Origin: Escherichia phage vB_EcoM-172859UKE1
DNA: 64,000 nucleotides
Strand: one strand, 5' to 3'
Sequence record: MZ234025.1
Shown here: in pieces, positions 1-64,000 of the stretch
Position numbering within the stretch: position 1 is the stretch's first letter
How the letters are laid out: the number at the start of each line of letters is the position of its first letter
Program-made: the position numbers and the translations under genes
Notes under the pieces: model-generated
What the model was told of the DNA's origin: nothing
The model's input: only the letters and a program-made list of their open reading frames with translations
The model's database searches: none

Positions 1-981
1 ATGTTCAACGTTCAAATCAAAAAAGGTATCTATCGTAATAACGAAATCTCTGGTTCTTATGTCGCCACAAAGACCTGGTTCCCAGCAAAGCTTAATCCTG
101 AATGTTCCCACTTAGGTGATGGTAAAATTTTCGTTATGATTGATGGTTCTGAACGTGGAGTATGGGTCTTCAAATCAGACATCGTAATGGAAGGAGTTGA
201 GACATCGCCGGTTGCAGTTGTTGAAAGCACTGAAGATATGAAAACTCGTATCAACAAACGCTTTAAAGTAATGAACATGATGACGAATGGCATTATCGAT
301 GGCAAAATTCGTTCACTCATTATTTCAGGTGCAGCCGGTATTGGTAAGACGTATTCTCTGGATAAAGCACTTAATAATGCTAATGATAATGGTTTCATCA
401 AATACAAAAGCATTAATGGTAAAATCTCTGGTATTGGCCTTTACGAACAACTTTGGCTCAACCGTGATGCAGACAGCGTTCTCTTAATCGACGACGTTGA
501 CGTATTCTCAGATATGGACATCTTGAACCTTCTTAAAGCAGCATTAGATACCGGAGATAAACGCAAAGTTTGTTGGAGCACTGCGTCATCTTATCTCGAG
601 GATAAGGGTATCGATAAAGAATTTGAGTTTGAAGGTACTATCGTTTTCATTACAAACGTTGATATCGATAAAGAGTTAGAACGTGGTTCGAAACTTGCTC
701 CACACCTTCAAGCTTTAGTATCTCGTTCAGTGTATCTCGACCTTGGAGTACACTCTAATGAAGAGATTATGGTTCGAGTTGAAGATGTAATATTATCTAC
801 TGACATGATGCAGAAACGTGGTCTGACGGATGCAGAAACGTATAAAGCATTGTCCTGGATGAAGGCTAACGTATCTCGTCTTCGCAATGTATCATTACGT
901 ACGGCTCTTTATGTAGCAGATTTTATTTCAACTGATAAAGATGGTTGGGAGGAAATCTCTGAAGTAACTTTACTGAAATAA
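1..981 (+). CDS. P-loop ATPase-like protein; ATG sits at the window edge so the true N-terminus may lie upstream
   Basis: 326-aa ORF with Walker A-like GAAGIGKT and Walker B-like LLIDDVD; lies upstream of nrdC in the nrdC.x-type hyperplastic region. Confidence 0.55.
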   Translation: MFNVQIKKGIYRNNEISGSYVATKTWFPAKLNPECSHLGDGKIFVMIDGSERGVWVFKSDIVMEGVETSPVAVVESTEDMKTRINKRFKVMNMMTNGIIDGKIRSLIISGAAGIGKTYSLDKALNNANDNGFIKYKSINGKISGIGLYEQLWLNRDADSVLLIDDVDVFSDMDILNLLKAALDTGDKRKVCWSTASSYLEDKGIDKEFEFEGTIVFITNVDIDKELERGSKLAPHLQALVSRSVYLDLGVHSNEEIMVRVEDVILSTDMMQKRGLTDAETYKALSWMKANVSRLRNVSLRTALYVADFISTDKDGWEEISEVTLLK

Positions 982-1119
982 GCTTATAGGAAGTTCTGAG
1001 GTAACAAAAGCCATAAAGATGAATAATCATATGGCTTACCTCAAAGAAGGACACCAGGAACCTACTGAGGACATAGAAATATTTAAAAATAATGATGTAC
1101 AAATCAAAGAGGATATGTT

Positions 1120-1407
1120 ATGGATTTTATGCAAAAAATTAAAGCCGCAGTAGAACTCTATGCTCATCGTATGGTTAGTTCTACGATGCAATATAGTGAG
1201 GAGGTTCGCCAGGACTCTTCCTTGAAAGGAAAAACTAAAGCCTTAATTACCTTAGATCGTTTGCAAAAGAATGCCATAGAGATGCTCCAGTACGACAAGG
1301 GTGTATATAAGAAAGAACAGGAAGAGAAACTTAAATCTGAAAAATTACAGAAAATACCGAAGTCTGTTTGGTTCAGTGGAAAAAATACCGAAAAAAGTTT
1401 CTTTTAG
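1120..1407 (+). CDS. hypothetical protein
   Basis: 95-aa ORF, ATG preceded by GAGGA; no recognisable motif. Confidence 0.35.
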   Translation: MDFMQKIKAAVELYAHRMVSSTMQYSEEVRQDSSLKGKTKALITLDRLQKNAIEMLQYDKGVYKKEQEEKLKSEKLQKIPKSVWFSGKNTEKSFF

Positions 1408-1409
1408 TT

Positions 1410-1443
1410 GTTTACAAGGTCTATGGTTATGTTATTATAGACC
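1410..1443 (+). promoter_or_regulatory. T4-type early promoter (PeSL-like): -35 GTTTAC, -10 TATTAT enclosed by inverted repeat GGTCTAT/ATAGACC
   Basis: GTTTAC at 1410-1415, 17-bp spacer, TATTAT at 1433-1438; inverted repeat arms 1418-1424 and 1437-1443. Confidence 0.6.
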
Positions 1444-1465
1444 TATCAACTACTGGAGGTAAAAC

Positions 1466-1993
1466 ATGAACGCTAAAGATATTTTCAACCTGGTAAATTA
1501 TAACGACGGTAAATTTAAATCTGAAGCACAAAGCAAGTTCTTTAATGACGTTGCTTATGGTAACGAGATTACCGTGGACGGAGGTCAGATTTTCAAATCT
1601 CGCTGGAATTGGATTGTTATCATCGATTCAGTTGGAATTGTGGAAGTCTACAAAAACACTAACAAAAAACGTACATTATTCTGGTCTCGTGAAACTAACG
1701 AGCAGTACAAAAAGGATAAAGCATCTCGTTTATCCAAAGTAACCCAGGAAGATATCGAGTTTATCAAGAAAGATATCGAGATGTACGAAAATTTAATCGC
1801 TGAAGACCAGGCAGTACTCGATAAGTTTGATGAAATTAAAGCTTCTCGTGAAATCCCTGACTTCATGAAAGAATCAGTAAACGAACGATACGCTCTCACT
1901 TCAGAACGTATTGCAAACTATACAAAACAGAAAGCAGAACGTATTAGTACTCTTCGGAAATTTGAAGAACGTTTAAAGACGGTTCACGCATAA
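1466..1993 (+). CDS. hypothetical protein
   Basis: 175-aa ORF with GGAGG RBS directly downstream of an early promoter. Confidence 0.55.
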   Translation: MNAKDIFNLVNYNDGKFKSEAQSKFFNDVAYGNEITVDGGQIFKSRWNWIVIIDSVGIVEVYKNTNKKRTLFWSRETNEQYKKDKASRLSKVTQEDIEFIKKDIEMYENLIAEDQAVLDKFDEIKASREIPDFMKESVNERYALTSERIANYTKQKAERISTLRKFEERLKTVHA

Positions 1994-1995
1994 AC

Positions 1996-2020
1996 GCTTT
2001 ACCCAAGGACGGGTTATAAT
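1996..2020 (+). promoter_or_regulatory. possible degenerate early promoter with ACCC-aaggac-GGGT hairpin and TATAAT
   Basis: TATAAT at 2015-2020 preceded by small hairpin with AAGGAC loop; -35 spacing is poor. Confidence 0.3.
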
Positions 2021-2055
2021 GGTTTTGAGTTCCAATTCAATCTGAGGAAATAGTT

Positions 2056-3051
2056 ATGAGCATTACATCTGATGCGGTAAAACATGAAATTAACGGTTTA
2101 TGTGCTTCACAGATTAAAGTATGGTTTAAAGACCATAATGATCGCAGGGCACTTAATTATGAACAAATTGCTATCCAAGTTCATCAATTACTGACTAGTA
2201 AATTTGATTTTCATATGCCGTCTGAAATCTATACTAATCTACCGCGAGCGCTTATTAAAGCATGTAAAGGTTACGGAAAATCAATGGCCGATGGAATCTT
2301 CAGCGCGCTGAATAAACTTAACGTTCTGTCGATGATTAACTCTAACAACATCCTGCGTAATCTAGGACGTACTGATTTGTTCGGTCGTGAACAGTGTAAA
2401 ATGCCTTTGAAATGGATTATTGCTCATCTTAACGAGAACCAAACACGTTTTATGGCCGTAACAGCACGTTTACAAATGGGCCTAGATCGTCAGATGAACT
2501 TTAAAACTCATCCACGTTATTCAGGTTCAACTGACTTTTATAAATGTGAGCTTCAAAAGGTTGCAGGCAAAACTGTCTTAGTAGTTCGTGTAACGTTTGA
2601 AGGACGACGTCAAGGATATTTTGACCTAATTGGCTCTGGTCTTAAACATTGCGGATTTATCGACGAAGTTGATATCAAGCGAGACGGCATTGGATACCGT
2701 ATTGGGTATGTTTGTACTCTTAAAGAAGAGATTTCAGGACCAGCACCAGGACTAAAAGACGTTAGATATAAAGACGAGCTCATTGAAGAAATAAAAGAAG
2801 TTGAATATGATATCAACCAAGAAGATGCTCTTAAAGACCTTATTGACGAACTAAACCAAGACGTTATTCCGGTTCAGAAATTTGAATCAAAACATGCTGA
2901 GCAAATCAAATACTTTGAAGCTTTGATTAACGAACTTAATGTAACTATTCAACAGACTGATGATGAAATCTCACGATTAGCAGGCTTAAATGGTAAAAAT
3001 AAAACAGAACGAGCTAATCTTATTCAAGTAGTAAAACTTCTTAAGGAATGA
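2056..3051 (+). CDS. hypothetical protein with C-terminal coiled-coil-like region
   Basis: 331-aa ORF; heptad-like charged/hydrophobic C-terminus. Confidence 0.55.
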   Translation: MSITSDAVKHEINGLCASQIKVWFKDHNDRRALNYEQIAIQVHQLLTSKFDFHMPSEIYTNLPRALIKACKGYGKSMADGIFSALNKLNVLSMINSNNILRNLGRTDLFGREQCKMPLKWIIAHLNENQTRFMAVTARLQMGLDRQMNFKTHPRYSGSTDFYKCELQKVAGKTVLVVRVTFEGRRQGYFDLIGSGLKHCGFIDEVDIKRDGIGYRIGYVCTLKEEISGPAPGLKDVRYKDELIEEIKEVEYDINQEDALKDLIDELNQDVIPVQKFESKHAEQIKYFEALINELNVTIQQTDDEISRLAGLNGKNKTERANLIQVVKLLKE

Positions 3052-3080
3052 TGTACAACCAAGGATGGTTGGAGTATAAT
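3052..3080 (+). promoter_or_regulatory. early promoter (PeSL-like): -35 TGTACA, hairpin CAACC-aaggat-GGTTG, -10 TATAAT
   Basis: TGTACA 3052-3057, TATAAT 3075-3080, 17-bp spacer containing stem-loop. Confidence 0.6.
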
Positions 3081-3106
3081 AAATTTTTCAACATGAGGAA
3101 TATAAA

Positions 3107-4042
3107 ATGGCTTTTATTACACGTAGAGAACTTATCAAAGAATTTACCTCGAACGCATATACTCCAGGACCTAATCCTATCCGTATGCCTGTAAAGACTC
3201 CTGAAGAGATTGAGGAAATCTGTTCATATTATGGGATTACTTCTCGTAAGTTTACTCAATTTGAATGCGTTACTAACACACCCGTTAAAGAGTTCATTAA
3301 AAATGGTGAGTTCAGCCGTTTATTAGCCAAACAGAAACTTCGTAATTTTTGTATCGGCGGTGAAGGACAATATTTCGCTAAACAGTTCCGAAATAACCTT
3401 AACAATCTGATGGCCATTGCTTCTCGTATTCGTCCTCAAGCAATTAACATGAAACATTTGAAATATACTTACGATAAGTTAGAAATCATGGTTATCAGTG
3501 AGAACGAGTTCACTCTTACGTATAAACCTAAGAATGATAACGTTGCTCGTGTATTCCACCAAGCGTTGGAAGTGTTAGGTGATAATATCCACCAGATTAA
3601 AGCAATTTATTCTCGTGAGCTTAATATTATCAACCCTATCAAGAATAAGGGCCATATCGCTATCCAGGCTCGTGTATCTATTGGTAAAAAGGTTCCTGCG
3701 CCACGGTGGCACAAAGACTCTGAATACTATCAAAATCTTAAAAAGGAAAATGCAACGTTCGAAGCGTCAATTACTACAACCCCAATTGGCAATGCTGAAG
3801 TTCAAGGTGCATATTTTACTGCTCCATCTATATACACTTCACCGTCGACTAAACTGGAAATCTCTAACGGTCTTCTTCCTGCCGAAGATTACTATTATAA
3901 TCAAATCAAAGCCACTGTGGACCAACTGTCTGTTGAACTTGACAAAGCACAAGCTAAGCTTCGTGATGCTCAACAAGTAGTTACCAAGCTCCAGTTGCAG
4001 TACTCTAAACTTTTTAACGCAATGAATGCATTAAAATCATAA
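3107..4042 (+). CDS. hypothetical protein with C-terminal coiled-coil-like region
   Basis: 311-aa ORF following PeSL-like promoter. Confidence 0.55.
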   Translation: MAFITRRELIKEFTSNAYTPGPNPIRMPVKTPEEIEEICSYYGITSRKFTQFECVTNTPVKEFIKNGEFSRLLAKQKLRNFCIGGEGQYFAKQFRNNLNNLMAIASRIRPQAINMKHLKYTYDKLEIMVISENEFTLTYKPKNDNVARVFHQALEVLGDNIHQIKAIYSRELNIINPIKNKGHIAIQARVSIGKKVPAPRWHKDSEYYQNLKKENATFEASITTTPIGNAEVQGAYFTAPSIYTSPSTKLEISNGLLPAEDYYYNQIKATVDQLSVELDKAQAKLRDAQQVVTKLQLQYSKLFNAMNALKS

Positions 4043-4046
4043 ATCA

Positions 4047-4076
4047 GTTTACAACCAAGGATGGTTGGAGTATAAT
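4047..4076 (+). promoter_or_regulatory. early promoter (PeSL-like): GTTTAC, hairpin CAACC-aaggat-GGTTG, TATAAT
   Basis: GTTTAC 4047-4052, TATAAT 4071-4076. Confidence 0.6.
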
Positions 4077-4104
4077 GAACCTATCTTAACGAGAGGAAAA
4101 TATT

Positions 4105-5055
4105 ATGACACGTTCACATTACATTGATTATTTTGCCGGTCTTATCGCTAAAGTTCATGCTCAGCGCGCTTCTGGTGCACTAGGATTTGATGTTCCACAC
4201 CGAGATGTAGTAAGTGGTATTCTTCGCGATTTTGGTACATACACAGGCCAAGAAAATCATATCTGTAAAGATACTCAGAATGCGTATTCTCATTCATTAG
4301 GGACACTGCTTCAATGGTTCAAACGTTCTCGTTTATTATCTTCTACTGTAGCTCGTGATAACATCAAAAACTTTATGAAGCCGAGCTTTATTAAATCTGT
4401 GACATCTAAAACTGATTTAGTTGAATTTACTATTATTAACGATGTTAAAAAGACTCATTTGGCTGATTGGTTATCTACCATTCCTGAAACTAAATTTGCT
4501 GATAAATTTGCTTGTGAATTCAATAACCAAGTGAATATGCTTTTTAAACATTCACGTAAATTATTCACAGGCGGTGATGGTCGTACAAATAAAGTTCATG
4601 TTAAAGATTGGGTTACTGCAGTATTCAAACCAACTGGTAATGGTAACGCATCATTGTCAATTGATATCCAGGTTCCTTATTACTACTCGCGTAATCTAGG
4701 TACCATGAAAGCCGAAGAAATTAATAAGCGCAACAAAACCGTTCGTTCGCTGTCTTATAAACTTTGTATGATGTTACAGACTATGGATGTTGTTGAAATG
4801 TTCAGCGAAACCGAAGATAATGGTTCAATGTTATACAGTTCTCGCATTCAAATTAAGTTGAAGAACCCTAACGAGTATAAGCCTAAGCCTATTAAAGAGC
4901 CTAAAGCAGAAAAAGTTGATAACTTAAGAGAAGAACGCGAATATCTCAAATCTCGTCTGAAAGAAGTCGAAGCCCAGATTGCAGAACAAACTAAATCGTT
5001 AAAAGCTCTGAATGCGAAAGCGGATGGTTTACGAAATGCTATTGAGGTGTTATAA
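4105..5055 (+). CDS. hypothetical protein with C-terminal coiled-coil-like region
   Basis: 316-aa ORF; C-terminal LKSRLKEVEAQIAEQTKSLKAL heptad pattern. Confidence 0.55.
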   Translation: MTRSHYIDYFAGLIAKVHAQRASGALGFDVPHRDVVSGILRDFGTYTGQENHICKDTQNAYSHSLGTLLQWFKRSRLLSSTVARDNIKNFMKPSFIKSVTSKTDLVEFTIINDVKKTHLADWLSTIPETKFADKFACEFNNQVNMLFKHSRKLFTGGDGRTNKVHVKDWVTAVFKPTGNGNASLSIDIQVPYYYSRNLGTMKAEEINKRNKTVRSLSYKLCMMLQTMDVVEMFSETEDNGSMLYSSRIQIKLKNPNEYKPKPIKEPKAEKVDNLREEREYLKSRLKEVEAQIAEQTKSLKALNAKADGLRNAIEVL

Positions 5056-5360
5056 TGAAACTACGTCTTTTAGAGGATATTGATATGAGCACTAATCATG
5101 GCTTGGTTAAGTTTATTGACGATAGTTCAAAGATTGAATTTGTTCAGCGAGATAAAATCCACGGTGAAGAAGAGTTCGTTCCTCCGGCATGGAACGAAAT
5201 AATGAAAATGGTTGAACGCCGTGAAAATGCTGCCAAATCGGCAGCAAAACATCCATGTCCGGAATGTGGAACTATCCAAGTCCAACTGGTTAACTGGACC
5301 ACTGATAACTTGAAATTGAAATGCCGTAAATGCTTCCACAAATTTGAGAGAACATTATAA
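5055..5360 (+). CDS. zinc-ribbon protein
   Basis: 101-aa ORF with CPECG...CRKC four-Cys arrangement; ATGA overlap with upstream gene. Confidence 0.5.
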   Translation: MKLRLLEDIDMSTNHGLVKFIDDSSKIEFVQRDKIHGEEEFVPPAWNEIMKMVERRENAAKSAAKHPCPECGTIQVQLVNWTTDNLKLKCRKCFHKFERTL

Positions 5361-5773
5361 TGAGATATAGCCTTCGTTGTTTTATCGCAGCTTTAGTTTT
5401 TGCTATTATTCCATTCATTTGGAACAGCCAGAATACTTACATGGAAACTAAAGTAATTCCTGTGGAGGTAGTGGAATTAATCTCAGGCCAATCTACAGGA
5501 AAATATTCTAAATTAGAATTTATTGCAGTCTATAAAGATGAGCAAGGACGAGTTTTTGACAGGCGTGTATCGCCATCGTTTTATACGCTTCTGAATAAAG
5601 GTGATACGATAGCTATAGAAATTCGTGAGATGGATATCAAACAAACTACTAAAGATAACTTGATTTGGTTCTTTGGTACAGTGTTGTTGGTTTCTATCTG
5701 TATCACAGGTTTTATTACATGTATTGTATTTGGCATTGCATATTTAATCGATGAAAGGAAAAATAATGTTTAA
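5360..5773 (+). CDS. membrane protein
   Basis: 137-aa ORF with N- and C-terminal hydrophobic helices. Confidence 0.45.
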   Translation: MRYSLRCFIAALVFAIIPFIWNSQNTYMETKVIPVEVVELISGQSTGKYSKLEFIAVYKDEQGRVFDRRVSPSFYTLLNKGDTIAIEIREMDIKQTTKDNLIWFFGTVLLVSICITGFITCIVFGIAYLIDERKNNV

Positions 5774-6029
5774 AGTGTATGGGTATGACTCTACTATTCA
5801 TAAATGCATTTATTGCGATAATGCGAAACGATTGCTGACTGTTAAGAAACAACCATTCGAATTCATTAATGTTATGCCAGAAAAAGGTGTATTCGATAAA
5901 GAAAAAATTGCTGAGCTTCTGGCTAAGCTTGGACGTGAAACACATGTTGGATTGACGATGCCTCAGGTGTTTGCTCCTGATGGAACTTCGATCGGTGGCT
6001 TTGACCAACTACGAGAATATTTTAAATGA
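5766..6029 (+). CDS. nrdC: thioredoxin/glutaredoxin NrdC
   Basis: MFKVYGYDSTIHKCIYCDNAKRLL... closely matches T4 NrdC as remembered; CxxC active site; start moved to internal ATG after AGGAAA RBS. Confidence 0.85.
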   Translation: MFKVYGYDSTIHKCIYCDNAKRLLTVKKQPFEFINVMPEKGVFDKEKIAELLAKLGRETHVGLTMPQVFAPDGTSIGGFDQLREYFK

Positions 6030-6382
6030 CATATTCATTAAATCTTAAAGATTTCCAAGATGTATACGAAGTTTGTGCCAATGAACTTGGTCCTGATGCT
6101 CCAACTATTATTGAAGTTTTAAATGTGCTCCCTTCATCATTAGCTTACGAAGCCAAATCATGGGGTTGGAACGACACTGTCGTTCGTGATGACCTTTACG
6201 TCCTGATGAACGATATGATGGTTAAAAAGGCAGAACCGGTTGCACCAATGGTTACCATTACCGTTGAAGAATATAATCGCCTGCAAGCCATTGAAGAGCT
6301 TCTGTGGAACATTGAATGTGACCTGCCGTCAGGGCTAGAATCCTGGATTGATTATGAAGAGCTCAATAAACTCCGGGGTTAA
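6026..6382 (+). CDS. hypothetical protein
   Basis: 118-aa ORF, ATGA-coupled to nrdC. Confidence 0.45.
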   Translation: MTYSLNLKDFQDVYEVCANELGPDAPTIIEVLNVLPSSLAYEAKSWGWNDTVVRDDLYVLMNDMMVKKAEPVAPMVTITVEEYNRLQAIEELLWNIECDLPSGLESWIDYEELNKLRG

Positions 6383-6510
6383 ACCGTGGTATTCTGCTCG
6401 TTGGGAGACTGTCGAGCCAGACGTTGAAACAGTTTACAACGACGAAGAAACGTGTTATGATGAACCTTCAATAAATGAATTAATTGATATGGAAATGGGA
6501 AGAGATTATT

Positions 6511-6681
6511 ATGCAAGTTAAATTATTGTACCGTTTATTAAAAAATGGCAAACATGATTGGTATTTGCTTATTAAAACCGATCCGAATTTTTTCTCTGGA
6601 CAACCATTTACAGTTCGTCCTACTAAACGTCAGCTTCGCAAAGCTAAACGTTCTCATCGTAACTTTTATAGAGAATATTGA
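6511..6681 (+). CDS. small basic hypothetical protein
   Basis: 56-aa ORF from ATG after GGAAGAG; overlaps an alternative frame, so uncertain. Confidence 0.3.
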   Translation: MQVKLLYRLLKNGKHDWYLLIKTDPNFFSGQPFTVRPTKRQLRKAKRSHRNFYREY

Positions 6682-6682
6682 T

Positions 6683-7096
6683 ATGAATATTTCTGAAACT
6701 CGCGGTAAATGGTTCAAGATCGTTAAAGAAGATGAAGAACTACAAGTCAAGTTTCCTGAATTAAAGAAAGATACGATCATCAAGGTAATTGGTACTACTA
6801 CCGAAGATGGTTATGGCGACCATGGCATTATCGAAGTGATGTTGAACACAGGTGAGAAACTTTGCATCTATGACCGTGATACTTCTCTTTGGTGCTTCTG
6901 GGAATCCCATTCAATAGATGAACTCGAAGAAATTGACCAAGTAGTTTGTGATGGTGGACTTGGCGAATTCGAAGGTGAACGTATTTCTTATGCTTTAGCT
7001 AAATTAGCCGGACAAGAAAATAACGACGGCTATGAAGGTAACCTGATGCAAGCAGCCGCAGAATACATTGAATATTTAGAAAGACGTTTAAGTTAA
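6683..7096 (+). CDS. hypothetical protein
   Basis: 138-aa ORF from internal ATG (MNISETRGKWF...) of the 6545..7096 frame. Confidence 0.45.
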   Translation: MNISETRGKWFKIVKEDEELQVKFPELKKDTIIKVIGTTTEDGYGDHGIIEVMLNTGEKLCIYDRDTSLWCFWESHSIDELEEIDQVVCDGGLGEFEGERISYALAKLAGQENNDGYEGNLMQAAAEYIEYLERRLS

Positions 7097-7101
7097 TAAA
7101 T

Positions 7102-7130
7102 ACCCTTATCTATTTAAGGTAAGGGTTTAT
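7102..7130 (+). terminator. possible stem-loop/weak terminator
   Basis: ACCCTTA...TAAGGGT inverted repeat followed by TTAT. Confidence 0.3.
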
Positions 7131-7131
7131 C

Positions 7132-7605
7132 ATGTTATTATCAGGCGCAAAATATAAAGAAGAAAAACAAAAATTTTATGATGCACAGAATGGTAAGTGT
7201 CCTATTTGCCACCGTGAATTAGACCCTGATGTCCAAGGTAACCATCTTGACCACGACCACGAATTAAACGGGCCAAAAGCAGGTAGAGTTCGTGGGTTAC
7301 TCTGTAATCTGTGCAACGCAGCAGAAGGTCAAATGAAGCATAAGTTCAACCGTTCAGGTCTTAAAGGTCGTGATGTCGACTACCTAGAATGGCTTGAAGC
7401 TCTTCTTGCTTATTTGAAACAAGATTATTCTGATAATAATATCCATCCTAATTTTGTTCCGGACAAAACTAAAGAGTTCTCAAGACTAGGTAAAGAGGAA
7501 ATGATGGCCGAGATGCTTCAAAGAGGATTTGAATATAATGAATCTGATACTAAAACACAATTAATAGCTTCATTCAAAAAGCAGCTTAGAAAGAGTTTAA
7601 AATGA
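7132..7605 (+). CDS. 49: endonuclease VII (Holliday junction resolvase)
   Basis: 157 aa, same length as T4 gp49; zinc-binding CPICH...CNLCN motifs; adjacent to nrdD. Confidence 0.9.
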   Translation: MLLSGAKYKEEKQKFYDAQNGKCPICHRELDPDVQGNHLDHDHELNGPKAGRVRGLLCNLCNAAEGQMKHKFNRSGLKGRDVDYLEWLEALLAYLKQDYSDNNIHPNFVPDKTKEFSRLGKEEMMAEMLQRGFEYNESDTKTQLIASFKKQLRKSLK

Positions 7606-9419
7606 AAATTGAAAAAGAAATTGAAGGACTGATTCATAAAACTAATAAAGATCTTTTGAACGAGAATGCTAATAAAGATTCTCGTGTTTTTCCAACTCAA
7701 CGGGACCTTATGGCTGGTATTGTGTCTAAGCACATTGCCAAAAATATGGTCCCGTCTTTTATTATGAAAGCACATGAAAGCGGAATTATCCATTTCCATG
7801 ATATTGATTATTCTCCTGCTCTTCCATTTACTAATTGCTGTTTAGTAGATTTAAAAGGAATGCTTGAAAACGGATTTAAGCTTGGTAATGCACAGATTGA
7901 AACTCCTAAATCGATTGGTGTTGCTACTGCAATTATGGCACAAATTACTGCACAGGTTGCTTCACATCAGTACGGCGGAACGACTTTTGCTAATGTAGAT
8001 AAAGTACTTTCTCCTTATGTTAAACGCACCTATGCAAAACATATTGAGGATGCAGAAAAATGGCAAATCGCTGATGCGTTGAATTATGCCCAATCTAAAA
8101 CAGAAAAAGACGTATACGATGCATTCCAAGCGTATGAATACGAAGTAAATACTCTCTTTAGTTCAAACGGACAAACGCCTTTTGTAACAATTACATTTGG
8201 TACTGGAACCGACTGGACTGAACGAATTATTCAGAAGGCAATTCTTAAAAACCGCATTAAAGGCCTTGGTCGTGATGGAATAACTCCTATTTTCCCTAAA
8301 CTTGTTATGTTCGTTGAAGAGGGTGTCAATCTTTATAAAGACGACCCGAACTACGATATTAAGCAGCTTGCTCTAGAGTGTGCAAGCAAAAGAATGTATC
8401 CTGATATTATTTCAGTTAAGAACAATAAAGCTATCACTGGTTCATCTATTCCTGTTTCTCCAATGGGTTGTCGTAGTTTCTTGAGTGTATGGAAAGATTC
8501 GACTGGAAATGAAATTCTTGATGGACGTAATAATCTTGGTGTTGTAACACTGAATCTTCCTCGTATCGCATTAGATTCTTATATTGGAACACAATTTAAC
8601 GAACAGAAATTTGTTGAATTATTCAATGAACGAATGGACCTGTGTTTTGAAGCTTTGATGTGTAGAATTAGTTCTTTAAAGGGTGTTAAAGCAACTGTAG
8701 CTCCTATTCTTTACCAAGAAGGTGCATTCGGGGTTCGTCTTAAACCTGATGACGATATAATTGAGTTATTTAAAAACGGTAGAAGTTCAGTGTCCCTAGG
8801 ATACATTGGTATTCACGAATTGAATATTCTTGTCGGTCGTGATATTGGACAAGAAATTTTAACTAAAATGAATGCCCGTCTTAAACAGTGGACAGAAAGA
8901 ACCGGATTTGCTTTTAGTTTATATTCTACTCCTGCTGAAAACCTTTGTTATCGTTTCTGTAAACTCGATACTGAAAAATATGGAAGTGTAAAGGATGTTA
9001 CTGATAAAGGATGGTACACTAACAGTTTCCACGTTTCAGTAGAAGAAAATATCACTCCGTTTGAAAAGATTTCTCGTGAAGCACCGTATCATTTCATTGC
9101 GACGGGTGGTCACATTTCTTATGTTGAACTTCCAGATATGAAAAACAACCTAAAAGGACTTGAGGCTGTATGGGATTATGCTGCACAACATTTAGATTAT
9201 TTTGGTGTTAATATGCCAGTAGATAAATGTTTTACATGCGGAAGTACCCATGAAATGACTCCTACTGAAACCGGATTTGTTTGTTCTATTTGTGGAGAAA
9301 CTGACCCTAAAAAGATGAACACCATAAGAAGAACATGCGGTTATCTTGGAAATCCTAACGAACGCGGATTTAATCTCGGCAAAAATAAAGAAATCATGCA
9401 TAGGGTTAAACACCAATGA
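7602..9419 (+). CDS. nrdD: anaerobic ribonucleoside-triphosphate reductase
   Basis: 605 aa; C-terminal glycyl-radical region RRTCGYLG and Zn-ribbon CFTCG...CSICG; uninterrupted (no intron). Confidence 0.95.
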   Translation: MKIEKEIEGLIHKTNKDLLNENANKDSRVFPTQRDLMAGIVSKHIAKNMVPSFIMKAHESGIIHFHDIDYSPALPFTNCCLVDLKGMLENGFKLGNAQIETPKSIGVATAIMAQITAQVASHQYGGTTFANVDKVLSPYVKRTYAKHIEDAEKWQIADALNYAQSKTEKDVYDAFQAYEYEVNTLFSSNGQTPFVTITFGTGTDWTERIIQKAILKNRIKGLGRDGITPIFPKLVMFVEEGVNLYKDDPNYDIKQLALECASKRMYPDIISVKNNKAITGSSIPVSPMGCRSFLSVWKDSTGNEILDGRNNLGVVTLNLPRIALDSYIGTQFNEQKFVELFNERMDLCFEALMCRISSLKGVKATVAPILYQEGAFGVRLKPDDDIIELFKNGRSSVSLGYIGIHELNILVGRDIGQEILTKMNARLKQWTERTGFAFSLYSTPAENLCYRFCKLDTEKYGSVKDVTDKGWYTNSFHVSVEENITPFEKISREAPYHFIATGGHISYVELPDMKNNLKGLEAVWDYAAQHLDYFGVNMPVDKCFTCGSTHEMTPTETGFVCSICGETDPKKMNTIRRTCGYLGNPNERGFNLGKNKEIMHRVKHQ

Positions 9420-9886
9420 ATTATGATAGATTTTATCCTTGCGATTTTGTGAATGGCCCTGGTTGCAGGGTCGTTCTTTTCGTTACAGGTTGTTTGCATA
9501 AATGCGAAGGGTGTTATAATAAATCAACATGGAACGCTAGAAATGGTATTCCATTCACGGGTGAAACACTAGAGCAATTAATTGAATGTTTGAATAATGA
9601 TTATATAGAAGGATTAACTATAACTGGAGGAGACCCTCTCTATCCAGATAACAGAGATGTTGTTCATTGCATTGCTCAAACAGTAAAAAATCTTTATCCC
9701 AATAAAAGCATTTGGTTGTGGACAGGATATAAGTTTGAAGATATTAAACAACTAGAAATGCTTAAATATGTTGATGTTATTATTGATGGGAAGTATGAGA
9801 AAAATCTTCCGACTAAAAAGATGTGGCGAGGATCAGATAATCAGCGACTTTGGTCAAATACCGATGGGGTGTGGAAACATGATTAA
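9416..9886 (+). CDS. nrdG: anaerobic RNR activating protein (radical SAM)
   Basis: 156 aa; CxxxCxxC-type cluster (CLHKCEGCYN); ATGA-coupled to nrdD. Confidence 0.9.
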   Translation: MNYDRFYPCDFVNGPGCRVVLFVTGCLHKCEGCYNKSTWNARNGIPFTGETLEQLIECLNNDYIEGLTITGGDPLYPDNRDVVHCIAQTVKNLYPNKSIWLWTGYKFEDIKQLEMLKYVDVIIDGKYEKNLPTKKMWRGSDNQRLWSNTDGVWKHD

Positions 9887-9996
9887 ATTGAATTACATTA
9901 TGGATACTATAAATGATATGATTTTTCGTTTTGGTCCAGAATTTTATTCGCAGTATAGTTTGGTGTTTATCAATGCTTAGTTAATTAAGGGTAAAT

Positions 9997-10212
9997 ATGT
10001 ATAAATTTCGTAAAGGTTTAGCTGATTTTCTTACAACTGTAACGTTCTTTTTGTTTATGGCAGTTGGAGCTATTTTTCTTATTCCTTTTACTGTTGTATT
10101 TTTCTTGATTAGTTTAATTTCTCCGGAAAAGGGTTTATCCTCCAGCGAATTCAATGAACGTTTGGACAAAATTACTAATAAACTGAATTCTGTTCTTGAT
10201 AAAAAGGCTTAA
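9997..10212 (+). CDS. small membrane protein
   Basis: 71-aa ORF with long hydrophobic segment. Confidence 0.4.
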   Translation: MYKFRKGLADFLTTVTFFLFMAVGAIFLIPFTVVFFLISLISPEKGLSSSEFNERLDKITNKLNSVLDKKA

Positions 10213-10214
10213 TT

Positions 10215-10532
10215 ATGATTAGTTTTGAGCGGTATGTGGTAGAGAGTTGGAAAGGTTTTGATATGTTCGGTAATGACTATTATTTTTACGAATGTAATCT
10301 AAATCCTAGTTTTTGGGCTGGACGTGAACGAGATCTCGAAGAAATTAATGCTCGTGCCGAATTGTTAGGTGAACTGCCTACAGTTTATTTTACCTTTGAT
10401 GAATCTGGATTTGTTATCCAGGTTTATTTTCCTGAAGAAAACTCTGGCGAGGATTCTGTTAATCCTCCTTATTGGGCTTACCAAGGAATTATTTCTCGTG
10501 GAACAAAACTCGAACTTAAAGAACAAGATTGA
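10215..10532 (+). CDS. hypothetical protein
   Basis: 105-aa ORF. Confidence 0.45.
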   Translation: MISFERYVVESWKGFDMFGNDYYFYECNLNPSFWAGRERDLEEINARAELLGELPTVYFTFDESGFVIQVYFPEENSGEDSVNPPYWAYQGIISRGTKLELKEQD

Positions 10533-10821
10533 AATTTATGGCATCCCTGAAGAAGTAGGACGTTGTCCGGGATGTTATACTGTTACAAAACTTTTAAAGG
10601 AGCTCAATGCTCCTTATACATTTTATAAAGTCCTCACTAATAATGGTAAGATTGAATATGACCGTCCTTTAATCGTATCTCTTGCTAAACGTGCAGGATT
10701 CACTTCACTTAATATTCGTTATCCTGTCATATTTTTAAATGATAAGAAACAAAAGAATATTGCAGAGTTTAAAAAGTCCTTGATTTCATTAGGATATGAC
10801 TCCGATATCATAGAAGATTGA
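10498..10821 (+). CDS. glutaredoxin-like protein (NrdH-like); start uncertain, proposed GTG
   Basis: Glutaredoxin-like KIEIYGIPEEVGRCPGCY; no in-frame ATG near domain start; GTG at 10498 with AAGGA ~10 nt upstream. Confidence 0.45.
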   Translation: MEQNSNLKNKIEIYGIPEEVGRCPGCYTVTKLLKELNAPYTFYKVLTNNGKIEYDRPLIVSLAKRAGFTSLNIRYPVIFLNDKKQKNIAEFKKSLISLGYDSDIIED

Positions 10822-10930
10822 CCAGGTGCCGCCTGGTCTTCTTTATCTCATTTCTAATATAATCCATTGGAATCTTCACTTCACTATCTCCTTGTGCCAC
10901 TCTCAAATCAAAAAATATTTTCATAAAACA

Positions 10931-10959
10931 GTTTACATCCTCAATAGATGTGTTAAGAT
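10931..10959 (+). promoter_or_regulatory. early promoter GTTTAC / TAAGAT with flanking inverted repeat TAGATG/CATCTA
   Basis: GTTTAC 10931-10936, 17-bp spacer, -10 at 10954-10959. Confidence 0.5.
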
Positions 10960-10986
10960 TAAACCATCTACTATAGAGGAAAATAA

Positions 10987-11170
10987 AATGACAATTGAAG
11001 ATAAAGAAATTAAGGTCGACCAGTACTATTCTGTCAACGGTAATGCAGTACAGATAACCAGAGTTTCAAGCCTGGATGTTTGGTACCGTTCAATCAAATA
11101 TCCAGAAATTGGTGAAATGCTTTGTGACCGTGGTATCTTCTGTTCAATTGCTAAGGAAATTAAGCCATGA
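10987..11170 (+). CDS. hypothetical protein
   Basis: 61-aa ORF from ATG after GAGGAAAATAAA RBS downstream of promoter. Confidence 0.4.
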
Positions 11171-11415
11171 TTAGTTTAGATTCAAAGAAAGTTGTTCTAA
11201 CCCTTAAAGTTAATGATGAGCGTCTAGTATTCGTTACCATTTCAGATTTGCATGTTGAAATTGCTAATGGCGTCCGTACTTATCAAACGTCTAAAACACA
11301 ATGGGACTATATCCCAATGTTGACTCTTACTCAGCGTTTAGAATCAATCGGTCTTAAAGACCTTTCAGTAAGTGAAGTGAATTTTATCAAACGTATTGTA
11401 TCAATCAACCTCTGA
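11167..11415 (+). CDS. hypothetical protein
   Basis: 82-aa ORF, ATGA-coupled. Confidence 0.4.
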   Translation: MISLDSKKVVLTLKVNDERLVFVTISDLHVEIANGVRTYQTSKTQWDYIPMLTLTQRLESIGLKDLSVSEVNFIKRIVSINL

Positions 11416-11422
11416 GGTACTT

Positions 11423-11716
11423 ATGGGTAAAACGTATCGTCGTAAAGATTTGAAAGTTCGTGATTATGACTATTTTGGTAAACGTAAAGCTCCTGACGGT
11501 GTTAGCCACAAAGACATGGTTGAAAACATTTTCCGCTCAGATAAATGGAAACGTATGAAAGGCGTTGATTCCGAAGTCAAGAACGAAATGAATCGACAAC
11601 TCCGCAAAGAAGTTCGTAAGTTGAAAAAAGATGTTTACAGTAAAGAAGATTATGATTATAATACTTCTCATACTGAAGCCAAACGTAAAGCTAACGAATG
11701 TTATCGTTACAGTTGA
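11423..11716 (+). CDS. hypothetical basic protein
   Basis: 97-aa Lys/Arg-rich ORF from ATG after GAGGTACTT. Confidence 0.45.
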   Translation: MGKTYRRKDLKVRDYDYFGKRKAPDGVSHKDMVENIFRSDKWKRMKGVDSEVKNEMNRQLRKEVRKLKKDVYSKEDYDYNTSHTEAKRKANECYRYS

Positions 11717-11723
11717 GGAAATT

Positions 11724-11858
11724 ATGAACATCAAACGAATGCTTTTTAAGCAGGGATTATATACTTTAAATGCTAATCCAAAGGGTGATACAACTAAATG
11801 GTCTGTAAATGACTGGATTAAGTTCATCGATGAAAATGGGGCGTGGAACACAAAATGA
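11724..11858 (+). CDS. hypothetical small protein
   Basis: 44-aa ORF after GAGGAAATT RBS. Confidence 0.35.
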   Translation: MNIKRMLFKQGLYTLNANPKGDTTKWSVNDWIKFIDENGAWNTK

Positions 11859-12055
11859 ATCCTGAAAATATTGTGTCATGGCAACTTCGTGAAGAACGTG
11901 CCGAATTCTTTGCCAATATGAAACTCAACGGTGTTGAGGATGAAGACTTTTTACGTTGGTTCTGGATTTACAAATACAAAGAATGTCAACATGCTGTGCT
12001 ATTGACTTGCGCAACTATGTACGAAGGCTGGAAAGGCGCTAAAAAGTTCGGTTAA
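11855..12055 (+). CDS. hypothetical protein
   Basis: 66-aa ORF from ATG at 11855. Confidence 0.4.
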   Translation: MNPENIVSWQLREERAEFFANMKLNGVEDEDFLRWFWIYKYKECQHAVLLTCATMYEGWKGAKKFG

Positions 12056-12058
12056 TAA

Positions 12059-12099
12059 TATACAACGATAGGAAGACGAATGTTATTATCTTCCTATCG
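12059..12099 (+). promoter_or_regulatory. PeSL-like element: ATACAA, 11-bp inverted repeat CGATAGGAAGA/TCTTCCTATCG with TATTAT in loop
   Basis: Perfect 11-bp stem 12066-12076 / 12089-12099 with -10-like hexamer in loop. Confidence 0.45.
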
Positions 12100-12120
12100 T
12101 CTTAAAATGAGGAAAATATC

Positions 12121-12360
12121 ATGGCCCAAGAATTAGATTTTATCAAATTCAAAAAACACCTCGACGTTAAAATTGGGGATTCAATTGTTAGGATTGAGTA
12201 TGACATTTTAACAGATGCTATTACTGTTAGTTGTGATGGAAATAGTTTCAGCTTCGATACAACCGAAAACAAATACCCAATCTATAAAGGCATCTTTGAT
12301 ATGGGTGTTGATATTACTCCACGTGATACAAATTACTTACTTTTCATGCTTAAAAAATAG
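12121..12360 (+). CDS. hypothetical protein
   Basis: 79-aa ORF after GAGGAAAATATC. Confidence 0.45.
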   Translation: MAQELDFIKFKKHLDVKIGDSIVRIEYDILTDAITVSCDGNSFSFDTTENKYPIYKGIFDMGVDITPRDTNYLLFMLKK

Positions 12361-12395
12361 TATACAAACTCTTGAGAGATGAGTATAATTCTCTC
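12361..12395 (+). promoter_or_regulatory. early promoter TATACA / TATAAT flanked by inverted repeat GAGAGA/TCTCTC
   Basis: -10 TATAAT 12384-12389; near-identical to promoter at 57631. Confidence 0.55.
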
Positions 12396-12426
12396 GTTGG
12401 ATAATAAAATAACCGAGGAAAATAAT

Positions 12427-12759
12427 ATGTCTACTAAAATCAAAAACGTAGTTAATTCTTTCGCTTTCGATAAAGTTGTTGCTCTTCTGGAATCCGGCAA
12501 TATTGTTACTCCTCAAGTTCTTGACGCGTGGGAATTCCGTCTTTATGAAATCATGCAAAAACACGACCAGAAAATTGGACGTAATTCTATTCGCGAAATT
12601 CTAGTACAATATATTCTTTCTGAATTTGACGTTGCTGCATTTGGTGTTGAATCTAAAGCTTATCAGAAACATGAAATCTCTGAAAAAACTATCCGTCGTA
12701 TGAAAAATCAACGTAAGAAAAAATTCGCTGACTTGAAAATTGTTAAGGCGGTAAAATGA
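12427..12759 (+). CDS. hypothetical protein
   Basis: 110-aa ORF from ATG after GAGGAAAATAAT. Confidence 0.45.
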   Translation: MSTKIKNVVNSFAFDKVVALLESGNIVTPQVLDAWEFRLYEIMQKHDQKIGRNSIREILVQYILSEFDVAAFGVESKAYQKHEISEKTIRRMKNQRKKKFADLKIVKAVK

Positions 12760-12983
12760 GCGTATTAACAGAAACTTTGATTAATGACCTGCGTCTAGCT
12801 GGTTACGAAGTTGGTACAAATAGTTTAGGTCTTCCTCAGATTGAAGGTCCTGGATTTATTCTGGAATACGAATTCAAACAATGGTGGTTATATGCTACAG
12901 TTGACGATGCGTTGAATATTGATTTCGTTGACCAATTTGATTCATTGGATGCTGCTCTTGAAGCAGCAAAGGAACTAGAATGA
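12756..12983 (+). CDS. hypothetical acidic protein
   Basis: 75-aa ORF, ATGA-coupled. Confidence 0.45.
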   Translation: MSVLTETLINDLRLAGYEVGTNSLGLPQIEGPGFILEYEFKQWWLYATVDDALNIDFVDQFDSLDAALEAAKELE

Positions 12984-13249
12984 AACTATCTCGAATCGCT
13001 ATAACTGAAGAAAAGCTGGGCGAATTTTATGTTGACGAATACATGAAAGTCACGTATTTTCCATTCGTTAAAGGTGTCGGTTTTTGGGAAACTCATGTAT
13101 CTCAATTAAACGAAGGCGACTATAATGAAACACATGAGAACTTTTTAGATTTTCTTTATAATGCCGGTCTTACTGAGCTTTATATCGATATCCATGAGTT
13201 CAAACGTTTAATGGAAAAAGTGTTTCAGGCCTATTGTTTGCTCCGATAG
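12980..13249 (+). CDS. hypothetical protein
   Basis: 89-aa ORF, ATGA-coupled. Confidence 0.45.
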   Translation: MKLSRIAITEEKLGEFYVDEYMKVTYFPFVKGVGFWETHVSQLNEGDYNETHENFLDFLYNAGLTELYIDIHEFKRLMEKVFQAYCLLR

Positions 13250-13256
13250 TATCTCG

Positions 13257-13299
13257 TGCTTTAAGATAGGTCTCTAAATATTATGATATAATAGACCTA
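13257..13299 (+). promoter_or_regulatory. possible middle/early promoter region upstream of gene 55: MotA-box-like TGCTTTA plus inverted repeat TAGGTCT/AGACCTA around TATAAT
   Basis: TGCTTTA at 13257-13263; TATAAT 13287-13292 inside inverted repeat; spacing imperfect. Confidence 0.35.
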
Positions 13300-13321
13300 T
13301 GAATTGAGCCAAGAGGTACTT

Positions 13322-13879
13322 ATGACTGAACAAAAACCTAAAAATAACTATGTGAATAATAAAGAGCTTCTCGCCGCTATAATCGAGTGGAAAAAGGAGC
13401 TCTTAAATAATAAAGACCCAAACAAAATTATTCGTCAGAATGATACCATCGGTTTAGCAATTATGCTTATTGCCGAAGGCCTGTCCAAACGTTTCAACTT
13501 TTCAGGATATACCCAGTCTTGGAAGCAGGAGATGATTGCAGATGGGATTGAAGCCTCTATTAAGGGACTTCATAATTTCGACGAAACTAAGTACAATAAC
13601 CCACATGCATACATAACTCGAGCTTGTTTTAATGCTTTTGTCCAACGTATCAAAAAAGAACGTAAGGAAGTTGCAAAGAAATATAGTTACTTCGTTCATA
13701 ATGTCTACGACAGTCATGACGATGATATGGTAGCGTTAGTAGATGAAACGTTTATTCAAGACATCTACGATAAAATGACGCATTATGAAGAATCCGCTTA
13801 TAAAGCTCCTGGGGCTGAAAAGAAGGAAGTTGTTAGCGATTCGCCTAGTTTGGATTTTTTATATGAGGATGACAATTGA
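13322..13879 (+). CDS. 55: late-transcription sigma factor gp55
   Basis: 185 aa from ATG at 13322; ...[21 protein letters not shown]...[31 protein letters not shown]... near-identical to T4 gp55 as remembered. Confidence 0.9.
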
Positions 13880-14078
13880 CATCTCTAACTACTTAGAAGA
13901 ACCTTTTGACGAAGCAATCCCTTATTTGGTAAAACTGTTGGGTCGTGAATTTAAAATTAATTTTGACATCGACCCTTTGAACCCACACGACGTGTCATTT
14001 TCGATAAATGGGACTCCAGTTGAGTACGAGTTCTGTATTGAAGAGGATGGACGTTTTTATTTTAATTTAATGAGATAA
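13863..14078 (+). CDS. hypothetical protein
   Basis: 71-aa ORF overlapping the end of gene 55. Confidence 0.4.
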
Positions 14079-14079
14079 T

Positions 14080-14403
14080 ATGACTACCGAGATTATTGAA
14101 AATAAAGAAGCAGAAGATGCAGTAGCTAAAATGCTACAAGAAATCCAAAAGAAAAATGAAGCTGAAGCACGTAAAAAATCCGAAAAGATTCTTAAAAAGA
14201 ATCGTTTTGAACTAAACCGTCTTTATGCTCATGCTCAAGAAGCAGCAATTCAAAACAACTTCGAAGCTTACGAATATGCTATTAAGAAATCTCGGGATAT
14301 TCTACGACAACCATATAATGACAAGTTAATTAAAATCCAGTGGGTTACTACTCGTCAGGCTATTGAGGACATCATTAATGGCGCTAGTTCAAACAAAGTT
14401 TAA
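14080..14403 (+). CDS. hypothetical protein
   Basis: 107-aa ORF, Lys/Glu-rich. Confidence 0.45.
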   Translation: MTTEIIENKEAEDAVAKMLQEIQKKNEAEARKKSEKILKKNRFELNRLYAHAQEAAIQNNFEAYEYAIKKSRDILRQPYNDKLIKIQWVTTRQAIEDIINGASSNKV

Positions 14404-14584
14404 ACGTCTGAAGCTGAACGCAGGGTTCACCCTTAAATTAGGTGGTCCTCTTTGTGTTAAAATCTCTGAAAAGGAATATCACGACGGTTCTATTACAGAA
14501 ATTTGTCCACCTGTTGTAAAGGCAGACCCAAAACAACTCGTGTGGGTTGATTCATTTCAAGTTAAGAAATGGTGGAAACGATGA
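14378..14584 (+). CDS. hypothetical protein
   Basis: 68-aa ORF from first in-frame ATG (track ORF begins at a TTG). Confidence 0.35.
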   Translation: MALVQTKFKRLKLNAGFTLKLGGPLCVKISEKEYHDGSITEICPPVVKADPKQLVWVDSFQVKKWWKR

Positions 14585-14623
14585 GAGAAATCGATTTAGG
14601 TATTTTCTGAGAGGTGATTATGC

Positions 14624-14797
14624 ATGACGAACGACCCGACCTCTGAAAATTTCGATAAAATCCGTAAAGGCAAAGCAGAAAGAATGAGACGTTTTAAAGA
14701 GTCTTATGATAAAGCTAAAGCCGAAGGAACTATTACATACAAGCCCATTCGATTTAAAAGTTCAAATGAGCCTCTGTACGGTGTACTATGTGGATAG
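14624..14797 (+). CDS. hypothetical basic protein
   Basis: 57-aa ORF after GAGGTG RBS; ends at terminator hairpin. Confidence 0.4.
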   Translation: MTNDPTSENFDKIRKGKAERMRRFKESYDKAKAEGTITYKPIRFKSSNEPLYGVLCG

Positions 14798-14825
14798 GAA
14801 CTCTTCGGAGTTCCTTTTTTTTTTG
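14796..14825 (+). terminator. rho-independent terminator
   Basis: GGAACTC-ttcg-GAGTTCC hairpin followed by 10 T. Confidence 0.8.
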
Positions 14826-14847
14826 CTTTATAAACGGATGATAGAAT
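14821..14847 (+). promoter_or_regulatory. MotA-dependent middle promoter (MotA box TGCTTTA + -10 TAGAAT)
   Basis: TGCTTTA 14824-14830, 11-bp spacer, TAGAAT 14842-14847; upstream of gene 47. Confidence 0.6.
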
Positions 14848-14870
14848 GAATTAACTAATGAGGAAATAAT

Positions 14871-15890
14871 ATGAAAATTTTGCACTTAGGCGACTTCCAT
14901 ATCGGAGTCAAACAAGACGACCCATGGGTTCAAGATATTCAACGTGATGGTATTCGTCAAGCAATTGAATACTCTAAGAAACATGGGATTAAAACTTGGA
15001 TTCAGTACGGTGACTGGTTTGACGTCCGTAAAGCAATAACGCATCGTACAATGGAATTCAATCGTGAAATCGTTGATATGATTTCTAAAGCAGGCATTCA
15101 CGTTCATGTCACGATAGGAAACCATGACATGGCGTTTAAGAATACAATAACACCTAACACTGTTTCTGAATTGTTAACTCAATTTGAAAACTTTACTATT
15201 TACGAACATCCAACTACTGTAGATTTTGACGGATGTCTGATTGATATCGTTCCATGGATGTGTGAAGAAAATACGGGTGAAATCTTAGAGCACATCAAGA
15301 CTTCTTCTGCAGCGTATTGTGTTGGTCACTGGGAACTGAATGGCTTCTATTTCTATAAAGGAATGAAGTCTCATGGGCTTGAACCTGATTTCTTAAAGAC
15401 CTATAAACAAGTCTGGTCCGGCCACTTCCACACAATCTCTGAAGCTGCTAACGTCAAATATATTGGGACACCATGGACCCTTACTGCAGGCGATGAGAAC
15501 GACCCGCGCGGATTCTGGGTATTCGACACTGATGTTGAACGTATGGAATTTATTCCTAATGAAACAACATGGCATCGACGAATCACTTATCCGTTTAAAG
15601 GCAAAATCAATTATTCTGATTATACTAATCTAGCCGTACGTGTTATAGTATCAGAAATTGATTCAGAGTTGACTAAGTTTGAATCTGAACTTGAAAAAGT
15701 AGTTCACTCTCTTCGTATGGTTTCTAAAGTTGATAACAGTGTTGAATCTGATGACGACCAGGAAATCGAGATTAAATCACTTCAAGATATCATTAAAGAA
15801 TATATTGACGCGATTCCAGATATCTCAGACGAAGACAGAGAAGCGCTGGTCAAATATTCCAACGAACTTTATATTGAGGCAACACAATGA
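14871..15890 (+). CDS. 47: recombination endonuclease subunit gp47 (Mre11-like)
   Basis: 339 aa; calcineurin-like phosphoesterase motifs LHLGDFH and GNHD. Confidence 0.9.
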   Translation: MKILHLGDFHIGVKQDDPWVQDIQRDGIRQAIEYSKKHGIKTWIQYGDWFDVRKAITHRTMEFNREIVDMISKAGIHVHVTIGNHDMAFKNTITPNTVSELLTQFENFTIYEHPTTVDFDGCLIDIVPWMCEENTGEILEHIKTSSAAYCVGHWELNGFYFYKGMKSHGLEPDFLKTYKQVWSGHFHTISEAANVKYIGTPWTLTAGDENDPRGFWVFDTDVERMEFIPNETTWHRRITYPFKGKINYSDYTNLAVRVIVSEIDSELTKFESELEKVVHSLRMVSKVDNSVESDDDQEIEIKSLQDIIKEYIDAIPDISDEDREALVKYSNELYIEATQ

Positions 15891-16144
15891 CTTTAGATGA
15901 ATTTAACAATGCTGGACTCAGGCTTGAAGTTGAAATGGACGTTAAAGATGATGATGGATTCGAGAACACTATCAAGTATTGGATTGAGCCATTACGCGTT
16001 GAAGGCAATGAAGTTAAAGCAGTTCATGTCTGCACCGACTGGGCTATTGAATTTAGCTTTAATATAATGGACAACGATACTCCTGGCTCTATTCTTAAAA
16101 TGACTGAAGCATGTATCAAGGATGCGTATAATGACGAAGACTGA
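15887..16144 (+). CDS. hypothetical protein
   Basis: 85-aa acidic ORF, ATGA-coupled to gene 47. Confidence 0.45.
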   Translation: MTLDEFNNAGLRLEVEMDVKDDDGFENTIKYWIEPLRVEGNEVKAVHVCTDWAIEFSFNIMDNDTPGSILKMTEACIKDAYNDED

Positions 16145-16991
16145 TTATGAAACTCAAATTTATAAAATTCTTAAAACCTCCTTCCCTTCGTGGGAAGGAC
16201 TTGATGAGTATTTAAATTTTATAAAAACTAATTCCACTAATAAAGTAAAAGGACTGACTCAGGTTCACCATATACTACCAAAATCTATTTTTCCAGATTT
16301 TAAAACATGTAAATGGAACTTGTGTCATTTAAGTCATTATAACCATTTTATTGCACATAGCATTTTGGCAAAAACTGGCAACCACAAGATGATTAACGCG
16401 CTTCAAAGAATGTATACCGGGCGATTTAATTTAAATTGTACAACGCATGAACTAAATAATATAGCCGAGGCGTATTCTTTAGAATTCGAAAATGTTTGTA
16501 AAGTTAATTCTATAAAAATGACATTATACTATTCCAATCAGGATAATAGAATTAAGATTAGTCAAGCTTTAAAAGCATGGTTTAAAAATCCGGAAAATTT
16601 AAAGAAACACAGAATTATGACAAGTTCAAAGGAATTTAAAGAAACCGTCTCTATTATGACCCAAAAGTGGTTCAGTGACCCTATTAATAAACAAAAACAT
16701 TTGGATGCTTGTCGTAAAATATCTAAAACAGCCGAATATAGAGAATCATTATCGGCTGGAGTTTCACGCAGTTGGAAAAATCCTAAAGTTAGAGACACTC
16801 ATTTGAAATCTAGAAGAAAAGGATATCATTGGGAAAATTTTGATATGCTTTACGTTGAATGGGTTAAAATGAACAAACCTAAATATGTGACTTTTTCTAA
16901 AAATTTAGTCAATTTAGGATATCCTATACAAAGTTCTTTACAGGCTTTAGTTTCTGAATTCATGAGGAAAAATTTAAGTGAAAACATTTAA
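16131..16991 (+). mobile_element. free-standing HNH homing endonuclease gene between genes 47 and 46
   Basis: HNH-like motif VHHILPKS...CKWNLCHLSHYNHFIAH; T4 has no such gene between 47 and 46 as far as I recall; 3' end overlaps the gene 46 start. Confidence 0.65.
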
Positions 16992-18666
16992 ATTAAATCG
17001 TGTTCGTTATAAAAATATAATGTCTGTTGGGCAAAATTTTATCGATATCCAATTAGATAAAGTCCAAAAGACCTTAATCACAGGTAAAAATGGCGGTGGT
17101 AAATCTACGATGTTAGAAGCCATTACTTTCGGACTTTTCGGTAAACCATTTCGTGACGTTAAGAAAGGACAAATCATTAATAGCACGAACAAGAAAGAGC
17201 TCTTAGTCGAGCTTTGGATGGAATTCGATGATAAAAAATACTTCATTAGACGTGGCCAAAAGCCCAATATTTTCGAAATCTCCGTTGACGGTGTTCGTCT
17301 TGATGAATCTGCCAGCAGTCGTGACTTCCAAGAAGAATTTGAACGTAGCATCGGAATGTCATACGCGTCTTTTAAACAAATCGTTGTGCTTGGGACGGCA
17401 GGGTATACCCCTTTCATGGCTCTTAGCACCCCTGCTCGTAGAAAACTTGTCGAAGACCTTTTAGAAGTCGGCACACTCGCTGAAATGGATAAAATCAATA
17501 AGTCTCAAGTTCGAGAACTTAATTCCCAGGGACAAGTTCTCGATGCCAAGAAAGATGGTATTATCCAACAAATTAAGATTTATAACGAGAATATCGAACG
17601 TCAAAAGAAATTATCTGGTGATAATGTAGCGCGTCTACAGAATATGTATGACGACCTAGCCAAAGAAGCTCGTTCATTAAAAGCAGAAATCGAAGAAGCT
17701 AATGAGCGACTACTTAATATCGTTCTTGATGAAGACCCTACTGAGGCATTCAATAAGATAGGACAAGAAGCATTCTTGATTAAATCTAAAATTGACTCAT
17801 ATAACAAAGTTATTAAGATGTATCATGACGGTGGCACATGTCCTACTTGTGCATCACAGTTGCACCAGGGTGATCCTATTGTCTCTAAGATTACCGATAA
17901 GCTTCATGAATGTAATAACTCATTCGAGCAACTTACCTGTCACAGAGATAATCTGAGTGTCCTAGTGGACGAATATAGAGCTAATGTTAAGACTAAACAG
18001 GACCTTGCATCTGATATTCGTACCAAGAAACAAGCAATGATTGCCACTATTGATAAAGCTAAGAAAGTTAAAGCTGCAATAGAACAAGCCTCGGCGGAAT
18101 TTATCGACCATGCCGATGAGATAGCTTTGCTTCAAAAAGAACTTGATAAAATCATTAAAACAAAATCGGATATCGTTCTTGAAAAATACCATCGTGGTAT
18201 TATCACAGATATGTTAAAAGATTCTGGTATTAAAGGTGCTATCATTAAAAAATATGTGCCTCTGTTCAACAAGCAGATTAACCATTATCTTAAAATCATG
18301 GAAGCCGATTACGTGTTTTCTATTGATGAAGAATTCAATGAATCTATAAAATCACGTGGCCGTGAAGATTTTAGTTATGCTTCATTTAGTCAAGGTGAAA
18401 AGGCACGTATCGATATCGCATTGTTGTTTACATGGCGAGATATTGCTGAAAAGGTCTCTGGTGTTAAAATCAACACTCTGATTCTTGATGAGGTTTTTGA
18501 TGGGGCAGTTGATTCTGAAGCTGTTAAGGCTATAGATACCATTCTTGGAAGTTTACAAAATACTAACGTGTTCATTATTTCTCATAGGGACCATGACCCT
18601 CAACGTTATGGACAACATTTGCAAATGAGCAAAGTTGGACGATTTACTGTAATGACTGTTTCATAA
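16978..18666 (+). CDS. 46: recombination endonuclease subunit gp46 (Rad50/SbcC-like ATPase), GTG start
   Basis: Walker A GKNGGGKST, Zn-hook-like CPTC, C-terminal LILDEVFDG; first codon is GTG at 16978. Confidence 0.9.
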   Translation: MKTFKLNRVRYKNIMSVGQNFIDIQLDKVQKTLITGKNGGGKSTMLEAITFGLFGKPFRDVKKGQIINSTNKKELLVELWMEFDDKKYFIRRGQKPNIFEISVDGVRLDESASSRDFQEEFERSIGMSYASFKQIVVLGTAGYTPFMALSTPARRKLVEDLLEVGTLAEMDKINKSQVRELNSQGQVLDAKKDGIIQQIKIYNENIERQKKLSGDNVARLQNMYDDLAKEARSLKAEIEEANERLLNIVLDEDPTEAFNKIGQEAFLIKSKIDSYNKVIKMYHDGGTCPTCASQLHQGDPIVSKITDKLHECNNSFEQLTCHRDNLSVLVDEYRANVKTKQDLASDIRTKKQAMIATIDKAKKVKAAIEQASAEFIDHADEIALLQKELDKIIKTKSDIVLEKYHRGIITDMLKDSGIKGAIIKKYVPLFNKQINHYLKIMEADYVFSIDEEFNESIKSRGREDFSYASFSQGEKARIDIALLFTWRDIAEKVSGVKINTLILDEVFDGAVDSEAVKAIDTILGSLQNTNVFIISHRDHDPQRYGQHLQMSKVGRFTVMTVS

Positions 18667-18670
18667 ACGC

Positions 18671-18701
18671 TTTAACACGATGTGGTTATAATGACCACAT
18701 C
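18671..18701 (+). promoter_or_regulatory. possible promoter with TATAAT in loop of inverted repeat GATGTGGT/ACCACATC
   Basis: TTTAAC ... TATAAT 18687-18692; 8-bp inverted repeat arms; -35 spacing short. Confidence 0.3.
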
Positions 18702-18720
18702 AAATTAAATGGAGAACAAC

Positions 18721-18909
18721 ATGGAGTATTCAACCGGCCAACATCTTCTCGTTGTCCCTGAAATTAAAAAATATGTTTTGACCAATACGTTTTCAGGTGA
18801 AGAACATATTGTTACTGAACAAATGCTCAAATCTGCTTTTAAAGATGAGTATAATAAAATAATGTCTAATCGCAATTCCGCATGGACAGTTACCGACTTC
18901 TACGAATAA
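18721..18909 (+). CDS. hypothetical protein
   Basis: 62-aa ORF; GGAG 6 nt upstream of second ATG. Confidence 0.4.
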   Translation: MEYSTGQHLLVVPEIKKYVLTNTFSGEEHIVTEQMLKSAFKDEYNKIMSNRNSAWTVTDFYE

Positions 18910-18921
18910 GAGAGAAATAAT

Positions 18922-19338
18922 ATGTTTACTACTGCTAAAGGTTTCACTGCTGCTGATCTGAAAGTTACTTCTATCCGTACTGACGCTAACCCACATAACC
19001 ATAATCGTGTTCGTAAAGCATGGGTCCTGCATTGTGATGACGCAAGTGCTAAAAAACTCCAATCTTTGCCACAAGAAACTCGTTTTATGATTTATGGTTT
19101 TATTGATAACGATGTGTCTGATATGTGGATTCATTTGATGCGTAAGCACTATAAAGATTCTATCGAAGCAGGTGCTAAAATCGTTCTTGATAAAGACGGT
19201 TCTGAACGCCTTGAAGATTTTTACTGTGTTGATGCCGACGAACAACTAATTGCAGCTGGCGAAATTGTTGCTTCTAAAATTCCAGAATATATTGAATCAC
19301 TGCCTGAAGCTATTAAAAAGCAGATGGTTGCTGCATAA
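18922..19338 (+). CDS. hypothetical protein at the position of T4 rpbA
   Basis: 138-aa ORF between 46 and 45; identity not verified. Confidence 0.45.
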   Translation: MFTTAKGFTAADLKVTSIRTDANPHNHNRVRKAWVLHCDDASAKKLQSLPQETRFMIYGFIDNDVSDMWIHLMRKHYKDSIEAGAKIVLDKDGSERLEDFYCVDADEQLIAAGEIVASKIPEYIESLPEAIKKQMVAA

Positions 19339-19380
19339 TAAATTTGTTATAAACTTTGAATTGTCTTGAAAGGAAATAAA

Positions 19381-20067
19381 ATGAAACTGTCTAAAGATAC
19401 TATCGCTATTCTGAAAAACTTTGCCTCTATTAACTCTGGCATTCTGCTGAGTCAAGGTAAATTTATTATGACTCGTGCAGTTAATGGCACCACTTATGCG
19501 GAAGCAAATATCTCTGATGAAATTGATTTTGACGTAGCACTTTATGATTTGAATAGCTTCTTAAGCATTTTGAGTCTAGTGTCTGATGATGCCGAAATTT
19601 CAATGCATACTGATGGCAATATTAAAATTGCAGATACACGTTCCACAGTTTATTGGCCTGCTGCCGACAAGAGCACCATTGTTTTTCCTAATAAGCCAAT
19701 TCAATTCCCAGTGGCTTCTGTGATTACTGAAATTAAAGCTGAAGACCTTCAACAATTGCTTCGAGTTTCACGTGGACTTCAGATTGATACAATTGCTATT
19801 ACAAATAAAGATGGTAAAATTGTTATCAATGGCTATAATAAAGTTGAAGATTCCGGACTAACTCGTCCTAAGTATTCTTTGACTCTTACTGATTATGACG
19901 GTTCTAATAACTTTAACTTCGTAATCAATATGGCTAATATGAAAATCCAGCCAGGTAACTATAAAGTAATGTTGTGGGGAGCTGGTGATAAAGTTGCAGC
20001 TAAGTTTGAAAGCTCTCAAGTAAGTTATGTTATTGCGATGGAAGCCGATTCTACTCACGACTTCTAA
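19381..20067 (+). CDS. 45: sliding clamp gp45
   Basis: 228 aa from ATG at 19381; MKLSKDTIAILKNFASINSGI... very close to T4 gp45 as remembered. Confidence 0.95.
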   Translation: MKLSKDTIAILKNFASINSGILLSQGKFIMTRAVNGTTYAEANISDEIDFDVALYDLNSFLSILSLVSDDAEISMHTDGNIKIADTRSTVYWPAADKSTIVFPNKPIQFPVASVITEIKAEDLQQLLRVSRGLQIDTIAITNKDGKIVINGYNKVEDSGLTRPKYSLTLTDYDGSNNFNFVINMANMKIQPGNYKVMLWGAGDKVAAKFESSQVSYVIAMEADSTHDF

Positions 20068-20073
20068 GTCAAA

Positions 20074-20097
20074 GCTTTACGTTTATTGTGATACGAT
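20074..20097 (+). promoter_or_regulatory. possible MotA-dependent middle promoter upstream of gene 44
   Basis: GCTTTA 20074-20079 (one mismatch to MotA box), 12-bp spacer, TACGAT 20092-20097. Confidence 0.4.
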
Positions 20098-20100
20098 TAT

Positions 20101-20116
20101 GGAGGAGAAATCCTCC
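20101..20116 (+). promoter_or_regulatory. 5' leader stem-loop GGAGGA-gaaa-TCCTCC ahead of gene 44
   Basis: Perfect 6-bp stem with GNRA-type loop between promoter -10 and the gene 44 RBS. Confidence 0.4.
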
Positions 20117-20142
20117 AGTTTAATGATAATGAGGAAAATTAC

Positions 20143-21105
20143 ATGATTACTATCAATTCCAAAGAACACATTCTAGAACAGAAATATCGTCCTTCTTCCA
20201 TTGACGAATGTATTCTGCCTGCGTATGACCATGAAACATTCAAGTCTTTAGTATCTAAAGGAAAACTTCCTCATATTATTTTACACTCTCCATCTCCTGG
20301 TACCGGTAAAACAACCGTAGCAAAAGCATTATGTAATGATATCAATGCCGAAATGATGTTCGTCAACGGTTCTGATTGTAAGATTGATTTTGTGCGTGGT
20401 CCGTTAACTGCATTCGCTCGTTCAGTCTCAATGGAAGGCAAACCTAAAGTTATTGTTATTGATGAATTTGACCGTAGTGGCCTCGCCGAATCACAACGTC
20501 ACCTTCGTACATTCATGGAAGAATTCTCTAGTAACTGTTCTATTATTATTACTGCCAACAACATCGATGGAATTATTGAACCATTACGTAGTCGTTGTCG
20601 AGTTATCGAATTCGGACGTCCAACCGAAGAAGATAAAATCTCGATGATGAAGAAAATGATTCATCGTATGGTTGAAATCTGTAAGAATGAAAATATTGAA
20701 ATCGCTGATATGAAAGTTGTTGCAGCTCTGGTTAAAAAGAACTTCCCGGACTTTCGACGTACAATTGGTCAATTAGACCAGTACTCGTCTAAAGGTGTTC
20801 TTGATGCAGGTATTTTGTCAATTGTAACCAATGATCGTGGCACGGTAGATGATGTCATAGAAGCAATGAAGAACAAAGATATCAAACAACTTCGTGCATT
20901 AGCTCCAAAATATGCTGCAGATTATTCATGGTTCATCGATAAATTAGTTTCTGAGTGTTATGACAAAGTTGCACCAGGTAAAAGTATTATTTCGCTTTAT
21001 GAAATTGCAGGCGAAAATAATAAGTTTCATGGATTAGCAAGTAATATTGAATTACATGTTATGTATATGCTTCTTCAACTGACCTGCGAACTAACTTGGA
21101 AATAA
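20143..21105 (+). CDS. 44: clamp loader large subunit gp44 (AAA+)
   Basis: Walker [11 protein letters not shown], Walker [12 protein letters not shown]-like motif. Confidence 0.95.
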
Positions 21106-21106
21106 T

Positions 21107-21670
21107 ATGAACTTATTCGATGATGACGTCCAGCTTAACGAGCACCAAATTGCATGGAAGTCTAATGACGCTGATGCGATTCAAAAATGTGCTGATATGT
21201 TTAAAGAAAAACCTGAGAATGAATTCTTTAAAATCATTAATGCTATTAATGAAAAGAAATCTATGTCAATTGCTCAGGTCGACTACTCAAAATTTATGGT
21301 TGAGAACTCATTATCCCAGTTCCCGGAATGTATGCCAGCTGTTTACATGATGAACTTAGTCGGTTCTGAATTAAGTGATGAAGCGCACTTCAACTATATG
21401 ATGGCGGCAATTCCACGTGGCCGACGATTCTCTAAATGGGCTAAACTAGTCGAAGACACTTCAGAGTTACTAGTTATCAAACTGTTGATGAAACATTACA
21501 CAATCAACATGAATGATGCTACTGAGTACAAGCGGCTCCTTGAAAAAAATAACAAGTTGCCAATAGTCCTTAAAGAACTGAAGGCCATGGTCACTGATGA
21601 GTTTCTCAAAGAAGTTACAAAAAATGTGAAAGAACAAAAACAATTTAAAAAATTAGCATTGGAATGGTAA
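21107..21670 (+). CDS. 62: clamp loader small subunit gp62
   Basis: 187 aa immediately after 44, as in T4. Confidence 0.85.
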
Positions 21671-21672
21671 AA

Positions 21673-22041
21673 ATGATTGAAATTAAATTGAAGAACCCTG
21701 AAGATTTTCTGAAAGTCAAAGAGACTTTGACCCGTATGGGCATCGCTAATAACAAGGATAAAGTCCTTTATCAGTCCTGTCATATCCTCCAAAAGCAAGG
21801 TAAATACTACATCGTCCACTTTAAAGAAATGCTGCGTATGGATGGACGTCAGGTTGATATTGACGGTGAAGACTATCAGCGACGTGATTCGATTGCTCAG
21901 TTGCTTGAAGACTGGGGATTGATTGTTATTGAAGACTCTGCTCGTGAAGATCTGTTTGGCCTGACTAATAACTTCCGTGTTATCTCTTTTAAACAGAAAG
22001 ATGACTGGACTTTGAAAGCAAAATATACAATTGGTAATTAA
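21673..22041 (+). CDS. regA: translational repressor RegA
   Basis: 122 aa; MIEIKLKNPEDFLKVKETLTRMGIANNKDKVLYQSCHILQK... near-identical to T4 RegA as remembered. Confidence 0.9.
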   Translation: MIEIKLKNPEDFLKVKETLTRMGIANNKDKVLYQSCHILQKQGKYYIVHFKEMLRMDGRQVDIDGEDYQRRDSIAQLLEDWGLIVIEDSAREDLFGLTNNFRVISFKQKDDWTLKAKYTIGN

Positions 22042-22045
22042 AGCA

Positions 22046-22066
22046 ATGGGACTTCGGTCCCATTTG
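22046..22066 (+). terminator. stem-loop/weak terminator after regA
   Basis: GGGAC-ttcg-GTCCC hairpin followed by ATTT. Confidence 0.5.
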
Positions 22067-22122
22067 GAGTATAATAAGTTCATCAACAAACAAAAGACAA
22101 TAACTCGTCTAAAGGAAATTAA

Positions 22123-24834
22123 ATGAAAGAATTTTACTTAACGGTTGAACAGATTGGTGATTCAATTTTTGAACGTTACATCGATTCTAATGGCCGTGAA
22201 CGTACTCGTGAAGTAGAATATAAACCATCACTGTTTGCTCATTGTCCAGAAAGTCAGGCTACGAAATATTTCGATATCTACGGTAAGCCGTGTACTCGTA
22301 AGTTGTTCGCTAATATGCGTGATGCCTCCCAATGGATTAAACGCATGGAAGATATCGGACTTGAAGCACTTGGCATGGACGATTTCAAATTGGCGTATTT
22401 GTCTGACACTTATAACTATGAAATCAAATACGACCATACAAAAATTCGTGTGGCTAACTTCGACATCGAAGTAACATCTCCGGATGGGTTCCCTGAGCCG
22501 TCACAAGCAAAACATCCTATTGATGCTATCACCCATTATGACTCAATTGACGACAGGTTCTACGTATTTGATCTATTGAATTCTCCATATGGTAATGTAG
22601 AAGAATGGTCTATTGAAATCGCTGCTAAGCTTCAAGAACAAGGTGGTGATGAAGTTCCATCTGAAATTATCGATAAAATCATTTATATGCCGTTCGATAA
22701 CGAAAAAGAATTGTTGATGGAATATCTCAACTTCTGGCAACAGAAAACTCCTGTCATTTTGACTGGATGGAACGTTGAGTCATTTGATATTCCATATGTG
22801 TATAACCGAATCAAGAATATTTTTGGCGAATCTACTGCGAAACGTTTATCACCACATCGTAAAACTCGTGTTAAAGTTATCGAAAACATGTATGGTTCTC
22901 GTGAAATCATTACATTGTTCGGTATCTCTGTTCTTGATTACATTGACCTTTACAAAAAATTCTCTTTTACCAATCAACCGTCGTATTCTCTGGATTACAT
23001 TTCAGAATTTGAATTGAACGTTGGTAAACTGAAATATGACGGCCCTATTTCTAAGCTTCGTGAAAGCAATCACCAACGATATATTTCTTATAACATTATC
23101 GATGTGTATCGTGTATTGCAAATTGATGCTAAGCGTCAGTTCATCAACTTGAGCTTGGACATGGGTTATTATGCTAAGATACAGATTCAATCTGTGTTTA
23201 GCCCAATTAAAACATGGGATGCTATTATTTTTAATAGCCTTAAAGAACAAAACAAGGTGATTCCACAAGGTCGTTCGCATCCAGTTCAACCTTACCCGGG
23301 TGCTTTTGTTAAGGAACCTATTCCAAATCGATACAAATATGTGATGAGCTTCGACCTCACATCTCTGTATCCAAGCATCATTCGCCAAGTGAATATTAGC
23401 CCGGAAACAATAGCAGGAACGTTTAAAGTAGCTCCACTGCATGATTATATTAACGCAATCGCTGAACGTCCTTCAGATGTGTACAGTTGCTCTCCTAACG
23501 GCATGATGTATTATAAAGACCGTGATGGTGTAGTTCCAACTGAAATCACTAAAGTCTTTAATCAACGTAAAGAACATAAAGGTTATATGCTTGCGGCTCA
23601 ACGTAATGGTGAAATAATTAAAGAGGCATTGCATAATCCTAATCTTTCTGTTGACGAACCATTAGATGTTGATTATCGTTTCGACTTCAGTGATGAGATT
23701 AAAGAAAAGATTAAAAAGTTGTCCGCTAAGTCTCTTAATGAAATGTTGTTTAGAGCTCAACGTACTGAAGTTGCAGGTATGACTGCACAGATTAACCGTA
23801 AATTGCTCATCAACTCACTTTATGGTGCACTTGGCAACGTTTGGTTCCGTTATTATGATTTGCGTAATGCTACTGCAATCACAACATTCGGGCAAATGGC
23901 TTTACAGTGGATTGAACGTAAAGTTAATGAATACCTGAATGAAGTTTGTGGTACAGAAGGTGAAGCTTTCGTTCTTTATGGTGATACAGACTCCATTTAC
24001 GTATCTGCGGATAAAATTATTGATAAGGTTGGTGAATCTAAATTCCGTGATACTAACCATTGGGTAGACTTCTTAGATAAGTTTGCACGTGAACGTATGG
24101 AACCAGCTATTGATAGAGGTTTCCGTGAAATGTGTGAATACATGAACAATAAACAACACTTAATGTTCATGGACCGAGAAGCTATCGCTGGTCCTCCGCT
24201 TGGTTCTAAAGGTATTGGCGGATTTTGGACTGGTAAGAAACGTTATGCATTAAACGTGTGGGATATGGAAGGTACTCGTTACGCTGAGCCTAAACTCAAA
24301 ATCATGGGTCTAGAGACTCAGAAATCTTCGACTCCTAAAGCAGTACAGAAAGCTCTTAAAGAATGTATTCGTCGTATGCTTCAAGAAGGTGAAGAATCAT
24401 TACAAGAATATTTTAAAGAGTTTGAAAAAGAATTCCGTCAATTGAATTATATTAGCATCGCGTCGGTATCTTCTGCGAATAACATTGCTAAATATGACGT
24501 CGGTGGATTCCCTGGTCCCAAATGCCCGTTCCATATTCGTGGAATTCTGACGTATAACCGAGCTATCAAAGGTAATATTGATGCACCACAAGTTGTAGAA
24601 GGTGAAAAAGTATATGTTCTGCCTTTACGTGAAGGAAACCCATTCGGTGATAAATGTATCGCATGGCCTTCTGGTACTGAAATCACAGATTTAATTAAAG
24701 ACGATGTACTTCATTGGATGGACTACACTGTTCTCCTTGAGAAGACATTTATTAAACCACTTGAAGGATTCACATCAGCAGCTAAACTCGATTACGAGAA
24801 GAAAGCATCTCTGTTCGATATGTTTGATTTTTGA
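22123..24834 (+). CDS. 43: DNA polymerase gp43 (family B)
   Basis: 903 aa; exonuclease FDIE, polymerase motifs SLYPS and YGDTDS. Confidence 0.97.
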   Translation: MKEFYLTVEQIGDSIFERYIDSNGRERTREVEYKPSLFAHCPESQATKYFDIYGKPCTRKLFANMRDASQWIKRMEDIGLEALGMDDFKLAYLSDTYNYEIKYDHTKIRVANFDIEVTSPDGFPEPSQAKHPIDAITHYDSIDDRFYVFDLLNSPYGNVEEWSIEIAAKLQEQGGDEVPSEIIDKIIYMPFDNEKELLMEYLNFWQQKTPVILTGWNVESFDIPYVYNRIKNIFGESTAKRLSPHRKTRVKVIENMYGSREIITLFGISVLDYIDLYKKFSFTNQPSYSLDYISEFELNVGKLKYDGPISKLRESNHQRYISYNIIDVYRVLQIDAKRQFINLSLDMGYYAKIQIQSVFSPIKTWDAIIFNSLKEQNKVIPQGRSHPVQPYPGAFVKEPIPNRYKYVMSFDLTSLYPSIIRQVNISPETIAGTFKVAPLHDYINAIAERPSDVYSCSPNGMMYYKDRDGVVPTEITKVFNQRKEHKGYMLAAQRNGEIIKEALHNPNLSVDEPLDVDYRFDFSDEIKEKIKKLSAKSLNEMLFRAQRTEVAGMTAQINRKLLINSLYGALGNVWFRYYDLRNATAITTFGQMALQWIERKVNEYLNEVCGTEGEAFVLYGDTDSIYVSADKIIDKVGESKFRDTNHWVDFLDKFARERMEPAIDRGFREMCEYMNNKQHLMFMDREAIAGPPLGSKGIGGFWTGKKRYALNVWDMEGTRYAEPKLKIMGLETQKSSTPKAVQKALKECIRRMLQEGEESLQEYFKEFEKEFRQLNYISIASVSSANNIAKYDVGGFPGPKCPFHIRGILTYNRAIKGNIDAPQVVEGEKVYVLPLREGNPFGDKCIAWPSGTEITDLIKDDVLHWMDYTVLLEKTFIKPLEGFTSAAKLDYEKKASLFDMFDF

Positions 24835-24874
24835 TATAATGCCAAGGACGGCCAACTAATTAAATGAGAGAAAT

Positions 24875-25510
24875 ATGAAAACTACTCCTATTACTATCGC
24901 TATTGACGCAATCGTAAAACAAGCTTCATCTCTTGCCACTATGGCTAAAGTAATTAGTCAAAACCCTGCTCGTTATAATGCTATTCTAGAAACTCTTCGA
25001 CGCCCTGGACTTAGTAATTATGAAAGCCGGGTAATTATTACAGGTGTTGGTAAGAATGCTAATATCGCAACTAAAGCTTCCGAGACTTTTGCTTCACTAG
25101 GTATTCCTAGCATGTATTTGAATACCGGGCATTATTCTCATGGTGACGCAGGATTTATTGCACCTAATGATGTATTAGTTCACATCAGTCGTTCTGGTAA
25201 GACTGAAGAAATGATAGGTGTTGCTAAACATCTTCGTATGATTCGTCCTCAGGTTAAACAGATTCTGTTACATTGTAACCCTGACATTCCACAAGAATAC
25301 GAAGCTCTTTTTGATTATACGTTCTGTACCGGTATCGCGGTAGAAGTTGACGAGAACTCTTTAGCTCCGACAATGTCCACTACATTGTTGTTAGCGCTTA
25401 TCGATACGTTCGCTATCAACCTTTCGTCTGAACGTGGATTTACCTCTAATGATTTCCTTAAGTTCCATCCAGGCGGTGCACTAGGTGCCATGTTACGAGG
25501 CGAACAATGA
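24875..25510 (+). CDS. SIS-domain sugar-phosphate isomerase (KdsD/GutQ-like arabinose-5-phosphate isomerase-like)
   Basis: 211 aa; ...TGVGKNANIATKASETFASLGIPS..., YSHGDAGF, ISRSGKTEE and C-terminal HPGGALG resemble SIS domain of A5P isomerases. Confidence 0.75.
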   Translation: MKTTPITIAIDAIVKQASSLATMAKVISQNPARYNAILETLRRPGLSNYESRVIITGVGKNANIATKASETFASLGIPSMYLNTGHYSHGDAGFIAPNDVLVHISRSGKTEEMIGVAKHLRMIRPQVKQILLHCNPDIPQEYEALFDYTFCTGIAVEVDENSLAPTMSTTLLLALIDTFAINLSSERGFTSNDFLKFHPGGALGAMLRGEQ

Positions 25511-25650
25511 AAGCAATAACAATAGGACTTTTACTATTGATGCTTGTCATGACTATCTACTGGAGCTTAACGGCTCCGGTAATGATTCCAACACTTGTAA
25601 TTGGATGGATTATGATTGGACTACAAGCAAAGTATGAATGCTTTAACTAG
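25507..25650 (+). CDS. possible small hydrophobic peptide
   Basis: 47-aa ORF with two hydrophobic stretches, ATGA-coupled. Confidence 0.3.
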   Translation: MKAITIGLLLLMLVMTIYWSLTAPVMIPTLVIGWIMIGLQAKYECFN

Positions 25651-25691
25651 AATAGTGTACAATACTCCTACTTACCAATGAGGACTTCAAC

Positions 25692-27377
25692 ATGAAAAAA
25701 GCTGTTATTCTTGGTGCTGGATTGGCAACTCGTTTATATCCAATAACGCATCATATTCCTAAGGTGCTTGTTAACTATAAACAAGACACTATTCTGAGCA
25801 ATTTGTATACAATTTATTCTGACCTTGGCGCAGATGAAATTATTGTAGTAGTTCATTCAAAATTTGCTGAAACTGTTCGAGCTTATTGTGAGCAAGAAGG
25901 GTTCAATGTGACTATTCGTACAGTTGATGAAGCGTATGGTTCTGCTTATGCTCTTGCTAAATTACACAAAGATTTAGACGGCCATAATGTAATTGTTAAC
26001 TGGTGTGATATTATTCCTGATTTTGGTTCATGGTCTTGGAATGTTAACGCAATCTATGTTAAGGGTGACGAATGTCGATATAATTTCGACGGTGAAAATA
26101 TCACTAACGTAGGTTCAACAGGTGGTAATGTTGTAGGAATTTATCAGTTCAAAGACTGGGAATTCTATATGGGTTCTACCGATGAGGAAATTCATGAATA
26201 CTGCAAAGGACGTGATTTCGTAGAATTCCTTTACAGCGGCGCATTCAATAAATCAGAGCTTATGAATATCATCGACCTTGGTGATATGCCTAAACTTGAA
26301 AAGGCCCATGAAGTTCGTGAACTGAACCGTAGTTTTAATGCAGTTGAAATTGGCGAAGAAACTGTAACTAAATTCGCATTAACCGAACAGGGTCGAGCTC
26401 TTCAGAAAGATGAGATTTCGTGGTATTTGAAAGTGAAATCAGATTCAGTTCCTCAGTTAGTTTCTGTTAATGAAAATAACTTTGAAATGGAACGCATTAA
26501 AGGTAAGCCGGCATTTGAATATATTAAATCAAAATCAAGTCTTGCTCGTCCACAAATTGTTGATGCAATTTTAGATGCACTGAAATTCAGCACAGACACT
26601 TATTTTGTAAGTCCTGAAACTGTTCGTCGTGATTTCACTAAAGAATTCTATACGAAAGTTATTGATCGTTGTGAAAGCATTCAACCATTGATTGATTCAT
26701 TTGGTAAAATCACACACGTGAACTACACTAAGATTGGACGTCTGAAGCCAATGCTGAAACAAGCTTTAGAACACCTTATTCGTTATCATAACCGTTCTCA
26801 GGGACAGTACTCTGTTATTCATGGTGACCCGAACTTCAGTAATACTATGATTACTGATAACGGCGAAGTCAAGTTTATCGACCCTCGTGGATATTTTGGT
26901 GAAACCAAGATTTACGGGCCAAAATTGTATGATGAAGCTAAAGTGCTTTATGCTGTTTCAGGTTATGATGAATTCAATGCTAATCCGACCTGGGGGCAGT
27001 TTACTATTGATGAAACAACTTGTAATGTGACTATTAACATCAATCCATTAGTTTACAAATATGGAAAGATGAGTTCGTTTAACGAGTATCATCATTTGGC
27101 AGTGGCAATTATCTGGATTGCATTAGGTGGTTATTTCAAGAATAATCCACTTAAAGCGGTAGCCGCATATTATAAAGGTATGGAACTTCTGACTAAGCAA
27201 TTACGTAACATGGGCCGTGTACTTCAAGACGGCTCTATTAGTTATGACGTAGCAGAACCTGTAACGGCTACTCTGATTACAAAAAATCCTGGTAAATGGG
27301 TACTAACTGATAAAGAAACTGGTGTTTCCTATCGTCCAATCGGTGGCGATATCACTCATCAATGGGAACGAATCTAA
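25692..27377 (+). CDS. bifunctional sugar-1-phosphate nucleotidyltransferase / kinase-like protein
   Basis: N-terminal AVILGAGLATRLYPIT (NTP-transferase G-x-G-x-R); C-terminal HGDPNFSN and IDPRG resemble APH/anomeric sugar kinase catalytic motifs. Confidence 0.7.
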   Translation: MKKAVILGAGLATRLYPITHHIPKVLVNYKQDTILSNLYTIYSDLGADEIIVVVHSKFAETVRAYCEQEGFNVTIRTVDEAYGSAYALAKLHKDLDGHNVIVNWCDIIPDFGSWSWNVNAIYVKGDECRYNFDGENITNVGSTGGNVVGIYQFKDWEFYMGSTDEEIHEYCKGRDFVEFLYSGAFNKSELMNIIDLGDMPKLEKAHEVRELNRSFNAVEIGEETVTKFALTEQGRALQKDEISWYLKVKSDSVPQLVSVNENNFEMERIKGKPAFEYIKSKSSLARPQIVDAILDALKFSTDTYFVSPETVRRDFTKEFYTKVIDRCESIQPLIDSFGKITHVNYTKIGRLKPMLKQALEHLIRYHNRSQGQYSVIHGDPNFSNTMITDNGEVKFIDPRGYFGETKIYGPKLYDEAKVLYAVSGYDEFNANPTWGQFTIDETTCNVTININPLVYKYGKMSSFNEYHHLAVAIIWIALGGYFKNNPLKAVAAYYKGMELLTKQLRNMGRVLQDGSISYDVAEPVTATLITKNPGKWVLTDKETGVSYRPIGGDITHQWERI

Positions 27378-27763
27378 TGCACCGTGTAGAAAACATGCTT
27401 AATCTTTGTTTTGATGTCGATGATTGTATAACAGAGTGGAATAACAATCGTGATTACGTGAACTTCAAACCAGACGTCGAAATGGTGTCTGCCATTAATG
27501 CTCTGTATGATGCAGGGCATACCATAACGCTTTACACTGCTCGCGGTATGAAGTCAGTAGGTCCTGGACGTATAGCAATTGACATTCTCCCAAGTCTGAT
27601 TCAGAACTTGGCAAACATTGGCTTGAAGTACCATAATTTGCTAACACATAAACCAGTATATGATTGGATTATCGACGACAAAGCTATGCGTCCTGACGAA
27701 TTCAAAGCTCTTATGAATAAAGGCGAATTCGAAACATTTAAACCATATAAACCGAATCTATAA
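27377..27763 (+). CDS. HAD-superfamily phosphatase
   Basis: FDVDDCIT (DxDxT motif I) near N-terminus; ~128 aa, size of KdsC/GmhB-type phosphatases; TAATG coupling. Confidence 0.7.
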   Translation: MHRVENMLNLCFDVDDCITEWNNNRDYVNFKPDVEMVSAINALYDAGHTITLYTARGMKSVGPGRIAIDILPSLIQNLANIGLKYHNLLTHKPVYDWIIDDKAMRPDEFKALMNKGEFETFKPYKPNL

Positions 27764-27820
27764 TAATTTAAGTAAGACATGCAAAAACCATCGCATCAAT
27801 TAACGCGAGACGCAAAATAA

Positions 27821-28981
27821 ATGAATACTTTTAAAATCGGAACGAATTTTGATTTAGCTCTTCTTGATAAAATCGTAGAGCTCAATAAAACTTATCCTAA
27901 TAGCTTGATAAATGAAGTATACGGCTCTACAAGAGAAATGGCTTTTGTAGCAGCCAGACCTGATTTTAGGCTTCCTGACGTTGACAAAAAGATGTTAGAA
28001 GATTACGTTAAACGTTGTAACGAATTAGGTATTTGCTTTAACTATACACTCAACACGATAAATCCTGGTTCAAAAAGAGAACTAGTTGAGTGGAAGAAGA
28101 AAGCTATTCAGGATTATGTTCAGTATCTTTGGTCAATAGGCGTATGGCGTATTACTATCGCTAACCCTGTTGTTATGGAAATTGTTCGTGAAGTCAATAA
28201 AGACATTGAGATTGAAGTTTCAACAATTCTACATGTCGATGCTGTAACTCAAATCAAATACTTGCATGACCAATATAATATCAAAAAGGTCTGCTGTGGA
28301 ATTCATAAGAACCGTTCAGTTTCTTTCCTGAAGCGTGCAGCAGAGTTTTGCAATAAGAACAATATAATATTTGAAGTTCTTGTAAATGAGTTCTGTTCTA
28401 ATGCTGGTAAAGGGTATACAACACATTGTAGCTATCGTGACTCTTGCTATATTTTCCATAGTACTGATGTTACAGCTGATGATGCTAAATCCTTAAACGG
28501 ATATCCTATGCAGCACTGTATTAAAGCTCGTGATACAGACCCATTTAACTGGTTGAGAACTCGTTTTGTTCGTCCTCAAGATTTGAAACTTTATAATGAT
28601 ATTGGTATCACTCAATTCAAAGTTTCAGGACGTACAGGTAGCACAGACTACATTTTGAAAGTTCTTGAAGCATACGCTTCTGAAAAGTTTGAAGGTAATT
28701 TGTTAGAACTGTGGAAGCCTTTAGAGACTATTTTCACTCTTGAAAACGAAACTGAGTTTTCACATACAGTAAATATTGAAACCTCTTTGTTAGATGGCTT
28801 TTTAGAAAAAAGGTGGTTCAGACATCCAGATTTCGATTGTGCTAATGAAATCTGCGGGACGACGTGTACATATTGTGAAAGATATTATAAACGTCAATTA
28901 TCTAAAAACGGGTTAGCAGAAAACTCTATATCTATTATTGATATAACTAACTCTGATGACGCTTTGAGGTACCCGGAATGA
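27821..28981 (+). CDS. U32-family-like Cys-rich protein (possible Fe-S enzyme)
   Basis: 386 aa; FNYTLNT, EVLVNEFCS...HCSYRDSC, FKVSGRTGS resemble U32 motifs; C-terminal CxxxCxxxCxYC. Confidence 0.55.
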   Translation: MNTFKIGTNFDLALLDKIVELNKTYPNSLINEVYGSTREMAFVAARPDFRLPDVDKKMLEDYVKRCNELGICFNYTLNTINPGSKRELVEWKKKAIQDYVQYLWSIGVWRITIANPVVMEIVREVNKDIEIEVSTILHVDAVTQIKYLHDQYNIKKVCCGIHKNRSVSFLKRAAEFCNKNNIIFEVLVNEFCSNAGKGYTTHCSYRDSCYIFHSTDVTADDAKSLNGYPMQHCIKARDTDPFNWLRTRFVRPQDLKLYNDIGITQFKVSGRTGSTDYILKVLEAYASEKFEGNLLELWKPLETIFTLENETEFSHTVNIETSLLDGFLEKRWFRHPDFDCANEICGTTCTYCERYYKRQLSKNGLAENSISIIDITNSDDALRYPE

Positions 28982-29061
28982 TTTCTAGAAAAACTTTTAA
29001 CCACCAACTTAATGAAGAGATTTTGACTATGAAACTGAACACTAATGACCAAATTCTTAAA

Positions 29062-29083
29062 CAGGCCCATCAGGGCCTGTTTG
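29062..29083 (+). terminator. GC-rich stem-loop (possible terminator) at the 3' edge of the sugar module
   Basis: CAGGCCC-atca-GGGCCTG perfect 7-bp stem followed by TTT. Confidence 0.35.
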
Positions 29084-29218
29084 AAACTAAAGCGGCTAAA
29101 GTGATTAAAGAAACCTGTTCAATTGGAATACTACGCTGATGCATTTCTTCATAGTGTTCTTGGAAGTATCGATGCTGAAGCTTTACGTTATATCAACATT
29201 GTCAAGAAATTCAAATAA

Positions 29219-29241
29219 GCTTTACGAATTGAGTATATAAT
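29219..29241 (+). promoter_or_regulatory. possible MotA-type middle promoter for gene 42
   Basis: GCTTTA 29219-29224, 11-bp spacer, TATAAT 29236-29241. Confidence 0.35.
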
Positions 29242-29260
29242 AAATTGTATTGAGGTAAAC

Positions 29261-29977
29261 ATGGGAAAACATAACACAATGAAATATATCAAAGCCGCAG
29301 ATTTTCAAACCGCATTTAAAGCAGTCAATCGTGAAATTTTAGAAAACCCGGAATTCGTAACTGATTCTCGTATTGGACGTTGTAATGAAATTGGGTCTAT
29401 GACAGTAGTTGTTGACACTCCATCATCATTCAAAATGACCGACCCACGTATTAACCGCATCTCTTATGAATATGCCGAAGACTTCTGGAAGTTTATGATT
29501 TCTGGTGGTACCAACGCAGAAGAAGCGTTTAAGGCATATCCTAATGTCGCTAAATTTATTTCTAAACCAAAATCAGATGTTTTGCCGGCGAACTTCAACA
29601 CTTTCTATGGTCCTCGCATTGCGGCCCAATTACCAGCTCTTCTAAAAGAACTTAAAGAGAAGCCTAACTCCCGAAGAGTTGTGTTCCAAATTCTAGAAAG
29701 TTCTGATCAGGCTTTGCTTGATTCAGACGAAACGCTTGAATATCCATGTACTGACTCAGTGACTTATTATATTCGTGATGGTAAGCTTTATACCCACTGT
29801 CATATGCGTTCTCAGAACTGTGCTGTTGTTATGCAGTTGGATTTTTATCTCCAAGGAAAATTACTTCATTATATCGCTAACGAATGTGGTGTAGAAGTTG
29901 GTGATTATACTCATACCATGGTAAGTGCCCATGTGTTTGAACGTGATTTTGATTATGTTAAAGGATTCCTTGACTAA
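29261..29977 (+). CDS. 42: dCMP hydroxymethylase gp42
   Basis: 238 aa thymidylate-synthase-fold protein; catalytic region EYPCTDSVTYYIRDGKL...HMRSQN parallels T4 gp42; lacks TS PCH motif. Confidence 0.85.
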   Translation: MGKHNTMKYIKAADFQTAFKAVNREILENPEFVTDSRIGRCNEIGSMTVVVDTPSSFKMTDPRINRISYEYAEDFWKFMISGGTNAEEAFKAYPNVAKFISKPKSDVLPANFNTFYGPRIAAQLPALLKELKEKPNSRRVVFQILESSDQALLDSDETLEYPCTDSVTYYIRDGKLYTHCHMRSQNCAVVMQLDFYLQGKLLHYIANECGVEVGDYTHTMVSAHVFERDFDYVKGFLD

Positions 29978-30876
29978 TGGCTATTTTCCGCGTACCTATT
30001 TTGAGTATGCGGTCTTATGAAACTGGACAGTATGCTATCCTTAAGGATGGCAACTTCCAACTTCATTTGCACCGTGCTAATCCGGGTGATGTGATTACAT
30101 ATCCACGTAATGCATCTGATATTAAAGAATGCGAACGTCTTTTTCCAGAATTTAAGTTTGTTCCATTATGGTATAAAGATAACGCGTATAACACTCGTAA
30201 ATATTTCTGGTCTGAAAATGAATTTGTGGTTGATTCATTAATTGCTTATTATGATTGTGATTTTCTAATCACAGATATCACTGGATATGACGGCGCTTTT
30301 GATGTAGAATTCAATTTCAATATCACTGCAGACCCTAATAAACCACGTTTTTATATTGACGAATTCTTAAAAACCGATATGTTGTCGGTTAATCGTTCAC
30401 TTCAAACTACTGTGTTGAATGAACGTCAAAAAGAAGTGCTGGTTAACGCAGGTGCAGATGGTAATAAGATTATCGTAACACAGAAAGTTATACGTCCTTC
30501 CATCATGCAGCGTCTTGTAGGTGATTTGGCTCCTATTCATCTAGATGGTATTTTTCATCCATTTCGAATTAGTGACCCATGCTATCGTTTTGAACAAGTG
30601 GTTGAATGTGCAATTCAATTAGGTCAACCGCTTTATATAACCGATCCAAATAATAGCTTCGACAGAAATAAGTATCCTGAAGAAGCGCTGATTCGAATTT
30701 TTAAACCAACTAAAACTGAGTACTATCAAATTCTTAAAGGACGTCCGAAGATTCAATATTTCGAAAATCCTGAAGAAGTATTCCATCCAGGTCTTGGCGA
30801 GTTCATCTACTTTAATGCTTTAATTTCTTCGCCGTATAATATACCTAAATACGAAGATGTTGTAATCGAGGAATAA
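29977..30876 (+). CDS. hypothetical protein occupying the beta-glucosyltransferase locus (candidate DNA sugar transferase)
   Basis: 299-aa ORF ATGA-coupled to gene 42; no similarity recognised to T4 beta-gt. Confidence 0.6.
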   Translation: MAIFRVPILSMRSYETGQYAILKDGNFQLHLHRANPGDVITYPRNASDIKECERLFPEFKFVPLWYKDNAYNTRKYFWSENEFVVDSLIAYYDCDFLITDITGYDGAFDVEFNFNITADPNKPRFYIDEFLKTDMLSVNRSLQTTVLNERQKEVLVNAGADGNKIIVTQKVIRPSIMQRLVGDLAPIHLDGIFHPFRISDPCYRFEQVVECAIQLGQPLYITDPNNSFDRNKYPEEALIRIFKPTKTEYYQILKGRPKIQYFENPEEVFHPGLGEFIYFNALISSPYNIPKYEDVVIEE

Positions 30877-30877
30877 A

Positions 30878-31426
30878 ATGGCTAAAATTATTTTAGTAGA
30901 TGGCCCGGATAATGCTGGTAAAACAACTTTCATTAATGACATAATGGAAATTAGTGAAAGATATGTAAAGATTGATTTCCCTAAAAGAACGGTTGATGGA
31001 CGTTTCGATGTTAAGTCTCGAAATGAAGTTGGCTGTTTCGAAACGATGTTGAATTATTTAGACCCTACTAAGATTTATCTATTAGACCGTGGATATATTA
31101 GTAACTGGGTTTATGGACGTATTCGTCAAGATGCGGACTCGGTTCTTGACGTTTATGAACAGGATTATGTTCGTCTTTGCCAAAACCATGATGTGTTCAC
31201 AATTATTTTAACACGTAACGAAATGACTGAAAGTTTTGAAGACGACCTTATTACTTTGTCTTCATTCGGTTTTAATACAGTCATTTCACATTTTGAAGAG
31301 TTTGCAATTCATAACAAAATCCAAACGTATCAATTACTTAATCATGATGGTGCTAACAAAGTTATAGGATTTAATGCAAGCGAACGTAATGATTTGATTA
31401 CAGAAATCATCAAATGGGCTCGTTAA
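30878..31426 (+). CDS. P-loop kinase (NMP/sugar kinase-like)
   Basis: N-terminal Walker A GPDNAGKTT and LDRGY region typical of small P-loop kinases. Confidence 0.6.
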   Translation: MAKIILVDGPDNAGKTTFINDIMEISERYVKIDFPKRTVDGRFDVKSRNEVGCFETMLNYLDPTKIYLLDRGYISNWVYGRIRQDADSVLDVYEQDYVRLCQNHDVFTIILTRNEMTESFEDDLITLSSFGFNTVISHFEEFAIHNKIQTYQLLNHDGANKVIGFNASERNDLITEIIKWAR

Positions 31427-31444
31427 GAGCCATTTAAAGTTTTA

Positions 31445-31471
31445 AATGCTGTATAACCCTTAGTATATAAT
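31445..31471 (+). promoter_or_regulatory. possible MotA-dependent middle promoter for uvsX
   Basis: AAATGCTGTA (one mismatch to MotA box), 12-bp spacer, TATAAT 31466-31471. Confidence 0.35.
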
Positions 31472-31524
31472 CATCTTATCTTTTAAACATGAGTAAAATA
31501 TAATGATGCCTATGGAAAAATACA

Positions 31525-32697
31525 ATGTCTGATTTAAAATCTCGTCTGATTAAAGCTTCTACTTCTAAAATGACTGCAGACTTGACTAAGTCTAAGCTGT
31601 TTAATAATCGTGATGAAGTCCCTACTCGTATTCCGATGTTGAATATTGCATTAGGTGGTGCACTGAATGCAGGGTTGCAATCAGGCTTGACTATTTTTGC
31701 TGCACCTTCTAAACATTTTAAAACATTGTTTGGACTGACCATGGTTGCAGCATATATGAAGAAATATAAAGATGCAATTTGTTTGTTCTATGATTCAGAA
31801 TTTGGTGCTTCAGAATCTTATTTTCGTTCAATGGGTGTTGATTTAGACCGTGTAGTTCATACTCCGATTCAATCTGTCGAACAACTTAAAGTTGATATGA
31901 CTAATCAGCTTGACGCGATTGAACGCGGTGATAAAGTTATTATCTTTATCGATTCAATCGGTAATACTGCATCTAAGAAAGAAACTGAAGATGCATTGAA
32001 CGAGAAAGTTGTAGGTGATATGTCTCGTGCTAAGGCACTTAAATCTCTTTTCCGTATTGTGACCCCGTATCTGACTATTAAAGATATTCCGTGTGTTGCA
32101 ATTAACCATACCGCAATGGAAATTGGCGGATTGTATCCTAAAGAGATTATGGGCGGTGGTACAGGTATTCTTTATTCTGCCAACACAGTGTTTTTTATCT
32201 CTAAACGTCAGGTTAAAGAAGGTACAGAATTGACCGGTTATGACTTCACGTTGAAAGCAGAAAAATCTCGCACTGTTAAAGAAAAATCTACTTTCCCAAT
32301 CACGGTTAATTTTGATGGTGGTATCGACCCATTCAGCGGCTTGCTAGAAATGGCAACTGAAATTGGTTTTGTAGTTAAGCCTAAAGCTGGTTGGTATGCT
32401 CGCGAATTCCTTGACGAAGAAACAGGTGAAATGATTCGTGAAGAAAAATCATGGCGTGCTAAAGCTACTGATTGTGTAGAATTCTGGGGACCTTTGTTTA
32501 AACACAAACCTTTCCGAGATGCAATTGAAACTAAATATAAACTAGGTGCTATCTCTTCTATTAAAGAAGTTGATGACGCTGTTAACGACCTTATTAATTG
32601 CAAAGCAACAACTAAAGTTCCGGTTAAAACTTCTGATGCTCCGTCTGCAGCAGATATAGAAAACGACCTTGACGAAATGGAAGATTTCGATGAATAA
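31525..32697 (+). CDS. uvsX: recombinase UvsX (RecA-like)
   Basis: 390 aa; MSDLKSRLIKASTSK... and Walker A GPSKHFKT closely match T4 UvsX. Confidence 0.95.
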   Translation: MSDLKSRLIKASTSKMTADLTKSKLFNNRDEVPTRIPMLNIALGGALNAGLQSGLTIFAAPSKHFKTLFGLTMVAAYMKKYKDAICLFYDSEFGASESYFRSMGVDLDRVVHTPIQSVEQLKVDMTNQLDAIERGDKVIIFIDSIGNTASKKETEDALNEKVVGDMSRAKALKSLFRIVTPYLTIKDIPCVAINHTAMEIGGLYPKEIMGGGTGILYSANTVFFISKRQVKEGTELTGYDFTLKAEKSRTVKEKSTFPITVNFDGGIDPFSGLLEMATEIGFVVKPKAGWYAREFLDEETGEMIREEKSWRAKATDCVEFWGPLFKHKPFRDAIETKYKLGAISSIKEVDDAVNDLINCKATTKVPVKTSDAPSAADIENDLDEMEDFDE

Positions 32698-33031
32698 TCT
32701 CGATGATTTAAATCTAGAAATCGTTGATGAATCCCCTTCTTCGGAAGGGGAAGACATTCGCAAAGAACGAGTGTTTAATGAATCTCTTAAAATTGTCCGT
32801 TCAGCAATGGAAAATGTCATTCAAGAGATTCTGATTACACTTGAAGACGGTTCTCATCATATAGTCTATATTACAAAACTAGACTGGGTTGATGGTAAAA
32901 TCGTAATGGACTTTGCAGTTCTTGACCAGGACAGAAAATCAGAACTTGCACCACATGTTGAAAAATGTGTTACAATGCAAGTACAACAAGCTTTTAATGA
33001 ACGAACCAAGAAAAAATTTAAATTCTTTTAA
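32690..33031 (+). CDS. hypothetical protein at the position of gene 40
   Basis: 113-aa ORF between uvsX and 41; start taken at first ATG (track start is TTG). Confidence 0.5.
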   Translation: MNNLDDLNLEIVDESPSSEGEDIRKERVFNESLKIVRSAMENVIQEILITLEDGSHHIVYITKLDWVDGKIVMDFAVLDQDRKSELAPHVEKCVTMQVQQAFNERTKKKFKFF

Positions 33032-33040
33032 GGAGTTATC

Positions 33041-34483
33041 GTGGTAGAAATTATTTTGTCTCATCTAGTATATGACCAGGCTTATTTTTCTAAGGTCTGG
33101 CCTTATATGGATTCTGAGTATTTTGAGCGTGGACCGGCAAAAAACGTCTTTAAAATTATAAAGAGCCACGTTAACGAATATAATGCAATGCCATCTATCA
33201 ATGCATTAAAGGTGGCTTTAGATAACAGTTCTTTAACTGAAGCCGAATATAAAGGAACTTCAGACCTAATTGAAAAATTGGCTGATACTCCTGAAGACCA
33301 CGAATGGTTGGTTAAAGAAACTGAGAAATATGTCCAGCAAAAAGCGATGTATAATGCTACATCCAAAATCATTGAGATTCAGTCTAATGCTGAACTACCT
33401 CCAGAACAACGTAACAAGAAAATGCCTGACGTAGGAGCTATTCCTGATATTATGCGTCAAGCACTTTCAATTTCGTTCGATAGTTATGTTGGACATGACT
33501 GGATGGAAGACTACGAAGCACGCTGGCTTTCTTATCTAAATAAAGCACGTAAGGTCCCGTTCAAATTAAACATTTTGAATAAAATCACTAAAGGTGGTGC
33601 TGAAACAGGTACACTGAATGTTTTAATGGCTGGTGTTAACGTTGGTAAATCTTTAGGCCTTTGTTCACTCGCTGCAGATTATCTTCAAACAGGTCATAAT
33701 GTTCTTTATATTTCCATGGAAATGGCTGAAGAAGTTTGTGCTAAGCGTATAGATGCAAACATGCTTGACGTATCACTCGATGATATCGATGATGGTAACG
33801 TATCTTATGCTGAATATAAAGCCAAGATGGAAAAATGGCGTTCAAAATCCACATTAGGACGTTTAGTAGTTAAACAGTATCCTACTGGTGGAGCTAATGC
33901 TAATACATTTCGTGCATTGCTTAATGAGTTAAAACTTAAGAAGAACTTTGTGCCATCTGTAATCATGGTTGATTACTTAGGTATTTGTGGGTCTTGTCGT
34001 ATCAGAGTTTACACTGAAAATAGCTACACCTTAGTTAAAGCTATCGCAGAAGAACTTCGTGCATTAGCAGTAGAATCTGAAACAGTTCTATGGACTGCAG
34101 CTCAAGTAGGACGTGCAGCATGGGATGCTTCGGATATGAACATGAGCGATATTGCAGAATCAGCAGGTTTACCAGCAACAGCAGATTTCATGTTGGCCGT
34201 AATTGAAACCGAAGAACTTGCACAAGCTGAACAACAACTTATCAAACAAATCAAATCACGATACGGTGATAAGAATAAGTGGAATAAATTCCTGATGGGT
34301 GTACGTAAAGGCAACCAGAAATGGATTGAGATTGAGCAAGAAGGCATGAACACACCTAACACAGTAAATGAAAACGCAGGTGCTCAGATGCGTCAGGCAG
34401 AGGTGAATCGTACGGAACGCGTAGGTAAAGCCAAAGCAACACGTGCTGACCTAGATAGCTTAGCCAATGAGTTAAAATTTTAA
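33041..34483 (+). CDS. 41: replicative DNA helicase gp41 (DnaB-like), GTG start
   Basis: 480 aa; MVEIILSHL..., Walker A GVNVGKSLG; first codon GTG 4 nt after AAGGAG. Confidence 0.95.
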   Translation: MVEIILSHLVYDQAYFSKVWPYMDSEYFERGPAKNVFKIIKSHVNEYNAMPSINALKVALDNSSLTEAEYKGTSDLIEKLADTPEDHEWLVKETEKYVQQKAMYNATSKIIEIQSNAELPPEQRNKKMPDVGAIPDIMRQALSISFDSYVGHDWMEDYEARWLSYLNKARKVPFKLNILNKITKGGAETGTLNVLMAGVNVGKSLGLCSLAADYLQTGHNVLYISMEMAEEVCAKRIDANMLDVSLDDIDDGNVSYAEYKAKMEKWRSKSTLGRLVVKQYPTGGANANTFRALLNELKLKKNFVPSVIMVDYLGICGSCRIRVYTENSYTLVKAIAEELRALAVESETVLWTAAQVGRAAWDASDMNMSDIAESAGLPATADFMLAVIETEELAQAEQQLIKQIKSRYGDKNKWNKFLMGVRKGNQKWIEIEQEGMNTPNTVNENAGAQMRQAEVNRTERVGKAKATRADLDSLANELKF

Positions 34484-34488
34484 TAAAA

Positions 34489-34512
34489 AGGAGACTTCGG
34501 TCTCCTTTCGGG
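34489..34512 (+). terminator. stem-loop/terminator after gene 41
   Basis: GGAGAC-ttcg-GTCTCC hairpin followed by TTT. Confidence 0.55.
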
Positions 34513-34542
34513 GTTTACATCTTCCTCTAGGCATGATATGAT
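34513..34542 (+). promoter_or_regulatory. early promoter GTTTAC / TATGAT
   Basis: GTTTAC 34513-34518, 18-bp spacer, TATGAT 34537-34542. Confidence 0.5.
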
Positions 34543-34571
34543 GAACTTACCCCAACCAAGAGGAAAACATT

Positions 34572-34946
34572 ATGAATATGTCTCAAGCAATTTTTACTGC
34601 AATCACCGAAAACACAACTGTTGAAGTAGTTTCTCCACTGGCAACCTACGTTATTCTTGCTCCTAAAACTATTGTATCTCGTATGGAAAACACAGGCAAA
34701 CGTATCGTACAAATAGTTGGAGCCGGAAATCAAAAACTTGATTATCTACGAACCATCAAAGCTTATGAACATTTCCAACTCGAAAAAGGTTCTCCTATTC
34801 AGGTAGAACTCGTAAATGGTGATATCGTTCGAGCAATGTTCCATCATTTCTATGCATTGAATGACCCATCTAAAGCGGTTCGTTTAATTGCATACGATGC
34901 AAACCAAAACGAAATCAACGCAGATATATCTAAATTACGTTTTTAA
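34572..34946 (+). CDS. hypothetical protein
   Basis: 124-aa ORF after AGAGGAAAACATT RBS. Confidence 0.5.
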   Translation: MNMSQAIFTAITENTTVEVVSPLATYVILAPKTIVSRMENTGKRIVQIVGAGNQKLDYLRTIKAYEHFQLEKGSPIQVELVNGDIVRAMFHHFYALNDPSKAVRLIAYDANQNEINADISKLRF

Positions 34947-34995
34947 GTTTACTTCTCCAGTAGTTGTGTTATTATAGACCTATCAACTACTGGAG
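34947..34995 (+). promoter_or_regulatory. early promoter (PeSL-like) with 12-bp inverted repeat CTCCAGTAGTTG/CAACTACTGGAG enclosing -10
   Basis: GTTTAC 34947-34952, TATTAT 34970-34975; 28 bp (34968-34995) identical to 1431-1458. Confidence 0.6.
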
Positions 34996-35001
34996 AACAA
35001 A

Positions 35002-35319
35002 ATGAAAACCATCGATTGTAAAGCAGAATTTAAGATTTTTTATCACGGTTCAAGTAGTTCAGCTAACATCGAAAACATGCTTTGTCCTCCTGAGGAAACA
35101 GGAGTTCTGTCTGAAACTGGACGTAAGAAAAACTTGGATCGTGTATTCTTTACTGAAGATATAGGTTTAGCAAAGATTTATGCAGGACGAGCAGCACGCT
35201 CTTATGGAGGTGAACCACGTCTCTATCGAGTAATTTCTCCGGTAGATGTAGTTCAAATGAATGATACTAAAGGTGCTACAGTTTATCACGCTGAATGGGC
35301 ATTTTGCGAGGAAATATGA
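35002..35319 (+). CDS. hypothetical protein
   Basis: 105-aa ORF. Confidence 0.5.
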   Translation: MKTIDCKAEFKIFYHGSSSSANIENMLCPPEETGVLSETGRKKNLDRVFFTEDIGLAKIYAGRAARSYGGEPRLYRVISPVDVVQMNDTKGATVYHAEWAFCEEI

Positions 35320-35504
35320 GCAAATTAACTAAAGTTACTTTTATTGGCTGGTTTAAAAATGATAATATGTTCACTAAAGATATCATGTTATCAGGCGACC
35401 GTGAAGAAATCGAGTGGGTTGCGGTACAACTCGCTGAAGTGAACAGTGCACTTGTTAAAGCATTTCTTAATGATGAGAAAGTTTTCGAAGCAGATTTTCG
35501 ATAA
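35316..35504 (+). CDS. possible Dmd-like antitoxin
   Basis: 62-aa ORF (MSKLTKVTFIGWFKNDNMFTK...) next to gene 41 region where T4 has dmd; resemblance from memory only. Confidence 0.45.
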   Translation: MSKLTKVTFIGWFKNDNMFTKDIMLSGDREEIEWVAVQLAEVNSALVKAFLNDEKVFEADFR

Positions 35505-35517
35505 TTTTAAAATAACT

Positions 35518-35547
35518 GTTTACAAGCACCACATACTGTGTTACTAT
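35518..35547 (+). promoter_or_regulatory. early promoter GTTTAC / TACTAT
   Basis: GTTTAC 35518-35523, 18-bp spacer, TACTAT 35542-35547. Confidence 0.55.
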
Positions 35548-35575
35548 CTTTCTATCAACTACAGAGGAAATTGAA

Positions 35576-35944
35576 ATGAAAAAATTAATCGCTTTAGCAA
35601 TGGTATTTGGATTAACCGGATGTGGTGCCCATGGCTTTATCCCTAATAACGTTGGCCAACTGATTTACAATCCGAATGTTAAACAATATGAACAACCTAA
35701 AGTTGAAGTGGAAGACCCGGTTACTGTAGGTAATCGAATGATTCAAGCTGATGCTCATGCTCAACGTTATCGTGATTCTGATACTGTAGCATTGTCAAAA
35801 GAACAACGCGTTAAAGAACATTGCTTACAGGCTACTGAAATCGCATTCATTCGCTATGTTGAAACAACCGGTAAAGAGCCTACCCAGAAACAAATCGCGA
35901 ATAACTACGTCCAGTGTATTGAACGTTTAAACAAATTTAATTAA
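35576..35944 (+). CDS. lipoprotein
   Basis: Signal peptide with lipobox LTGC (MKKLIALAMVFGLTGCG). Confidence 0.6.
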   Translation: MKKLIALAMVFGLTGCGAHGFIPNNVGQLIYNPNVKQYEQPKVEVEDPVTVGNRMIQADAHAQRYRDSDTVALSKEQRVKEHCLQATEIAFIRYVETTGKEPTQKQIANNYVQCIERLNKFN

Positions 35945-35947
35945 TTG

Positions 35948-35977
35948 GTTTACACCAAAGTTAAAACAAGATACTAT
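35948..35977 (+). promoter_or_regulatory. early promoter GTTTAC / TACTAT
   Basis: GTTTAC 35948-35953, 18-bp spacer, TACTAT 35972-35977. Confidence 0.5.
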
Positions 35978-36005
35978 AAACATAACAAATCAAGAGGAAA
36001 TTAAC

Positions 36006-36254
36006 ATGGAATTATTCGTAGCTAGTTCAGTAGCAGTTTTAATCGCAGGTATTGGTTCAATCATCATTTACATGTTGCCTTGGGTAATCGCACTTATTCG
36101 TGGCACAAAAAGCACAACAGCAATCTTCTTCGTATCTTTACTCTTTAACTGGACGATGGTTGGTTGGATTGGAACTTTAATTTGGTCTATCGTTGCCGAA
36201 AAGAAATCTGCTCTACAGCCTCAACAAGTAATTATTATTCGCGAAAAAGAATAA
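36006..36254 (+). CDS. superinfection immunity protein (Imm-like membrane protein)
   Basis: 82 aa, two TM helices; YMLPWVIALIRG...NWTMVGWIGTLIW fits Imm superinfection-immunity family pattern. Confidence 0.6.
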   Translation: MELFVASSVAVLIAGIGSIIIYMLPWVIALIRGTKSTTAIFFVSLLFNWTMVGWIGTLIWSIVAEKKSALQPQQVIIIREKE

Positions 36255-36259
36255 ACTTG

Positions 36260-36294
36260 TTTACATTATAGATGGACTATAGTATAGTAGTCCT
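36260..36294 (+). promoter_or_regulatory. early promoter GTTTAC / TATAGT with inverted repeat GGACTA/TAGTCC
   Basis: GTTTAC 36260-36265, TATAGT 36284-36289. Confidence 0.55.
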
Positions 36295-36317
36295 ATCAAA
36301 TCAACTAAGGAGTTAAA

Positions 36318-36611
36318 ATGAAAAAGTTATCATTGGCAGCAATCTTACTTGCAGTATCATGTGCACCGGCTCCAGTTACGGCAGGTTATGATAAAGACCT
36401 CTGTGAGTGGTCAATGACTGCAAATCAAGAAGATGTTGAACAACAAATCTTCTCTGATATCATGAACATCACTAAACGAGACCGTCCTAATATGGTTAAT
36501 AAAGTTGTTGAACAACTTAAGTCTGGCGGTAACATGCAGTACAACTATGTTTTGTATTGTGACCCTAATTTCGATAACAAAGATATCGTAACCGAAATCA
36601 CAGGTGAATAA
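36318..36611 (+). CDS. secreted protein, possible Spackle-like
   Basis: 97 aa with cleavable signal peptide; size and locus match T4 sp, sequence identity not verified. Confidence 0.45.
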   Translation: MKKLSLAAILLAVSCAPAPVTAGYDKDLCEWSMTANQEDVEQQIFSDIMNITKRDRPNMVNKVVEQLKSGGNMQYNYVLYCDPNFDNKDIVTEITGE

Positions 36612-36612
36612 C

Positions 36613-37263
36613 ATGATTTATTACATGCACAAAAATGCGCCATTTAAATATGGTAAATTTCCTAATGCGCAATGTTATAATATAACGCCGAATGAAAATA
36701 ATAACGGATATCATATTGGTGTAATTTTTGTAATTGTTAAAGATAACGAAATCGTTGCCTGGGCAGATTTTAAAGGTACAACATATGATGTTAATCCTGT
36801 GCCTTTCACATATTACAATATAATGGATTTGGCATATGATTATAATTGGTTTAATCATGACGCGTTGGTTCATATTGAAGGTGTAGGATTTGACATCTCC
36901 TATTCTAGCTATTCATTATGTCCTATGAGCCGAGCTCACGGTAAAGATGTATCATATCTTTCAATTCGGAAACGTGTAAACTTCAAACGTAGTACAGAGT
37001 ATGTTGGTGGACTCTTTGTTAAAGATAATAAAATAACCCGTATTAGTTATCCTCTAAGTGTAGGTCAAAAAGATGTTGATGTTGATTTAGACTTAACTGA
37101 AAATAACATTAATCATATTGCTTCTGTATATTTTGATATCGATGAAAAAATTGTAGTGTGTGGATACGAATTACCACCTGAAGAAAAGGCTGAAGCAATT
37201 GAAGTCGAATTAGAAATTTCTGTTGATGACCAAATATTTAATGCATTTATGAATCGAGGTTAA
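36613..37263 (+). CDS. hypothetical protein
   Basis: 216-aa ORF from ATG after AGGTGA (track start is GTG). Confidence 0.5.
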   Translation: MIYYMHKNAPFKYGKFPNAQCYNITPNENNNGYHIGVIFVIVKDNEIVAWADFKGTTYDVNPVPFTYYNIMDLAYDYNWFNHDALVHIEGVGFDISYSSYSLCPMSRAHGKDVSYLSIRKRVNFKRSTEYVGGLFVKDNKITRISYPLSVGQKDVDVDLDLTENNINHIASVYFDIDEKIVVCGYELPPEEKAEAIEVELEISVDDQIFNAFMNRG

Positions 37264-37264
37264 A

Positions 37265-37462
37265 ATGACTACTGCAATTTGCACGGGTTCTAAAATTAGT
37301 GTTTTTACAAGTTTTGAAGATTATGAAGTTGTTTCAAAACACCAATACCATATTAGCGTAAAAGCTAATGATGGTGTAATTTGGAATATTCCACAGTATG
37401 AAGGCACTACATATGAAGTCACAGATATAAATGGTGACAAAGCAATCTTTGTAATTGATTAA
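37265..37462 (+). CDS. hypothetical protein
   Basis: 65-aa ORF, TAAAATG-coupled. Confidence 0.45.
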   Translation: MTTAICTGSKISVFTSFEDYEVVSKHQYHISVKANDGVIWNIPQYEGTTYEVTDINGDKAIFVID

Positions 37463-37481
37463 ATATACTCAGGAGGTACCT

Positions 37482-37949
37482 ATGGGTATTATTAACACTG
37501 CAATAGATTCTGTTTACGCATATAAGTTTATTCGACTAATGCAAAAACCTTTTACCGAATGGAAAGCATACGAAGCCAAAATCATCGATGAACGTGGAAG
37601 TGTTCTTAAACGTCCTTCCACTCCTGAAGAGAAAGCGGCTTATACACCTTTTCATGCTTCAGTTCGTTCAATGAAGCGAATGATGAGCACTGTTCCAGGT
37701 CTTAATGGAATGGCCTCAATGATGTCTGCCTGGAGTGCTGTAGCTTCACGCTATAACATTACGGAAGAACAGCAGAAAGAAATATTTAAAGAACTCCCTT
37801 TATTTGAGGATATGGTTGCTGGTGATTCAGGTGGCAGCCCTCAAGCTATTGCATCAGGAACAACTACAGGTGCAGTAGTAAATAAAGGTCCAGAACAAAT
37901 TCCTTCCAAGAAAAGAAAGCGAATTAAAGTAAATATTAATAAGTTGTGA
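37482..37949 (+). CDS. hypothetical protein
   Basis: 155-aa ORF from ATG after AGGAGGT. Confidence 0.5.
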   Translation: MGIINTAIDSVYAYKFIRLMQKPFTEWKAYEAKIIDERGSVLKRPSTPEEKAAYTPFHASVRSMKRMMSTVPGLNGMASMMSAWSAVASRYNITEEQQKEIFKELPLFEDMVAGDSGGSPQAIASGTTTGAVVNKGPEQIPSKKRKRIKVNINKL

Positions 37950-37956
37950 TAAGATG

Positions 37957-37976
37957 GCCTTATTAATTTAAGGCCT
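37957..37976 (+). promoter_or_regulatory. stem-loop GGCCTTA/TAAGGCC immediately upstream of the gene 61 RBS
   Basis: Perfect 7-bp inverted repeat with 6-nt loop, no T-tract; followed by GGAG and ATG of gene 61. Confidence 0.35.
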
Positions 37977-37988
37977 CTGGAGAATACT

Positions 37989-39011
37989 ATGGCTGAATGG
38001 ATAGATAATGAATTTGCTTATCGCGCGTTTTCTCACCTACCTCGTTTTAGACAAATCAATAATTCAAGCACATTTAAATTAACATTTCGATGTCCAGTTT
38101 GTGGCGACTCCCAGACAGATGCAATGAAAGCTCGCGGATGGTATTATGGCGGTACTCCTGGTAATGTACATTGTTATAATTGCCAATACCACAATACAAT
38201 TTCCGGATACTTAAAAGAGTATGATGAAGAGCTTTATCGCGAATATCTAATGGAAGTTCGTAAAGAAAAAGCTAGAATGGAACCAAAGATTGAAAAGGTT
38301 CCTGAACATAAACCAGAACCGGAGAAAAAGACTATAAATTCTTTGCCGTCTTGTTCTCGTCTGGACAAGCTGCCCGAAGAGCATCCTATTGTGAAATATG
38401 TTAAGTCTCGGTGTATTCCTAAAGAATCGTGGAACAGATTATGGTTCACATTAGAATGGCCTAAATTGGTCAACAAGATTCAACCTGGTACGTATAAGAA
38501 AGAGATTCCCGAACCACGTTTAGTGATTCCTATTTTTAATAAAGACGGGAAGGCCGAGTCATTCCAAGGACGTGCACTTCGTAAAGATGCTCCTCAGAAA
38601 TATATCACTATTAAAGCGTTTGAGTCTGCAACAAAAATTTATGGTGTTGAACGTGTTAAGGAAGGAGACGTCTGGGTAATGGAAGGTCCTATTGATAGTT
38701 TATTCATACCCAATGCAATCGCTATTACAGGCGGCTCAATAGATTTAGATGTGGTACCATTTAAAGAACGTCGGGTATGGGTAATGGATAATGAACCTAG
38801 GCATCCAGATACTATAGCTCGTATGAAGCGATTAGTTGATGCAGGCGAACGTGTCATGTTCTGGGACCGAGCTCCATGGAGATCAAAGGATGTGAATGAT
38901 ATGGTAATGAAAGAAAATGCAACACCACAAGAAATTTTAGAATACATGAAACAGAATATTTCAAGTGGGTTGCATGCTAAAATGAGATTATCTCATTATT
39001 CTAAGATTTAA
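37989..39011 (+). CDS. 61: DNA primase gp61
   Basis: 340 aa; zinc ribbon FRCPVCGDS...HCYNC and ...WIDNEFAYRA... closely match T4 gp61. Confidence 0.95.
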   Translation: MAEWIDNEFAYRAFSHLPRFRQINNSSTFKLTFRCPVCGDSQTDAMKARGWYYGGTPGNVHCYNCQYHNTISGYLKEYDEELYREYLMEVRKEKARMEPKIEKVPEHKPEPEKKTINSLPSCSRLDKLPEEHPIVKYVKSRCIPKESWNRLWFTLEWPKLVNKIQPGTYKKEIPEPRLVIPIFNKDGKAESFQGRALRKDAPQKYITIKAFESATKIYGVERVKEGDVWVMEGPIDSLFIPNAIAITGGSIDLDVVPFKERRVWVMDNEPRHPDTIARMKRLVDAGERVMFWDRAPWRSKDVNDMVMKENATPQEILEYMKQNISSGLHAKMRLSHYSKI

Positions 39012-39205
39012 ACAAGCCCTATAATAGCAAAGGCCAAATCGACTACAGTATCCAATGGAACAGAAGGAACTATAATACCATTAGCAACTAACAATGGTGC
39101 GATACCGAAGTTCCATGAAATAATGCCACCTACAACTATTGCGGCGATAGCAGTTTTCTTTTTATTGCCTTTAATAGCATTGATTAACGATGGAAGTTTA
39201 AACAT
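39008..39205 (-). CDS. small membrane protein (convergent with gene 61)
   Basis: 65-aa hydrophobic ORF on - strand with strong AAGGAG RBS; 3' end overlaps gene 61 stop. Confidence 0.5.
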   Translation of the reverse strand: MFKLPSLINAIKGNKKKTAIAAIVVGGIISWNFGIAPLLVANGIIVPSVPLDTVVDLAFAIIGLV

Positions 39206-39293
39206 AATATCTCCTTAGTTACCTATTATTTATTACGCTTTATAAAATTAATGTTAGAATTAACTCTCTTATACTGAATTGAAAGGAAAAATA

Positions 39294-39815
39294 ATGGCAC
39301 ACTTTAACGAATGTTCACAACTTATTTCTGGTGTTGATAAAGCAGAAGAAGCTTATTTTAATGCTCTGATTCACGAAGATAAAGACCCACTGCAGGTAAT
39401 GCTTGATATGCAGAAATCTTTACAGGTTCGTCTGGCAAATGACAAGCCTGAACATAACAAACATCCTGATGAATTGGCTACTGCTGGTGATGTTGTTGAT
39501 TGGCTGCGTAATCAGAAAGATTATATTGATGATGAATTCCGTGAACTGCTGACTTCACTTGGTGGTATGAGCAATGGTGAAAAAGCCGCCAGCAGTGTAT
39601 GGAAGCCGTGGAAGGCACAACATGCTGAATATCGTAATCGTCGTATCGATGAACTGTCTCCTGAAGACCAGCTTGAAATTAAATTTGAGATGATTGATAT
39701 TCTGCACTTTGTTCTGAACATGTTCCAAGGTCTTGGGCTTTCTGCTGAAGAAATCTTTAAACTTTACTACTTGAAAAACCAACACAACTTTGAACGCCAG
39801 GATAACGGTTACTAA
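39294..39815 (+). CDS. 56: dCTP pyrophosphatase gp56 (MazG-like)
   Basis: MAHFNECSQLISGVDKAEEAYF...DPLQVMLDMQKSLQVRLAN closely matches T4 gp56; start at first ATG. Confidence 0.9.
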   Translation: MAHFNECSQLISGVDKAEEAYFNALIHEDKDPLQVMLDMQKSLQVRLANDKPEHNKHPDELATAGDVVDWLRNQKDYIDDEFRELLTSLGGMSNGEKAASSVWKPWKAQHAEYRNRRIDELSPEDQLEIKFEMIDILHFVLNMFQGLGLSAEEIFKLYYLKNQHNFERQDNGY

Positions 39816-39821
39816 TTAAGT

Positions 39822-39829
39822 TATAAATA
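39822..39829 (+). promoter_or_regulatory. late promoter TATAAATA upstream of soc
   Basis: Exact TATAAATA ~30 nt upstream of the soc start. Confidence 0.5.
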
Positions 39830-39860
39830 CACCTGTAATTAAACAACAAAGGAGTTAATT

Positions 39861-40097
39861 ATGGGTGGTTACGTTAATATCAAAACCTTTACACATCCGG
39901 CTGGCGAAGGCAAAGAAGTTAAAGGTATGGAAGTTTCTGTACCGTTTGAGATTTATTCAAACGAACATCGAATTGCAGATTCCCATTACCAAATCTTTCC
40001 GTCAGAAAAGGCAGCTTATTCTGATGTCGTTTCTGATGCAGCAACTTGGAAAACTAAGAACGCTGCAATGTTTACCCCTACGCCAGTAAGCGGTTAA
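39861..40097 (+). CDS. soc: small outer capsid protein Soc
   Basis: 78 aa; GYVNIKTF...HYQIFPSEKAAYS resembles T4 Soc. Confidence 0.8.
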   Translation: MGGYVNIKTFTHPAGEGKEVKGMEVSVPFEIYSNEHRIADSHYQIFPSEKAAYSDVVSDAATWKTKNAAMFTPTPVSG

Positions 40098-40104
40098 ATA
40101 ATTT

Positions 40105-40136
40105 AAGGAATCCTTCGGGATTCCTTTTTTTTTTTG
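40105..40136 (+). terminator. rho-independent terminator
   Basis: AGGAATCC-ttcg-GGATTCCT hairpin followed by 11 T. Confidence 0.85.
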
Positions 40137-40144
40137 TTTCTACA

Positions 40145-40174
40145 GTTTACAACCACTAAAAACTGTGTTAAGAT
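40145..40174 (+). promoter_or_regulatory. early promoter GTTTAC / TAAGAT
   Basis: GTTTAC 40145-40150, 18-bp spacer, TAAGAT 40169-40174. Confidence 0.5.
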
Positions 40175-40202
40175 ATTCTTACTTACTCAAGAGGAGAACA
40201 AT

Positions 40203-40430
40203 ATGTTAAATCGTTGGATTAAACCTAATAACACATTAGGTGCTTTGATTGCTCAAGAAGTTTCGTTGAAATACGGTCTTGGATATTACGATGATGTAGT
40301 CGTACACTCATTCATGATGGATGGTGAAGACGTCAAATTTAATGCCGAAATCCGTTGGGATGATGGTGGTGTTCGTTTTGTTCGAGGAACAATTAATGCT
40401 TACGATACTGAAGAAGTTGTTTGCTGTTAA
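40203..40430 (+). CDS. hypothetical protein
   Basis: 75-aa ORF from ATG after AAGAGGAGAACAAT. Confidence 0.45.
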   Translation: MLNRWIKPNNTLGALIAQEVSLKYGLGYYDDVVVHSFMMDGEDVKFNAEIRWDDGGVRFVRGTINAYDTEEVVCC

Positions 40431-40445
40431 ACCAGGCGAAGGTAT

Positions 40446-40632
40446 GATGCCTATTCCTGATACACATGAAAAGGCTTGGGAATACATTGGTGACGGCATG
40501 ATGGAAGAAGTTATTCGTCCTAAGTCTGCTTCAAACTCTTCAAGTTATAATCATTCATACGTATCGTCTTGGTCTGGTGATTCTGGGTCAAGTTATTCTG
40601 ATTGTGATTCAAGCTCAGGGAGCTGCGAATGA
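40446..40632 (+). CDS. hypothetical protein with Ser-rich low-complexity C-terminus
   Basis: 62-aa ORF; tail SSSYNHSYVSSWSGDSGSSYSDCDSSSGSCE. Confidence 0.35.
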
Positions 40633-40808
40633 ACAAGATAGTTAAATGGTTTAAAAGCTGGGACGATGGTGTCGGTCCAGAAGATTGGCTGGATGTTCTT
40701 GAAGAGAATATGGCTAAAGAATTCCAGAAACATGAAGAAAAGCTCGTCGAAGATGAAGGCGAACGTATTGTAAAACTTTATATGGGTGAACCATCGAGGA
40801 AATTATAA
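40629..40808 (+). CDS. hypothetical protein
   Basis: 59-aa ORF, ATGA-coupled. Confidence 0.35.
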   Translation: MNKIVKWFKSWDDGVGPEDWLDVLEENMAKEFQKHEEKLVEDEGERIVKLYMGEPSRKL

Positions 40809-41272
40809 TGGATGCTATGCTATTTAAAATGTATTTGCTTGAAGCCAAGTCATTTAAACATATACCAGTGGAAGATAAGACTCCACTAGAAATAGCTATT
40901 CTCATTAACAAAAGTCTAAATAATCCGCAATATATCGTAGAAGAATTCTGCAAATTGCAGATTCCTAAAGGTTACAAAATTCGTGTAGAGCGAGTTGGAG
41001 CTATTACTCGTTCTAAAAATTCTCCGTTTAGTCTTGAAGAAGGCATAAAGGACTTAGGTTATGAATCTACGGAAAATGCAGTTTATGTGAATCCTGAAAA
41101 GCGTTTAGACTTGTTTGAAAAGCGAGACCATAAGTATTTTGCCAAAAAATACTTTATTACATCATTAGCAGATTTAGTCCATTTGCAACGAGCTATTTGG
41201 AAATTTTTTAAGACAAAAGGTGTAGCACTAGAAACATTCTCTGAACCGGCTAGTTTTTATCTAGGTGAATAA
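40808..41272 (+). CDS. hypothetical protein
   Basis: 154-aa ORF. Confidence 0.5.
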   Translation: MDAMLFKMYLLEAKSFKHIPVEDKTPLEIAILINKSLNNPQYIVEEFCKLQIPKGYKIRVERVGAITRSKNSPFSLEEGIKDLGYESTENAVYVNPEKRLDLFEKRDHKYFAKKYFITSLADLVHLQRAIWKFFKTKGVALETFSEPASFYLGE

Positions 41273-41273
41273 T

Positions 41274-41453
41274 ATGGACCTTATGAGTATGTTTGACGAG
41301 CCTGAAGTTGAGGCTCCTAAAGTGCATCGTAGTGAACTTGTTGATGAACTAGATAGTATTATACAACGACACGGCTTTAGTTTACCTGTTGAAGCCCTGA
41401 AAGACCTTGCATCTTATTATGACGACCCTCCACCATGGAGTCCTTGGAAATGA
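41274..41453 (+). CDS. hypothetical acidic protein
   Basis: 59-aa ORF from first ATG (track start GTG). Confidence 0.4.
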   Translation: MDLMSMFDEPEVEAPKVHRSELVDELDSIIQRHGFSLPVEALKDLASYYDDPPPWSPWK

Positions 41454-41614
41454 AAGAGAAATTGAAAGAGAAATTCTTACTAGAAATCAAGGAAAAAGAC
41501 TTTGAGACATGGTATCGAATGGTGAAAGGGCTGACATTGCTTTTTAAAGCATCGTTATTCATGTTAGAACAACCTGGTCCTGATGGGCCTTTAGTAGGAA
41601 AGCTTAAAAAGTAG
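41450..41614 (+). CDS. hypothetical protein
   Basis: 54-aa ORF, ATGA-coupled. Confidence 0.3.
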   Translation: MKEKLKEKFLLEIKEKDFETWYRMVKGLTLLFKASLFMLEQPGPDGPLVGKLKK

Positions 41615-41642
41615 TTTACATTCCCTCCTCTCGTGTTATGAT
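41614..41642 (+). promoter_or_regulatory. early promoter GTTTAC / TATGAT
   Basis: GTTTAC 41614-41619, 17-bp spacer, TATGAT 41637-41642. Confidence 0.5.
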
Positions 41643-41669
41643 AGGCTTATCTTTAAATGGAGGTCTATC

Positions 41670-42251
41670 ATGACATGTCAATCTGAACTTCAAGAACGCG
41701 AATACCTAACAAATCTGATTGATAGCAAATTCACCCGCCAAGAACAAAACATTCTCTGGGCCTGCACCGATTCTAAGGAAGACCCGGATTTCCACTATGA
41801 ATTAGACCATCTTGTTCGTAAGCATATGACTTCTACAGTGCCAGTAGAACTCTACCGTGGTGTAACTCCAGAAGAAGTAGAACGTCTTTCCCTTCTTTCT
41901 GTGGGATGCCATTGGTCTCCTGGACGAGTAACATCGTTCACAACTGATTTCAGTACAGCTCGTCAATTCTCCGGGAGATGGGAATATCAGACGTACACTA
42001 TTCTTAGTCTCAGGAATGCTCCATTCATTTTTGATTACTACCAAAACATGGTTAACATTGTACTTGCCGGAAAGAACCCTAAGCATGTTATGGAAGAAAC
42101 GCGTGTTGACGTCCTAGATATGATTGAATCTGAACAAGAATACATGGTCTCAGGTATCTCTAGATTTGAGATTGTGGAAATTGAAGAGTTAGAGTATGAC
42201 CCTTTGTCTCGAGTATACAAAATCATTCACTTAAAGATGTTGAATTTTTAG
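41670..42251 (+). CDS. mono-ADP-ribosyltransferase (ModA/ModB-like)
   Basis: 193 aa; R-S-E-type motif set: LYRGV, SFTTDFSTARQF, EQEYMV; locus matches T4 modA/modB. Confidence 0.65.
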   Translation: MTCQSELQEREYLTNLIDSKFTRQEQNILWACTDSKEDPDFHYELDHLVRKHMTSTVPVELYRGVTPEEVERLSLLSVGCHWSPGRVTSFTTDFSTARQFSGRWEYQTYTILSLRNAPFIFDYYQNMVNIVLAGKNPKHVMEETRVDVLDMIESEQEYMVSGISRFEIVEIEELEYDPLSRVYKIIHLKMLNF

Positions 42252-42252
42252 T

Positions 42253-42280
42253 GTACAAACTCTACCTACGATGATACTAT
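42253..42280 (+). promoter_or_regulatory. early promoter TGTACA / TACTAT
   Basis: TGTACA 42253-42258, 16-bp spacer, TACTAT 42275-42280. Confidence 0.5.
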
Positions 42281-42308
42281 ACTTTTATCAACCACAGGAG
42301 AAACCTAA

Positions 42309-42917
42309 ATGTTTATGCCGTATAACGAGTGTGAAATTGAAGAAATGGTTCGTCGTGCTCAAAACCCCGAATATCAAGATGTATTGCAGTACGAAATTGA
42401 TAGTCAATTCAGCGACATTGAACAAAGTGTACTGTGGCAGTGTATGGAAAACAAGCCAGACTGTATTCAACAGGAGTTAAGTTCAATCGTTCGTAGAAAT
42501 TGGACGTCTTCTGTTCCTGAGACAATGTATCGTGGAATCTCTAAGAAAACTATGGCCACACTCGATGATAAAGGTATTGGTAGTATTATTAAATTTGACA
42601 GAGTAATGAGCTTCAGCCCAGTGTTCGGTGTAGCACGTAACTTTGCTTCGTATAATTTTTACGGAACATTTAATATGTTCTGCATCAAAGATGCACCATT
42701 TGCTTTCAACTTCCGTGAACATATGCTTAATATGATTCTGGCTGCACCATCTTGTGAGTTCAATGGAGCTTTCCCTGAAGCGACAAGACGGTCTAATGCT
42801 AGACTTATATCTGACGAATGTGAATTTATGCTCCCTATAGGGACTACACTGCGTGTAGATTCTATTATTCAAGATGGACGTTATACAATCTGGAATCTGT
42901 CTATTGTCAGTTACTGA
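42309..42917 (+). CDS. mono-ADP-ribosyltransferase (ModA/ModB-like paralog)
   Basis: 202 aa; MYRGI, SFSPVFGVARNF, ECEFML in the same order as the upstream paralog. Confidence 0.65.
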   Translation: MFMPYNECEIEEMVRRAQNPEYQDVLQYEIDSQFSDIEQSVLWQCMENKPDCIQQELSSIVRRNWTSSVPETMYRGISKKTMATLDDKGIGSIIKFDRVMSFSPVFGVARNFASYNFYGTFNMFCIKDAPFAFNFREHMLNMILAAPSCEFNGAFPEATRRSNARLISDECEFMLPIGTTLRVDSIIQDGRYTIWNLSIVSY

Positions 42918-42992
42918 CTGAATTGGAATAACCGGATGGAACTCAGAACCATTATAACACATAAAAAATTAAAGCATTTTATGAAAAAAGAG

Positions 42993-43020
42993 TGTACACT
43001 ACCTGAGGGCATGATATTAT
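42993..43020 (+). promoter_or_regulatory. early promoter TGTACA / TATTAT
   Basis: TGTACA 42993-42998, 16-bp spacer, TATTAT 43015-43020. Confidence 0.45.
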
Positions 43021-43069
43021 AAGCTTATCAGCTAAATGACCTAACGTCCGTAAGACAGAGGAAAATATT

Positions 43070-43816
43070 ATGTTGTCAAATAATAAAATTAACAAAATCA
43101 ATCGTCGTCTTGACCACACCAGAGCTTCTGCGAAGAGACGCTCTAAGGATTTTAACTTAGACTTTAATTACCTTAAAAACATTCTTGATCAAAAGGTCTG
43201 CGCTTACTCAGGTGAATCTTTTAATAACTCTGTTGAAGGTGAGAAATTATCCTTAGAACGTTTTAATAATGATATCGGCTACATTAAAGGTAATGTTATC
43301 CCAGTTAAGAAAAAATATAACACGGCTCGTTCTGATTTAACATTAGAAGAACTTATTGAGAAACGTGATGCCATTGCAAGACGTATCGCTAATCCTTCCG
43401 CCCGTAAAGTAGAGAAACTTAATCTCGACGAGAAGAAATGGGCCCAAATTAAAAAGGTTTATGGTACTATTTTAAAAATCCGAGCAAAACGTGAAAATCG
43501 TGTTAAGCATATGGCAAACATGATGAAAAATCAACCTTTATCTAACGAATCTAAACTTAGAATTGTTGCTTTGAAAGCACGCATTAATGGCTCACATCAA
43601 GCAGAAGGCCATGAACTTACTAAACTCAACGTTCTTCTTAAAGGCTCTGACTGGAAAACTAAAACTAAATTAACTGACGCTGAATCGCTTTTCGATACAT
43701 ATGATAAAGTTATCCAAGGTCTGCAACGTTTTGAAAAGATTGGTTTCATTGGTAAATTAAAATTGAAACGTGGCTTACCACTTAGCGCATCATTATTCCA
43801 ACTGATTAAAGGTTAA
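43070..43816 (+). CDS. Srd-like protein (position of T4 srd)
   Basis: 248-aa basic protein between modB-like and dda, as in T4; sequence identity not verified. Confidence 0.5.
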   Translation: MLSNNKINKINRRLDHTRASAKRRSKDFNLDFNYLKNILDQKVCAYSGESFNNSVEGEKLSLERFNNDIGYIKGNVIPVKKKYNTARSDLTLEELIEKRDAIARRIANPSARKVEKLNLDEKKWAQIKKVYGTILKIRAKRENRVKHMANMMKNQPLSNESKLRIVALKARINGSHQAEGHELTKLNVLLKGSDWKTKTKLTDAESLFDTYDKVIQGLQRFEKIGFIGKLKLKRGLPLSASLFQLIKG

Positions 43817-43818
43817 TT

Positions 43819-44130
43819 ATGGTTTATGTATATGCAATAGTTTATCGAGATATGGAAGGATTTACTGTCCCGGTTCCACTTGATGAGCATCGTCCTGCAG
43901 TATTTTTTAGAAAAGATATTGCAGATAAAGTTTTCGATACTTTGAAAACACAGTATAAAACGGATTTAAAAATGGGAGTTCTAAGAATGGTCGAAACTCC
44001 GCGTAAGTTCTGGTTTAATAAGCTTGAAATGAAACACGTTAAACTAGATGCGGAGACGCAAAAATTGTATCAACGAATCCTGGACACAGGACGTATTGTT
44101 AGTATTCCAATTGCAGGGACTTTACGATGA
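43819..44130 (+). CDS. hypothetical protein
   Basis: 103-aa ORF immediately upstream of dda. Confidence 0.5.
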   Translation: MVYVYAIVYRDMEGFTVPVPLDEHRPAVFFRKDIADKVFDTLKTQYKTDLKMGVLRMVETPRKFWFNKLEMKHVKLDAETQKLYQRILDTGRIVSIPIAGTLR

Positions 44131-45440
44131 CATTTGATGATTTGACTGAAGGCCAGAAAAACGCCTTCAACGTTGTTATGAACGCTATTAAAGAAAAGAA
44201 ACATCACGTAACTATTAATGGGCCTGCTGGTACAGGTAAAACAACCCTTACTAGATTCATCGTTGAAGCCCTTATTTCTTCTGGAGAATCAGGTATTATT
44301 TTAGCAGCCCCTACACATGCTGCTAAAAAGGTTCTAAGCAAACTTGCGGGTCAAGAAGCATCGACTATTCATAGCATTCTTAAAATCAACCCAACTACAT
44401 ACGAAGAAAACGTATTATTTGAACAGAAAAAGGTTCCAGACTTAGCCTTGTGTCGTGTACTGTTATTTGATGAAGCGTCAATGTGCGACCGTTCTCTGTT
44501 TAAAATAATGTTAGCTAGTATCCCTAAATGGTGTACAGTAATTGGAATCGGCGACCGATGCCAGATTCGTCCGGTAGACCCAGGCGAATCAACTGCGTAT
44601 CTAAGTCCTTTCTTCACTCACAAAGACTTCGTGCAATGCAACCTTACAGAAGTTAAACGTAGCAATGCACCAATTATTGATGTTGCGACTGATATTCGTA
44701 ACGGCAAATGGATTTACGATAAAGTAGTTGATGGGCACGGTGTTCACGGATATACAGACCTTAAATCGTATATGATGAACTATTTTAACGTCGTTAAAAC
44801 TCCTGAAGACCTTTTCGAAAATCGAATGATGGCATTCACAAATAAGTCGGTGGACAAGTTAAATTCAATTATTCGCCGAAAACTTCTTGAAACAGAAAAA
44901 CCATTTATTAAAGACGAAGTCATTGTTCTACAAGAGCCGTTTACTAAGACATATAAGCTAGATGGTAAAAATATGACCGAAATGCTTTTCAATAACGGTC
45001 AATTCGTTCGTATTCGAGATGCTGTAGAAACTTCTACATTCGTTAAAGCACGTGGTGTTTCAGGCGAATATATGATACGATACTGGAATCTTACAGTAGA
45101 AACGTATGGGGATGATGAAGAATACATCCGCGAAGATATAAAGGTTATTTCTTCTGAAGAAGAGCTTTATAAATTCAATTTGTTTTTGGCTAAGACCGCA
45201 GAAACATACAAATTTTGGAATAAAGGTGGTAAAGCTCCATGGAGCGAATTCTGGGATGCTAAACGTATGTTCACTAAGGTGAAGGCACTACCAGTATCAA
45301 CCTTCCATAAGGCCCAGGGTATGTCTGTTGACACGGCCTTTGTTTATACACCGTGTATCCATTACGCCGATTCAGAATTAGCTAAACAGTTATTGTATGT
45401 CGGCACAACTCGTGGTCGGTTTGACGTCCATTTTATTTGA
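44127..45440 (+). CDS. dda: DNA helicase Dda (SF1)
   Basis: 437 aa; MTFDDLTEGQKNAFN...HHVTINGPAGTGKTTL near-identical to T4 Dda. Confidence 0.95.
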   Translation: MTFDDLTEGQKNAFNVVMNAIKEKKHHVTINGPAGTGKTTLTRFIVEALISSGESGIILAAPTHAAKKVLSKLAGQEASTIHSILKINPTTYEENVLFEQKKVPDLALCRVLLFDEASMCDRSLFKIMLASIPKWCTVIGIGDRCQIRPVDPGESTAYLSPFFTHKDFVQCNLTEVKRSNAPIIDVATDIRNGKWIYDKVVDGHGVHGYTDLKSYMMNYFNVVKTPEDLFENRMMAFTNKSVDKLNSIIRRKLLETEKPFIKDEVIVLQEPFTKTYKLDGKNMTEMLFNNGQFVRIRDAVETSTFVKARGVSGEYMIRYWNLTVETYGDDEEYIREDIKVISSEEELYKFNLFLAKTAETYKFWNKGGKAPWSEFWDAKRMFTKVKALPVSTFHKAQGMSVDTAFVYTPCIHYADSELAKQLLYVGTTRGRFDVHFI

Positions 45441-45449
45441 GAGAAAATT

Positions 45450-46127
45450 ATGAGCACTGATGTTATTATAGATTTTGAAACATTCGGCAATACATCAAAA
45501 GCGGCTGTTATTGACCTTGCGGTTATTGCATATAATTCCGACCCTGAAGTTGTTGAATCATTTGAAGAACTTGTTCAACGAGGTAAGCGAATTAAATTTA
45601 ATTTAGCTTCTCAGAAAGGGAAGCGAGTTTTCGCTAAATCCACTATGAAATGGTGGAAAGAACAATCGGCTGAAGCACGTAAAAACTTGGCTCCGTCTGA
45701 AGACGATGTCACTACGCTTGAAGGCATTAAAATCTTTTTAGACTATTGCCGAGCTAATAAAGTTGACCAATGGAAATCACAGATGTGGTGTCGTGGTATG
45801 AGCTTTGACTTCCCGATATTGGTCGATTTGATTCGTGACCTCTATCGTGATGAAGGTGTTCCTGAACCAGAGATTGATACTGATAAATTAGAACCGGTTA
45901 AATTCTGGGCTCAACGTGATATTCGTACGGCAATCGAAGCTTACTCGTTGACACGAGGATTAAGTATGTGTCCATTACCGATGGGTACGCTAAAAGGATT
46001 CGTTGCCCATGATAGTATTCATGATTGTGCTAAAGATATTTTGATGTTAAAATATGCTCAGCGTTATGCGCTTGGTCTTGAAGATGTCCCTGAGAATCCT
46101 GACCCGTTAAGTGTAAAACAGCGATAA
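45450..46127 (+). CDS. dexA: exonuclease A (DexA-like, DEDD-type)
   Basis: 225 aa; N-terminal VIIDFETFG exonuclease motif; follows dda as in T4. Confidence 0.7.
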   Translation: MSTDVIIDFETFGNTSKAAVIDLAVIAYNSDPEVVESFEELVQRGKRIKFNLASQKGKRVFAKSTMKWWKEQSAEARKNLAPSEDDVTTLEGIKIFLDYCRANKVDQWKSQMWCRGMSFDFPILVDLIRDLYRDEGVPEPEIDTDKLEPVKFWAQRDIRTAIEAYSLTRGLSMCPLPMGTLKGFVAHDSIHDCAKDILMLKYAQRYALGLEDVPENPDPLSVKQR

Positions 46128-46132
46128 AATCA

Positions 46133-46162
46133 GTTTACAACCAAGGACGGTTGGAGTATAAT
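46133..46162 (+). promoter_or_regulatory. early promoter (PeSL-like) GTTTAC, hairpin CAACC-aaggac-GGTTG, TATAAT
   Basis: GTTTAC 46133-46138, TATAAT 46157-46162. Confidence 0.6.
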
Positions 46163-46192
46163 CTTTCTATCTTAACCAAACGGGAAACAATT

Positions 46193-46687
46193 ATGAATAT
46201 CAATACTACGTCTACTTACATCCTGAAAGACGAAAAACAAATCAACTGGTACGGTGCTTCAGTGCGAGCTTATGAAAAGTTTTGTGAAATTTTAGGTGCC
46301 ACTCAAGGTAATAGTTTCACTATTGTTAACTTCATTAAACAAGTTGAAGGCCCTTGGTTATTCTTAGAAATTAAAAATTCATACGGTACAATTTCTACTA
46401 CTGCCATCCCAAGCACCGACTTTGAACTGTTGATTGAAGAAGCACCTGTTAAAGATGGTCTCCACTTTGATATGGATATCGTTTGTATGTACGGTACTCT
46501 GATTAAGCCTATTGAGCCTACTGATTTATTGTGTAAATATGTTTCAATTCGACGCCCATTCGATGGTCCAGTAAATGGATGGGTAACTGATCAGTGGATT
46601 GAAGATGGGGTTGAACTTCTGAACGTTGTTCATGCCGGTGATTTTAGTGTGGTTCCACGTAGTGCAGTAGTTAATATTCTAAATTAA
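46193..46687 (+). CDS. hypothetical protein, member of tandem paralog family (C-terminal DQWIEDG...GDF motif)
   Basis: 164-aa ORF from ATG at 46193 (track start is TTG inside promoter). Confidence 0.5.
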   Translation: MNINTTSTYILKDEKQINWYGASVRAYEKFCEILGATQGNSFTIVNFIKQVEGPWLFLEIKNSYGTISTTAIPSTDFELLIEEAPVKDGLHFDMDIVCMYGTLIKPIEPTDLLCKYVSIRRPFDGPVNGWVTDQWIEDGVELLNVVHAGDFSVVPRSAVVNILN

Positions 46688-46690
46688 TGT

Positions 46691-46719
46691 TGTACATCCA
46701 AGGATGGATGGAGTATAAT
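46691..46719 (+). promoter_or_regulatory. early promoter (PeSL-like) TGTACA, hairpin CATCC-aaggat-GGATG, TATAAT
   Basis: TGTACA 46691-46696, TATAAT 46714-46719. Confidence 0.6.
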
Positions 46720-46748
46720 GAATTCAATTTAACAAAGAGAGAAAAATT

Positions 46749-47204
46749 ATGATTACTATTGGTGAAATTAAGCGTGTATCAACTGCATCCCGGTCTAAAG
46801 CCGCAGGTCGTCTGGTTGAAGTGGTAGGACTTCGCACAAATGGCATGGGACGCATTAAAGAAGTTAAAGTTCGAATCATTCCTAGTTTTGGACGTCAGGA
46901 TACTCAGCACGCTTACGTAAGTCCTAAATTCTTGGAAACTCCTGTGAGCGCTCATTTTGCTTCTACTGAACCTAATGCACAGTTCAAATGGGCCTTGTGT
47001 AAAGGTGTTGAATTCCAGACTGATAAAGAATTTGACTTCATCGATGAATACGGTTATCCAAGCAAAACTGATACTATGTGCGGCTTCATTAGTGACCAAT
47101 GGGTTGAAGATGGTGAAAAGTTATACAATATCGTATTCTTAGGTGACTTCCGAGTTGTTAAAGAATCTGAAATCACTCGTTATGTGTCTCCTCGTAAAGC
47201 TTAA
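46749..47204 (+). CDS. hypothetical protein, tandem paralog family member
   Basis: 151 aa; shares STASRSKAAGRLVEV and C-terminal ISDQWVEDGEKLYNIVFLGDF with the next ORF. Confidence 0.5.
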   Translation: MITIGEIKRVSTASRSKAAGRLVEVVGLRTNGMGRIKEVKVRIIPSFGRQDTQHAYVSPKFLETPVSAHFASTEPNAQFKWALCKGVEFQTDKEFDFIDEYGYPSKTDTMCGFISDQWVEDGEKLYNIVFLGDFRVVKESEITRYVSPRKA

Positions 47205-47213
47205 GGAATTATT

Positions 47214-47633
47214 ATGAATATTGTAAATCTCTCTACAGGTGATTACGTATATGTATCTGTTGCTTCTCGCTCTAAAGTTGCCGGGAAGTTGGTTGAAGTT
47301 CTTTCTGTGAGTGATCCGGTTTTTGGTCGTAACCAAGTTAAAGTTCGTGACGCCGATGGTAACATTGGTTACGTTAAAAGCCAATTTATTGAACCAGAAG
47401 AAAAAGCGTTCAAATGGAAACTGGGCAGATCAGTTTTAGTTGTAAAAGACTACGAGTTCACCATTGCCGCTGCGACAGATGGAACACCGTGGACAACGAA
47501 TCAAGTTGCTGGTTTTATTTCGGACCAATGGGTGGAAGATGGTGTTAAGCTTTATAACATTGTTTTCGCTGGGCAGTTCATGGTAGTTCCTGAGTTCCAA
47601 ATCAAAAAATATTGTCCAGCATCTTTTGCATAA
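47214..47633 (+). CDS. hypothetical protein, tandem paralog family member
   Basis: 139 aa; SVASRSKVAGKLVEV and ISDQWVEDGVKLYNIVFAGQF. Confidence 0.5.
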   Translation: MNIVNLSTGDYVYVSVASRSKVAGKLVEVLSVSDPVFGRNQVKVRDADGNIGYVKSQFIEPEEKAFKWKLGRSVLVVKDYEFTIAAATDGTPWTTNQVAGFISDQWVEDGVKLYNIVFAGQFMVVPEFQIKKYCPASFA

Positions 47634-47637
47634 AGTT

Positions 47638-47666
47638 GTTTACTTCTCCTCCGGTTTTGATATTAT
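47638..47666 (+). promoter_or_regulatory. early promoter GTTTAC / TATTAT
   Basis: GTTTAC 47638-47643, 17-bp spacer, TATTAT 47661-47666. Confidence 0.55.
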
Positions 47667-47692
47667 AACCATATCAACCAGAGGAGAATAAT

Positions 47693-48217
47693 ATGTTAGT
47701 TTACCGCGTAGAACGTAGTTTTTGTACTCAACGTGAATCATTACCAGGAATTGCTATCGAAGATGGTAAAGCCGTCAGAATTTGGGAAACCTCTTGGAAT
47801 AAAGAACCTCGTTCGCCGTATGGTTGGTCGGGCACCGACAACTCTGAAGAAACATGGGAGTTCCTTGATAAGCATGGAATACTCTCAGGTAACTTCTACC
47901 ATCACGGCGACAACTATAATGTCCCTAATCGTCCTACAGTAAATGAAGACAAACTCCTTGAACAAAATATCTTAAGATACTATAGAATTGAGCACACATT
48001 TGAATTGAGTGAAGATTGGGCTCAAGGGTTCTATTTTGGATTTGAAAGTGTTGACGCGGTTTATGCATGGTTTGATGACCAGGTGGATGTTGAACTCTTG
48101 AAAGCTAAAGGATACTACATCGCGGTCTATGAAGCACCTGATTTCATCCTCGGAAGTTGTCAATTAATGTTTAGACGTTCATTGGCAGAACAAGTTGATT
48201 TTATTTTGCTAAAATGA
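47693..48217 (+). CDS. hypothetical protein
   Basis: 174-aa ORF after AGAGGAGAATAAT RBS. Confidence 0.5.
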   Translation: MLVYRVERSFCTQRESLPGIAIEDGKAVRIWETSWNKEPRSPYGWSGTDNSEETWEFLDKHGILSGNFYHHGDNYNVPNRPTVNEDKLLEQNILRYYRIEHTFELSEDWAQGFYFGFESVDAVYAWFDDQVDVELLKAKGYYIAVYEAPDFILGSCQLMFRRSLAEQVDFILLK

Positions 48218-48251
48218 TGTACAACAACTATGGTCTATGATACTATAGACC
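48218..48251 (+). promoter_or_regulatory. early promoter TGTACA / TACTAT within inverted repeat GGTCTAT/ATAGACC
   Basis: TGTACA 48218-48223, 17-bp spacer, TACTAT 48241-48246. Confidence 0.55.
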
Positions 48252-48274
48252 TATCAAAACAAGAGGAGAATATT

Positions 48275-48502
48275 ATGAAACGTCAAATCATTAAAAACGT
48301 AACTACTGATTCAAACATCGATGAGTTTGAAGATGTTCTGTTTAATCCTGATTTAGTTGTTGTACAGAAAAACTGGACCGAATTTTTATGCTACACTGAA
48401 GTGGTTTACGTTTATGAAAAACTCGGCGATGAAATGCCTATCTATGGTATCTTCCGTGAAATCACTGAAAACGGTACAACTTATTGGAAGGAAACTTACT
48501 AA
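48275..48502 (+). CDS. hypothetical protein
   Basis: 75-aa ORF from ATG after AAGAGGAGAATATT. Confidence 0.45.
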
Positions 48503-48915
48503 TGGCTAATAAATTCCGCGTTAACTCATGGTACCAATTTATAGATAAACGTGCCCAAGAAGAGTTTATTAAAGACCACACTGATAATGGGATTTATGCA
48601 CGACGTCTTGGCATGGAACCATTTAAAGTATTAGATGTTGACCATCTTGGTCGTCCTACTAAAATTGTGACATCTACTGGCACGGTTGGATACGCAACAG
48701 GCGGTGATATCCTTGATGAAAACTTTATCTGGCTCTCCACGAATGAAGCAGAGTTCTTTGACGAAGTTGAAAATCCATATCTAGCGTCCGAAGAGCAAGA
48801 TTCTGGTGAACTTGACGAATTGTCTGAATTTCCGGTGATGACGATTACTATCGAAAATAACGACCAGGCATGGTCTTTGTATCAAATGTTGAAAGCTCAC
48901 TTTAAGGAACAATAA
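48502..48915 (+). CDS. hypothetical acidic protein
   Basis: 137-aa ORF from TAATG-coupled ATG. Confidence 0.45.
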
Positions 48916-49094
48916 TGCCGTTATACGACTATAAATGTCAATCTGAAGATTGTGGTCATGAATATGAAAAAATTAAAAGGATTTCTGAACGAGAAAACGA
49001 TGTTTGCCCTGAATGTCATCGTCTGTCTACTCGTCGGGTTTCTGCTCCTAAACATGTGAACGGTGGTTTTTACGACTTACTTAAGAAGGGTTAA
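48915..49094 (+). CDS. zinc-ribbon protein (FmdB-like CxxC...CPxC)
   Basis: 59-aa ORF (below the ORF-track cutoff): [19 protein letters not shown]...DVCPECH. Confidence 0.4.
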   Translation: MPLYDYKCQSEDCGHEYEKIKRISERENDVCPECHRLSTRRVSAPKHVNGGFYDLLKKG

Positions 49095-49096
49095 TT

Positions 49097-49522
49097 ATGG
49101 CTTTTAAAGGTTTTGAAGTTGGTAAGAAATATCGTATTATCAAAGGACAGGAAGATAATTTCTTGAGAATTCTTAATACGACTGGTAAACGTCTTAATAC
49201 TAATCTGCATACTACTTTATTGTCCAAAGATTTTATTGTGGAAGAGATGATTGGTTACGGCGTTTCTGTGATTGCTGTAGAAGCCGTAGGCGATTATGGC
49301 CGAACTATTCATAGTATGCAAGGTGATATTCTGCTTTATGGTGCAGAATTTAAATTCTTTGAAGAAGTTCCGGAACCAGATACAGCTGTCGATTTCAAAA
49401 AAGGCTCTATAGAATTTGTTGATGGTTCGGTGATCGTATCAGGCGATGTGGTCATTACAGTTAAAAGTGAACAAGGGCGTTTGGCTGCAATTGATGCACT
49501 TCAGAAAATTAAATTTAAATAA
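49097..49522 (+). CDS. hypothetical protein
   Basis: 141-aa ORF ending at a terminator. Confidence 0.5.
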   Translation: MAFKGFEVGKKYRIIKGQEDNFLRILNTTGKRLNTNLHTTLLSKDFIVEEMIGYGVSVIAVEAVGDYGRTIHSMQGDILLYGAEFKFFEEVPEPDTAVDFKKGSIEFVDGSVIVSGDVVITVKSEQGRLAAIDALQKIKFK

Positions 49523-49540
49523 GGGCTTCGGCCCTTTTTG
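49521..49540 (+). terminator. rho-independent terminator
   Basis: GGGC-ttcg-GCCC hairpin followed by TTTTT. Confidence 0.7.
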
Positions 49541-49563
49541 CTTTAGATTTCGGATGATAGAAT
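49537..49563 (+). promoter_or_regulatory. MotA-dependent middle promoter (TGCTTTA + TAGAAT) for gene 39
   Basis: TGCTTTA 49539-49545, 12-bp spacer, TAGAAT 49558-49563; shares CGGATGATAGAAT with promoter at 14821. Confidence 0.6.
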
Positions 49564-49585
49564 ACCTTCATAACGAGGAGACAAC

Positions 49586-51403
49586 ATGATTAAAAATGAA
49601 ATTAAGGTATTGTCAGATGTAGAACATATTAAGAAACGCAGTGGCATGTATATTGGTTCTTCGGCCAAAGAAGCCCACGAGCGTTTTTTGTTTGGTAAAT
49701 ATCAACAAGTTGAATATGTTCCTGGTCTGGTTAAATTAATCGATGAGATTATTGACAACTCGGTTGATGAAGCTATTCGTACATCATTTAAGTTTGCAAA
49801 TAAAATTGATGTGCAAATTAAAAATAATCAAGTTTCGGTGGAAGATAACGGACGTGGTATTCCTCAAGGTTTAGTTACCGACCAAAATGGTGAACAGATT
49901 CCTGGGCCTGTAGCAGCCTGGACTATTCCAAAGGCTGGTGGTAACTTTGGCGATGACTCTGAACGCAAGACTGGTGGTATGAACGGCGTCGGGAGTAGTT
50001 TAACTAATATCTTCTCTACGTTGTTTACAGGCATCACGTCAGATGGCGAAAATGAAATCACTGTTAACTGTTCAAACGGAATGGAAAACAAATCATGGTC
50101 TTCTAAGAAATCTAAAGGTAAAGGCACTAAAGTAATCTTCACTCCTGATTTCACTTCATTTGAAGAGCATAATTTATCTCAAATTTATTTAGATATTACT
50201 TTAGACCGACTTCAAACATTGGCAGTCGTTTATCCTGACATCAAGTTCACATTTAATGGTAAAAAGGTTGATGGTAATTTTAAACGATTTGCTAAACAAT
50301 TTGGTGAAGATAACATCATTCAAGAAAATGATAAAGTCTCTATAGCATTCACAACATCACCAGATGGCTTCCGTCATTTAACTTATGTGAATAACATCCA
50401 TACTAAAAATGGTGGTCATCATGTTGAATGCGTAATGGATGATATCTGCGAACATCTTTTGCCAGGTATTAAAAAGAAATATAAGGGTATTGAAGTCACT
50501 AAAGCTCGTGTTAAAGAATGTCTCACAATGTTGATGTTTATTAGAGACATGAGCAATATGCGTTTTGATTCTCAGACTAAAGAACGTTTAACGTCAACGT
50601 ATGGTGATATTCGTAATCATATCCAATTAGATGCTAAGAAAATTGCTCAGGCACTTCTTAAAAACGAAGCCTTGATTATGCCTATTGTTGAAGCAGCATT
50701 AGCTCGTAAATTGGCGGCAGAAAAGGCTGCGGAAACTAAAGCAGCTAAAAAGGCAACTAAAGCTAAGGTTCATAAGCATATTAAAGCTAACCAATGTGGT
50801 AAAGACGCAGATACGACATTGTTCTTAACAGAAGGTGATTCGGCAATTGGTTATCTCATTGATGTTCGTGACCGTGAACTACACGGCGGATTCCCATTAC
50901 GTGGTAAGGTGATGAATAGCTGGGGTATGTCGTATGCTGATATGATGAAGAACAAAGAGCTCTTTGATATCTGTGCTATCACAGGTCTTATTCTTGGTGA
51001 AAAGGCAGAGAATACGAACTATCGTAATATTGCAATTATGACCGATGCCGATCATGATGGTCTTGGAAGTATTTATCCGGCTTTGCTTGCTTTCTTTAGT
51101 AATTGGCCCGAATTGTTCGAACAAGGACGTATTCGCTTTGTTAAAACGCCTGTAATTATTGCACAAATTGGCAAAACTCAAAAATGGTTTTATACTGTAG
51201 CTGAGTATGAAGAAGTTAAAGATACACTGCCTAAGCATAGTATTCGATACATCAAGGGATTGGGCTCCCTTGAAAAGTCAGAATATCGTGAAATGATTCA
51301 GAATCCTGTGTACGACGTAGTTAAACTTCCTGAAAATTGGAAAGAACTCTTTGAAATGTTGTTGGGTGATGATTCAGAACTTCGTAAAGAATGGATGTCC
51401 TAA
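49586..51403 (+). CDS. 39: DNA topoisomerase II large subunit (gp39 fused with gp60-equivalent C-terminus)
   Basis: 605 aa; GHKL ATPase motifs plus TOPRIM-like region in one uninterrupted ORF. Confidence 0.9.
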   Translation: MIKNEIKVLSDVEHIKKRSGMYIGSSAKEAHERFLFGKYQQVEYVPGLVKLIDEIIDNSVDEAIRTSFKFANKIDVQIKNNQVSVEDNGRGIPQGLVTDQNGEQIPGPVAAWTIPKAGGNFGDDSERKTGGMNGVGSSLTNIFSTLFTGITSDGENEITVNCSNGMENKSWSSKKSKGKGTKVIFTPDFTSFEEHNLSQIYLDITLDRLQTLAVVYPDIKFTFNGKKVDGNFKRFAKQFGEDNIIQENDKVSIAFTTSPDGFRHLTYVNNIHTKNGGHHVECVMDDICEHLLPGIKKKYKGIEVTKARVKECLTMLMFIRDMSNMRFDSQTKERLTSTYGDIRNHIQLDAKKIAQALLKNEALIMPIVEAALARKLAAEKAAETKAAKKATKAKVHKHIKANQCGKDADTTLFLTEGDSAIGYLIDVRDRELHGGFPLRGKVMNSWGMSYADMMKNKELFDICAITGLILGEKAENTNYRNIAIMTDADHDGLGSIYPALLAFFSNWPELFEQGRIRFVKTPVIIAQIGKTQKWFYTVAEYEEVKDTLPKHSIRYIKGLGSLEKSEYREMIQNPVYDVVKLPENWKELFEMLLGDDSELRKEWMS

Positions 51404-51426
51404 GCTCCTTCGGGAGCTTCATTTTA
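51403..51426 (+). terminator. rho-independent terminator
   Basis: AGCTCC-ttcg-GGAGCT hairpin followed by T-rich run. Confidence 0.6.
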
Positions 51427-51445
51427 ATTTTAATAAGGCTTAATT

Positions 51446-52546
51446 ATGAAAGTTATGTTTATCCCATCTCGTGCAGCCCCATTTAATCCTGACCGTGTAC
51501 AAGGTGGCCTTGAAGCAGTACATTTAAATGTGTTGAAATATCTTGTGTCCATCGGTGCTGATATTGATTATATCGGCTTTGATAATGACACGTTTGGTGA
51601 CTGGAAAGTTACACACCATCCTGTTGGTCATCTGGCTAAATTCAGTCTAGGTATGAGTTATACTATGGCTCGTAAGATTGTTGAACTAGCCAGCATTAAT
51701 GAATACGATTTCGTTGTTACAATGGAACCGACCAAACTAACGGTCCAAGCAATTAAAGATGCTGGACTCTCTAAAGTTCATAAGAATTTTATGGCTACAC
51801 CGTTTGAACCAGTGTCTCGTGGTATTGTTCAAATTTGGGATCAGACTATCCAGATTCACAAGAACGGTGGGAAGAGCTATGCTCCTACTAAAGCATTCCG
51901 TGAATTTGAACGTAAATATTGTCATATGACTTCAGCTCTTACTGACAAAATTGATTATGACTACTGGCGTGAAAATCCATTATTTGAACCTGATGACTAC
52001 CCGGTTATTTGTTTGAATGAAAAACCTGAAGTTCTTCCGGCAACTGAGTTGATTATTAGTGCTCAACGTTATGACACTAAGATGCGTCGCACTGATGTTG
52101 CTCTTGAAGCAATTAAAGCACTAGGCGAAAATGGTATTGGTTATTGTCCAAGCAAATGGGCACCACCAGCTAAATATCCTGTTATTATTGATGCTCCACA
52201 CAGTGAAATCATGGAACGTCTTAAAACAGCTAAAGCACTTATTAATACATGCCCTGACACAGGTACGGTAGAGAATAGTTCTATTGAAGCTATCTCTAAA
52301 GGTGTCCCTGTAATCCAGTTAGTTTTTAAGGATTATCCTCATGCGACATTCGAATACGATCCAGATACTGTGCGTGTAGAAATTGATTCCTCTACTCCTA
52401 AGAAAGAAGTAGTTGCGCTTTACACAAAAGCTGTATTAGAATTCACTGACACATACGAAGCTCGAGTTAAACGTGCTGAAGCAGTATGGAAGAAGTATAA
52501 CCGAGATGCAGTTGTTGCGATGTGGGATAAAATCTTCACAGCGTAA
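51446..52546 (+). CDS. putative GT-B-fold glycosyltransferase
   Basis: 366 aa; MKVMFIPS start and C-terminal TGTVENSSIEAISKGVPVIQ resembling GT4-type motif; weak inference. Confidence 0.5.
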   Translation: MKVMFIPSRAAPFNPDRVQGGLEAVHLNVLKYLVSIGADIDYIGFDNDTFGDWKVTHHPVGHLAKFSLGMSYTMARKIVELASINEYDFVVTMEPTKLTVQAIKDAGLSKVHKNFMATPFEPVSRGIVQIWDQTIQIHKNGGKSYAPTKAFREFERKYCHMTSALTDKIDYDYWRENPLFEPDDYPVICLNEKPEVLPATELIISAQRYDTKMRRTDVALEAIKALGENGIGYCPSKWAPPAKYPVIIDAPHSEIMERLKTAKALINTCPDTGTVENSSIEAISKGVPVIQLVFKDYPHATFEYDPDTVRVEIDSSTPKKEVVALYTKAVLEFTDTYEARVKRAEAVWKKYNRDAVVAMWDKIFTA

Positions 52547-52638
52547 ATCCTGAATAGCCTGAGGCACTATTACACATAAGATGATAAATTATATGGTCTT
52601 TAGTAATAGTGCCCTAGGAATCTACTGAAGAGAATATT

Positions 52639-52839
52639 ATGAGAACATATAACGTGGACTTGGAACTTTTTGATAAAGCAGTGCTCCGGGAATTCCGGCT
52701 TATCCAAAGATTTTTTGATATCGAGTCAGCAGAGTCCTTTAAAGAACGCTTTAAAGAAATTAGATATAAAATACAAACCGATACAGCTACTAAAGAAGAA
52801 CTTCTTGAAGTAGCAGAAATTTTTAAACGTAACTTGTGA
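52639..52839 (+). CDS. hypothetical protein (rIIA.1 position)
   Basis: 66-aa ORF immediately upstream of rIIA. Confidence 0.45.
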   Translation: MRTYNVDLELFDKAVLREFRLIQRFFDIESAESFKERFKEIRYKIQTDTATKEELLEVAEIFKRNL

Positions 52840-52851
52840 TGAGAGAAAAAT

Positions 52852-55065
52852 ATGATTATTGAAACGGCTAAAGAAACGATTATTGGTTCAGGCGGTAAGA
52901 GCACAGCATTTACTATTCAAGGCAATAGCAAAGTTTATAAGATTTTGTCTAATGACCTTTATACAAACAAAGAATTGGCTTGTGTACGTGAATTAATCAC
53001 AAACTGTATCGATGGACAAATTCTTAACGGTTGCACTGATAAGTTTATTGTTCAGGCTCCAGGTCGTTTAGACCCACGTTTTGTAGTTCGAGACTTTGGT
53101 CCTGGTATGAGTGATTTCACCATTCGAGGTAATGACGAAGAGCCAGGAATCTATAACTCATATTTTGCTTCAACTAAAACATCGAGTAACGATTTCATTG
53201 GTGGATTCGGACTCGGCTCTAAAGCTCCACTAGCATATACCGATACGTTTAACCTTACGTCTTATCACAACGGTGAAGTTCGTGGTTACGTAATCTACCA
53301 AGATGACACGGGTCCACAAATTAAGCCAACCTTTGTAGATAAGATGGGCCCTGATGACCGTACGGGTGTAGAAGTAGTTGTACCGGTTAACCCAGAAGAT
53401 TTTGAAAAGTTCGCATCCGAAATTGCTTATGTTATGCGTCCTCTCGGCGATATTGCAGAAGTTCGTGGTGTTAAAGATATTAAATACTTCCCGGAATTCG
53501 ATGATGTTTATTTAGCCAAGGAAGCTCCATGGGGTGAACGTGGTAATATCATGGCTGTTTATGGCGGTATTGTATATCCAATCGGAAGTGTTATTAAAGA
53601 ACAAACATGGATGATGACACGATGCACTACAGCTTATATTAAATTCCCAATGGGTGAACTAGATGTTGCTCCGTCTCGCGAAGCATTGTCATTTGATAAA
53701 CGTACAGTAGCAAATATCCATAAACGCGTTGCAGAAATCGATGCTAAATTGTTCGCTGAAGATTCTAAGAAATGGATTGATTGTAAATACCCACGACATG
53801 TGTTCCGCGAAATTGATTCTCTTGGCTATACCGCTCGTAAATACATGGAAAAGGCCGGGTCTAATATTGAATCACTGAAATACTCTAAAGAACAACTAAC
53901 TTATTCTGAGTTGTACAAACGTTTTAAAATGGGACCTGAGTGGTGTAATCTTGGTGTCGTATACGATATCGTTGAATCCCCTCGTCTTCGTCGTATTCGT
54001 GAAAGTGGTAGCTCATCATCAACCATTTCAATTAACAGCCTGATTGGCATTAACATTAAAAACGTTGAAATTGTTATTGACGATGTTAAGGGACGCGTTC
54101 CATTAATGCGAGCTCTTAATTCAATTGAAATGTCTAAAGACGAGGTTAAATTATCCGGTAAAGTTCCACGCGGTTTTGGTAAAAGCGTACTATTCGTTGA
54201 CCCTACAGACGAAGACGCAATGAAACTTCTGGAACGCCTTAAAGTTATCTTTGATGGCGACAACATTAACATGTACAAGACTTCAGAGCTTTTACAAATC
54301 GTTAAGCCATGGATTGAAGTCAGGAAACGGACTAATGAGCCTCGTCCTAAATCCCCGAGTGCTCATCGATTCTTTAAGAATGAAAACGATGTTTGGGTAT
54401 CAGAAGACCTCTTTATTCCGGCAAGTGAAGCAGATGAAATCCAAGGTTATGCTATAGTTCGTAATCGTTCTAATGCTGAATGTCTTGACGCAGATAAAGG
54501 TTGGTTGAACTATGACTCCAATTTCTTGACCCGTATTGCTGATTTGTCAGGTATTAAAGAGTTCACTGTAGTTCGTCCACAGATTGCTAAGAAAGTTCGT
54601 AAACTTGGTGAAGTAGAATGCTTGTTCGAAAAATCAATTAATGACTATATTACGCTAATTGATAAAGTGGATTATGATGAGTATGTATCACCAAGTCGTA
54701 GAGCACAGCCTTATTTGAATCATATTACTCGTAACGAAGAGCTTAACTTCCTTAGTAAGTATTTTAGCTCTAAGAACAAAGAAATCAGTAAAGACTTTGC
54801 AAAACTCTCAACAGTAAATAATCGTTGGGGATGGAATCGATTCGCAGGTGCTACTAATACAGACCTGAATAAGAAGTTAGAATTGTGTGCTAAAATTTTC
54901 GATAAGCTTAAAGATAATGCTTACGATAATGATGATAAAATGGTTATTGAATTCGAAACCAATTATCATATTGTGTCAGAATACATGGGACGACGTGGTA
55001 CTCTTTCCAAAGAACAGGTCGCTCAAATCGTTAAATTCATGAAGGCCGTGGAAGCGGCCAAATAA
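52852..55065 (+). CDS. rIIA: rIIA membrane-associated protein
   Basis: 737 aa; N-terminal ATPase-like region ...ELITNCID...GPGMSD...FIGGFGLGSKA closely matches T4 rIIA. Confidence 0.9.
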   Translation: MIIETAKETIIGSGGKSTAFTIQGNSKVYKILSNDLYTNKELACVRELITNCIDGQILNGCTDKFIVQAPGRLDPRFVVRDFGPGMSDFTIRGNDEEPGIYNSYFASTKTSSNDFIGGFGLGSKAPLAYTDTFNLTSYHNGEVRGYVIYQDDTGPQIKPTFVDKMGPDDRTGVEVVVPVNPEDFEKFASEIAYVMRPLGDIAEVRGVKDIKYFPEFDDVYLAKEAPWGERGNIMAVYGGIVYPIGSVIKEQTWMMTRCTTAYIKFPMGELDVAPSREALSFDKRTVANIHKRVAEIDAKLFAEDSKKWIDCKYPRHVFREIDSLGYTARKYMEKAGSNIESLKYSKEQLTYSELYKRFKMGPEWCNLGVVYDIVESPRLRRIRESGSSSSTISINSLIGINIKNVEIVIDDVKGRVPLMRALNSIEMSKDEVKLSGKVPRGFGKSVLFVDPTDEDAMKLLERLKVIFDGDNINMYKTSELLQIVKPWIEVRKRTNEPRPKSPSAHRFFKNENDVWVSEDLFIPASEADEIQGYAIVRNRSNAECLDADKGWLNYDSNFLTRIADLSGIKEFTVVRPQIAKKVRKLGEVECLFEKSINDYITLIDKVDYDEYVSPSRRAQPYLNHITRNEELNFLSKYFSSKNKEISKDFAKLSTVNNRWGWNRFAGATNTDLNKKLELCAKIFDKLKDNAYDNDDKMVIEFETNYHIVSEYMGRRGTLSKEQVAQIVKFMKAVEAAK

Positions 55066-55074
55066 GGAAACATT

Positions 55075-56022
55075 ATGTACAATATTAAATGCTTGTCCCA
55101 AGAAGAACAGTTAGAAGCTTACGGCCTGGTTGAATCAGGCAAATGGACTCGTAAAGAAATTGCCGATTACTTCGACATTTCAACAGATACTCTTCGTAAG
55201 ATTGTTAAGAATTTTAAAGCAGAAGGCGTTGTCCCTGAAGCAAACGATGCCTCTTATGTAATCGAAGAAGTTCCAGAAAATGATGAACCTATTATCGGCG
55301 GACATCGTCCTGAAATCGTATGGAACGCGTCATCTAAATTTATTTCAATTATTGAAGGACGCGTAGCATACAATGCGACTCCATCAAGTCATGCAAATTT
55401 TGAAGAAATTAAAGCTAATCTGGTCGCAGGAAACCTTAGTAAAGCTGTCGAACTTATTAACATCAAGAAAGCTATTAGTAAGTTTGTTGACGGTAATGTC
55501 GTTATTGAAGGTGGTAGTTTATTTTATCAAGGTATAGAGATTCGTTCTGGCCTGGTTAATCGTATTATTGATTCTATGGAAAAAGGCGAAGACTTTAAAT
55601 TCTATCTACCGTTCCTTGAAAACCTGTTAGAAAACCCAAGCGAAAAAGCTGTACAACGTTTATTCGACTTCTTGGTTGCAAATGATATTGAAATCACTGA
55701 AGATGGGCATTTCTACGCGTGGAAAGTAGTTCGTAAAGATTATTTAGATTGCTATAGCGGTACATTTGATAACTCACCAGGTAAAGTTGTTTCAATGCCT
55801 CGTACTCGTGTTAACGATGATGATACACAAACCTGCTCCCGTGGTCTACATGTTTGCGCTAAATCGTATATTCGTTACTTTGGTTCTAGCTCAGATAAAG
55901 TTGTTAAGGTTAAAGTTCATCCACGTGATGTTGTATCTATCCCAGTTGACTATGGCGATGCTAAGATGCGTACTTGTCGTTATGAAGTAATTTCAGACGT
56001 TACTGAATTATTTGCAGAATAA
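55075..56022 (+). CDS. rIIB: rIIB protein
   Basis: 315 aa; MYNIKCL... and C-terminal ...PGKVVSMPRTRVNDDDTQTCSRGLHVC... match T4 rIIB. Confidence 0.9.
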   Translation: MYNIKCLSQEEQLEAYGLVESGKWTRKEIADYFDISTDTLRKIVKNFKAEGVVPEANDASYVIEEVPENDEPIIGGHRPEIVWNASSKFISIIEGRVAYNATPSSHANFEEIKANLVAGNLSKAVELINIKKAISKFVDGNVVIEGGSLFYQGIEIRSGLVNRIIDSMEKGEDFKFYLPFLENLLENPSEKAVQRLFDFLVANDIEITEDGHFYAWKVVRKDYLDCYSGTFDNSPGKVVSMPRTRVNDDDTQTCSRGLHVCAKSYIRYFGSSSDKVVKVKVHPRDVVSIPVDYGDAKMRTCRYEVISDVTELFAE

Positions 56023-56027
56023 TAATT

Positions 56028-56050
56028 GGGGACTTCGGTCCCCTTTTTTC
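56028..56050 (+). terminator. rho-independent terminator
   Basis: GGGGAC-ttcg-GTCCCC hairpin followed by TTTTTT. Confidence 0.8.
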
Positions 56051-56063
56051 TTTAGGGGTAATT

Positions 56064-56351
56064 ATGATTCATCCATTTGACGTATCAGAATCCAAAATTG
56101 CTAATCTTCGTGGTCATCATAAGTGTAAATCAGTTTATTGTGCTAAATTGGTAAAACATCCTGGCGATGCACACTATGGTTGGTTAGAATGCGACGAAGT
56201 TGTTATTGAAATCCCACTGGTAGATGCAGAATATCTTGAAGAAGGTGACCGCATTTATTTTGGCGAACTACACATCAGAGGTATCTATGGTAAAGACGAA
56301 CTTGGGACTGTTGAGACTGAAGAATCTTCCGACATTTATCCTGTCGAATGA
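56064..56351 (+). CDS. hypothetical protein
   Basis: 95-aa ORF. Confidence 0.45.
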   Translation: MIHPFDVSESKIANLRGHHKCKSVYCAKLVKHPGDAHYGWLECDEVVIEIPLVDAEYLEEGDRIYFGELHIRGIYGKDELGTVETEESSDIYPVE

Positions 56352-56367
56352 GTTTTTGACTAGTGAA

Positions 56368-56844
56368 ATGAAGGTGAAGATTGCTGACACTGCTCGGTAT
56401 TCCCTGAGCCAAAATCCTGACCAAAACAAAGAAGACGTTGTTCGACGTTGTAAGGTTGCAGTCTTTGCAGAGTATGTAGTAGCAAATTGGCTAGACGGAT
56501 ATGTTAATAAAGGTAATGAAGACGTAGAAGACCCGTACACGTATGCATGGGACGTTTTAGCTCATCCTAAATACTGCGGGTTACGTGTCGAAGTCAAGAC
56601 GCACCAGATCGATTCTAAATGGATTTCGGTTACCACAGGATACAGTGGTGATTATCCAGGTGGCAACGGAATCAACATAGGGCCCTTCTTGAATCATCGA
56701 GTCGCAGATTGCATTATTATATTAGATGTCAAAGAAACCTCACCTGACGTCTTCTCTTATTCTATAAAGTTCGTGGGAGACCATGAGGACCTAAAGAAAA
56801 TCGTCCGCAAGAGCAACTACAACGGGTGGTATCTTCATCTTTAA
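56368..56844 (+). CDS. hypothetical protein with PD-(D/E)xK-like motif (possible nuclease)
   Basis: 158-aa ORF from internal ATG; D...EVK arrangement (DPYTYAWD...RVEVKT); start uncertain. Confidence 0.4.
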   Translation: MKVKIADTARYSLSQNPDQNKEDVVRRCKVAVFAEYVVANWLDGYVNKGNEDVEDPYTYAWDVLAHPKYCGLRVEVKTHQIDSKWISVTTGYSGDYPGGNGINIGPFLNHRVADCIIILDVKETSPDVFSYSIKFVGDHEDLKKIVRKSNYNGWYLHL

Positions 56845-56856
56845 TTTCATAAAAGT

Positions 56857-56892
56857 GTTTACAACTAAGTAGGACTATGATATAGTAGTCCT
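56857..56892 (+). promoter_or_regulatory. early promoter GTTTAC / TATAGT within inverted repeat AGGACTA/TAGTCCT
   Basis: GTTTAC 56857-56862, 18-bp spacer, TATAGT 56881-56886. Confidence 0.55.
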
Positions 56893-56912
56893 ATCTAAAA
56901 GAGGATAACATT

Positions 56913-57176
56913 ATGAAATTTAAATTTTTCTACGCAAAACATAAAGTAACAGGCGAATTTGTTTCAATGTACAACACCGCCGATGACGAAGGGATGATTT
57001 ATACCCATTTGGGTCTATCTCATTGGGACTCAGACGTGCCTTATATGTCATCTGAAGCCGAAATAACTCGTTTAGTTAACGGACATATGAACGACCATTT
57101 TAGTGTTATTCTTTCTAAAGACCTTAAAGAGGTTATCAACAAAGGATATATGGAACTCGCGGAAGTTGAGATATGA
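56913..57176 (+). CDS. hypothetical protein
   Basis: 87-aa ORF. Confidence 0.5.
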   Translation: MKFKFFYAKHKVTGEFVSMYNTADDEGMIYTHLGLSHWDSDVPYMSSEAEITRLVNGHMNDHFSVILSKDLKEVINKGYMELAEVEI

Positions 57177-57368
57177 GTTCTAAAATGTGGATCGGAATAT
57201 GGTTGCTTAGTATCCCTATGATTTGTATAATATCTTCAATTGCATTGAGGTACTTATGAAAAATGCACTTCTTATTGTACTAAGAACAATTTGTGATACG
57301 GGTTTTTACATTGCATGTTCGTTCACTGGAACATGGTTGGCTTTAACATATTTTAATGTAATTTAATT

Positions 57369-57406
57369 GTTTACATCAAGGTAGGATTATGGTATAGTAG
57401 TCCTAC
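57369..57406 (+). promoter_or_regulatory. early promoter GTTTAC / TATAGT within inverted repeat GTAGGA/TCCTAC
   Basis: GTTTAC 57369-57374, 18-bp spacer, TATAGT 57393-57398. Confidence 0.55.
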
Positions 57407-57426
57407 TGAAACATGAGGAACACAAA

Positions 57427-57627
57427 ATGGCTAAGCTTTTTAAAGATGTTGAAATTGGTGAAAAATTTGTCCTGAATAATGGTCAGCAGCTTATTCGTGT
57501 AGCTTCTATCGCCGGACAAACTCATAACTGTATCGCCCCAACGTGTTGGACTCGATTCTTTATTGAAGATGACACTGAATGTTTAACTGTTGAAGAGCTT
57601 TTTGAACGTTCTGATATAGCCGAATAA
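57427..57627 (+). CDS. hypothetical protein
   Basis: 66-aa ORF after GAGGAACACAAA RBS. Confidence 0.45.
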   Translation: MAKLFKDVEIGEKFVLNNGQQLIRVASIAGQTHNCIAPTCWTRFFIEDDTECLTVEELFERSDIAE

Positions 57628-57630
57628 AAT

Positions 57631-57665
57631 TGTACAAACTCTTGAGAGCAGAGTATAATGCTCTC
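57631..57665 (+). promoter_or_regulatory. early promoter TGTACA / TATAAT flanked by inverted repeat GAGAGC/GCTCTC
   Basis: TGTACA 57631-57636, 17-bp spacer, TATAAT 57654-57659. Confidence 0.55.
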
Positions 57666-57703
57666 ATGGATTACAAAAACATTAATCAATTGAGGAAATT
57701 AGC

Positions 57704-58150
57704 ATGTCCAAATATTTAACTCGTAAAGACCTTCTGGCAGTTGGCGGTGAAGTTGTTGCAGTAGTTCGTAACGGCGAATACGGTTCTGAAGTTTCTAAAG
57801 AGTTTCGTTCTCGTGAAGGTTTTTACTTCTTTGTTAAAGGTTCATCTGATTGGCGACAAGTAGCAGCACGATTCTTTGTAGGACGTCAACGTTCTAAACA
57901 AGGGTTGGATGCAATTCTTTCTCACATTCGTCAAGGCCGTTCGCAACTAGCCCGTACTATGGGCACTAACAATATTGAATATGATGTAATCTTTGTTGCA
58001 GCTAAGAACATGAAACCACTGACCACTGGTTATGGTAAAGGTCAATTGACTCTGGCATTCACTCGCAACCATACATCAGAATATCAAACACTCACTGAAA
58101 TGAACCGTCTTCTGGCAGATAATTTCAAATTCATTCTGCAGAGTTACTAA
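57704..58150 (+). CDS. ndd: nucleoid disruption protein Ndd
   Basis: 148 aa; ...[26 protein letters not shown]...[16 protein letters not shown] closely matches T4 Ndd. Confidence 0.85.
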
Positions 58151-58202
58151 TTTATACAGGCCTATTAAGTTGGGCCTTTAATTTATTTTTGAGGTAATTA
58201 AA

Positions 58203-58349
58203 ATGATAGCATGGATTATTGCATTGCTGTGTTGGTCGTTTTTATTCGTTAACACTTTAGTTACAGGCGAAACAACAGTATTTCAACAGGCCGTATCACA
58301 AGGTACCTTAGCGGTCTTAGCTCTTCTTAACGTGTTAAAAGGCGAGTAA
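58203..58349 (+). CDS. small membrane peptide
   Basis: 48-aa hydrophobic ORF after GAGGTAATTAAA. Confidence 0.35.
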   Translation: MIAWIIALLCWSFLFVNTLVTGETTVFQQAVSQGTLAVLALLNVLKGE

Positions 58350-58489
58350 TGATTAAGAAAATCGTAGCAGGAGCCTTCGGGCTCTTGTTGTTGATTACGG
58401 TTCTGTACTACGGTGTGATGTTTGGGCTAATCCAAGTAGTGCTTTTCATTTCAGATGTTATAATGGTTATTCGTTCATTAATATGGTGA
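58349..58489 (+). CDS. small membrane peptide
   Basis: 46-aa hydrophobic ORF, TAATG-coupled. Confidence 0.35.
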   Translation: MIKKIVAGAFGLLLLITVLYYGVMFGLIQVVLFISDVIMVIRSLIW

Positions 58490-58493
58490 AAAT

Positions 58494-59819
58494 ATGCAAT
58501 TGAATTCTCGTAATCTAAAAAGTATTATTGATAACGAAGCCTTAGCATATGCGATGTACACCGTTGAAAACCGTGCAATCCCAAACATGATTGATGGATT
58601 TAAGCCGGTTCAACGTTTTGTGGTTCATCGTGCGTTAGATTTGGCTCGTGGTAATAAAGAAAAATTTCATAAACTTGCGTCAATTGCAGGCGGTGTTGCA
58701 GATTTAGGTTATCACCATGGTGAATCTTCTGCACAAGATGCAGGTGCATTGATGGCTAACACATGGAACAACAACTATCCACTGTTAGATGGCCAAGGCA
58801 ACTTTGGTTCTCGAACAGTCCAAAAAGCTGCAGCATCTCGTTATATTTTTGCTCGTGTAAGTAAAAATTTCTATAACGTATATAAAGATACTGAATATGC
58901 TCCAGCTCATGAAGATAAAGAACACATTCCACCAAAATTCTATCTTCCTATTATTCCGACAGTTCTTTTGAATGGTGTCTCTGGTATTGCAACCGGTTAC
59001 GCAACAAATATTCTGCCTCATAGTTTTAAATCAGTCAAAAAGGCCGTATTACAAGCTCTTCAAGGTAAAAATGTCACTAAGCCAAAAGTTGAATTCCCGG
59101 AATTCCGTGGTGAAGTACATGAAGTTGATGGGCGTTATGAGATTCACGGAACATATAAGTTCACATCTCGCACTCAAATGCAGATAACTGAAATCCCATA
59201 TAAATTCGACCGTGAAACGTATGTGAGTAAGGTTCTCGACCCGTTGGAAGACAAAGGTCTAATCTCATGGGAAGACGATTGTGGTGAACACGGCTTTGGG
59301 TTTAAGGTGAAGTTCCGTAAAGAGTACTCGCTTCCTGATGATGAAGAGCTACGTCATGAAAAAATCATGAAAGATTTTAGTCTCATCGAACGTCGTTCAC
59401 AAAACATCACAGTGATTAATGAAAAGGGTAAATTAGCAGTCTACGATAACGTAGTGGACTTAATCAAAGATTTTGTTGAAGTCCGTAAGACTTACGTTCA
59501 GAAACGTATTGACAACAAAATCCTTGAATCTGAAAAAGCATTTAAACTTGCTTTTGCTAAGGCACACTTCATCAAAAAAGTTATTACAGGTGAAATTGTG
59601 ATTCAGGGCAAGACTCGTAAAGCTTTGACTGAAGAGCTAGCACAAATCGAAATGTATAAAGAACATGTCGATAAACTGGTAGGTCTTAACATCTTCCATA
59701 TCACTTCCGACGAAGCACGTAAACTGGCAGAAGAAGCTAAAGCTAAGAAAGAAGAAAATGAGTATTGGAAGTCTACTGATGTTGTGACAGAGTACACTAA
59801 AGACTTGGAGGCACTTTGA
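58494..59819 (+). CDS. 52: DNA topoisomerase II medium subunit gp52 (GyrA-like)
   Basis: 441 aa; MQLNSRNLKSIIDNEALAYAMYTVENRAIPNMIDGFKPVQRF near-identical to T4 gp52. Confidence 0.95.
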   Translation: MQLNSRNLKSIIDNEALAYAMYTVENRAIPNMIDGFKPVQRFVVHRALDLARGNKEKFHKLASIAGGVADLGYHHGESSAQDAGALMANTWNNNYPLLDGQGNFGSRTVQKAAASRYIFARVSKNFYNVYKDTEYAPAHEDKEHIPPKFYLPIIPTVLLNGVSGIATGYATNILPHSFKSVKKAVLQALQGKNVTKPKVEFPEFRGEVHEVDGRYEIHGTYKFTSRTQMQITEIPYKFDRETYVSKVLDPLEDKGLISWEDDCGEHGFGFKVKFRKEYSLPDDEELRHEKIMKDFSLIERRSQNITVINEKGKLAVYDNVVDLIKDFVEVRKTYVQKRIDNKILESEKAFKLAFAKAHFIKKVITGEIVIQGKTRKALTEELAQIEMYKEHVDKLVGLNIFHITSDEARKLAEEAKAKKEENEYWKSTDVVTEYTKDLEAL

Positions 59820-59895
59820 GTGCCCTAGTCTTAGGATTTCTCGGTGCAATAGCTGCACTAGTGATTTGGCTGTATTGGTTGGACAAACATGATTA

Positions 59896-59916
59896 GGGAG
59901 CTTCGGCTCCCTTTTG
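59896..59916 (+). terminator. rho-independent terminator
   Basis: GGGAGC-ttcg-GCTCCC hairpin followed by TTTT. Confidence 0.7.
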
Positions 59917-59936
59917 TGCATTTTTCTCACAAAACA

Positions 59937-59965
59937 GTTTACATGTGCTTCAAACATGATATTAT
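59937..59965 (+). promoter_or_regulatory. early promoter GTTTAC / TATTAT for motA
   Basis: GTTTAC 59937-59942, 17-bp spacer, TATTAT 59960-59965. Confidence 0.55.
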
Positions 59966-60004
59966 AGACCTATCAAAACAAAACAACCGAATTGGAGAAA
60001 TAAA

Positions 60005-60637
60005 ATGTCTAAAGTTGCTTACATCATCAAAGCTTCCGAAAACGCTCTTAATGAAAAAACTGCTGCAATAATGGTTTACATCATTAAGAACAACTTCACC
60101 ACTGCTGCCAATGTCCGTGAAGCTCTGGAAGCGGAATACAATGCATCGGTTGTTAACTCTAACATTGGTGTATTGATTAAGAAAGGTTTAGTCGAAAAAT
60201 CTGGTGATGGACTTATAGCAACAGGCGAAGCAATGGATATTATCCAAAAAGCTGCAGACCTATTTGCTCAAGAAAATGCTCCAGAACTTCTTCAGAAACG
60301 TAACACCAGAAAAGCACGTGGAGTTACTCCTGAAATGCATGAATTAGCAAACTTTGTTTTTGAAAATATTAAAGATAAAGTTGAAGTTAAAGAAATTGGT
60401 GAAAACCGTAGTAACTTGGAAGTTCGATTTGCAAAACGAGTTCTAGGTATTCGTCAGATCGAAATTCGTCGAGATGGTTCTCTTAGAATCTTTGCATACA
60501 ACATGTCAGAAACTGAATCAAAGCTGTTTACTTCTCTTGAAAATGATGTTAAGATTAAGATCGGTGGTAAATATACTTACATTGACTTCCCTAATGTGTC
60601 CAAAGAAATCATTACCCTTGTAACTAACGTACTGTGA
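60005..60637 (+). CDS. motA: middle transcription activator MotA
   Basis: 210 aa; MSKVAYIIKASENALNEKTA...NSNIGVLIKKGLVEKSGDGLI closely matches T4 MotA. Confidence 0.9.
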   Translation: MSKVAYIIKASENALNEKTAAIMVYIIKNNFTTAANVREALEAEYNASVVNSNIGVLIKKGLVEKSGDGLIATGEAMDIIQKAADLFAQENAPELLQKRNTRKARGVTPEMHELANFVFENIKDKVEVKEIGENRSNLEVRFAKRVLGIRQIEIRRDGSLRIFAYNMSETESKLFTSLENDVKIKIGGKYTYIDFPNVSKEIITLVTNVL

Positions 60638-60647
60638 GGAATACATA

Positions 60648-60977
60648 ATGAATAAGCTGAATATTATTAACGAACTTCGTAAATGTGCAGAACCTACTCA
60701 GGAAGGATGGGATATTTGGTACCACGGGGCTTATTTAGGGACAATTGTAAAGATTAAAGCAGGCCAATATATGGTTATTCGTGAAAATAATGACGCACCA
60801 TTTGGCCTTCGTAAAAACTACATGGCAGCGATCAGTTCATTTGTTGATGCCGCTTACGAAATCTATAAAGAAGATTATAAAGAATATCAGCAGTCACAAC
60901 CGGTTATTCGTTCGATCGGTGTAAATAAACAAGCACAAAAATCTATTTGGCAACGTATTAAAGGATGGTTTAAATGA
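60648..60977 (+). CDS. hypothetical protein
   Basis: 109-aa ORF. Confidence 0.5.
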
Positions 60978-61435
60978 AAACTTTTAAAGAACGTTTAGCT
61001 CTGTTAGATAAAGCTTTGTCGCGTGAGACTCCGGAAAGTCTGGCTGCTAAATTAGCTTCTTACGGCGGTGAATATACAGAACAAAATGTTTTAGATGAAG
61101 TTCCTGAAATCTGTTGGCAGACTCTGTATTGGGATGAAAACCAAAAGTATCAACGACGAATTGTCTGCGCAGCCAACCGTTTTAAATTAAAAGATGGACG
61201 AACTCTTATTATTCCAGGTGCTCGTCATTATTCTAAAGATATGGCAGAAGTTTTAGATGTAGTTAAACCTCAATTAGTTACTCAACAAGTTTGTGATGAT
61301 GACCAAGGGTTTATTGACCAATATAGTAATTATTGGACACGTGAAGAAGCAATGATTATTGCAACTTACGCTGGACAAGTACGTATTGAACGTGGTGGTA
61401 ATGAAAAAGAACTTTACTCTGAGGACCTTTACTAA
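60974..61435 (+). CDS. hypothetical protein
   Basis: 153-aa ORF, ATGA-coupled. Confidence 0.5.
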
Positions 61436-61716
61436 TGAATCTTAAACAACTCCAGATTGATGCTATTGAAGCCCACATTAATCATATCAAACGCCTGAAT
61501 GCTATGATGGAAGAAAATTATGGTATGTATGCTAATCAGCCTGGTTGGGATGCTTTAGACCATCCTTATTTGGTTAATTTATGTAAAGGTGATACGTTAG
61601 CAATTATTCGTGATGGGTTAAAACCTTTCTTGCGCGACATGTATATTAAAATGAACGAAGAAATTATTGGCTCGTTGCAATATCAATTAAGGAAATTAGA
61701 TGATGAGAATAATTGA
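61435..61716 (+). CDS. hypothetical protein
   Basis: 93-aa ORF, TAATG-coupled. Confidence 0.45.
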   Translation: MNLKQLQIDAIEAHINHIKRLNAMMEENYGMYANQPGWDALDHPYLVNLCKGDTLAIIRDGLKPFLRDMYIKMNEEIIGSLQYQLRKLDDENN

Positions 61717-61918
61717 TTCTAAAGCAGATTATTTTAATTCTGTTAATGATAAGAATAAAGCTTTAATTCGCCACTTTATTACTGAGATGGGATATACTAA
61801 CTCTAAAGATTTGAAAGAGCACATTATAGAATGTTCTGTGGCTAAAAAGTTTTCTTTTACCGATAAATGTTTAAACGAGGTTATAAAGCATTATGAACAA
61901 TCTTGTAGCAAAACATGA
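61700..61918 (+). CDS. hypothetical protein
   Basis: 72-aa ORF. Confidence 0.4.
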   Translation: MMRIIDSKADYFNSVNDKNKALIRHFITEMGYTNSKDLKEHIIECSVAKKFSFTDKCLNEVIKHYEQSCSKT

Positions 61919-62001
61919 TTTCAATAAGGCTTCTGTCCATAAGGACAAGAAGAAATCAGAACTTCAATCTAAACGCAAACAAAAACATAAGGGTAAAGAC
62001 T

Positions 62002-62301
62002 ATGCTTACTAAAATCAAAGAAAATCCTGCCACTGAACTTGTTATTCGTTGTGAAGAACTTGCAGAGCTTTATCAGGTTAACCGAGAAGTGTGTCGTAGT
62101 GTTATCGTAGATATGGCAGATGAAGTATGTTCTCGTATTCCTTTTAGTGTCGATTTCAATCACATGAAGCCTGGTGAAATCACTATCGTCTTTGGTTCTG
62201 ACTATACTGAAGAACGGGCTCTTAACGCCCTAGAATATGAAATGTCGTTTTTCGACATACAGGACTATATTGATAGTTATAAGGAACGATATGAGTCATA
62301 A
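62002..62301 (+). CDS. hypothetical protein
   Basis: 99-aa ORF from internal ATG (MLTKIKENP...); the N-terminal extension from 61915 looks low-complexity. Confidence 0.4.
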   Translation: MLTKIKENPATELVIRCEELAELYQVNREVCRSVIVDMADEVCSRIPFSVDFNHMKPGEITIVFGSDYTEERALNALEYEMSFFDIQDYIDSYKERYES

Positions 62302-62452
62302 TCTTCAGAACGTAGTAGAGGCCGAACGCGAGCGTGAGGCTTTAGTCTATAATGAACTATTAGCTCTGTTCTTAGCCTTAAACTCGTACGAACAGGAAGA
62401 CTACATTGATTACGTTAAAAGCGTAGAAAAAGCCGTTTACAATCAACACTGA
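62291..62452 (+). CDS. hypothetical small protein
   Basis: 53-aa ORF from ATG after AAGGAACGAT. Confidence 0.3.
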   Translation: MSHNLQNVVEAEREREALVYNELLALFLALNSYEQEDYIDYVKSVEKAVYNQH

Positions 62453-62464
62453 TAATGGTACTAT
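62435..62464 (+). promoter_or_regulatory. early promoter GTTTAC / TACTAT for asiA
   Basis: GTTTAC 62435-62440, 18-bp spacer, TACTAT 62459-62464. Confidence 0.5.
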
Positions 62465-62498
62465 ATCCATATCAACTAAGTGGAATGAATAAAACGTT

Positions 62499-62771
62499 AT
62501 GAATAAAGACATTGAAATCGTACGTGAAATTATTACTATTGCTTCTATTTTGATTAAATTCTCTAGGGAAGATATTGTTGAAGACCGAGCAAGTTTCATC
62601 GGATTCTTGAATGAGATTGGAATTAAAAAAGATGGTCGGCAGCTAAATCAGAATTCGTTCAGAAAACTAATTACAAATTTAACTGCCGAAGAAAAGAAAA
62701 CACTGATTAGTGAATTCAATGAAGGTTTTGAAAATATTTATCGTCATTTAGCGATGTATTCTAACAACTAA
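62499..62771 (+). CDS. asiA: anti-sigma-70 factor AsiA
   Basis: 90 aa; ...VREIITIASILIKFSREDIVEDRASFIGFLNEIG... near-identical to T4 AsiA. Confidence 0.9.
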   Translation: MNKDIEIVREIITIASILIKFSREDIVEDRASFIGFLNEIGIKKDGRQLNQNSFRKLITNLTAEEKKTLISEFNEGFENIYRHLAMYSNN

Positions 62772-63431
62772 TTATTTAGCCCTTCCTAGTATTCGGATCG
62801 CTTGGTTGCATATAGCCGCTAAGCGATCTTCCTCAAGTATATTACTCCCCTTATACCAATACATCGTCACAGTTCCGGCATAGATGTTATCCAAATTAAA
62901 GTATGGACAACTATACATATAAGAAAGTTCGGCAGTCTTAGATTTTGTAGGCAAAAATGCAAATTCTGATTTAGATGAGAAATGACGGCCACTTAAATGA
63001 ATTATATATTCATTGGCCGTTTTATCCACCGGGAATCCGCCAAGGGACTTTTCAGAAATTGTGCTAGGTAGTTTGCCTTCATAAGCTATAAGGTCGACAA
63101 AATAATTTAAGTTTTTAGGTCTGAAAGAATACACAGCACTAAAATCTGCACCAGATGAGATATGAACTATTTGCAGTTGTTCTAGAGCCGCAGATTCAAA
63201 ACGTAAAGCTCGTTCTTTTTGGATTATTTCAGTATAAGTATCATACTTAGCTCTTACATAATAATCCAGCAAAATACTTCCTTTGTACCATATTAGTGCC
63301 ATTAGGAACAAAAGAATAATTACCGCTACTCGAGACATTAAAACCTTTCCAGTAGCGTTATCTTTGAAAATACGATCTAGCAACCCAAATAGAATATCAC
63401 TAGGCGAAAATGATACTTTTGGTGTTGCCAT
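62772..63431 (-). CDS. t: holin T
   Basis: 219 aa on - strand; ...SFSPSDILFG.LDR.FKDNATGKVL.SRVAV... closely matches T4 holin. Confidence 0.9.
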   Translation of the reverse strand: MATPKVSFSPSDILFGLLDRIFKDNATGKVLMSRVAVIILLFLMALIWYKGSILLDYYVRAKYDTYTEIIQKERALRFESAALEQLQIVHISSGADFSAVYSFRPKNLNYFVDLIAYEGKLPSTISEKSLGGFPVDKTANEYIIHLSGRHFSSKSEFAFLPTKSKTAELSYMYSCPYFNLDNIYAGTVTMYWYKGSNILEEDRLAAICNQAIRILGRAK

Positions 63432-63440
63432 AATACCTCC

Positions 63441-63992
63441 TTACTTAAAGATATTTATAATCGCTTTGACAATAGATTTGTTTTCAAGGTCAGGGAATTT
63501 AGGGAATTCGCCGCCAAGATGTTCATGTTTTTCTAAAAGGGCAAAGAATTTTTTGAGCTCTTTAAATTTTCGTTTTTCTTCTCTATTAGCAACCTCTGCG
63601 TCAATAAGAGAACTTAAAACACTGAATAATTTATAGAGTTCATGAATTTTCTTATCACGTTGAACTACGCGTTTATATGCTTCATCTTCCTTCCACCCGT
63701 CGTCGGTCCAAATGTCAAATTCACCAGGTTCTTCTGTAGTAACATTTTGAAGAGCACCTGGAGTGTCAATAACAATTTTTTGCTTATCATAAGTCCATAC
63801 TGTTTTTCCACGATGGTCTTCAACATATACCCATTCTTGTTCACGTTCATCAAATACAACAGCATAGCCTTCTTTAGGGTCTAAAGGTTTTTTTGGTGTC
63901 GAATGAGCCGGAAATCCTACGCCTTTTAATGGTTTATAATTTTCTTCTTTGTAAAATTCTTTAGTGTCAAAATAATAATGATAGAGTTTCAT
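63441..63992 (-). CDS. 38: distal tail fibre assembly/adhesin protein gp38
   Basis: 183 aa on - strand; ...YHYYFDTKEFYKEENYKP... and ...FALLEKHEHLGGEFP... match T4 gp38. Confidence 0.8.
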   Translation of the reverse strand: MKLYHYYFDTKEFYKEENYKPLKGVGFPAHSTPKKPLDPKEGYAVVFDEREQEWVYVEDHRGKTVWTYDKQKIVIDTPGALQNVTTEEPGEFDIWTDDGWKEDEAYKRVVQRDKKIHELYKLFSVLSSLIDAEVANREEKRKFKELKKFFALLEKHEHLGGEFPKFPDLENKSIVKAIINIFK

Positions 63993-64000
63993 ATTATAAA

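Follow-up and report, generated by a model that had tools for sequence, protein, structure and literature searches.

The closest described counterparts of the hairpins considered here are the RNA sites of the host post-transcriptional regulator CsrA (RsmA). CsrA ligands recovered by SELEX follow the consensus RUACARGGAUGU, with the ACA and GGA 100% conserved; 44 of the 55 ligands have a 6-nt loop closed by AC/GU pairing, and their stems are mostly of four contiguous pairs or fewer (PMC7652899). RsmE binds an ANGGAN hexaloop in which it contacts the A and the GGA and in which extra bases lower its affinity, and the repeats of CsrB take the form CAGGA(U/A/C)G (PMC7652899). Several connections between this system and phages have been described: knock-down of csrA has broad, probably pleiotropic, fitness effects against phages, CsrB is unusually stable during T4 infection, and an unrelated phage encodes a CsrA homologue. 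In the literature searched we found no paper linking CsrA with the mRNAs of T4-type phages, nor any account of a covarying GGA-hairpin family, the T4 copies included. On the phage side, PeSL cassettes are known to occupy the hyperplastic regions of T4-type genomes (Arbiol 2010, Comeau 2014), and the extended -10/-10 consensus of T4 early promoters is TGTG(A/G)TA(C/T)(A/T)AT.

The window analyzed here is a stretch of 64,000 nt from Escherichia phage vB_EcoM-172859UKE1 (MZ234025.1). An 8-kb sample of it has ~97-98% identity to RB69/JS09-like T4-type phages, and by its sequence the phage is an RB69/JS09-like T4-type phage of the genus Mosigvirus. The + strand of the window is the early-transcription strand, and the gene order, following the annotation of relatives, is nrdC.8, nrdC.6, nrdC.5, nrdC.3 ... 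nrdD ... gene 43 ... dexA, motB.1, motB, with every member of this series from nrdC.8 to motB on the + strand. These phages leave only about 50-60 nt between genes, and a promoter and a ribosome-binding site occupy that space.

An initial annotation of this DNA had listed six small hairpins sharing the loop AAGGA(T/C) on different stems, and all six are present where it placed them, with those stems and loops. All are intergenic and on the + strand, lie 4-10 nt past the stop codon of the upstream ORF and 29-49 nt ahead of the next start codon; they are followed by GAGTATAAT, TATAAT or CAACTAAT. The hairpin ACCC-AAGGAC-GGGT (2001-2014) lies between an nrdC.8-like ORF (stop 1993) and an nrdC.6-like ORF (ATG 2056), its 3' arm adjoining TATAAT (2015-2020). 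CAACC-AAGGAT-GGTTG occurs twice, at 3056-3071 and at 4052-4067, and is followed further along the early strand by CAACC-AAGGAC-GGTTG (46138-46153) and by CATCC-AAGGAT-GGATG (46695-46710), in which an A:T pair of the other copies is changed to T:A on both arms. GCC-AAGGAC-GGC (24841-24852), preceded by TGATATAAT, lies 6 nt past the stop of DNA polymerase gene 43 (22123-24834) and 23 nt ahead of the next ATG (24875). This is the weakest of the window sites (loop at 24844, 3-bp stem), yet it is the ortholog of a conserved element that follows gene 43 in other T4-type phages (see below) and is therefore not a product of chance.

Four of the hairpins occupy the spacer of an early promoter, as had been proposed, with 17 bp between T[GT]TACA and TATAAT in each case (loops at 3061, 4057, 46143 and 46700). 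These promoters are TGTACA-17 bp-TATAAT at 3052-3080 (+ strand, 10/12 match), upstream of an nrdC.5-like ORF (ATG 3107); TTTACA-17 bp-TATAAT at 4048-4076 (+ strand, 11/12), upstream of an nrdC.3-like ORF (ATG 4105); TTTACA-17 bp-TATAAT at 46134-46162 (+ strand, 11/12), between dexA (stop 46127) and motB.1 (ATG 46193); and TGTACA-17 bp-TATAAT at 46691-46719 (+ strand, 10/12), between motB.1 (stop 46687) and motB (ATG 46749). All four are predicted T4-type sigma-70 early promoters, with a GTTTAC(A/T)-type -35, a spacing of 17 +/- 1 bp and a TAnnnT -10; they are the best promoter-like matches of their regions, and their RB69 orthologs fall within early promoters predicted in that phage by Nolan et al. 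2006 (Pe:52042, Pe:51019, Pe:8947 and Pe:8387 respectively). They share a core of ~32 nt, T[GT]TACA-[AT]CC-AAGGAY-GG[AT]-TGGAG-TATAAT, which is near-identical among the four and is set in unrelated flanks.

The other two window sites (loops at 2005 and 24844) do not have the elements of a T4-type sigma-70 early promoter and lie in no canonical spacer. The hairpin at 2001-2014 has no usable -35 at 16-18 bp and was not called promoter-like, and its RB69 copy (at 53074) is not among the predicted promoters; its T4 ortholog at 53345 is TTATACC-AAGGAT-GGTATAA, which is found also in JS98-like and other phages. The hairpin at 24841-24852 likewise lies outside any -35/-10 spacer, as do copies in relatives (loci L148/L327 and L205), and at L205 the hairpin directly precedes the Shine-Dalgarno sequence (SD). 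Where there is a spacer, the loop occupies positions 4-9 of it in the CAACC type and positions 8-13 in the CCAC type, and this shift of 4 bp between promoter types makes it unlikely that RNA polymerase contacts the loop at a fixed place. The extended -10 of the promoter itself serves as the 3' arm in the CCAC type, and the corresponding base of the 5' arm changes with the A or G at promoter position -13 (TCAC/GTGA versus CCAC/GTGG). Taken as a whole, the hairpin is probably not a promoter feature as such.

The string CCAAGGAYGG occurs exactly six times in the window, always on the + strand. AAGGAY by itself is not enriched in the window (64 observed, 68 expected). With a flanking stem of at least 4 bp there are five occurrences, where 300 dinucleotide shuffles gave 0.29 on average and never more than 3. 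A covariance model trained on the window sites together with those of relatives has exactly six matches in the window, scoring 25.6 (2001-2014), 26.0 (3056-3071), 26.9 (4052-4067), 23.5 (24841-24852), 26.2 (46138-46153) and 26.3 (46695-46710) bits; since these six were in the training set, only the gap between their range of 23.5-26.9 bits and the next best match at 11.6 bits is informative. The four copies that share one ~32-nt core amount to about one independent observation, and independent support comes from relatives. When the loop was relaxed to A.GGA. in the window, T4 and KpV477, the only additions were hairpins within coding regions whose closing pairs were other than C-G, which we judged to be chance, and a scan of the whole window against Rfam at gathering thresholds gave no matches. 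A mini-ORF starting within the loop (AAGG-ATG, encoding MVGV*) was considered and rejected, because the AAGGAC copies have no ATG.

Related phages carry the hairpin between genes of the early strand, including T4, RB69, JS98-like phages, KpV477, PM2 and ZZ1. T4 has five copies, in ascending coordinate order at about 2444, 49902, 50959, 53345 and 167073, all intergenic and all on the early strand: TACCAC-AAGGAT-GTGGTA between 60 and rIIA.1, TTATACC-AAGGAT-GGTATAA between nrdC.8 and nrdC.7, CCAC-AAGGAT-GTGG between nrdC.5 and nrdC.4, AGCC-AAGGAT-GGCT between nrdC.4 and nrdC.3, and TACCAC-AAGGACC-GTGGTA between denB and ndd.6. (The supplement of a T4 dRNA-seq preprint includes qPCR primers for nrdC.4.) Versions with CATCC/GGATG and CTTCC/GGAGG stems precede nrdC-family genes in JS98-like and other T4-like genomes, TACCAC-AAGGAT-GTGGTA stands immediately past gene 43 in Klebsiella phage KpV477, and Acinetobacter phage ZZ1, which belongs to another subfamily, has TATCAC-AGGGAT-GTGATA 10 nt past the stop of its split polymerase gene 43A. 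Locus searches with the single nrdC.3 protein recovered close relatives only, and the pattern AAGGAYN5GAGTATAAT was too loose for IMG/VR, where it gave mostly random matches, and tighter patterns were used instead.

An ortholog set free of selection for the motif was obtained by fetching loci through the C-terminal 400 residues of gp43. A GGA hairpin lies within about 25 nt of the gene 43 stop in 14 of these 31 T4-like loci, Pectobacterium phage PM2 among them. The loops at this position are AAGGAU, AAGGAC, AUGGAC, AUGGAAC and AAGGAAC, and the stems are GCC/GGC, GCC/GGU, CCAC/GUGG, TACCAC/GUGGUA, AUACCAC/GUGGUAU and AUAUCAC/GUGAUAU. In the alignment of the gene 43-downstream orthologs 84.6% of cells are paired, compared with 22-59% when the partners are slid, changes on both sides are seen in four of the seven pairs, and the covariation of 0.288, against 0.120 in shuffled alignments, was reached by none of 500 shuffles.

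At least 12 different stems surround the same loop core among T4, RB69, JS98-like phages, KpV477, PM2, ZZ1 and uncultivated T4-like contigs, the 5' arms including CAACC, CATCC, CTTCC, ACCC, AGCC, GCC, CCAC, TACCAC, ATACCAC, ATATCAC, TATCAC, TTATACC and ACGCAC. The columns that are invariant among 23 distinct phage instances are the closing C9 and G16 and the loop positions A10, G12, G13 and A14. The loop is A-N-GGA-N, mostly AAGGAU/C and in addition AUGGAC, AGGGAU and AAGGAA; N2 is A, U or G (mostly A), N6 is U, C or A, and 7-nt loops (AAGGAAC, AUGGAAC and AAGGACC) occur at three classes of loci. The hairpin is real and under selection. The earlier proposal of a structured element, specific in the sequence of its loop and covarying in its stems, is borne out by these stems and by the compensatory changes among the gp43-fetched orthologs; its conserved loop survives in the fixed GGA core, and the strict AAGGAY does not, given the A-N-GGA-N and 7-nt loops. 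The alternative that the motif is a by-product of a longer duplicated block without covariation can be set aside as well, as identity among the copies is limited to about 32 nt with unrelated flanks, nrdC.3, nrdC.5 and nrdC.6 are not detectable paralogs, and covariation is present.

Several features suggest that the element acts as RNA. The stems are 3-8 bp long, the hairpin is part of the minimum-free-energy RNA fold in nine of ten contexts (the site at 3056-3071 included), and the GGA is at loop positions 3-5, single-stranded in the apical loop, in all instances. Where a G.U (G.T in the DNA) stands at a helix end, further Watson-Crick pairs follow beyond it in all six cases, and where an A.C mismatch does so none follow (0 of 4); helices extended by G.U and not by A.C are expected of early-strand RNA and not of duplex or cruciform DNA. 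The hairpin is upstream of the predicted start of its own promoter, and would thus be present only on transcripts that read through from upstream. The pattern points to an RNA hairpin that would act on read-through early transcripts rather than to a DNA operator. It is not an intrinsic terminator, as no U/T run follows the hairpin and none of the six sites received a terminator-like call.

What might read such a hairpin is suggested by its constant positions. The phage invariants C-A-N-G-G-A-N-G coincide with the published CsrA/RsmA optimum C[ARGGAY]G, and N2 and N6 vary exactly where CsrA and RsmE tolerate change. The CCAC-type hairpin reads ACAAGGAUGU and agrees with ACARGGAUGU at 10 of 10 positions, whereas the type A hairpin has CC/GG where SELEX ligands have AC/GU; E. 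coli CsrB, on inspection, has C-AGGAU-G units, one of which reads GUCAAGGAUGAGC. Escherichia, Klebsiella, Pectobacterium and Acinetobacter, the host genera of these phages, all have CsrA/RsmA. We give close to an even chance to the reading, drawn from sequence comparison, that the hairpin on the read-through early mRNA is a high-affinity CsrA (RsmA) binding site. The broader proposal, that T4-type phages including T4 itself carry CsrA sites in early-promoter spacers, such that read-through mRNA would be under CsrA control or titrate it while promoter-proximal transcripts escape, is more tentative, and we regard it as possible at somewhat less than even chances.

The E. coli glgC leader offers a two-site precedent, with a hairpin GGA at -41 and a second GGA in the SD at -10, a spacing of 31 nt. 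The phage hairpin GGA is at -35 to -49, and in about 22 of 29 instances across phages an SD GGA follows at -10, 27-39 nt downstream; no SD is commoner in these phages than GAGGA, and promoter geometry sets the spacing, so that this two-site arrangement is weak evidence. At the first spacer site the SD GAGGAA with its start codon (3094-3109, + strand) places a GGA 34 nt past the hairpin GGA, a candidate second contact for a CsrA dimer. GGA-containing SDs also precede the ATGs at 2056, 4105 and 46193, and the SDs of the ATGs at 24875 and 46749 have no GGA.

Some observations sit less easily with CsrA. CsrA would not strictly require a loop as uniform as this (N2 mostly A), a uniformity that common descent or a factor of tighter specificity could explain, and stems of 6-8 bp as well as 7-nt loops occur, unlike in most SELEX ligands. 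Most copies lie inside promoter elements, for which genome compaction is the only account that the CsrA reading has, and a ribosome that terminates at the upstream stop could reach the hairpin, so that the hairpin may often be unfolded. The JS09 ortholog of the site at 46138-46153 has the natural loop variant AAAGAT, and the five to six sites per genome are few for a CsrA sponge.

The structure and covariation would fit equally well with an RNA hairpin whose loop is read by something other than CsrA, which we consider unlikely without dismissing it. Nearly every loop is AAGGAY, a narrower range than ANGGAN allows, and T4-type phages encode many uncharacterised small early proteins; conversely, CsrA/RsmE recognition has the closing C-G and loop A1, both invariant in the phage hairpins, among its specific determinants (PMC7652899), and the known T4 RNA-binding proteins RegA, gp32, gp43 and RegB have other targets (PMC3014915). 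TifA was considered as a reader of the loop and rejected, as it binds RNA non-specifically. The ribosome itself might be proposed, AAGGA being complementary to the anti-SD and the element lying 4-10 nt past stop codons, but the variation of N2 among A, U and G would break a 5-nt SD pairing, a 6-nt loop on a stable stem must open to pair with rRNA over 5 bp, and the genuine SD is 30-40 nt downstream.

A promoter element acting at the DNA level, in which the inverted repeat of the spacer would be extruded as a cruciform or bound by a protein and so tune or switch off some early promoters, seems to us improbable. Its attraction is that most copies are exactly within the -35/-10 spacers of strong early promoters with arms that overlap the -35 or the extended -10/-10, that a second hairpin class wraps the -10 box, and that the shut-off of T4 early promoters is without an explained mechanism and these promoters have extra conserved positions (Hinton's review; PMC2988021). 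Yet the arms vary (about 12 variants) around an invariant and asymmetric center, the opposite of what is expected of the palindromic operator of a dimeric DNA-binding protein, 3-7-bp stems around 6-nt loops make poor cruciforms, and the loop is shifted by 4 bp from one promoter type to the other. A usable -35 is missing from two of the six window copies and from several in relatives, and the behavior of G.T as a pair and of A.C as a mismatch is strand-specific and RNA-like. In place of the promoter-hairpin class of the initial annotation we prefer an RNA hairpin that would bind a protein, most probably CsrA.

We give still less weight to the view that the hairpin has no function of its own and is a palindrome carried by descent in a promoter cassette that spreads by recombination between early promoters. 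The near-identical 32-nt core of the four window promoters at unrelated loci and the presence of the CCAC type at different loci in different phages would be expected of such a cassette, promoter-mediated shuffling in T4-type phages is documented in the PeSL papers, and one isolate (JS09) tolerates a loop mutation. Descent alone, however, leaves unexplained the paired, complementarity-keeping changes that produced about 12 stems and the helix-extending G.U, the tracking of position -13 by the 5' arm, the retention of A-N-GGA-N while neighboring spacer bases change, and the keeping of promoter-less copies across genera.

Cleavage by the phage endoribonuclease RegB, which cuts GGAG and rarely GGAU in early intergenic RNA, is very improbable and for T4 largely refuted. 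In its favor, the GGA is unpaired in the loop, RegB by itself is able to cleave a small hairpin RNA in which GGA is unpaired (PMC3014915, PMC1702504), and type-A copies have GGAG just 3' of the stem, then UAUAAU. Against it, the fourth base of the loop motif is U, C or A and not G (GGAA being a very poor substrate), a stem stands where RegB needs an A-rich single-stranded 3' part, and structure protects (PMC3014915). Of all 30 intergenic T4 GGAU sites, followed by primer extension (Durand et al. 2006), only 55.2 and motB.2, neither of them a hairpin site, were cut, so that the T4 hairpins upstream of rIIA.1, nrdC.7, nrdC.4 and nrdC.3 are resistant, assuming that they are among those 30.

If CsrA is the reader, the placement of the hairpins could be understood as follows. 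The crowded intergenic gaps, filled with a promoter and a ribosome-binding site, would lead to the hairpin being placed in the promoter spacer; a hairpin of 16-18 nt would be written into the 17-bp spacer, the only stretch not dictated by the promoter, with arms that borrow the end of the -35 box or else the extended -10/-10 box. Transcripts from the embedded promoter would lack the hairpin and escape CsrA, and those reading through from upstream would carry it. By analogy with glgC, CsrA tethered at the hairpin could reach with its second RNA-binding face the SD GGA of the next gene 27-39 nt on, and this bridging would damp translation of the downstream cistron as it does in glgC. Binding might alternatively alter decay of the read-through mRNA, or the abundant early mRNA might titrate CsrA. 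The downstream cistron of a read-through mRNA would then be translated, or persist, according to CsrA activity in the host.

Should this be correct, a major post-transcriptional regulator of the host acts on, or is titrated by, the early mRNAs of a virulent phage, whose gene expression could thereby sense host carbon and growth state. A single 17-bp stretch would encode both a promoter spacer and a protein-binding site in RNA, separating read-through from local transcripts, and this dual-coded DNA/RNA element would connect the Csr system directly with a classical virulent phage for the first time. Whether or not CsrA is involved, the covariation reveals a genuine RNA (or single-strand) element with a partner that merits a search, and T4, one of the most thoroughly studied viruses, carries five copies of this hairpin family.

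Among known systems, the phage element shares with the CsrA/RsmA hairpins (SELEX ligands, RsmE targets, glgC and CsrB) a short stem capped by a loop that contains the GGA; this loop is of 6 nt, A-R-G-G-A-U, and is closed by C-G, with the A and GGA constant and the N positions variable. An SD GGA about 30 nt downstream, placed like that of glgC (-41/-10), is weak evidence of a shared two-site geometry. It differs from known CsrA sites in belonging to a virulent phage, in being intercistronic rather than in a 5' leader and in lying within promoter spacers, and from the SELEX ligands in its often longer stems (up to 7-8 bp) and some 7-nt loops. Like the PeSL cassettes (Arbiol 2010, Comeau 2014) it combines a strong sigma-70-type early promoter with a stem-loop and is repeated at unrelated loci, but the PeSL stem-loop is upstream of the -35/AT-rich region, G/C-rich and a terminator or attenuator, whereas the phage hairpin is within the spacer or over the -10, has a fixed GGA loop and is without a U tract; its position and the absence of a T run led us to reject identity with the PeSL stem-loop. 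RegB/S1 targets (GGAGRAYARAA) are similarly found in intergenic early RNA and need an unpaired GGA, but the fourth base in the hairpin is not G and its 3' context is a stem and not A-rich. The arrangement is reminiscent of T4 genes e, soc, I-TevI and 49, where read-through RNA carries a structure that transcripts from an internal promoter do not have, so that the two kinds of mRNA are handled differently (PMC3014915); in those cases late promoters are involved and the hairpin itself sequesters the ribosome-binding site, whereas the GGA hairpin stands 30-40 nt ahead of the SD and offers a candidate protein-binding loop.

Two natural variants of the GGA hairpin, a small intergenic hairpin with a closing C-G pair and a loop that is mostly AAGGAY, are found at orthologous positions in relatives. 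In JS09 (locus L122, NC_024124.2 ~162350), the loop at the ortholog of the window 46143 site between dexA and motB.1 reads AAAGAT, having lost the GGA within a promoter core that is otherwise identical, and in S143_2 (locus L001, 2505) the ortholog of the window 2005 site has the loop AAGGAA.

The region downstream of the DNA polymerase gene 43 differs among relatives. In Acinetobacter phage ZZ1 (L337, NC_018087.3 ~46773) gene 43 is in two halves, 43A and 43B, separated by six small ORFs, and a GGA hairpin with the loop AGGGAT lies 10 nt past the 43A stop; an IMG/VR relative (L325) has the loop AAGGAT at the same position. The 183-nt gap after gene 43 in T4 (L135 13014-13200; record 27014-27200, minus strand) has no GGA hairpin, and is occupied by a terminator-like hairpin, GGACCTCCAGGTCC with a run of T after it, together with a separate early promoter. 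Some genera thus have the gene-43-downstream element and others lack it.

A second hairpin class, distinct from the GGA hairpins, encloses the -10 box between its arms. It is present at window 12361-12400 and 57631-57670, at the T4 motB promoter (L124, record ~7190-7150, minus strand), and after gene 43 in L305, L306 and L328. Examples include GAGAGA-TGAGTATAAT-TCTCTC and GAGAGC-AGAGTATAAT-GCTCTC, the latter with both arms changed (A:T to C:G) relative to the former, as well as GGGACC-AGAGTATAAT-GGTCCC in T4 and GTGTTAGGC-TGTGATAAAATG-GCCTAACAC. Orthologous positions (motB; after gene 43) carry either the GGA class or the -10-flanking class, depending on the phage.

Judged by their products, motB.1, motB and the motB-like ORF that follows (window 46193-47633) look like a small tandem family; motB and the motB-like ORF share 43% identity (145 aa), and a ~30-aa N-terminal stretch of motB.1 is common to both.

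Many early promoters in the window (e.g. 1433, 34970, 35542, 48241, 59960 and 62459) share an extended -10 (TGTGT or ATGA ahead of TAnnAT); 3' of the -10 box they also have a conserved start region in common, agaCCTATCAACta. In the spacer of the promoter at 35542 lies a further small hairpin, CACA-TAC-TGTG, built with the TGTG element. Among all 6-nt-loop hairpins of the window the most frequent loop is C(TTCG)G, with ten such hairpins having stems of at least 4 bp on the + strand of the whole window, and these are probably of the UUCG tetraloop terminator or stabiliser type known from T4.

Follow-up and report, generated by a model that had tools for sequence, protein, structure and literature searches.

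An arabinosylation gene set and an empty α-glucosyltransferase slot in a 64-kb stretch of a Mosigvirus genome

RB69 and other members of the genus Mosigvirus contain mono- and di-arabinosylated 5-hydroxycytosine in their DNA, and not glucosyl-hydroxymethylcytosine (PMC6024577, PMC13326640, PMC13390438). Arabinosylated 5-hydroxycytosine is described for RB69 itself (PMC13326640), and mono- and di-arabinosyl deoxycytidine for the DNA of the Mosigvirus NicPhage (PMC13390438). The chemistry is thus already published: the identification of the sugar dates from 2018, and that of the base, the pathway and the structures from 2025-2026. The arabinose system would follow the same logic as that of T4, in that dCMP is modified before replication and sugars are then added. 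Unlike in T4, however, the sugar is arabinose, ether-joined at C5. Among the RB69 enzymes, gp48 has been shown to have 5-hydroxy-dCMP synthase activity, and an isomerase role for gp55 (Table 1 of that study) and a phosphatase role for gp51 have been assigned (PMC13326640). The kinase and nucleotidyltransferase role of gp52:53 has been described as well (PMC6024577, PMC13326640). In vitro, the first arabosyl transfer has yet to be reconstituted with any of them (PMC13326640, section 26).

We analyzed 64 kb of DNA of Escherichia phage vB_EcoM-172859UKE1 (the window), which is part of a Mosigvirus genome, i.e. of an RB69-like T-even phage of the Tevenvirinae. Overall, the window shares 94-99% identity with Mosigvirus genomes, and it is colinear with SQ17 over its whole length (94-98% identity). 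Over positions 12500-17500, 142 records show 95-99% nucleotide identity, and 119 records cover at least 80% of the stretch; the identity to SQ17 is 98.6%. Positions 24800-31600 are 98.8% identical to APCEc01 and 98.5% identical to NicPhage. SQ17, mar005P1 and RB69 are all classified as Mosigvirus in their records. With T4 the window shares the backbone synteny from nrdC to rIIA, the dCTPase gene 56 and the small genes a-gt.2 to a-gt.5.

The initial annotation had singled out three loci at which this DNA departs from T4: a-gt, dam and imm. All three arrangements are also found in RB69 (NC_004928), which has the same empty a-gt slot, the same dam-less gap between genes 61 and 56 and the same order imm.1-imm-sp, and they are thus already known from that public record. 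The three claims concern gene content, to which a chance expectation is not applicable. The differences between the window and RB69 are strain-level only. The split ORFs 46/47 and 52/53 of RB69 are single ORFs in the window, as the published papers expect, a Mob-type homing endonuclease takes the place of 46.1, and 61.4 is absent from the window.

In T4, the segment between genes 47 and 55 carries mobB, a-gt and 47.1, in agreement with the position that the initial annotation had given for a-gt. In the window, the segment is bounded by gene 55 (13322-13879, plus strand), a late sigma factor 91% identical to T4 gp55 (tblastn span 13322-13867) whose counterparts in SQ17, mar005P1 and RB69 are annotated as RNA polymerase sigma factor, and by gene 47 (14871-15890, plus strand), an SbcD-like nuclease subunit 76% identical to T4 gp47 over its full length (tblastn match to 15887). 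Between them lie only four small ORFs of 57-107 amino acids, as initially described, all on the plus strand and none of the size of a-gt. The first is an a-gt.5 homologue at 13863-14078 (71 amino acids from 13863, 69 from 13869), which is 47% identical to T4 and 100% identical to RB69p070 and falls into Pfam DUF5491 (E = 5.8e-13) and phrog_1169. It is followed by homologues of a-gt.4 (14080-14403; 107 amino acids; 58% to T4, 100% to RB69p069; Pfam DUF2654, E = 1e-27), a-gt.3 (14378-14584; 68 amino acids; 69% to T4, 98.5% to RB69p068; phrog_1648) and a-gt.2 (14624-14797; 57 amino acids; 76% to T4, 96.5% to RB69p067; Pfam DUF5486, E = 4.5e-28). The 5' end of the a-gt.5 homologue overlaps the end of gene 55, and the a-gt.3 homologue overlaps the end of a-gt.4; T4 has both overlaps too. 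The order 55, a-gt.5, a-gt.4, a-gt.3, a-gt.2, 47 is that of RB69.

Judged by sequence comparison, the four small ORFs are orthologues of T4 a-gt.5 to a-gt.2. They are neither replacements for a-gt nor novel content, because all four also occur in T4, in an identical arrangement. Compared with T4, the window lacks the 2.3-kb block of mobB, a-gt and 47.1. Despite their names, a-gt.2 to a-gt.5 matched only DUF and PHROG families in the Pfam and PHROG searches, with no sign of a link to DNA modification. Moreover, scanning all 64 kb against Rfam with the gathering thresholds returned nothing, and thus no known structured RNA in the interval between genes 55 and 47.

We then looked for the glucosyltransferases and for Dam. 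The proxies for the complete genome were SQ17 (166,457 bp) and RB69 (167,560 bp). No tblastn match with E < 0.01 was obtained in the window, SQ17 or RB69 with T4 a-gt, b-gt and Dam or with RB27 ba-gt, which is of the T2/T6 type. The best E-values for T4 a-gt were 0.012 in the window, 0.088 in SQ17 and 0.013 in RB69; in the same three sequences, those for b-gt were at least 3 and those for ba-gt at least 0.048. The a-gt match in the window (127-366, E = 0.012) was considered as a hidden glycosyltransferase and rejected. It lies in a homologue of NrdC.10, of which T4 has its own copy, and which has weak Pfam matches, below the cut-offs, to AAA-type ATPases; we take the a-gt match to be a chance one.

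The window covers 64 kb of a genome of roughly 167-170 kb, and absence outside it was judged on SQ17 and RB69. Moreover, accessory genes of T-even phages do shuffle, as imm illustrates. Nevertheless, it is very improbable that glucosyltransferase and dam genes are encoded outside the window and that the chemistry is T4-like after all. The initial annotation had proposed to look for a-gt, b-gt and dam elsewhere in the genome, and the whole-genome tblastn searches of the two complete relatives, which included ba-gt, recovered none of them at E < 0.01; the attempted refutation thus fails. A published BlastP analysis of RB69 by Thomas et al. agrees in reporting the same absence of T4 genes (PMC6024577, section 3.2). 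Finally, the product encoded at the position of gene 42 is a 5-hydroxy-dCMP synthase only 25% identical to T4 gp42, and therefore the hydroxymethyl acceptor for glucosylation would not be made.

The RB69 genes linked to arabinosylation that map inside the window all have copies there, at 24875-31426 and 51446-52546, with 96-100% protein identity and in the same gene order as in the RB69/Mosigvirus system, to which the Afh genes of phage HY126 belong. The partner dNMP kinase, RB69 gp159, maps outside the window. All the genes described in the following are on the plus strand. The first gene after the DNA polymerase, where T4 has imm.1 and imm, encodes an arabinose-5-phosphate isomerase-like SIS protein (24875-25510; RB69 gp55; Pfam SIS, E = 8e-10; 96.7% to RB69p055). 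Next is a single ORF of 561 amino acids (25692-27377) for a bifunctional sugar kinase/nucleotidyltransferase, corresponding to RB69 gp52:53 and similar to HY126 AfhE, with a Pfam NTP_transferase match (E = 8e-10), kinase-like matches below the cut-offs and 98-99.7% identity to RB69p053/p052. It is followed by a HAD-like sugar phosphatase similar to HY126 AfhF (27377-27763; RB69 gp51; 98.4% to RB69p051; phrog_1238) and by a U32-peptidase-like protein (27821-28981; RB69 gp50; Pfam Peptidase_U32, E = 7e-11; 99.5% to RB69p050).

The position of T4 gene 42 is occupied by the thymidylate-synthase homologue, the predicted 5-hydroxy-dCMP synthase (29261-29977; RB69 gp48; 99.2% to RB69p048), which matches PDB entries 9iqc, 9ir2 and 9iqu with E = 8e-161; thymidylate synthase is also recognized by Pfam in this cluster. 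The adjoining gene (29977-30876; RB69 gp46:47; 99-100% to RB69p047/p046), located where T4 has b-gt, encodes a putative arabinosyltransferase of 299 amino acids. Its AlphaFold model has a pLDDT of 95.1, and the top Foldseek match of the model is the GT-B enzyme MshA (3c4q, E = 4.5e-6); other GT-B enzymes and the HY126 glycosyltransferase 9ir0 were also matched. The protein thus models as a glycosyltransferase of the GT-B fold. The cluster ends with a thymidylate-kinase-like nucleotide kinase (30878-31426; RB69 gp45; 99.5% to RB69p045; phrog_761, thymidylate kinase). A second putative arabinosyltransferase, of 366 amino acids, is encoded between gene 39 and rIIA.1 (51446-52546; RB69 ORF003c; 96.4% to RB69p003) and matches PDB entries 9iqz and 9ir0 with E = 7.5e-247, the title of 9ir0 being 'phage HY126 glycosyltransferase with UDP'. 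Neither transferase had a Pfam match, and the 299-amino-acid protein also had none in the PDB sequence search. Solved HY126 structures match two of the window proteins almost perfectly.

Very probably, then, the window belongs to a Mosigvirus genome that has an arabinosyl-5-hydroxycytosine system, no glucosyltransferases, an empty a-gt slot and, separately, a dam polymorphism. Gene content, homologies, the predicted fold of the 299-amino-acid protein and the absences in the window and two complete relatives are computed here, and the chemistry and enzyme activities are from the literature. The gene set suggests that 172859UKE1 itself makes arabinosyl-5-hydroxycytosine. In the proposed pathway, the thymidylate-synthase homologue would hydroxylate dCMP to 5-hydroxy-dCMP. 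The isomerase, the kinase/uridylyltransferase and the phosphatase (24875-25510, 25692-27377 and 27377-27763) would provide UDP-arabinose. The two predicted GT-B glycosyltransferases (29977-30876 and 51446-52546) would add the first and then the second arabinose to 5-hydroxycytosine. Glucosyltransferases as in T4 would here lack both their acceptor, hydroxymethylcytosine, and a function, and none is present. The slots of b-gt and imm are occupied by arabinosylation genes, with imm.1 and imm located beside sp. The initial annotation had read the remodelled loci as consistent with a different DNA modification chemistry. This conclusion is right, and it is established experimentally for the genus, but the dam and imm parts of the evidence do not bear on the chemistry.

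The dam slot is indeed without a Dam-sized ORF, as had been stated. From the end of gene 61 at 39011 to the start of gene 56 at 39279 or 39294 there is a 267-bp gap, which contains a single ORF of 65 amino acids on the opposite strand (39011-39205, minus strand). This membrane ORF, 'dam.1' or RB69 ORF029w, is 97% identical to RB69p029w and 52% identical to RB27 dam.1 (phrog_2024), and in RB69, too, the gap between genes 61 and 56 has no other ORF. It is also present in T4, yet absent from the CDS list of NC_000866. The best tblastn E-value for T4 Dam was 0.29 in the window, and at least 0.16 across the window, SQ17 and RB69. A 29.5%-identical dam-like match in the 169-kb phage fDHCT2 raised the possibility of a divergent Mosigvirus dam, which was rejected. 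The DNA of fDHCT2 is 67-81% identical to that of RB69 and SQ17, which places it in another genus, its dam lies between nrdA and the next ORF, and a gene of this type was found neither in the window nor in RB69 or SQ17 (best E at least 2).

The imm gene likewise lies near gene 61, and not between genes 43 and 42 as in T4, which bears out the initial description. Flanked by dmd and sp (36318-36608), imm.1 and imm precede gene 61 by about 1.7 kb. The imm.1 homologue (35576-35944, plus strand; Pfam DUF5481) is 33% identical to T4 Imm.1 and 99% identical to RB69p037. The superinfection immunity gene imm (36006-36254, plus strand), directly upstream of sp, shares 64% identity with T4 Imm and 99% with RB69p036, and its product matches Pfam Imm_superinfect with E = 1.9e-15 (56.9 bits versus a cut-off of 27.9). 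The stretch from gene 43 to the gene 42 homologue contains no copy of imm.

In Mosigvirus, the three differences are found together, and the T4 imm slot contains the first arabinosylation gene, beside a retained 42.1 homologue. It could therefore be argued that the lack of dam and the displacement of imm are functional consequences of the arabinose chemistry, but we regard this as quite unlikely. The absence of dam is not evidence for the chemistry, because the glucosylating Tequatrovirus RB27, which has a-gt and ba-gt, also lacks dam at this slot and keeps only dam.1 between genes 61 and 56. Moreover, T4-type dam (at least 90% identity) occurs in 182 phage records, about a third as many as a-gt (502), and the cited literature does not tie Imm function to DNA modification. 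Presence or absence of dam is a polymorphism that is common among T-even phages and separate from the chemistry. The move of imm is a trait of the genus, and its sole visible tie to the chemistry is that the T4 slot is filled by the first arabinosylation gene.

How a-gt came to be absent can be approached from the slot itself. The 73 bp between a-gt.2 and gene 47, where mobB, a-gt and 47.1 are located in T4, contain one terminator-like hairpin and one middle-promoter-like unit (together 14796-14849, plus strand), predicted by terminator scan, RNA folding, junction alignment and a scan for MotA-type patterns. The hairpin at 14796-14825 found by the terminator scan resembles an intrinsic terminator (AGGAACTC-TTCG-GAGTTCCT, then a T run) and folds as RNA with -12 kcal/mol (z = -3.3). 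A MotA-box-like TTGCTTTA lies at about 14823-14830, with TAGAAT 11 nt downstream, and the spacer also holds a Shine-Dalgarno sequence. A scan for sigma-70 promoters over 13200-15200 found 8, with 6.7 expected in shuffles, and thus no enrichment. Composite terminator-promoter motifs of this kind, termed PeSL and PmSL, have been proposed to mediate the shuffling of modules among the genomes of T4-like phages (Arbiol 2010, PMC2839356; Comeau 2014, PMC4122927). By its sequence, the predicted unit is a candidate PmSL, with the order stem-loop, Mot-box (TGCTT) and -10-like box, and with a position at the edge of a variable gene.

In T4, RB27 and the Jiaodavirus Mineola, a hairpin and a GCTTTAT-type unit flank a-gt on both sides, the downstream unit of Mineola reading TGCTATTCA. 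Thus, two PmSL-like copies surround a-gt in these phages, versus one at the empty site of the window. This single copy, in the window as in RB69, resembles the a-gt.2 side in its left part and the gene 47 side in its right part, and the junctions of RB69 and the window differ only in how many T residues follow the hairpin. The junction alignments match at 30 of 36 and 21 of 23 positions, a similarity that spans a few tens of bases. Units were located with a regular expression, which replaced a search with the fixed spacing TTCGG N14 GCTTTA; the latter gave no match, as the spacing varies.

One unit at this slot versus two around a-gt elsewhere suggests the loss of a cassette. The repeated terminator-promoter units flanking a-gt would have recombined with each other, and the Mosigvirus lineage would thereby have lost the gene. 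We tentatively put forward that the unit at 14796-14849 may be a recombination scar of the switch from glucose to arabinose, and that T-even modification genes may be exchanged as promoter-bounded cassettes via short repeats. Convergence, instead of recombination, is also a possible explanation of the junction similarity, because hairpin-promoter units occur elsewhere in the window, e.g. at 49539. The dam slot, too, shares a GCTTTATAAA core with the a-gt-slot unit (at about 39237).

Alternatively, the ancestor may have had no a-gt at this slot, with Tequatrovirus and Jiaodavirus each having gained it and Mosigvirus retaining the ancestral empty site. Terminator-promoter units have been proposed to mediate insertion as well as deletion (PMC2839356, PMC4122927), and the homing endonuclease gene mobB adjoins a-gt in T4, marking a mobile neighbourhood. 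We nevertheless consider such independent gains rather unlikely. In Mineola, a-gt occupies exactly the same slot as in T4 and RB27, and its divergence from T4 a-gt (66% identity) is similar to that of the flanking genes 46, 47 and 55 (67-77%). The flanking genes of the window are nearer to T4 (76-91%) than those of Mineola are, and therefore one loss is more parsimonious than two gains, in a comparison that comprises three genera and three flanking genes only.

The gap is clean, and a-gt is dispensable in T4, so that one might also envisage that a single isolate of a glucosylating T-even phage had recently undergone a deletion or been misassembled. This is extremely improbable, however. The same junction is present in RB69, and the interval is common to more than 100 independent records with 95-99% identity. 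Moreover, the spacer ahead of gene 47 comes with a hairpin, a promoter-like unit and a Shine-Dalgarno sequence of its own, and the window encodes a full alternative modification pathway.

For annotation, the window can thus be recorded as that of a Mosigvirus with a complete arabinosyl-5-hydroxycytosine gene set. Such a gene set predicts resistance to many restriction enzymes, and also sensitivity to some modification-dependent defences, e.g. the GmrSD-family BrxU (PMC13390438). Finally, the a-gt junction provides a small illustration of a possible gain or loss of modification genes as cassettes.

T4 proteins (NC_000866) were placed on the window by tblastn. In the orientation opposite to the T4 reference record, it spans nrdC.10 to rIIA and continues past the point where the record ends join, as far as the t holin gene. 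In megablast searches of the phage collection, positions 12500-17500 match Escherichia phage vB_EcoM_SQ17 over their full length at 98.6% identity and 142 records, every one of them RB69-like, at 95-99%; the taxonomy of the inspected records is Straboviridae; Tevenvirinae; Mosigvirus. SQ17 is colinear with the entire 64-kb window at 94-98% identity.

The initial annotation had reported only four small ORFs, and no alpha-glucosyltransferase gene (a-gt), between genes 55 and 47. tblastn and ORF mapping bear this out: between gene 55 (13322-13867, +; 91% identical to T4) and gene 47 (14871-15887, +; 76%) there are exactly four + strand ORFs. They are homologues of T4 a-gt.5 (13863 or 13869 to 14078, +), a-gt.4 (14080-14403, +), a-gt.3 (14378-14584, +) and a-gt.2 (14624-14797, +), with 47-76% identity to the T4 proteins and 96-100% to RB69p070 to p067, and belong to families of unassigned function (DUF5491, DUF2654, DUF5486 and PHROGs without annotation). 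Since T4 also has these four genes in unchanged order, the true difference is the absent mobB, a-gt and 47.1 block (T4 36444-38679), in whose place the window has a 73-bp spacer.

The other two arrangements had also been described correctly. From the end of gene 61 (39011) to the start of gene 56 (39279 or 39294) there is no Dam-sized ORF, the sole ORF being one of 65 aa on the opposite strand (39011-39205, -). Its product is small and hydrophobic, and the ORF, named dam.1 in RB27 and ORF029w in RB69, runs antisense to its neighbours and is conserved in the interval from gene 61 to dam/56. T4 also carries it intact (interval NC_000866 17626-17934), and the CDS list of that record omits it there. 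Mapping of T4 proteins and Pfam place imm.1 (35576-35944) and imm (36006-36254; Imm_superinfect, E = 1.9e-15) between dmd and sp, near gene 61, rather than in the interval from 43 to the gene 42 homologue. T4 a-gt, beta-glucosyltransferase (b-gt) and Dam, together with the T2/T6-type beta-alpha-glucosyltransferase (ba-gt) of RB27, were then used as queries against the window and, locally, the complete SQ17 and RB69 genomes; none gave a match with E < 0.01 in any of the three. The same BlastP outcome has been reported for RB69 (Thomas et al.; PMC6024577, section 3.2). The best a-gt match (E = 0.012, 28% identity) aligns residues 211-295 with the NrdC.10 homologue (window 127-366, +). We rejected it as a chance match, because all that Pfam gives for this protein are weak matches to AAA-type ATPases, below the cut-offs, and because nrdC.10 is present in T4 too. 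The divergent dam of phage fDHCT2, from another genus, has no counterpart in the window, RB69 or SQ17. As RB69 shows all three arrangements, they are genus traits, visible in its public record NC_004928.

Between DNA polymerase (22123-24834) and uvsX (31525-32697), where imm.1, imm, 42, b-gt and segA lie in T4, the window carries a replaced module, whose genes we assigned by identity to RB69 proteins. It encodes, all on the + strand, a SIS-domain isomerase (24875-25510; RB69 gp55), a 561-aa nucleotidyltransferase/kinase (25692-27377; gp52:53), a 128-aa phosphatase-like protein (27377-27763; gp51), a U32-like protein (27821-28981; gp50), a thymidylate-synthase homologue that shares just 25% identity with T4 gp42 (29261-29977; gp48), a 299-aa protein (29977-30876; gp46:47) and a thymidylate-kinase-like protein (30878-31426; gp45). 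Gene 39 and rIIA.1 flank the gene for a 366-aa protein (51446-52546, +; gp3). All these products are 96-100% identical to their RB69 counterparts. The 299-aa and 561-aa proteins are single unbroken ORFs, split in the RB69 record into 46/47 and 52/53; this agrees with published statements that these splits are sequencing errors.

The literature ties the genes of this module and that of the 366-aa protein to cytosine arabinosylation. RB69 DNA contains arabinose, and the study concerned proposed that ORF003c and the 43-uvsX module account for it (PMC6024577). The modified base is 5-hydroxycytosine with one or two ether-linked arabinoses; RB69 gp48 was shown to make 5-hydroxy-dCMP, and the sugar-activation steps were established with the phage HY126 proteins AfhE and AfhF (PMC13326640, sections 24-27 for the latter). 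Mono- and di-arabinosyl deoxycytidine occur in Mosigvirus NicPhage (PMC13390438), which is 98.5% identical to the window over the arabinosylation cluster. The synthase matches structures 9iqc/9ir2/9iqu (E = 8e-161) and the 366-aa protein 9iqz/9ir0 (E = 7.5e-247), both nearly identically; 9ir0 is titled 'phage HY126 glycosyltransferase with UDP'. The 299-aa protein has no match in Pfam or in a PDB sequence search, and we therefore aligned 49 homologues and predicted its structure (mean pLDDT 95.1). Foldseek with this model recovers GT-B glycosyltransferases (top MshA 3c4q, E = 4.5e-6; the HY126 glycosyltransferase is also listed), which places the predicted fold among the GT-B enzymes and reproduces the published assignment.

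A different modification chemistry had been proposed from all three loci, and they differ in what they contribute. The absence of a-gt and b-gt does bear on the chemistry: hydroxymethylcytosine, on which both enzymes act, is not produced, and of their two slots one is empty and the other taken over by the arabinosylation cluster. The missing Dam does not, because the Tequatrovirus RB27 has a-gt and ba-gt yet only the antisense dam.1 between 61 and 56, with a junction sequence like that of the window, and because Dam at least 90% identical to that of T4 occurs in 182 records of the phage collection, versus 502 for a-gt. For imm there is one visible tie: the isomerase gene fills the Tequatrovirus place of imm.1 and imm, directly upstream of a retained 42.1 homologue (25507-25650, +), which thus shows where the former imm-42 boundary lay. 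This tie may be causal or coincidental. The 42.1 homologue, a 47-aa membrane-peptide ORF kept inside the arabinosylation cluster just after the isomerase gene, is 52% identical to RB27 42.1, located there between imm and 42, and 100% identical to the short RB69p054 ORF.

The spacer at the a-gt slot (14798-14870) contains a hairpin, AGGAACTC-TTCG-GAGTTCCT (-12 kcal/mol, z = -3.3), followed by a T run, TTGCTTTA, TAGAAT 11 nt on, GAGGAAA and the ATG of gene 47. This fits a predicted terminator followed by a MotA-type middle promoter, read against the T4 consensus quoted in PMC4122927. T4 has two similar units flanking a-gt, one after a-gt.2 (GGAGC-TTCG-GCTCC ... TTGCTTTATAAA ... TAAAAT) and one after a-gt (GGGC-TTCG-GCCC ... 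AGCTTTATA ... TATAAT), and paired units likewise flank a-gt in RB27 and Jiaodavirus Mineola. The left part of the single window unit matches the a-gt.2-side unit at 30 of 36 positions and its right part the a-gt-downstream unit at 21 of 23. Recombination between the two flanking units would leave one such hybrid unit, and from these short matches we infer that the window unit may be its product. The window has three copies of the decamer GCTTTATAAA (14825, 39237 and 45164, all on the coding + strand; 0.36 expected). The first two coincide exactly with the empty a-gt and dam slots, and the third lies upstream of dexA, close to where dda ends. A further hairpin plus Mot-box unit, GGGCTTCGGCCC TTTTTGCTTTAGATTTCGGATGATAGAAT (49500-49570, +), lies just upstream of gene 39 and is very like the T4 unit downstream of a-gt. 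According to published proposals, composite terminator-promoter motifs (PeSL and PmSL) mediate modular shuffling in T4-like phages (PMC2839356, PMC4122927), and the a-gt slot would be a further example of this known kind.

Loss of a-gt in the Mosigvirus line has to be weighed against separate gains at the slot. Mineola carries a-gt in the same slot as T4, its a-gt is 66% identical to that of T4, similar to the flanking 55, 47 and 46 (77, 71 and 67%), and the window's 55, 47 and 46 resemble those of T4 more closely (91, 76 and 83%) than those of Mineola (77, 67 and 65%). For these three taxa, a single loss is more parsimonious than two gains, although sampling this thin does not settle it.

Several indels relative to close relatives are strain-level. 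nrdD (7602-9419) is intact and is interrupted by a GIY-YIG endonuclease in SQ17; at 51392-51397 the window is without the HNH gene that SQ17 carries between gene 39 and the 366-aa glycosyltransferase; a homologue of RB69 ORF041c (34572-34946) is missing from SQ17; and 61.4, present in RB69, is absent from the window (35501-35576) and SQ17. A 289-aa Mob-type HNH homing endonuclease ORF (16122-16991, +; phrog_655) stands in the place of RB69 and T4 46.1, for which the window has no match, and overlaps both the end of 46.2 and the beginning of gene 46. Among the closest Mosigvirus records, only about nine have this ORF; most of the others lack it and so cover just 83% of the query. Gene 39 (49586-51403, +) is one 605-aa ORF, matching the RB69 annotation; the RB69 record remarks that the T4 gene is split into 39 and 60. 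The window has no separate gene 60, hence no site at which a translational bypass element of the T4 type could lie, and it also lacks counterparts of T4 60.1 and mobA.

Both the initial observation and its main inference, a modification chemistry different from that of T4, are thus correct. The arrangement of a-gt, dam and imm, together with the arabinose chemistry, is a well-characterised trait of RB69-like phages, and the finding is therefore already known and of low interest.

Follow-up and report, generated by a model that had tools for sequence, protein, structure and literature searches.

The window, by which we mean the whole 64,000-nucleotide stretch of Escherichia phage vB_EcoM-172859UKE1 (MZ234025.1) that was analyzed, contains a free-standing open reading frame (ORF) immediately upstream of gene 46 that we identify with high confidence as a Mob-family HNH homing endonuclease gene. 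The overall explanation that we favor, and regard as likely, is that this gene stands in place of gene 46.1 and that its product would act on the 5' end of gene 46. It is an ordinary, expected kind of element in T-even genomes, and near-identical copies have already been labeled by automatic annotation. What is added here is a defined replacement of 46.1, a tie to gene 46 that extends across genera, and a specific prediction of the target. Our literature searches found no paper describing the gene.

The locus and its expression

The ORF runs from an ATG at 16131 to a TAA at 16989-16991 on the + strand (861 nt), and all 286 codons are intact. The ATG lies 8 nt 3' of an AAGGA sequence (16118-16122) and is the annotated start in relatives; an alternative in-frame ATG at 16122 is without a Shine-Dalgarno sequence. 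The genes of the window follow the T-even order 55, 47, 46.2, ORF, 46, 45.2, rpbA, 45. Gene 47 (14871-15890, + strand) encodes the Mre11/SbcD-like nuclease subunit, assigned from a Pfam Metallophos match and the annotations of relatives. Gene 46 (16978-18666, + strand), the putative target gene, encodes the Rad50/SbcC-like ATPase subunit of 562 amino acids (Pfam AAA_23 and SMC_N, and the annotations of relatives). An earlier reading of this DNA, made from the sequence only, had placed the ORF between genes 47 and 46. Gene 46 is indeed the downstream neighbor, but the gene directly upstream is a homolog of 46.2 (15887-16144, + strand, 85 codons; Pfam T4_Y03C, E = 1.5e-43) and not 47.

The ORF overlaps both of its neighbors. 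The stop codon of 46.2 (TGA 16142-16144) overlaps its start, and its own last codons and stop cover the opening codons of gene 46, a 14-nt overlap (16978-16991, + strand) that bears out the one with a GTG start described in the sequence-only reading. The GTG at 16978 occupies the position of an ATG in relatives that lack the ORF; gene 46 of T4 also starts with GTG. Nucleotides 1 (G) and 7 (A) of gene 46 are specific to endonuclease carriers, and the gene 46 Shine-Dalgarno sequence (GAGG, 16964-16967) lies inside the 3' coding part of the endonuclease gene. The overlaps at the two ends suggest translational coupling.

A search for promoters gave no T4 late promoter (TATAAATA) within 20 kb and about as many sigma-70-like sites as chance alone would produce (18, with 16.2 expected), and no + strand terminator was found inside the endonuclease gene. 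The gene therefore looks like a promoterless cassette that would be read together with 47, 46.2 and 46. A terminator is present at 14796-14815, 5' of gene 47. Several of the mob and seg genes of T4 have been described as promoterless cassettes (PMC2988022).

Folds at both ribosome-binding sites are no better than those of shuffled sequences (z = -0.15 and -1.5). An inverted repeat (AATTTAAGTG / CATTTAAATT; window 16961-17002) spans the 3' end of the endonuclease gene and the first codons of gene 46, and can enclose the gene 46 GTG in a 10-bp stem that is not significant against shuffles (z = -1.5). The GTG-burying stem is not predicted for APCEc01, the one endonuclease-lacking phage that was folded.

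Further along the same gene order, phage AV111 has a 249-amino acid ORF without a Pfam match between rpbA and gene 45 (L088:6863-7612). The window has no such insertion, and neither do the other Mosigvirus loci that were compared.

Protein family and predicted fold

The ORF protein matches PHROG 655 'homing endonuclease' with E = 4.5e-31, and a profile search returned 667 homologs at E<=1e-5, many of which contain NUMOD3. In tblastn comparisons it is 29% identical to T4 MobD over 82% of its length (E = 6e-13) and 36% identical to MobC over 59% of its length, and it aligns with MobE-annotated proteins of other phages at 37-41% identity over the first ~90 residues only. On this sequence homology to T4 MobA-E it is placed in the Mob family. 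T4 MobA-E have been assigned to the same His-Me group as 5h0o (PMC5714182). No second Mob paralog was found in the window.

Both halves of the HNH-type motif quoted in the sequence-only reading are present, the first (VHHILPKS) spanning residues 45-52 and the second (NLCHLSHYNHFIAH) residues 63-76, and the protein sequence shows the spacing N-L-x-x-L-x4-H-x3-H. Conservation of the endonuclease motif had been set as a test beforehand, and in an alignment of 116 homologs H46, H47, I48, P50, N63, H72 and H76 are invariant. In HNH nucleases a histidine at the end of strand 1 is expected to act as general base, the asparagine to be structural and the histidines of the helix to bind metal. The HH dyad, the structural asparagine and the metal-binding histidines on the helix, by which an HNH or His-Me nuclease is recognized, are all conserved here.

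An HNH profile search, also proposed beforehand, gave a divided outcome. Pfam and NCBIfam scans of the ORF protein itself yielded no HNH match (Pfam E<=1), only noise below the cut-offs (GerD, DUF1543 and the like). The homolog P0014 passes the Pfam HNH cut-off of 21.4 bits with 21.7 bits, over a stretch that aligns to residues 42-67 of the window protein, and T4 MobD reaches 18.1 bits with the curated HNH profile on the aligned stretch (cut-off 21.4). A profile match (Pfam PF01844 or related) is a means of detection and no defining property of HNH nucleases. Searches of PDB sequences by phmmer, with the protein and with the family profile, gave no relevant match.

AlphaFold2 models were obtained with pLDDT values of 91.4 for the full protein and 91.1 for residues 1-105. 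H46 and H47 lie in a strand formed by residues 43-47, N63 is located just before a second strand (64-68), and H72 and H76 lie in a helix comprising residues 69-80. The motif residues are thus confidently modeled on a beta-beta-alpha unit, an arrangement that would correspond to the beta-beta-alpha-metal fold, and from the alignment and the models the HNH (His-Me finger) catalytic core would comprise residues from about 40 to 80 (16248-16370, + strand). A Foldseek search against the PDB gave no match below E = 1, and HNH chains (teneurin, retron) turned up only among the matches that were not significant.

The modeled C-terminal half is all helical. Residues 131-232 (16521-16826, + strand) form three helical repeats of ~34 amino acids, with helix pairs and the pattern S..x..W.NP....KH. 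They are the counterpart of the NUMOD3 DNA-binding repeats in homologs, the NUMOD3 matches of P0014, P0018 and P0044 mapping to residues from about 136 to 226. Residues 233-280 (16827-16970, + strand) form a helix-turn-helix-like domain, and the NUMOD1 or I-HmuI-like matches of homologs map to residues 235-275. Because of the models and the domain matches of the homologs, we assign a predicted architecture of an N-terminal HNH nuclease, three NUMOD3-like helical DNA-binding repeats and a C-terminal helix-turn-helix. An N-terminal nuclease followed by C-terminal DNA-binding modules is the two-part organization of Mob proteins. The suggestion of a free-standing homing endonuclease, made from the letters alone, is upheld by the PHROG 655 match, the homology to T4 MobD, MobC and MobE, and a model that contains the beta-beta-alpha unit.

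T4 MobD has the same HNH residues as well as the alignable length given above, and both proteins contain a C-terminal HW.N.D.LY..W......P....F......GYP domain. However, the identity is only 29%, and mobD occupies another genomic site, between nrdC.11 and mobD.1. 'MobD-like' is the GenBank label of near-identical copies of the window gene. MobD has been listed with activity not determined and target unknown; among the T4 Mob proteins a demonstrated activity was listed for MobE alone (a nick in nrdB), with the MobA target given by personal communication and the targets of MobB-D unknown (PMC2988022).

The HNH endonuclease I-HmuI of Bacillus phage SPO1 is similarly built, with an extended DNA-binding region after the nuclease domain and with HNH, NUMOD-like helices and helix-turn-helix as its modules, and ORF homologs match the Pfam I-HmuI_NUMOD-like domain over a part aligned to residues 235-275. 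It differs in being intron-encoded and in belonging to a different His-Me group, HNH_3 (PMC5714182). The ORF protein gave no sequence match to the I-HmuI PDB chain.

Distribution of the gene and the fate of gene 46.1

A megablast search with the 47-46 region as query found 424 records, of which nine hold the ORF (9 of 153 when Mosigvirus records are counted). These are AV112, AV113, G2469, phiEC1, SQ17, F2 (two records), PNJ-9 and pEK20, in which the gene is labeled 'MobD-like homing endonuclease', 'HNH endonuclease', 'mobile endonuclease' or 'hypothetical'. The remaining Mosigvirus records have at the identical start position the 79-amino acid gene 46.1 (DUF5487); 94% of close relatives are without the endonuclease gene and keep 46.1. 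Among 71 diverse T4-like loci from IMG/VR not one has the ORF, and scanning for exact matches to the sequence where the endonuclease gene joins gene 46 gave no hits in JGI metagenome contigs and none in IMG/VR. The comparison across T4-like phages that the sequence-only reading had called for therefore finds a gene that is far from universal. Free-standing, sporadic occurrence between conserved genes is the habit of Mob-type elements, and there is a strong probability that the endonuclease gene is a horizontally acquired, sporadic element.

The left junction with gene 46.1 is well defined. In alignment the ORF is identical to 46.1 through position 16152 and diverges from 16153, and these first 22 nt (16131-16152, + strand; MTKTDYE) are the start of 46.1, the annotated start of which in APCEc01 is at this position. 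At the other end, 46.1 runs 14 nt into gene 46 in phages without the endonuclease, just as the ORF does here. Because the first 22 nt and the 14-nt overlap are common to both, the alignments indicate that the endonuclease gene has replaced the body of 46.1. The gene had been described as inserted; that holds in so far as the ORF is missing from most relatives, but the event was no simple insertion.

The interval between 47 and 46 has other contents elsewhere in T4-like phages. In the loci L055, L057, L059 and L063 (at about 2300-3004) and L079 (2261-2992) it holds either a metallophosphatase-like ORF of 183-205 amino acids or an N6/N4 DNA methyltransferase (Pfam E = 2.4e-33), and in further phages it is empty or has 46.1 alone, 46.2 alone, or 46.1 and 46.2 together. 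It is a variable cargo slot in T4-like phages.

The closest relatives of the ORF protein are all encoded directly 5' of gene 46 in other phages. The homolog in Salmonella phage Melville (Gelderlandvirus) is 56% identical and lies between 47 and 46, directly after 47, and that of the metagenomic T4-like contig L090 is 54% identical and adjoins gene 46 upstream. Both of these homologs overlap gene 46 by the same 14 nt, xTGAAAACxTTTAA. A 45% identical homolog is found in Tequatrovirus (T6 and Aplg8; about 71 of 504 records), where 46.1 is intact and the homolog follows it, ending 15 nt short of gene 46. The placement thus differs, in that Tequatrovirus keeps its 46.1, the Melville copy follows 47, and the window copy has replaced 46.1. 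The T2 copy of the T6-type gene (L006:2432-3284) is frameshifted into overlapping ORFs at 2432-3046 and 3027-3284. It is a decaying copy, as expected for a selfish element. The presence of the same family at the same site in three genera and one metagenomic lineage argues for repeated invasion.

An unrelated ORF with matches to HNH_3 (E = 5e-7) and AP2 (E = 1.5e-6) is found in a Pseudotevenvirus-like IMG/VR contig of 176.8 kb (L082:2474-3004). It too lies directly 5' of gene 46, and its stop overlaps the gene 46 start. An unrelated endonuclease at the same site points to independent colonization by a different endonuclease family, and because both this ORF and the homologs are found there, the start of gene 46 is a recurrent landing site for endonuclease genes. 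A mobB-like 'homing endonuclease' gene abuts the 3' end of gene 46 in F2, where it is a second such gene (L002:4293-4785, - strand), and in Aplg8 (L005:4983-5699, - strand), so that gene 46 of these phages is bracketed by two endonuclease genes.

The gene 46 patch and the proposed mechanism

Within the first 62 nt of gene 46 the carriers differ from the common non-carrier allele at 13 positions, comprising nt 1, nt 7 and 11 substitutions that are clustered in the 29 nt from nt 34 to nt 62 (codons 12-21; 17011-17039, + strand). We term the carrier form of this patch type B and the common form type A. The background of differences is 1.5-2.2%, giving Bonferroni-corrected p values of 4e-10 to 2e-8 for the cluster, and past nt 62 the two alleles are about 98% identical. 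Three of the substitutions change the protein (Q12K, G19Q and P21F); residues 12 and 19-21 of gp46 vary across T4-like phages generally. Adjoining the patch is a conserved block that encodes gp46 up to and including the Walker A motif.

All Mosigvirus carriers have type B, both the nine GenBank records and eight further SRA/ENA assemblies, and none has type A. Among the Mosigvirus non-carriers five have type B (WFL6982, WFK, ESCO47, PTE-Eco05 and G2285) and about 137 have type A. The association of the endonuclease gene with type B is therefore complete (17 of 17 carriers), with Fisher p = 2e-11 for the GenBank set, the genomes of which are not independent samples. In Tequatrovirus a B-like allele occurs in about 71 carrier records and in about 71 non-carrier records, T4 included, and an A-like allele (VRYQNIMSVGGNPID) in about 360 non-carrier records. 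In Melville and L090, too, the patch stretch is unlike that of their relatives without the endonuclease.

We infer from these alleles that type A contains the putative target and that type B is a resistant, co-converted form, or alternatively that the type B patch is merely a co-converted flank. The patch is only 34-62 nt from the gene, a distance at which simple linkage could produce the association, and type B-like sequence is also present in phages without the gene (T4, PTE-Eco05); hence the patch is no proof of the target. We put the location of the putative target within the type A patch at a little short of an even chance. Two simpler proposals were rejected. Direct copying of the patch from a Tequatrovirus or Gelderlandvirus donor is ruled out by nt 15-33 of the carriers' gene 46, which are Mosigvirus-specific, and Gln19 of gp46 is not exclusive to carriers, being found in many T4-like phages without the gene.

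A close parallel is T4 mobE, a promoterless, free-standing HNH gene between nrdA and nrdB. MobE-dependent nicks are made at nt 122-126 of the downstream nrdB; the nicked stretch differs between carriers and non-carriers and adjoins a conserved block (PMC2790892; Wilson & Edgell 2009). The N-terminal HNH domains of MobE and the ORF protein are homologous, the ORF, like mobE, looks like a promoterless cassette in an existing operon, and both genes directly precede one that is essential. Near the 5' end of that downstream gene each system has a short polymorphic stretch, beside a conserved block, that separates carriers from non-carriers. The targets differ, being nrdB for MobE and presumably gene 46 for the ORF protein. 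The C-terminal half of the latter consists of three helical repeats and a helix-turn-helix, whereas the MobE-annotated proteins match its first ~90 residues only, and no internal terminator was found in the ORF. For MobE there are in vivo nicking and inheritance data; the ORF protein is known from its sequence and model.

The explanation that we favor is as follows. The endonuclease gene entered a Mosigvirus (RB69/JS09-like) genome and displaced the body of 46.1, retaining the 46.1 translation start that overlaps the 46.2 stop. It now provides the ribosome-binding site and the GTG start for gene 46, and would be transcribed with 47, 46.2 and 46, its own promoter apparently being absent. On co-infection with a relative that lacks the gene, the enzyme would nick or cut gene 46 of that relative near its 5' end, with the region of codons 12-21 of the type A allele as the likeliest place. 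Repair templated by the carrier genome would then transfer the endonuclease gene and, along with it, the neighboring type B patch, and that patch would protect carriers from their own enzyme.

Several features of the copies bear upon this. Six copies were compared by nucleotide; all are intact and 99.3-99.7% identical, with seven synonymous and four non-synonymous variable sites. Ten more have an identical protein, and thus all 16 of 16 copies read intact. The carriers come from Denmark, China and South Korea. Two flanking segments, the 5' half of gene 47 (14780-15380) and the 3' end of gene 46 (18380-18580), each exist as two alleles that are 70-82% identical in phages that are otherwise about 98% identical. 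Four of the four possible combinations of these alleles are found among the carriers, and we conclude that there is fine-scale mosaicism. On the left flank no co-conversion tract common to the carriers is visible in the alignment. We lean towards an endonuclease that is still active.

The same observations have to be weighed under a reading in which there is no homing. The gene could have arrived once, by illegitimate recombination in a type B lineage, and have been carried since by vertical inheritance and ordinary shuffling as an intact but stranded gene, homing having been lost for example through missing sensitive sites or an inactive enzyme; type B would then be merely a linked ancestral polymorphism. 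Linkage is to be expected over 34-62 nt, and the type B allele without the gene in five Mosigvirus records, the B-like form in T4, the left flank with no visible common tract, and the rarity of the gene (9 of 153 records, and not found in JGI metagenome contigs or IMG/VR) would all be consistent with this. However, all 16 copies read are intact, the catalytic residues are kept and the variation is mostly synonymous. Moreover, with type A in about 137 of 153 relatives there is no shortage of potential targets, and the occupation of the same site by the same family in three genera and one metagenomic lineage is not what a single stranded arrival would lead us to expect. We consider this reading unlikely.

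We find it much harder to accept that the product is a domesticated nuclease or DNA-binding protein, kept for the benefit of the phage and not for its own spread. It might serve in exclusion of co-infecting relatives, in control of gene 46 translation via the overlap, or in partnership with gp46/47. If the function were useful we would expect it to be common, but 94% of close relatives are without the gene and keep 46.1, and the T2 copy has decayed. Gene 46 does take its ribosome-binding site and start codon from the 3' end of the endonuclease gene, and a hairpin can enclose the GTG, although that hairpin is not significant (z = -1.5). It has been pointed out that domestication of endonucleases is not excludable by sequence alone (PMC10448857). 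Lastly, a chance motif in a non-nuclease protein is extremely improbable, since despite the lack of a Pfam, NCBIfam or PDB sequence match for the ORF protein the motif residues are invariant in 116 homologs, the protein is homologous to the T4 Mob proteins, and HNH is the best structural match of the modeled beta-beta-alpha fold.

Homing into gene 46, the reading that we prefer, can be extended to the other genera. Tentatively, and with somewhat less conviction than for the location of the target, we propose that the dimorphism of codons 12-21 is a sensitivity/resistance polymorphism kept by a single Mob lineage that tracks the gene 46 start in at least three T-even genera. If so, the patch would pinpoint the recognition site, type B-like patches would have crossed genera with the endonuclease or in its wake, and the T4 allele would be a 'scar' from a lost copy. 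The element would have become entrenched by supplying the start signals of the essential gene 46, the product of which is also believed to act on the breaks by which homing is driven, as a processing factor. gp46 and gp47 are listed as only possibly involved in homing (PMC2988022).

The 46.2/46 junction of RB69-like phages is a new home for an uncharacterized Mob-family endonuclease. It offers a 29-nt candidate target in gene 46 with natural alleles that are putatively sensitive (type A) and resistant (type B), and each of the three observed combinations is represented by isolated phages: carriers, all with type B, and non-carriers with either allele. A second mapped Mob system would help to define how such enzymes recognize DNA. 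For annotation, Mob-like HNH homing endonuclease is the fitting name; several GenBank records still say hypothetical.

Elsewhere in the window, two large ORFs lie 3' of the DNA polymerase gene 43. The first (25692-27377; 561 amino acids) belongs to a PHROG family without an assigned function, and the second (27821-28981; 386 amino acids) falls in a PHROG annotated as peptidase.

Follow-up and report, generated by a model that had tools for sequence, protein, structure and literature searches.

Short repeated intergenic cassettes that carry an early promoter, known as PeSLs (promoter-early stem-loops), have been described in T4-type phages (Arbiol et al. 2010, PMC2839356; Comeau et al. 2014, PMC4122927). 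Each combines a σ70-type early promoter with a stem-loop and is followed by a Shine-Dalgarno (SD) sequence and a start codon. The cassettes flank single genes, and a crossover between two copies deletes or inserts the gene that lies between them. In the canonical PeSL the stem-loop is placed upstream of the -35 hexamer and has the role of a terminator. Degraded 'half-PeSLs', in which one promoter hexamer or the stem is missing, have been found next to rearrangements (PMC2839356, PMC4122927). A related unit, the PmSL of phage nt-1, joins a MotA-box promoter to a stem-loop (PMC4122927), and the MotA-dependent middle promoters of T4 follow the consensus (a/t)(a/t)(a/t)TGCTTtA-N11-13-TAtaAT (PMC1524935, PMC2988021).

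In this work we have compared these systems with the short sequence that follows gene 43 in a 64-kb window, by which we mean the whole stretch of DNA that was analysed. The window belongs to an RB69-like Mosigvirus. Over the 43-42 region it matches Escherichia phage APCEc01 at 98.6% identity, and RB69 together with some 150 further Mosigvirus records at about 96-98%. The genes on the + strand run in the order gp44, gp62, regA, gp43, a SIS isomerase, a 47-aa membrane ORF and the remaining sugar genes, and continue with a short ORF049c homologue and a thymidylate-synthase-like 'gene 42':

22123-24834, + strand: gene 43, DNA polymerase (ORF list; annotated as DNA polymerase in the RB69-like matches)
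24832-24834, + strand: stop codon TGA of gene 43
24875-25510, + strand: SIS-domain sugar-phosphate isomerase, homologue of RB69 gp55 (Pfam SIS, E 8e-10; RB69 annotation)
25507-25650, + strand: small membrane ORF of 47 aa, RB69 ORF054c-like (tblastn against T4, translations)
25692-27377, + strand: 561-aa nucleotidyltransferase fusion (Pfam)
27362-27763, + strand: 133-aa protein (ORF in the sugar cluster)
27821-28981, + strand: 386-aa peptidase-U32-like protein (Pfam)
28978-29139, + strand: ORF049c homologue
29261-29977, + strand: gene-42-like thymidylate-synthase homologue, counterpart of RB69 gp48 (Pfam; tblastn against T4)

The last of these products has only about 25% identity to T4 gp42 (tblastn), and RB69 gp48 has been reported to be a 5-hydroxy-dCMP synthase and not a dCMP hydroxymethylase (PMC13326640). 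According to the same 2026 paper (PMC13326640), the RB69 gp45-gp55 cluster makes arabinosylated 5-hydroxycytosine, and the homologue of gp55 is the first gene of the NDP-arabinose pathway.

Between 24834 and 24875 the sequence is intergenic and leads into an SD sequence and a start codon, with these parts:

24832-24840, + strand: TGATATAAT, stop codon plus TATAAT, readable as an extended -10 (TGnTATAAT)
24835-24840, + strand: TATAAT hexamer
24841-24852, + strand: GCC-AAGGAC-GGC loop remnant, with a 3-bp stem and a 6-nt loop
24853-24874, + strand: leader and SD region CAACTAATTAAATGAGAGAAAT of the SIS gene

Read from the end of gene 43 the order is thus TTT TGA, TATAAT, GCC AAGGAC GGC, CAACTAATTAAATGAGAGAAAT and ATG; the SIS start codon is at 24875, with GAGAG just 5' of it. 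The initial annotation had described TATAAT and GCC-AAGGAC-GGC right behind the gene 43 stop, with no proper -35, and the sequence bears out both points. A two-hexamer scan finds no promoter at 24835-24874; the TATAAT sits in the slot of a -35 and the -10-like hexamers downstream of it are poor. Consensus scans for promoters and terminators returned nothing at the 43-SIS junction, their overall counts being no higher than in shuffled sequence, and no Rho-independent terminator (a T run behind a GC-rich stem of 5 bp or longer) was called after gene 43. This accords with the predictions of Nolan et al. (2006) for RB69, in which no early promoter falls within coordinates 20971-42465 and no terminator within 24056-35357. 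With a permissive threshold, the search of 21500-30000 against Rfam yielded nothing beyond a chance match below threshold, at 29046-29077. Taken alone, the 3-bp stem is not significant (-3.6 kcal/mol, z -0.9). The post-43 element is most likely neither a terminator nor a structured regulator.

Extended -10 promoters (TGnTATAAT) are recognised by σ70 in E. coli without a -35 hexamer. In its letters TGATATAAT resembles them, since it has a TG one base 5' of a perfect TATAAT and no recognisable -35, 35 nt upstream of the start codon; it departs from the usual case in that its TG belongs to the stop codon of gene 43. Promoter activity of TGATATAAT is possible on this resemblance.

How does the element vary among close relatives? 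In nine Mosigviruses the junction reads TGATATAAT-G[C/A/T]C-A[A/T]GGAC-GG[C/T]-[C/A]AACTAATTAAATGAGAGAAAT-ATG. All four variable sites (24842, 24845, 24852 and 24853) fall in the hairpin part and none shows a compensatory change, while TGATATAAT is invariant, as is the leader with its SD except at position 24853 (C/A). The three variant types other than that of the window each lack one or more Watson-Crick pairs, without compensation; the RB69 form, GTC-ATGGAC-GGT, has no predicted fold, and in RB69 and most Mosigviruses the stem is absent or made of wobble pairs only. Judged from this alignment, the Mosigvirus stem is not maintained and is drifting. The 43-SIS junction is the same in all 153 matching Mosigvirus records; 14 of them match the window's 80-mer at 99% identity or more, and in 100 the identity is 90-95%, the band of the ATGGAC/GGT forms.

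The loop of the element recurs elsewhere in the window, in five intact cassettes:

1996-2020, + strand: GCTTTA (MotA box), ACCC-AAGGAC-GGGT, TATAAT
3052-3080, + strand: TGTACA, CAACC-AAGGAT-GGTTG, GAG, TATAAT; left junction of a 996-nt indel
4048-4076, + strand: TTTACA, CAACC-AAGGAT-GGTTG, GAG, TATAAT; right junction of the 996-nt indel
46134-46162, + strand: TTTACA, CAACC-AAGGAC-GGTTG, GAG, TATAAT; left junction of a 557-nt indel, approximately RB69 Pe:8947
46691-46719, + strand: TGTACA, CATCC-AAGGAT-GGATG, GAG, TATAAT; right junction of the 557-nt indel, approximately RB69 Pe:8387

These promoters share the form (T)TTACA or GCTTTA, stem, AAGGAY, stem, (GAG)TATAAT, so that a hairpin of 4-5 bp occupies the spacer from the -35 (or MotA box) to the -10, and every one of them begins a few bases past a stop codon. 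A search of the 64-kb window for AAGGA[C/T] within a perfect stem of 3 bp or more found six sites on the + strand and none on the - strand, with loop starts at 2005, 3061, 4057, 46143, 46700 and, for the post-43 element, 24844. About one would be expected (64 loop occurrences x 1/64). The claim that the post-43 loop is that of the promoter hairpins was therefore confirmed, the five other sites being promoters after stop codons without exception. With the wider pattern A[AT]GGA[CT] nine sites were observed, against a mean of 2.7 in shuffles of the whole window. The remnant has the 10-mer CCAAGGACGG in common with the sites at 2005 and 46143, a score reached in 6-11 of 1000 shuffles, and the exact CCAAGGACGG occurs in 64 kb at these three places only, each time in the context of a promoter cassette. 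The intact cassettes share up to 27 identical nucleotides with one another; the remnant shares only this 10-mer, with two of them.

We compared the junction with 28 loci around the gp43 C-terminus (IMG/VR) and with RB69, JS98, PEi20 and T4. A complete cassette stands right after the gene 43 stop in Dhakavirus, EcS1, PEi20, Serratia CHI14 and Pectobacterium PM2. In Dhakavirus it reads TAA-gTGTTTACA-TACCAC-A[T/A]GGAAC-GTGGTA-TTAT, the JS98-type loop being ATGGAAC, and in the Dhakavirus locus L007 the hairpin is CCAC-AAGGAAC-GTGG. EcS1 has TTTGCTT-CCAC-AAGGAC-GTGG-TAGTAT, PEi20 the hairpin CCAC-AAGGAT-GTGG, CHI14 the sequence GTTTACA-ATACCAC-AAGGAT-GTGGTAT, and PM2 ATATCAC-AAGGAT-GTGATAT. The hairpin of PEi20 is stable and is followed by U-rich sequence (-13.2 kcal/mol, z -3.1). 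In Dhakavirus the gene that the cassette drives is imm; elsewhere it is a lipoprotein gene, imm.1-like or other. In the 12-kb loci of other genera all intergenic hairpins of the cassette type are post-43, except for one upstream in L024. The loop of the relatives lies within 2 nt of the remnant's offset from the same stop codon, and the proposal that the element is the remnant of a promoter-hairpin cassette is supported by these complete cassettes of sister genera, which carry the A[A/T]GGA(A)Y loop in exactly this position.

For an analysis of covariation, 12 intact cassettes were assembled: the five of the window (1996-2020, 3052-3080, 4048-4076, 46134-46162 and 46691-46719), the post-43 sites of loci L002, L003, L006, L007, L011 and L015, and L024 3522-3545. 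In this set 89% of cells are paired, both sides change in five of seven pairs, and the loop is conserved. The covariation score was 0.725 compared with 0.225 in shuffles, none of 500 shuffles reached 0.725, and slid controls scored far lower. Such strong covariation of the stem around a conserved loop indicates that the intact hairpin is a selected structure.

The intact cassettes resemble PeSLs in being short repeated intergenic units with a promoter and a stem-loop ahead of an SD and a start codon, in flanking single genes, and in having both hexamers of the PeSL promoter. They differ in geometry, with the hairpin between -35 and -10 instead of upstream of the -35, and in a loop, A[A/T]GGA(A)Y, that is conserved across genera and has no T run after it. 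What we describe is a variant arrangement, in which the promoter spacer contains a hairpin whose stem is supported by covariation and whose loop is conserved. Where the box is of the GCTT type, as at 1996-2020 and in EcS1 and PEi20, the sequence is reminiscent of the PmSL of nt-1; that unit belongs to a different phage group and its hairpin is placed differently. The remnant at 24835-24853 departs from the PeSL further, as it has neither a -35 (TTGACA/TTTACW about 17 nt from the -10) nor a stable stem. With moderate confidence, we would place it, as a degraded copy, in a family of PeSL-like cassettes.

Rearrangements between intact cassettes can be followed to the base. The matches of some Mosigviruses extend over no more than about two thirds of window 45700-47300 or 1700-4400. 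Phage JK45 (locus L046) lacks exactly 557 nt between the cassettes at 46143 and 46700, and G2469 (locus L047) lacks 996 nt between those at 3061 and 4057. Each retains one hybrid cassette, whose left flank is that of the upstream copy and whose right flank is that of the downstream copy, and the crossovers of both indels fall inside CAACCAAGGATGGTTGGAGTATAAT. The premise of the initial annotation that cassettes act as recombination junctions therefore holds elsewhere in this genome, at intact cassettes. This extends PeSL-type modular shuffling to Mosigvirus with base-level breakpoints, a modest extension of a known concept. The 557-nt indel carries a motB-like paralogue and the 996-nt indel a gene annotated as thioredoxin or hypothetical. 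JK45 (NC_054940.1, a Shigella phage) is placed in Tequatrovirus by RefSeq taxonomy, yet its 43-SIS region is 98.5-100% identical to that of the window. At the 43-SIS junction no indel occurs among the 153 matching Mosigvirus records; between genera the gene content changes right after the element.

It may be that the A[A/T]GGA(A)Y-loop hairpin in the promoter spacer is a distinct functional module of at least six genera of arabinosylating Tevenvirinae and doubles as a preferred crossover point, the post-43 slot being an ancient exchange site whose Mosigvirus form is extinct. We hold this wider proposal to be rather unlikely as a whole. A phage protein could recognise the hairpin; alternatively, the hairpin could form an RNA element that belongs to the 3' end of the cistron before it.

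We hypothesize, with a probability of roughly 0.6, that the element at 24835-24853 is a decayed copy of the compact promoter-hairpin cassette that sister Tevenvirinae keep intact, and not the edge of a recently acquired module. The homology of remnant and cassette is suggested, with moderate confidence, by short matches and by correspondence of position. The intact plan is a stop codon, a -35 or MotA box, the hairpin with its A[A/T]GGA(A)Y loop, a -10, a leader, an SD and ATG. In the Mosigvirus lineage the imm or lipoprotein gene downstream would have gone, and the SIS gene now abuts gene 43; the cassette would have lost its -35, and its stem, reduced to 3 bp at most, would now be drifting. 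Selection would retain TGATATAAT, as stop codon and extended -10, together with the leader and SD. Today the element most likely serves as an intercistronic spacer in transcripts that read through from gene 43; possibly TGATATAAT is also a -35-independent candidate promoter for the arabinose genes, with a start near 24847.

Several observations speak against decay from such a cassette. The order of the parts is permuted, with TATAAT upstream of the hairpin, where the -35 belongs. In a MAFFT alignment of the intergenic regions the Mosigvirus TATAAT pairs with the -10 of the relatives and not with the -35 slot, which would imply that -35 and hairpin were deleted and that AAGGAC is something else. 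Recombination of one cassette with another yields an intact hybrid, so that additional decay has to be assumed. Lastly, a clean excision would call for a second cassette between the lipoprotein gene and SIS, and the lipoprotein-bearing relatives have none before SIS; there the two genes overlap.

The fate of the genes next to the slot bears on the same history. Imm follows gene 43 in T4, JS98 and Dhakavirus, and the T4 order is 43, terminator, Pe, imm.1, imm, an unannotated small ORF and 42. In the window the imm genes are found elsewhere:

35519-36254, + strand: early promoter (TTTACA at 35521) with the imm.1 and imm region
35576-35944, + strand: imm.1 homologue (Pfam Imm_superinfect/DUF5481 support for the imm pair)
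36006-36254, + strand: imm (Pfam Imm_superinfect/DUF5481 support for the imm pair)

The pair (tblastn E 1e-15 and 5e-31) lies about 10.7 kb beyond the 43-SIS junction and is flanked by a dmd-like ORF and an sp-like gene (window 35519-36611), each of the two imm genes having a separate TTTACA promoter; JS98 has 61.4 in the slot where the window holds imm.1/imm. The variable slot extends from 43 to the small ORF and is filled by imm.1 and imm in T4, by imm in JS98, by a lipoprotein gene and SIS in PEi20, EcS1 and CHI14, and by SIS alone in Mosigvirus and TG1. In Yersinia TG1-type phages SIS overlaps the gene 43 stop, leaving no spacer. The event at the left junction is more likely a loss or relocation of imm-type genes than an arrival of sugar genes; the direction of the relocation is one that we infer.

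Could the element be no remnant at all? It might be a short spacer with the extended -10 promoter TGATATAAT and an SD, in which the AAGGAC loop and 3-bp stem resemble the cassettes by chance or convergence. This is the strongest of the alternatives, although we think it improbable. The energy of the remnant stem is within chance, most Mosigviruses have ATGGAC and no Watson-Crick stem, and the MAFFT pairing of TATAAT with the -10 of the relatives fits a plain spacer. On shuffling alone, the 8-mer in common with EcS1 fails to reach significance (106 of 1000). Local alignments of the remnant to PEi20, CHI14 and the window's own imm.1 promoter were not significant. The motif TGNTATAAT, with seven sites on the + strand including the post-43 site, also precedes other genes in the window and is not enriched overall (8 sites against 7.2 expected). 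Against chance likeness stand the three exact copies of CCAAGGACGG, always in promoter context, the loop of the relatives, whose offset from the gene 43 stop differs by 2 nt at most, and the SIS leader, which also resembles the Dhakavirus post-43 leader CAACTAC..GAGGAAAT (score reached in 17-39 of 1000 shuffles). It is this combination of match and position that leads us to prefer a decayed cassette.

Is it possible that the element is what is left of a transcription terminator, of the kind that T4 has behind gene 43, and not of a promoter-spacer hairpin? In T4, TGATAGAAT stands right behind the gene 43 stop and is followed by GGACC-TCCA-GGTCC with a T run; T4 and the window both have TGATAnAAT and AGGAC; and the hairpin of the PEi20 type with its U-rich tail implies that hairpin and terminator roles may overlap. 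However, only the 5-mer AGGAC is shared with the T4 stem, the window has neither the 3' arm nor the T run, the local alignment with T4 is not significant (252 of 1000 shuffles), and the match to the AAGGAY cassettes, a 10-mer, is longer. We therefore consider a terminator origin quite improbable. The T4 sequence TGATAGAAT (locus L032, reverse strand) is one base off the Mosigvirus TGATATAAT, which is perhaps a coincidence or an older common feature.

More had been made of the element in the initial annotation, which saw in it and in the sequences near gene 42 the two cassette borders of a sugar module inserted between 43 and 42. Intact cassettes do bound gene-sized indels in Mosigvirus, the gene content 3' of the post-43 cassette does vary among genera, and T4 is without the sugar genes. 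Nevertheless, acquisition of the module through cassettes at both borders was not borne out, and we now give it very little credence. The SIS gene, the small ORF and the genes of the 561-aa, 133-aa and 386-aa proteins have homologues between 43 and 42 in most of the T4-like genera sampled, and the sugar genes have diverged about as much as the flanking core genes (amino-acid identity across genera 42-89%, compared with 63-80% for gp43C and 60-83% for gp42). Syntenic arabinosylation clusters have been reported from Mosigviruses and, beyond them, from ten or more groups of Straboviridae (PMC13326640). The GC content of the module is 0.35-0.40 against 0.34-0.38 in the flanks, with no step at either border, and the cluster continues beyond gene 42. 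The small ORF at 25507-25650 is homologous to the unannotated T4 ORF between imm and 42 (tblastn E 5e-11) and has matches in most other loci too; since a T4-homologous ORF sits inside the 'module', the difference from T4 is not a single insertion. No Mosigvirus without the module was seen among the matching records, nor, among the 153 junction-matching records, an empty site with a single hybrid cassette in a close relative (above 90% identity in gp43 and gp42). The traits of an island are thus missing here: the module is not patchy among the Mosigvirus matches, its composition is even, and its borders are unlike each other. By all these comparisons the sugar (DNA-arabinosylation) genes are old and common to many relatives, with no recent acquisition, and the tempting inference that they were inserted at two motifs is removed for RB69-like phages.

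The 47-aa membrane protein encoded by the small ORF is conserved from Mosigvirus to T4 (locus L032) and reads MKSKIIAALLLILMIIISIYYSVTVPLMIPTIILGWSLLLLQVKYECIN. At the 3' end of this ORF, at about 25637-25663, there is a middle-promoter-like TGCTTTA..TACAAT, which corresponds to RB69 Pm:29842.

The right border holds two features:

29057-29084, + strand: 12-bp GC-rich hairpin TTAAACAGGCCC-ATCA-GGGCCTGTTTGA (-20.2 kcal/mol, z -4.7)
29219-29241, + strand: MotA-type middle promoter of the gene-42-like gene, with GCTTTA at 29219-29224, 11 nt, and TATAAT at 29236-29241

The GC-rich hairpin and the GCTTTA/TATAAT pair reported for this edge are indeed present, but the promoter is a good one of the MotA type and not degenerate, and the hairpin is no intergenic cassette: it lies within the ORF049c homologue, about 135 nt upstream of the gene-42 promoter. 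No terminator was called by scan at 29057-29084 and none is predicted there in RB69. The promoter is conserved in nine Mosigviruses and corresponds to RB69 Pm:26264 (Nolan et al. 2006). Its GCTTTA-N11-TATAAT fits the T4 MotA consensus; unlike that consensus it has A and not T before GCTT, and it has no cassette hairpin. Neither feature has anything in common with the left element, and in other genera an intergenic element before gene 42 is absent, most of them having no intergenic space there.

Least probable of all is a functional small RNA hairpin, for example one that acts in the processing or stability of the mRNA, or as an operator in the translation of SIS. In its favour, the SIS start codon follows 22 nt after the hairpin, transcripts from gene 43 probably read through this part, and the AAGGA loop is SD-like; against it, the stem is unconserved with uncompensated pair losses, RB69 has no fold, the SD is not sequestered and there is no Rfam match. 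Two analogies were also dropped: that with RegB (GGAG), as the remnant has no GGAG, and that with the gp43 operator, as the remnant is downstream of gene 43 and not upstream. For annotation, the 43-SIS junction is best described as a spacer between cistrons that may hold an extended -10 promoter, and not as a terminator or the border of a mobile element.

The hairpin at 29057-29084 varies among Mosigviruses. Its loop is ATCA in the lineage of the window and TGAT or TTAT in eight other Mosigviruses, ATCA being the reverse complement of TGAT. Six of nine phages have an A.G mismatch in the hairpin, which is repaired in the window by an A-to-C change and in phiE142 and G2285 by G-to-T instead. From its sequence, the change looks like a quasi-palindrome templated mutation. 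The ORF049c homologue around it has 79 aa in RB69, NBG1, Shf125875 and WFK, 49 aa in G2285, and 53 aa in the window, JS09 and DCP548, where there is one extra A (at about 29111). Since its length varies while the nucleotide sequence is about 97% conserved, the coding status of the 3' part is doubtful; the truncated 53-aa query had no detectable match outside Mosigvirus.

Several early promoters of the window, at 34952-34996, 36270-36300, 56860-56900 and 57375-57410, have long inverted repeats across the -10, for example CTCCAGTAGTTG...CAACTACTGGAG at 34952-34996, and GGACTA..TAGTCC around TATAGT.
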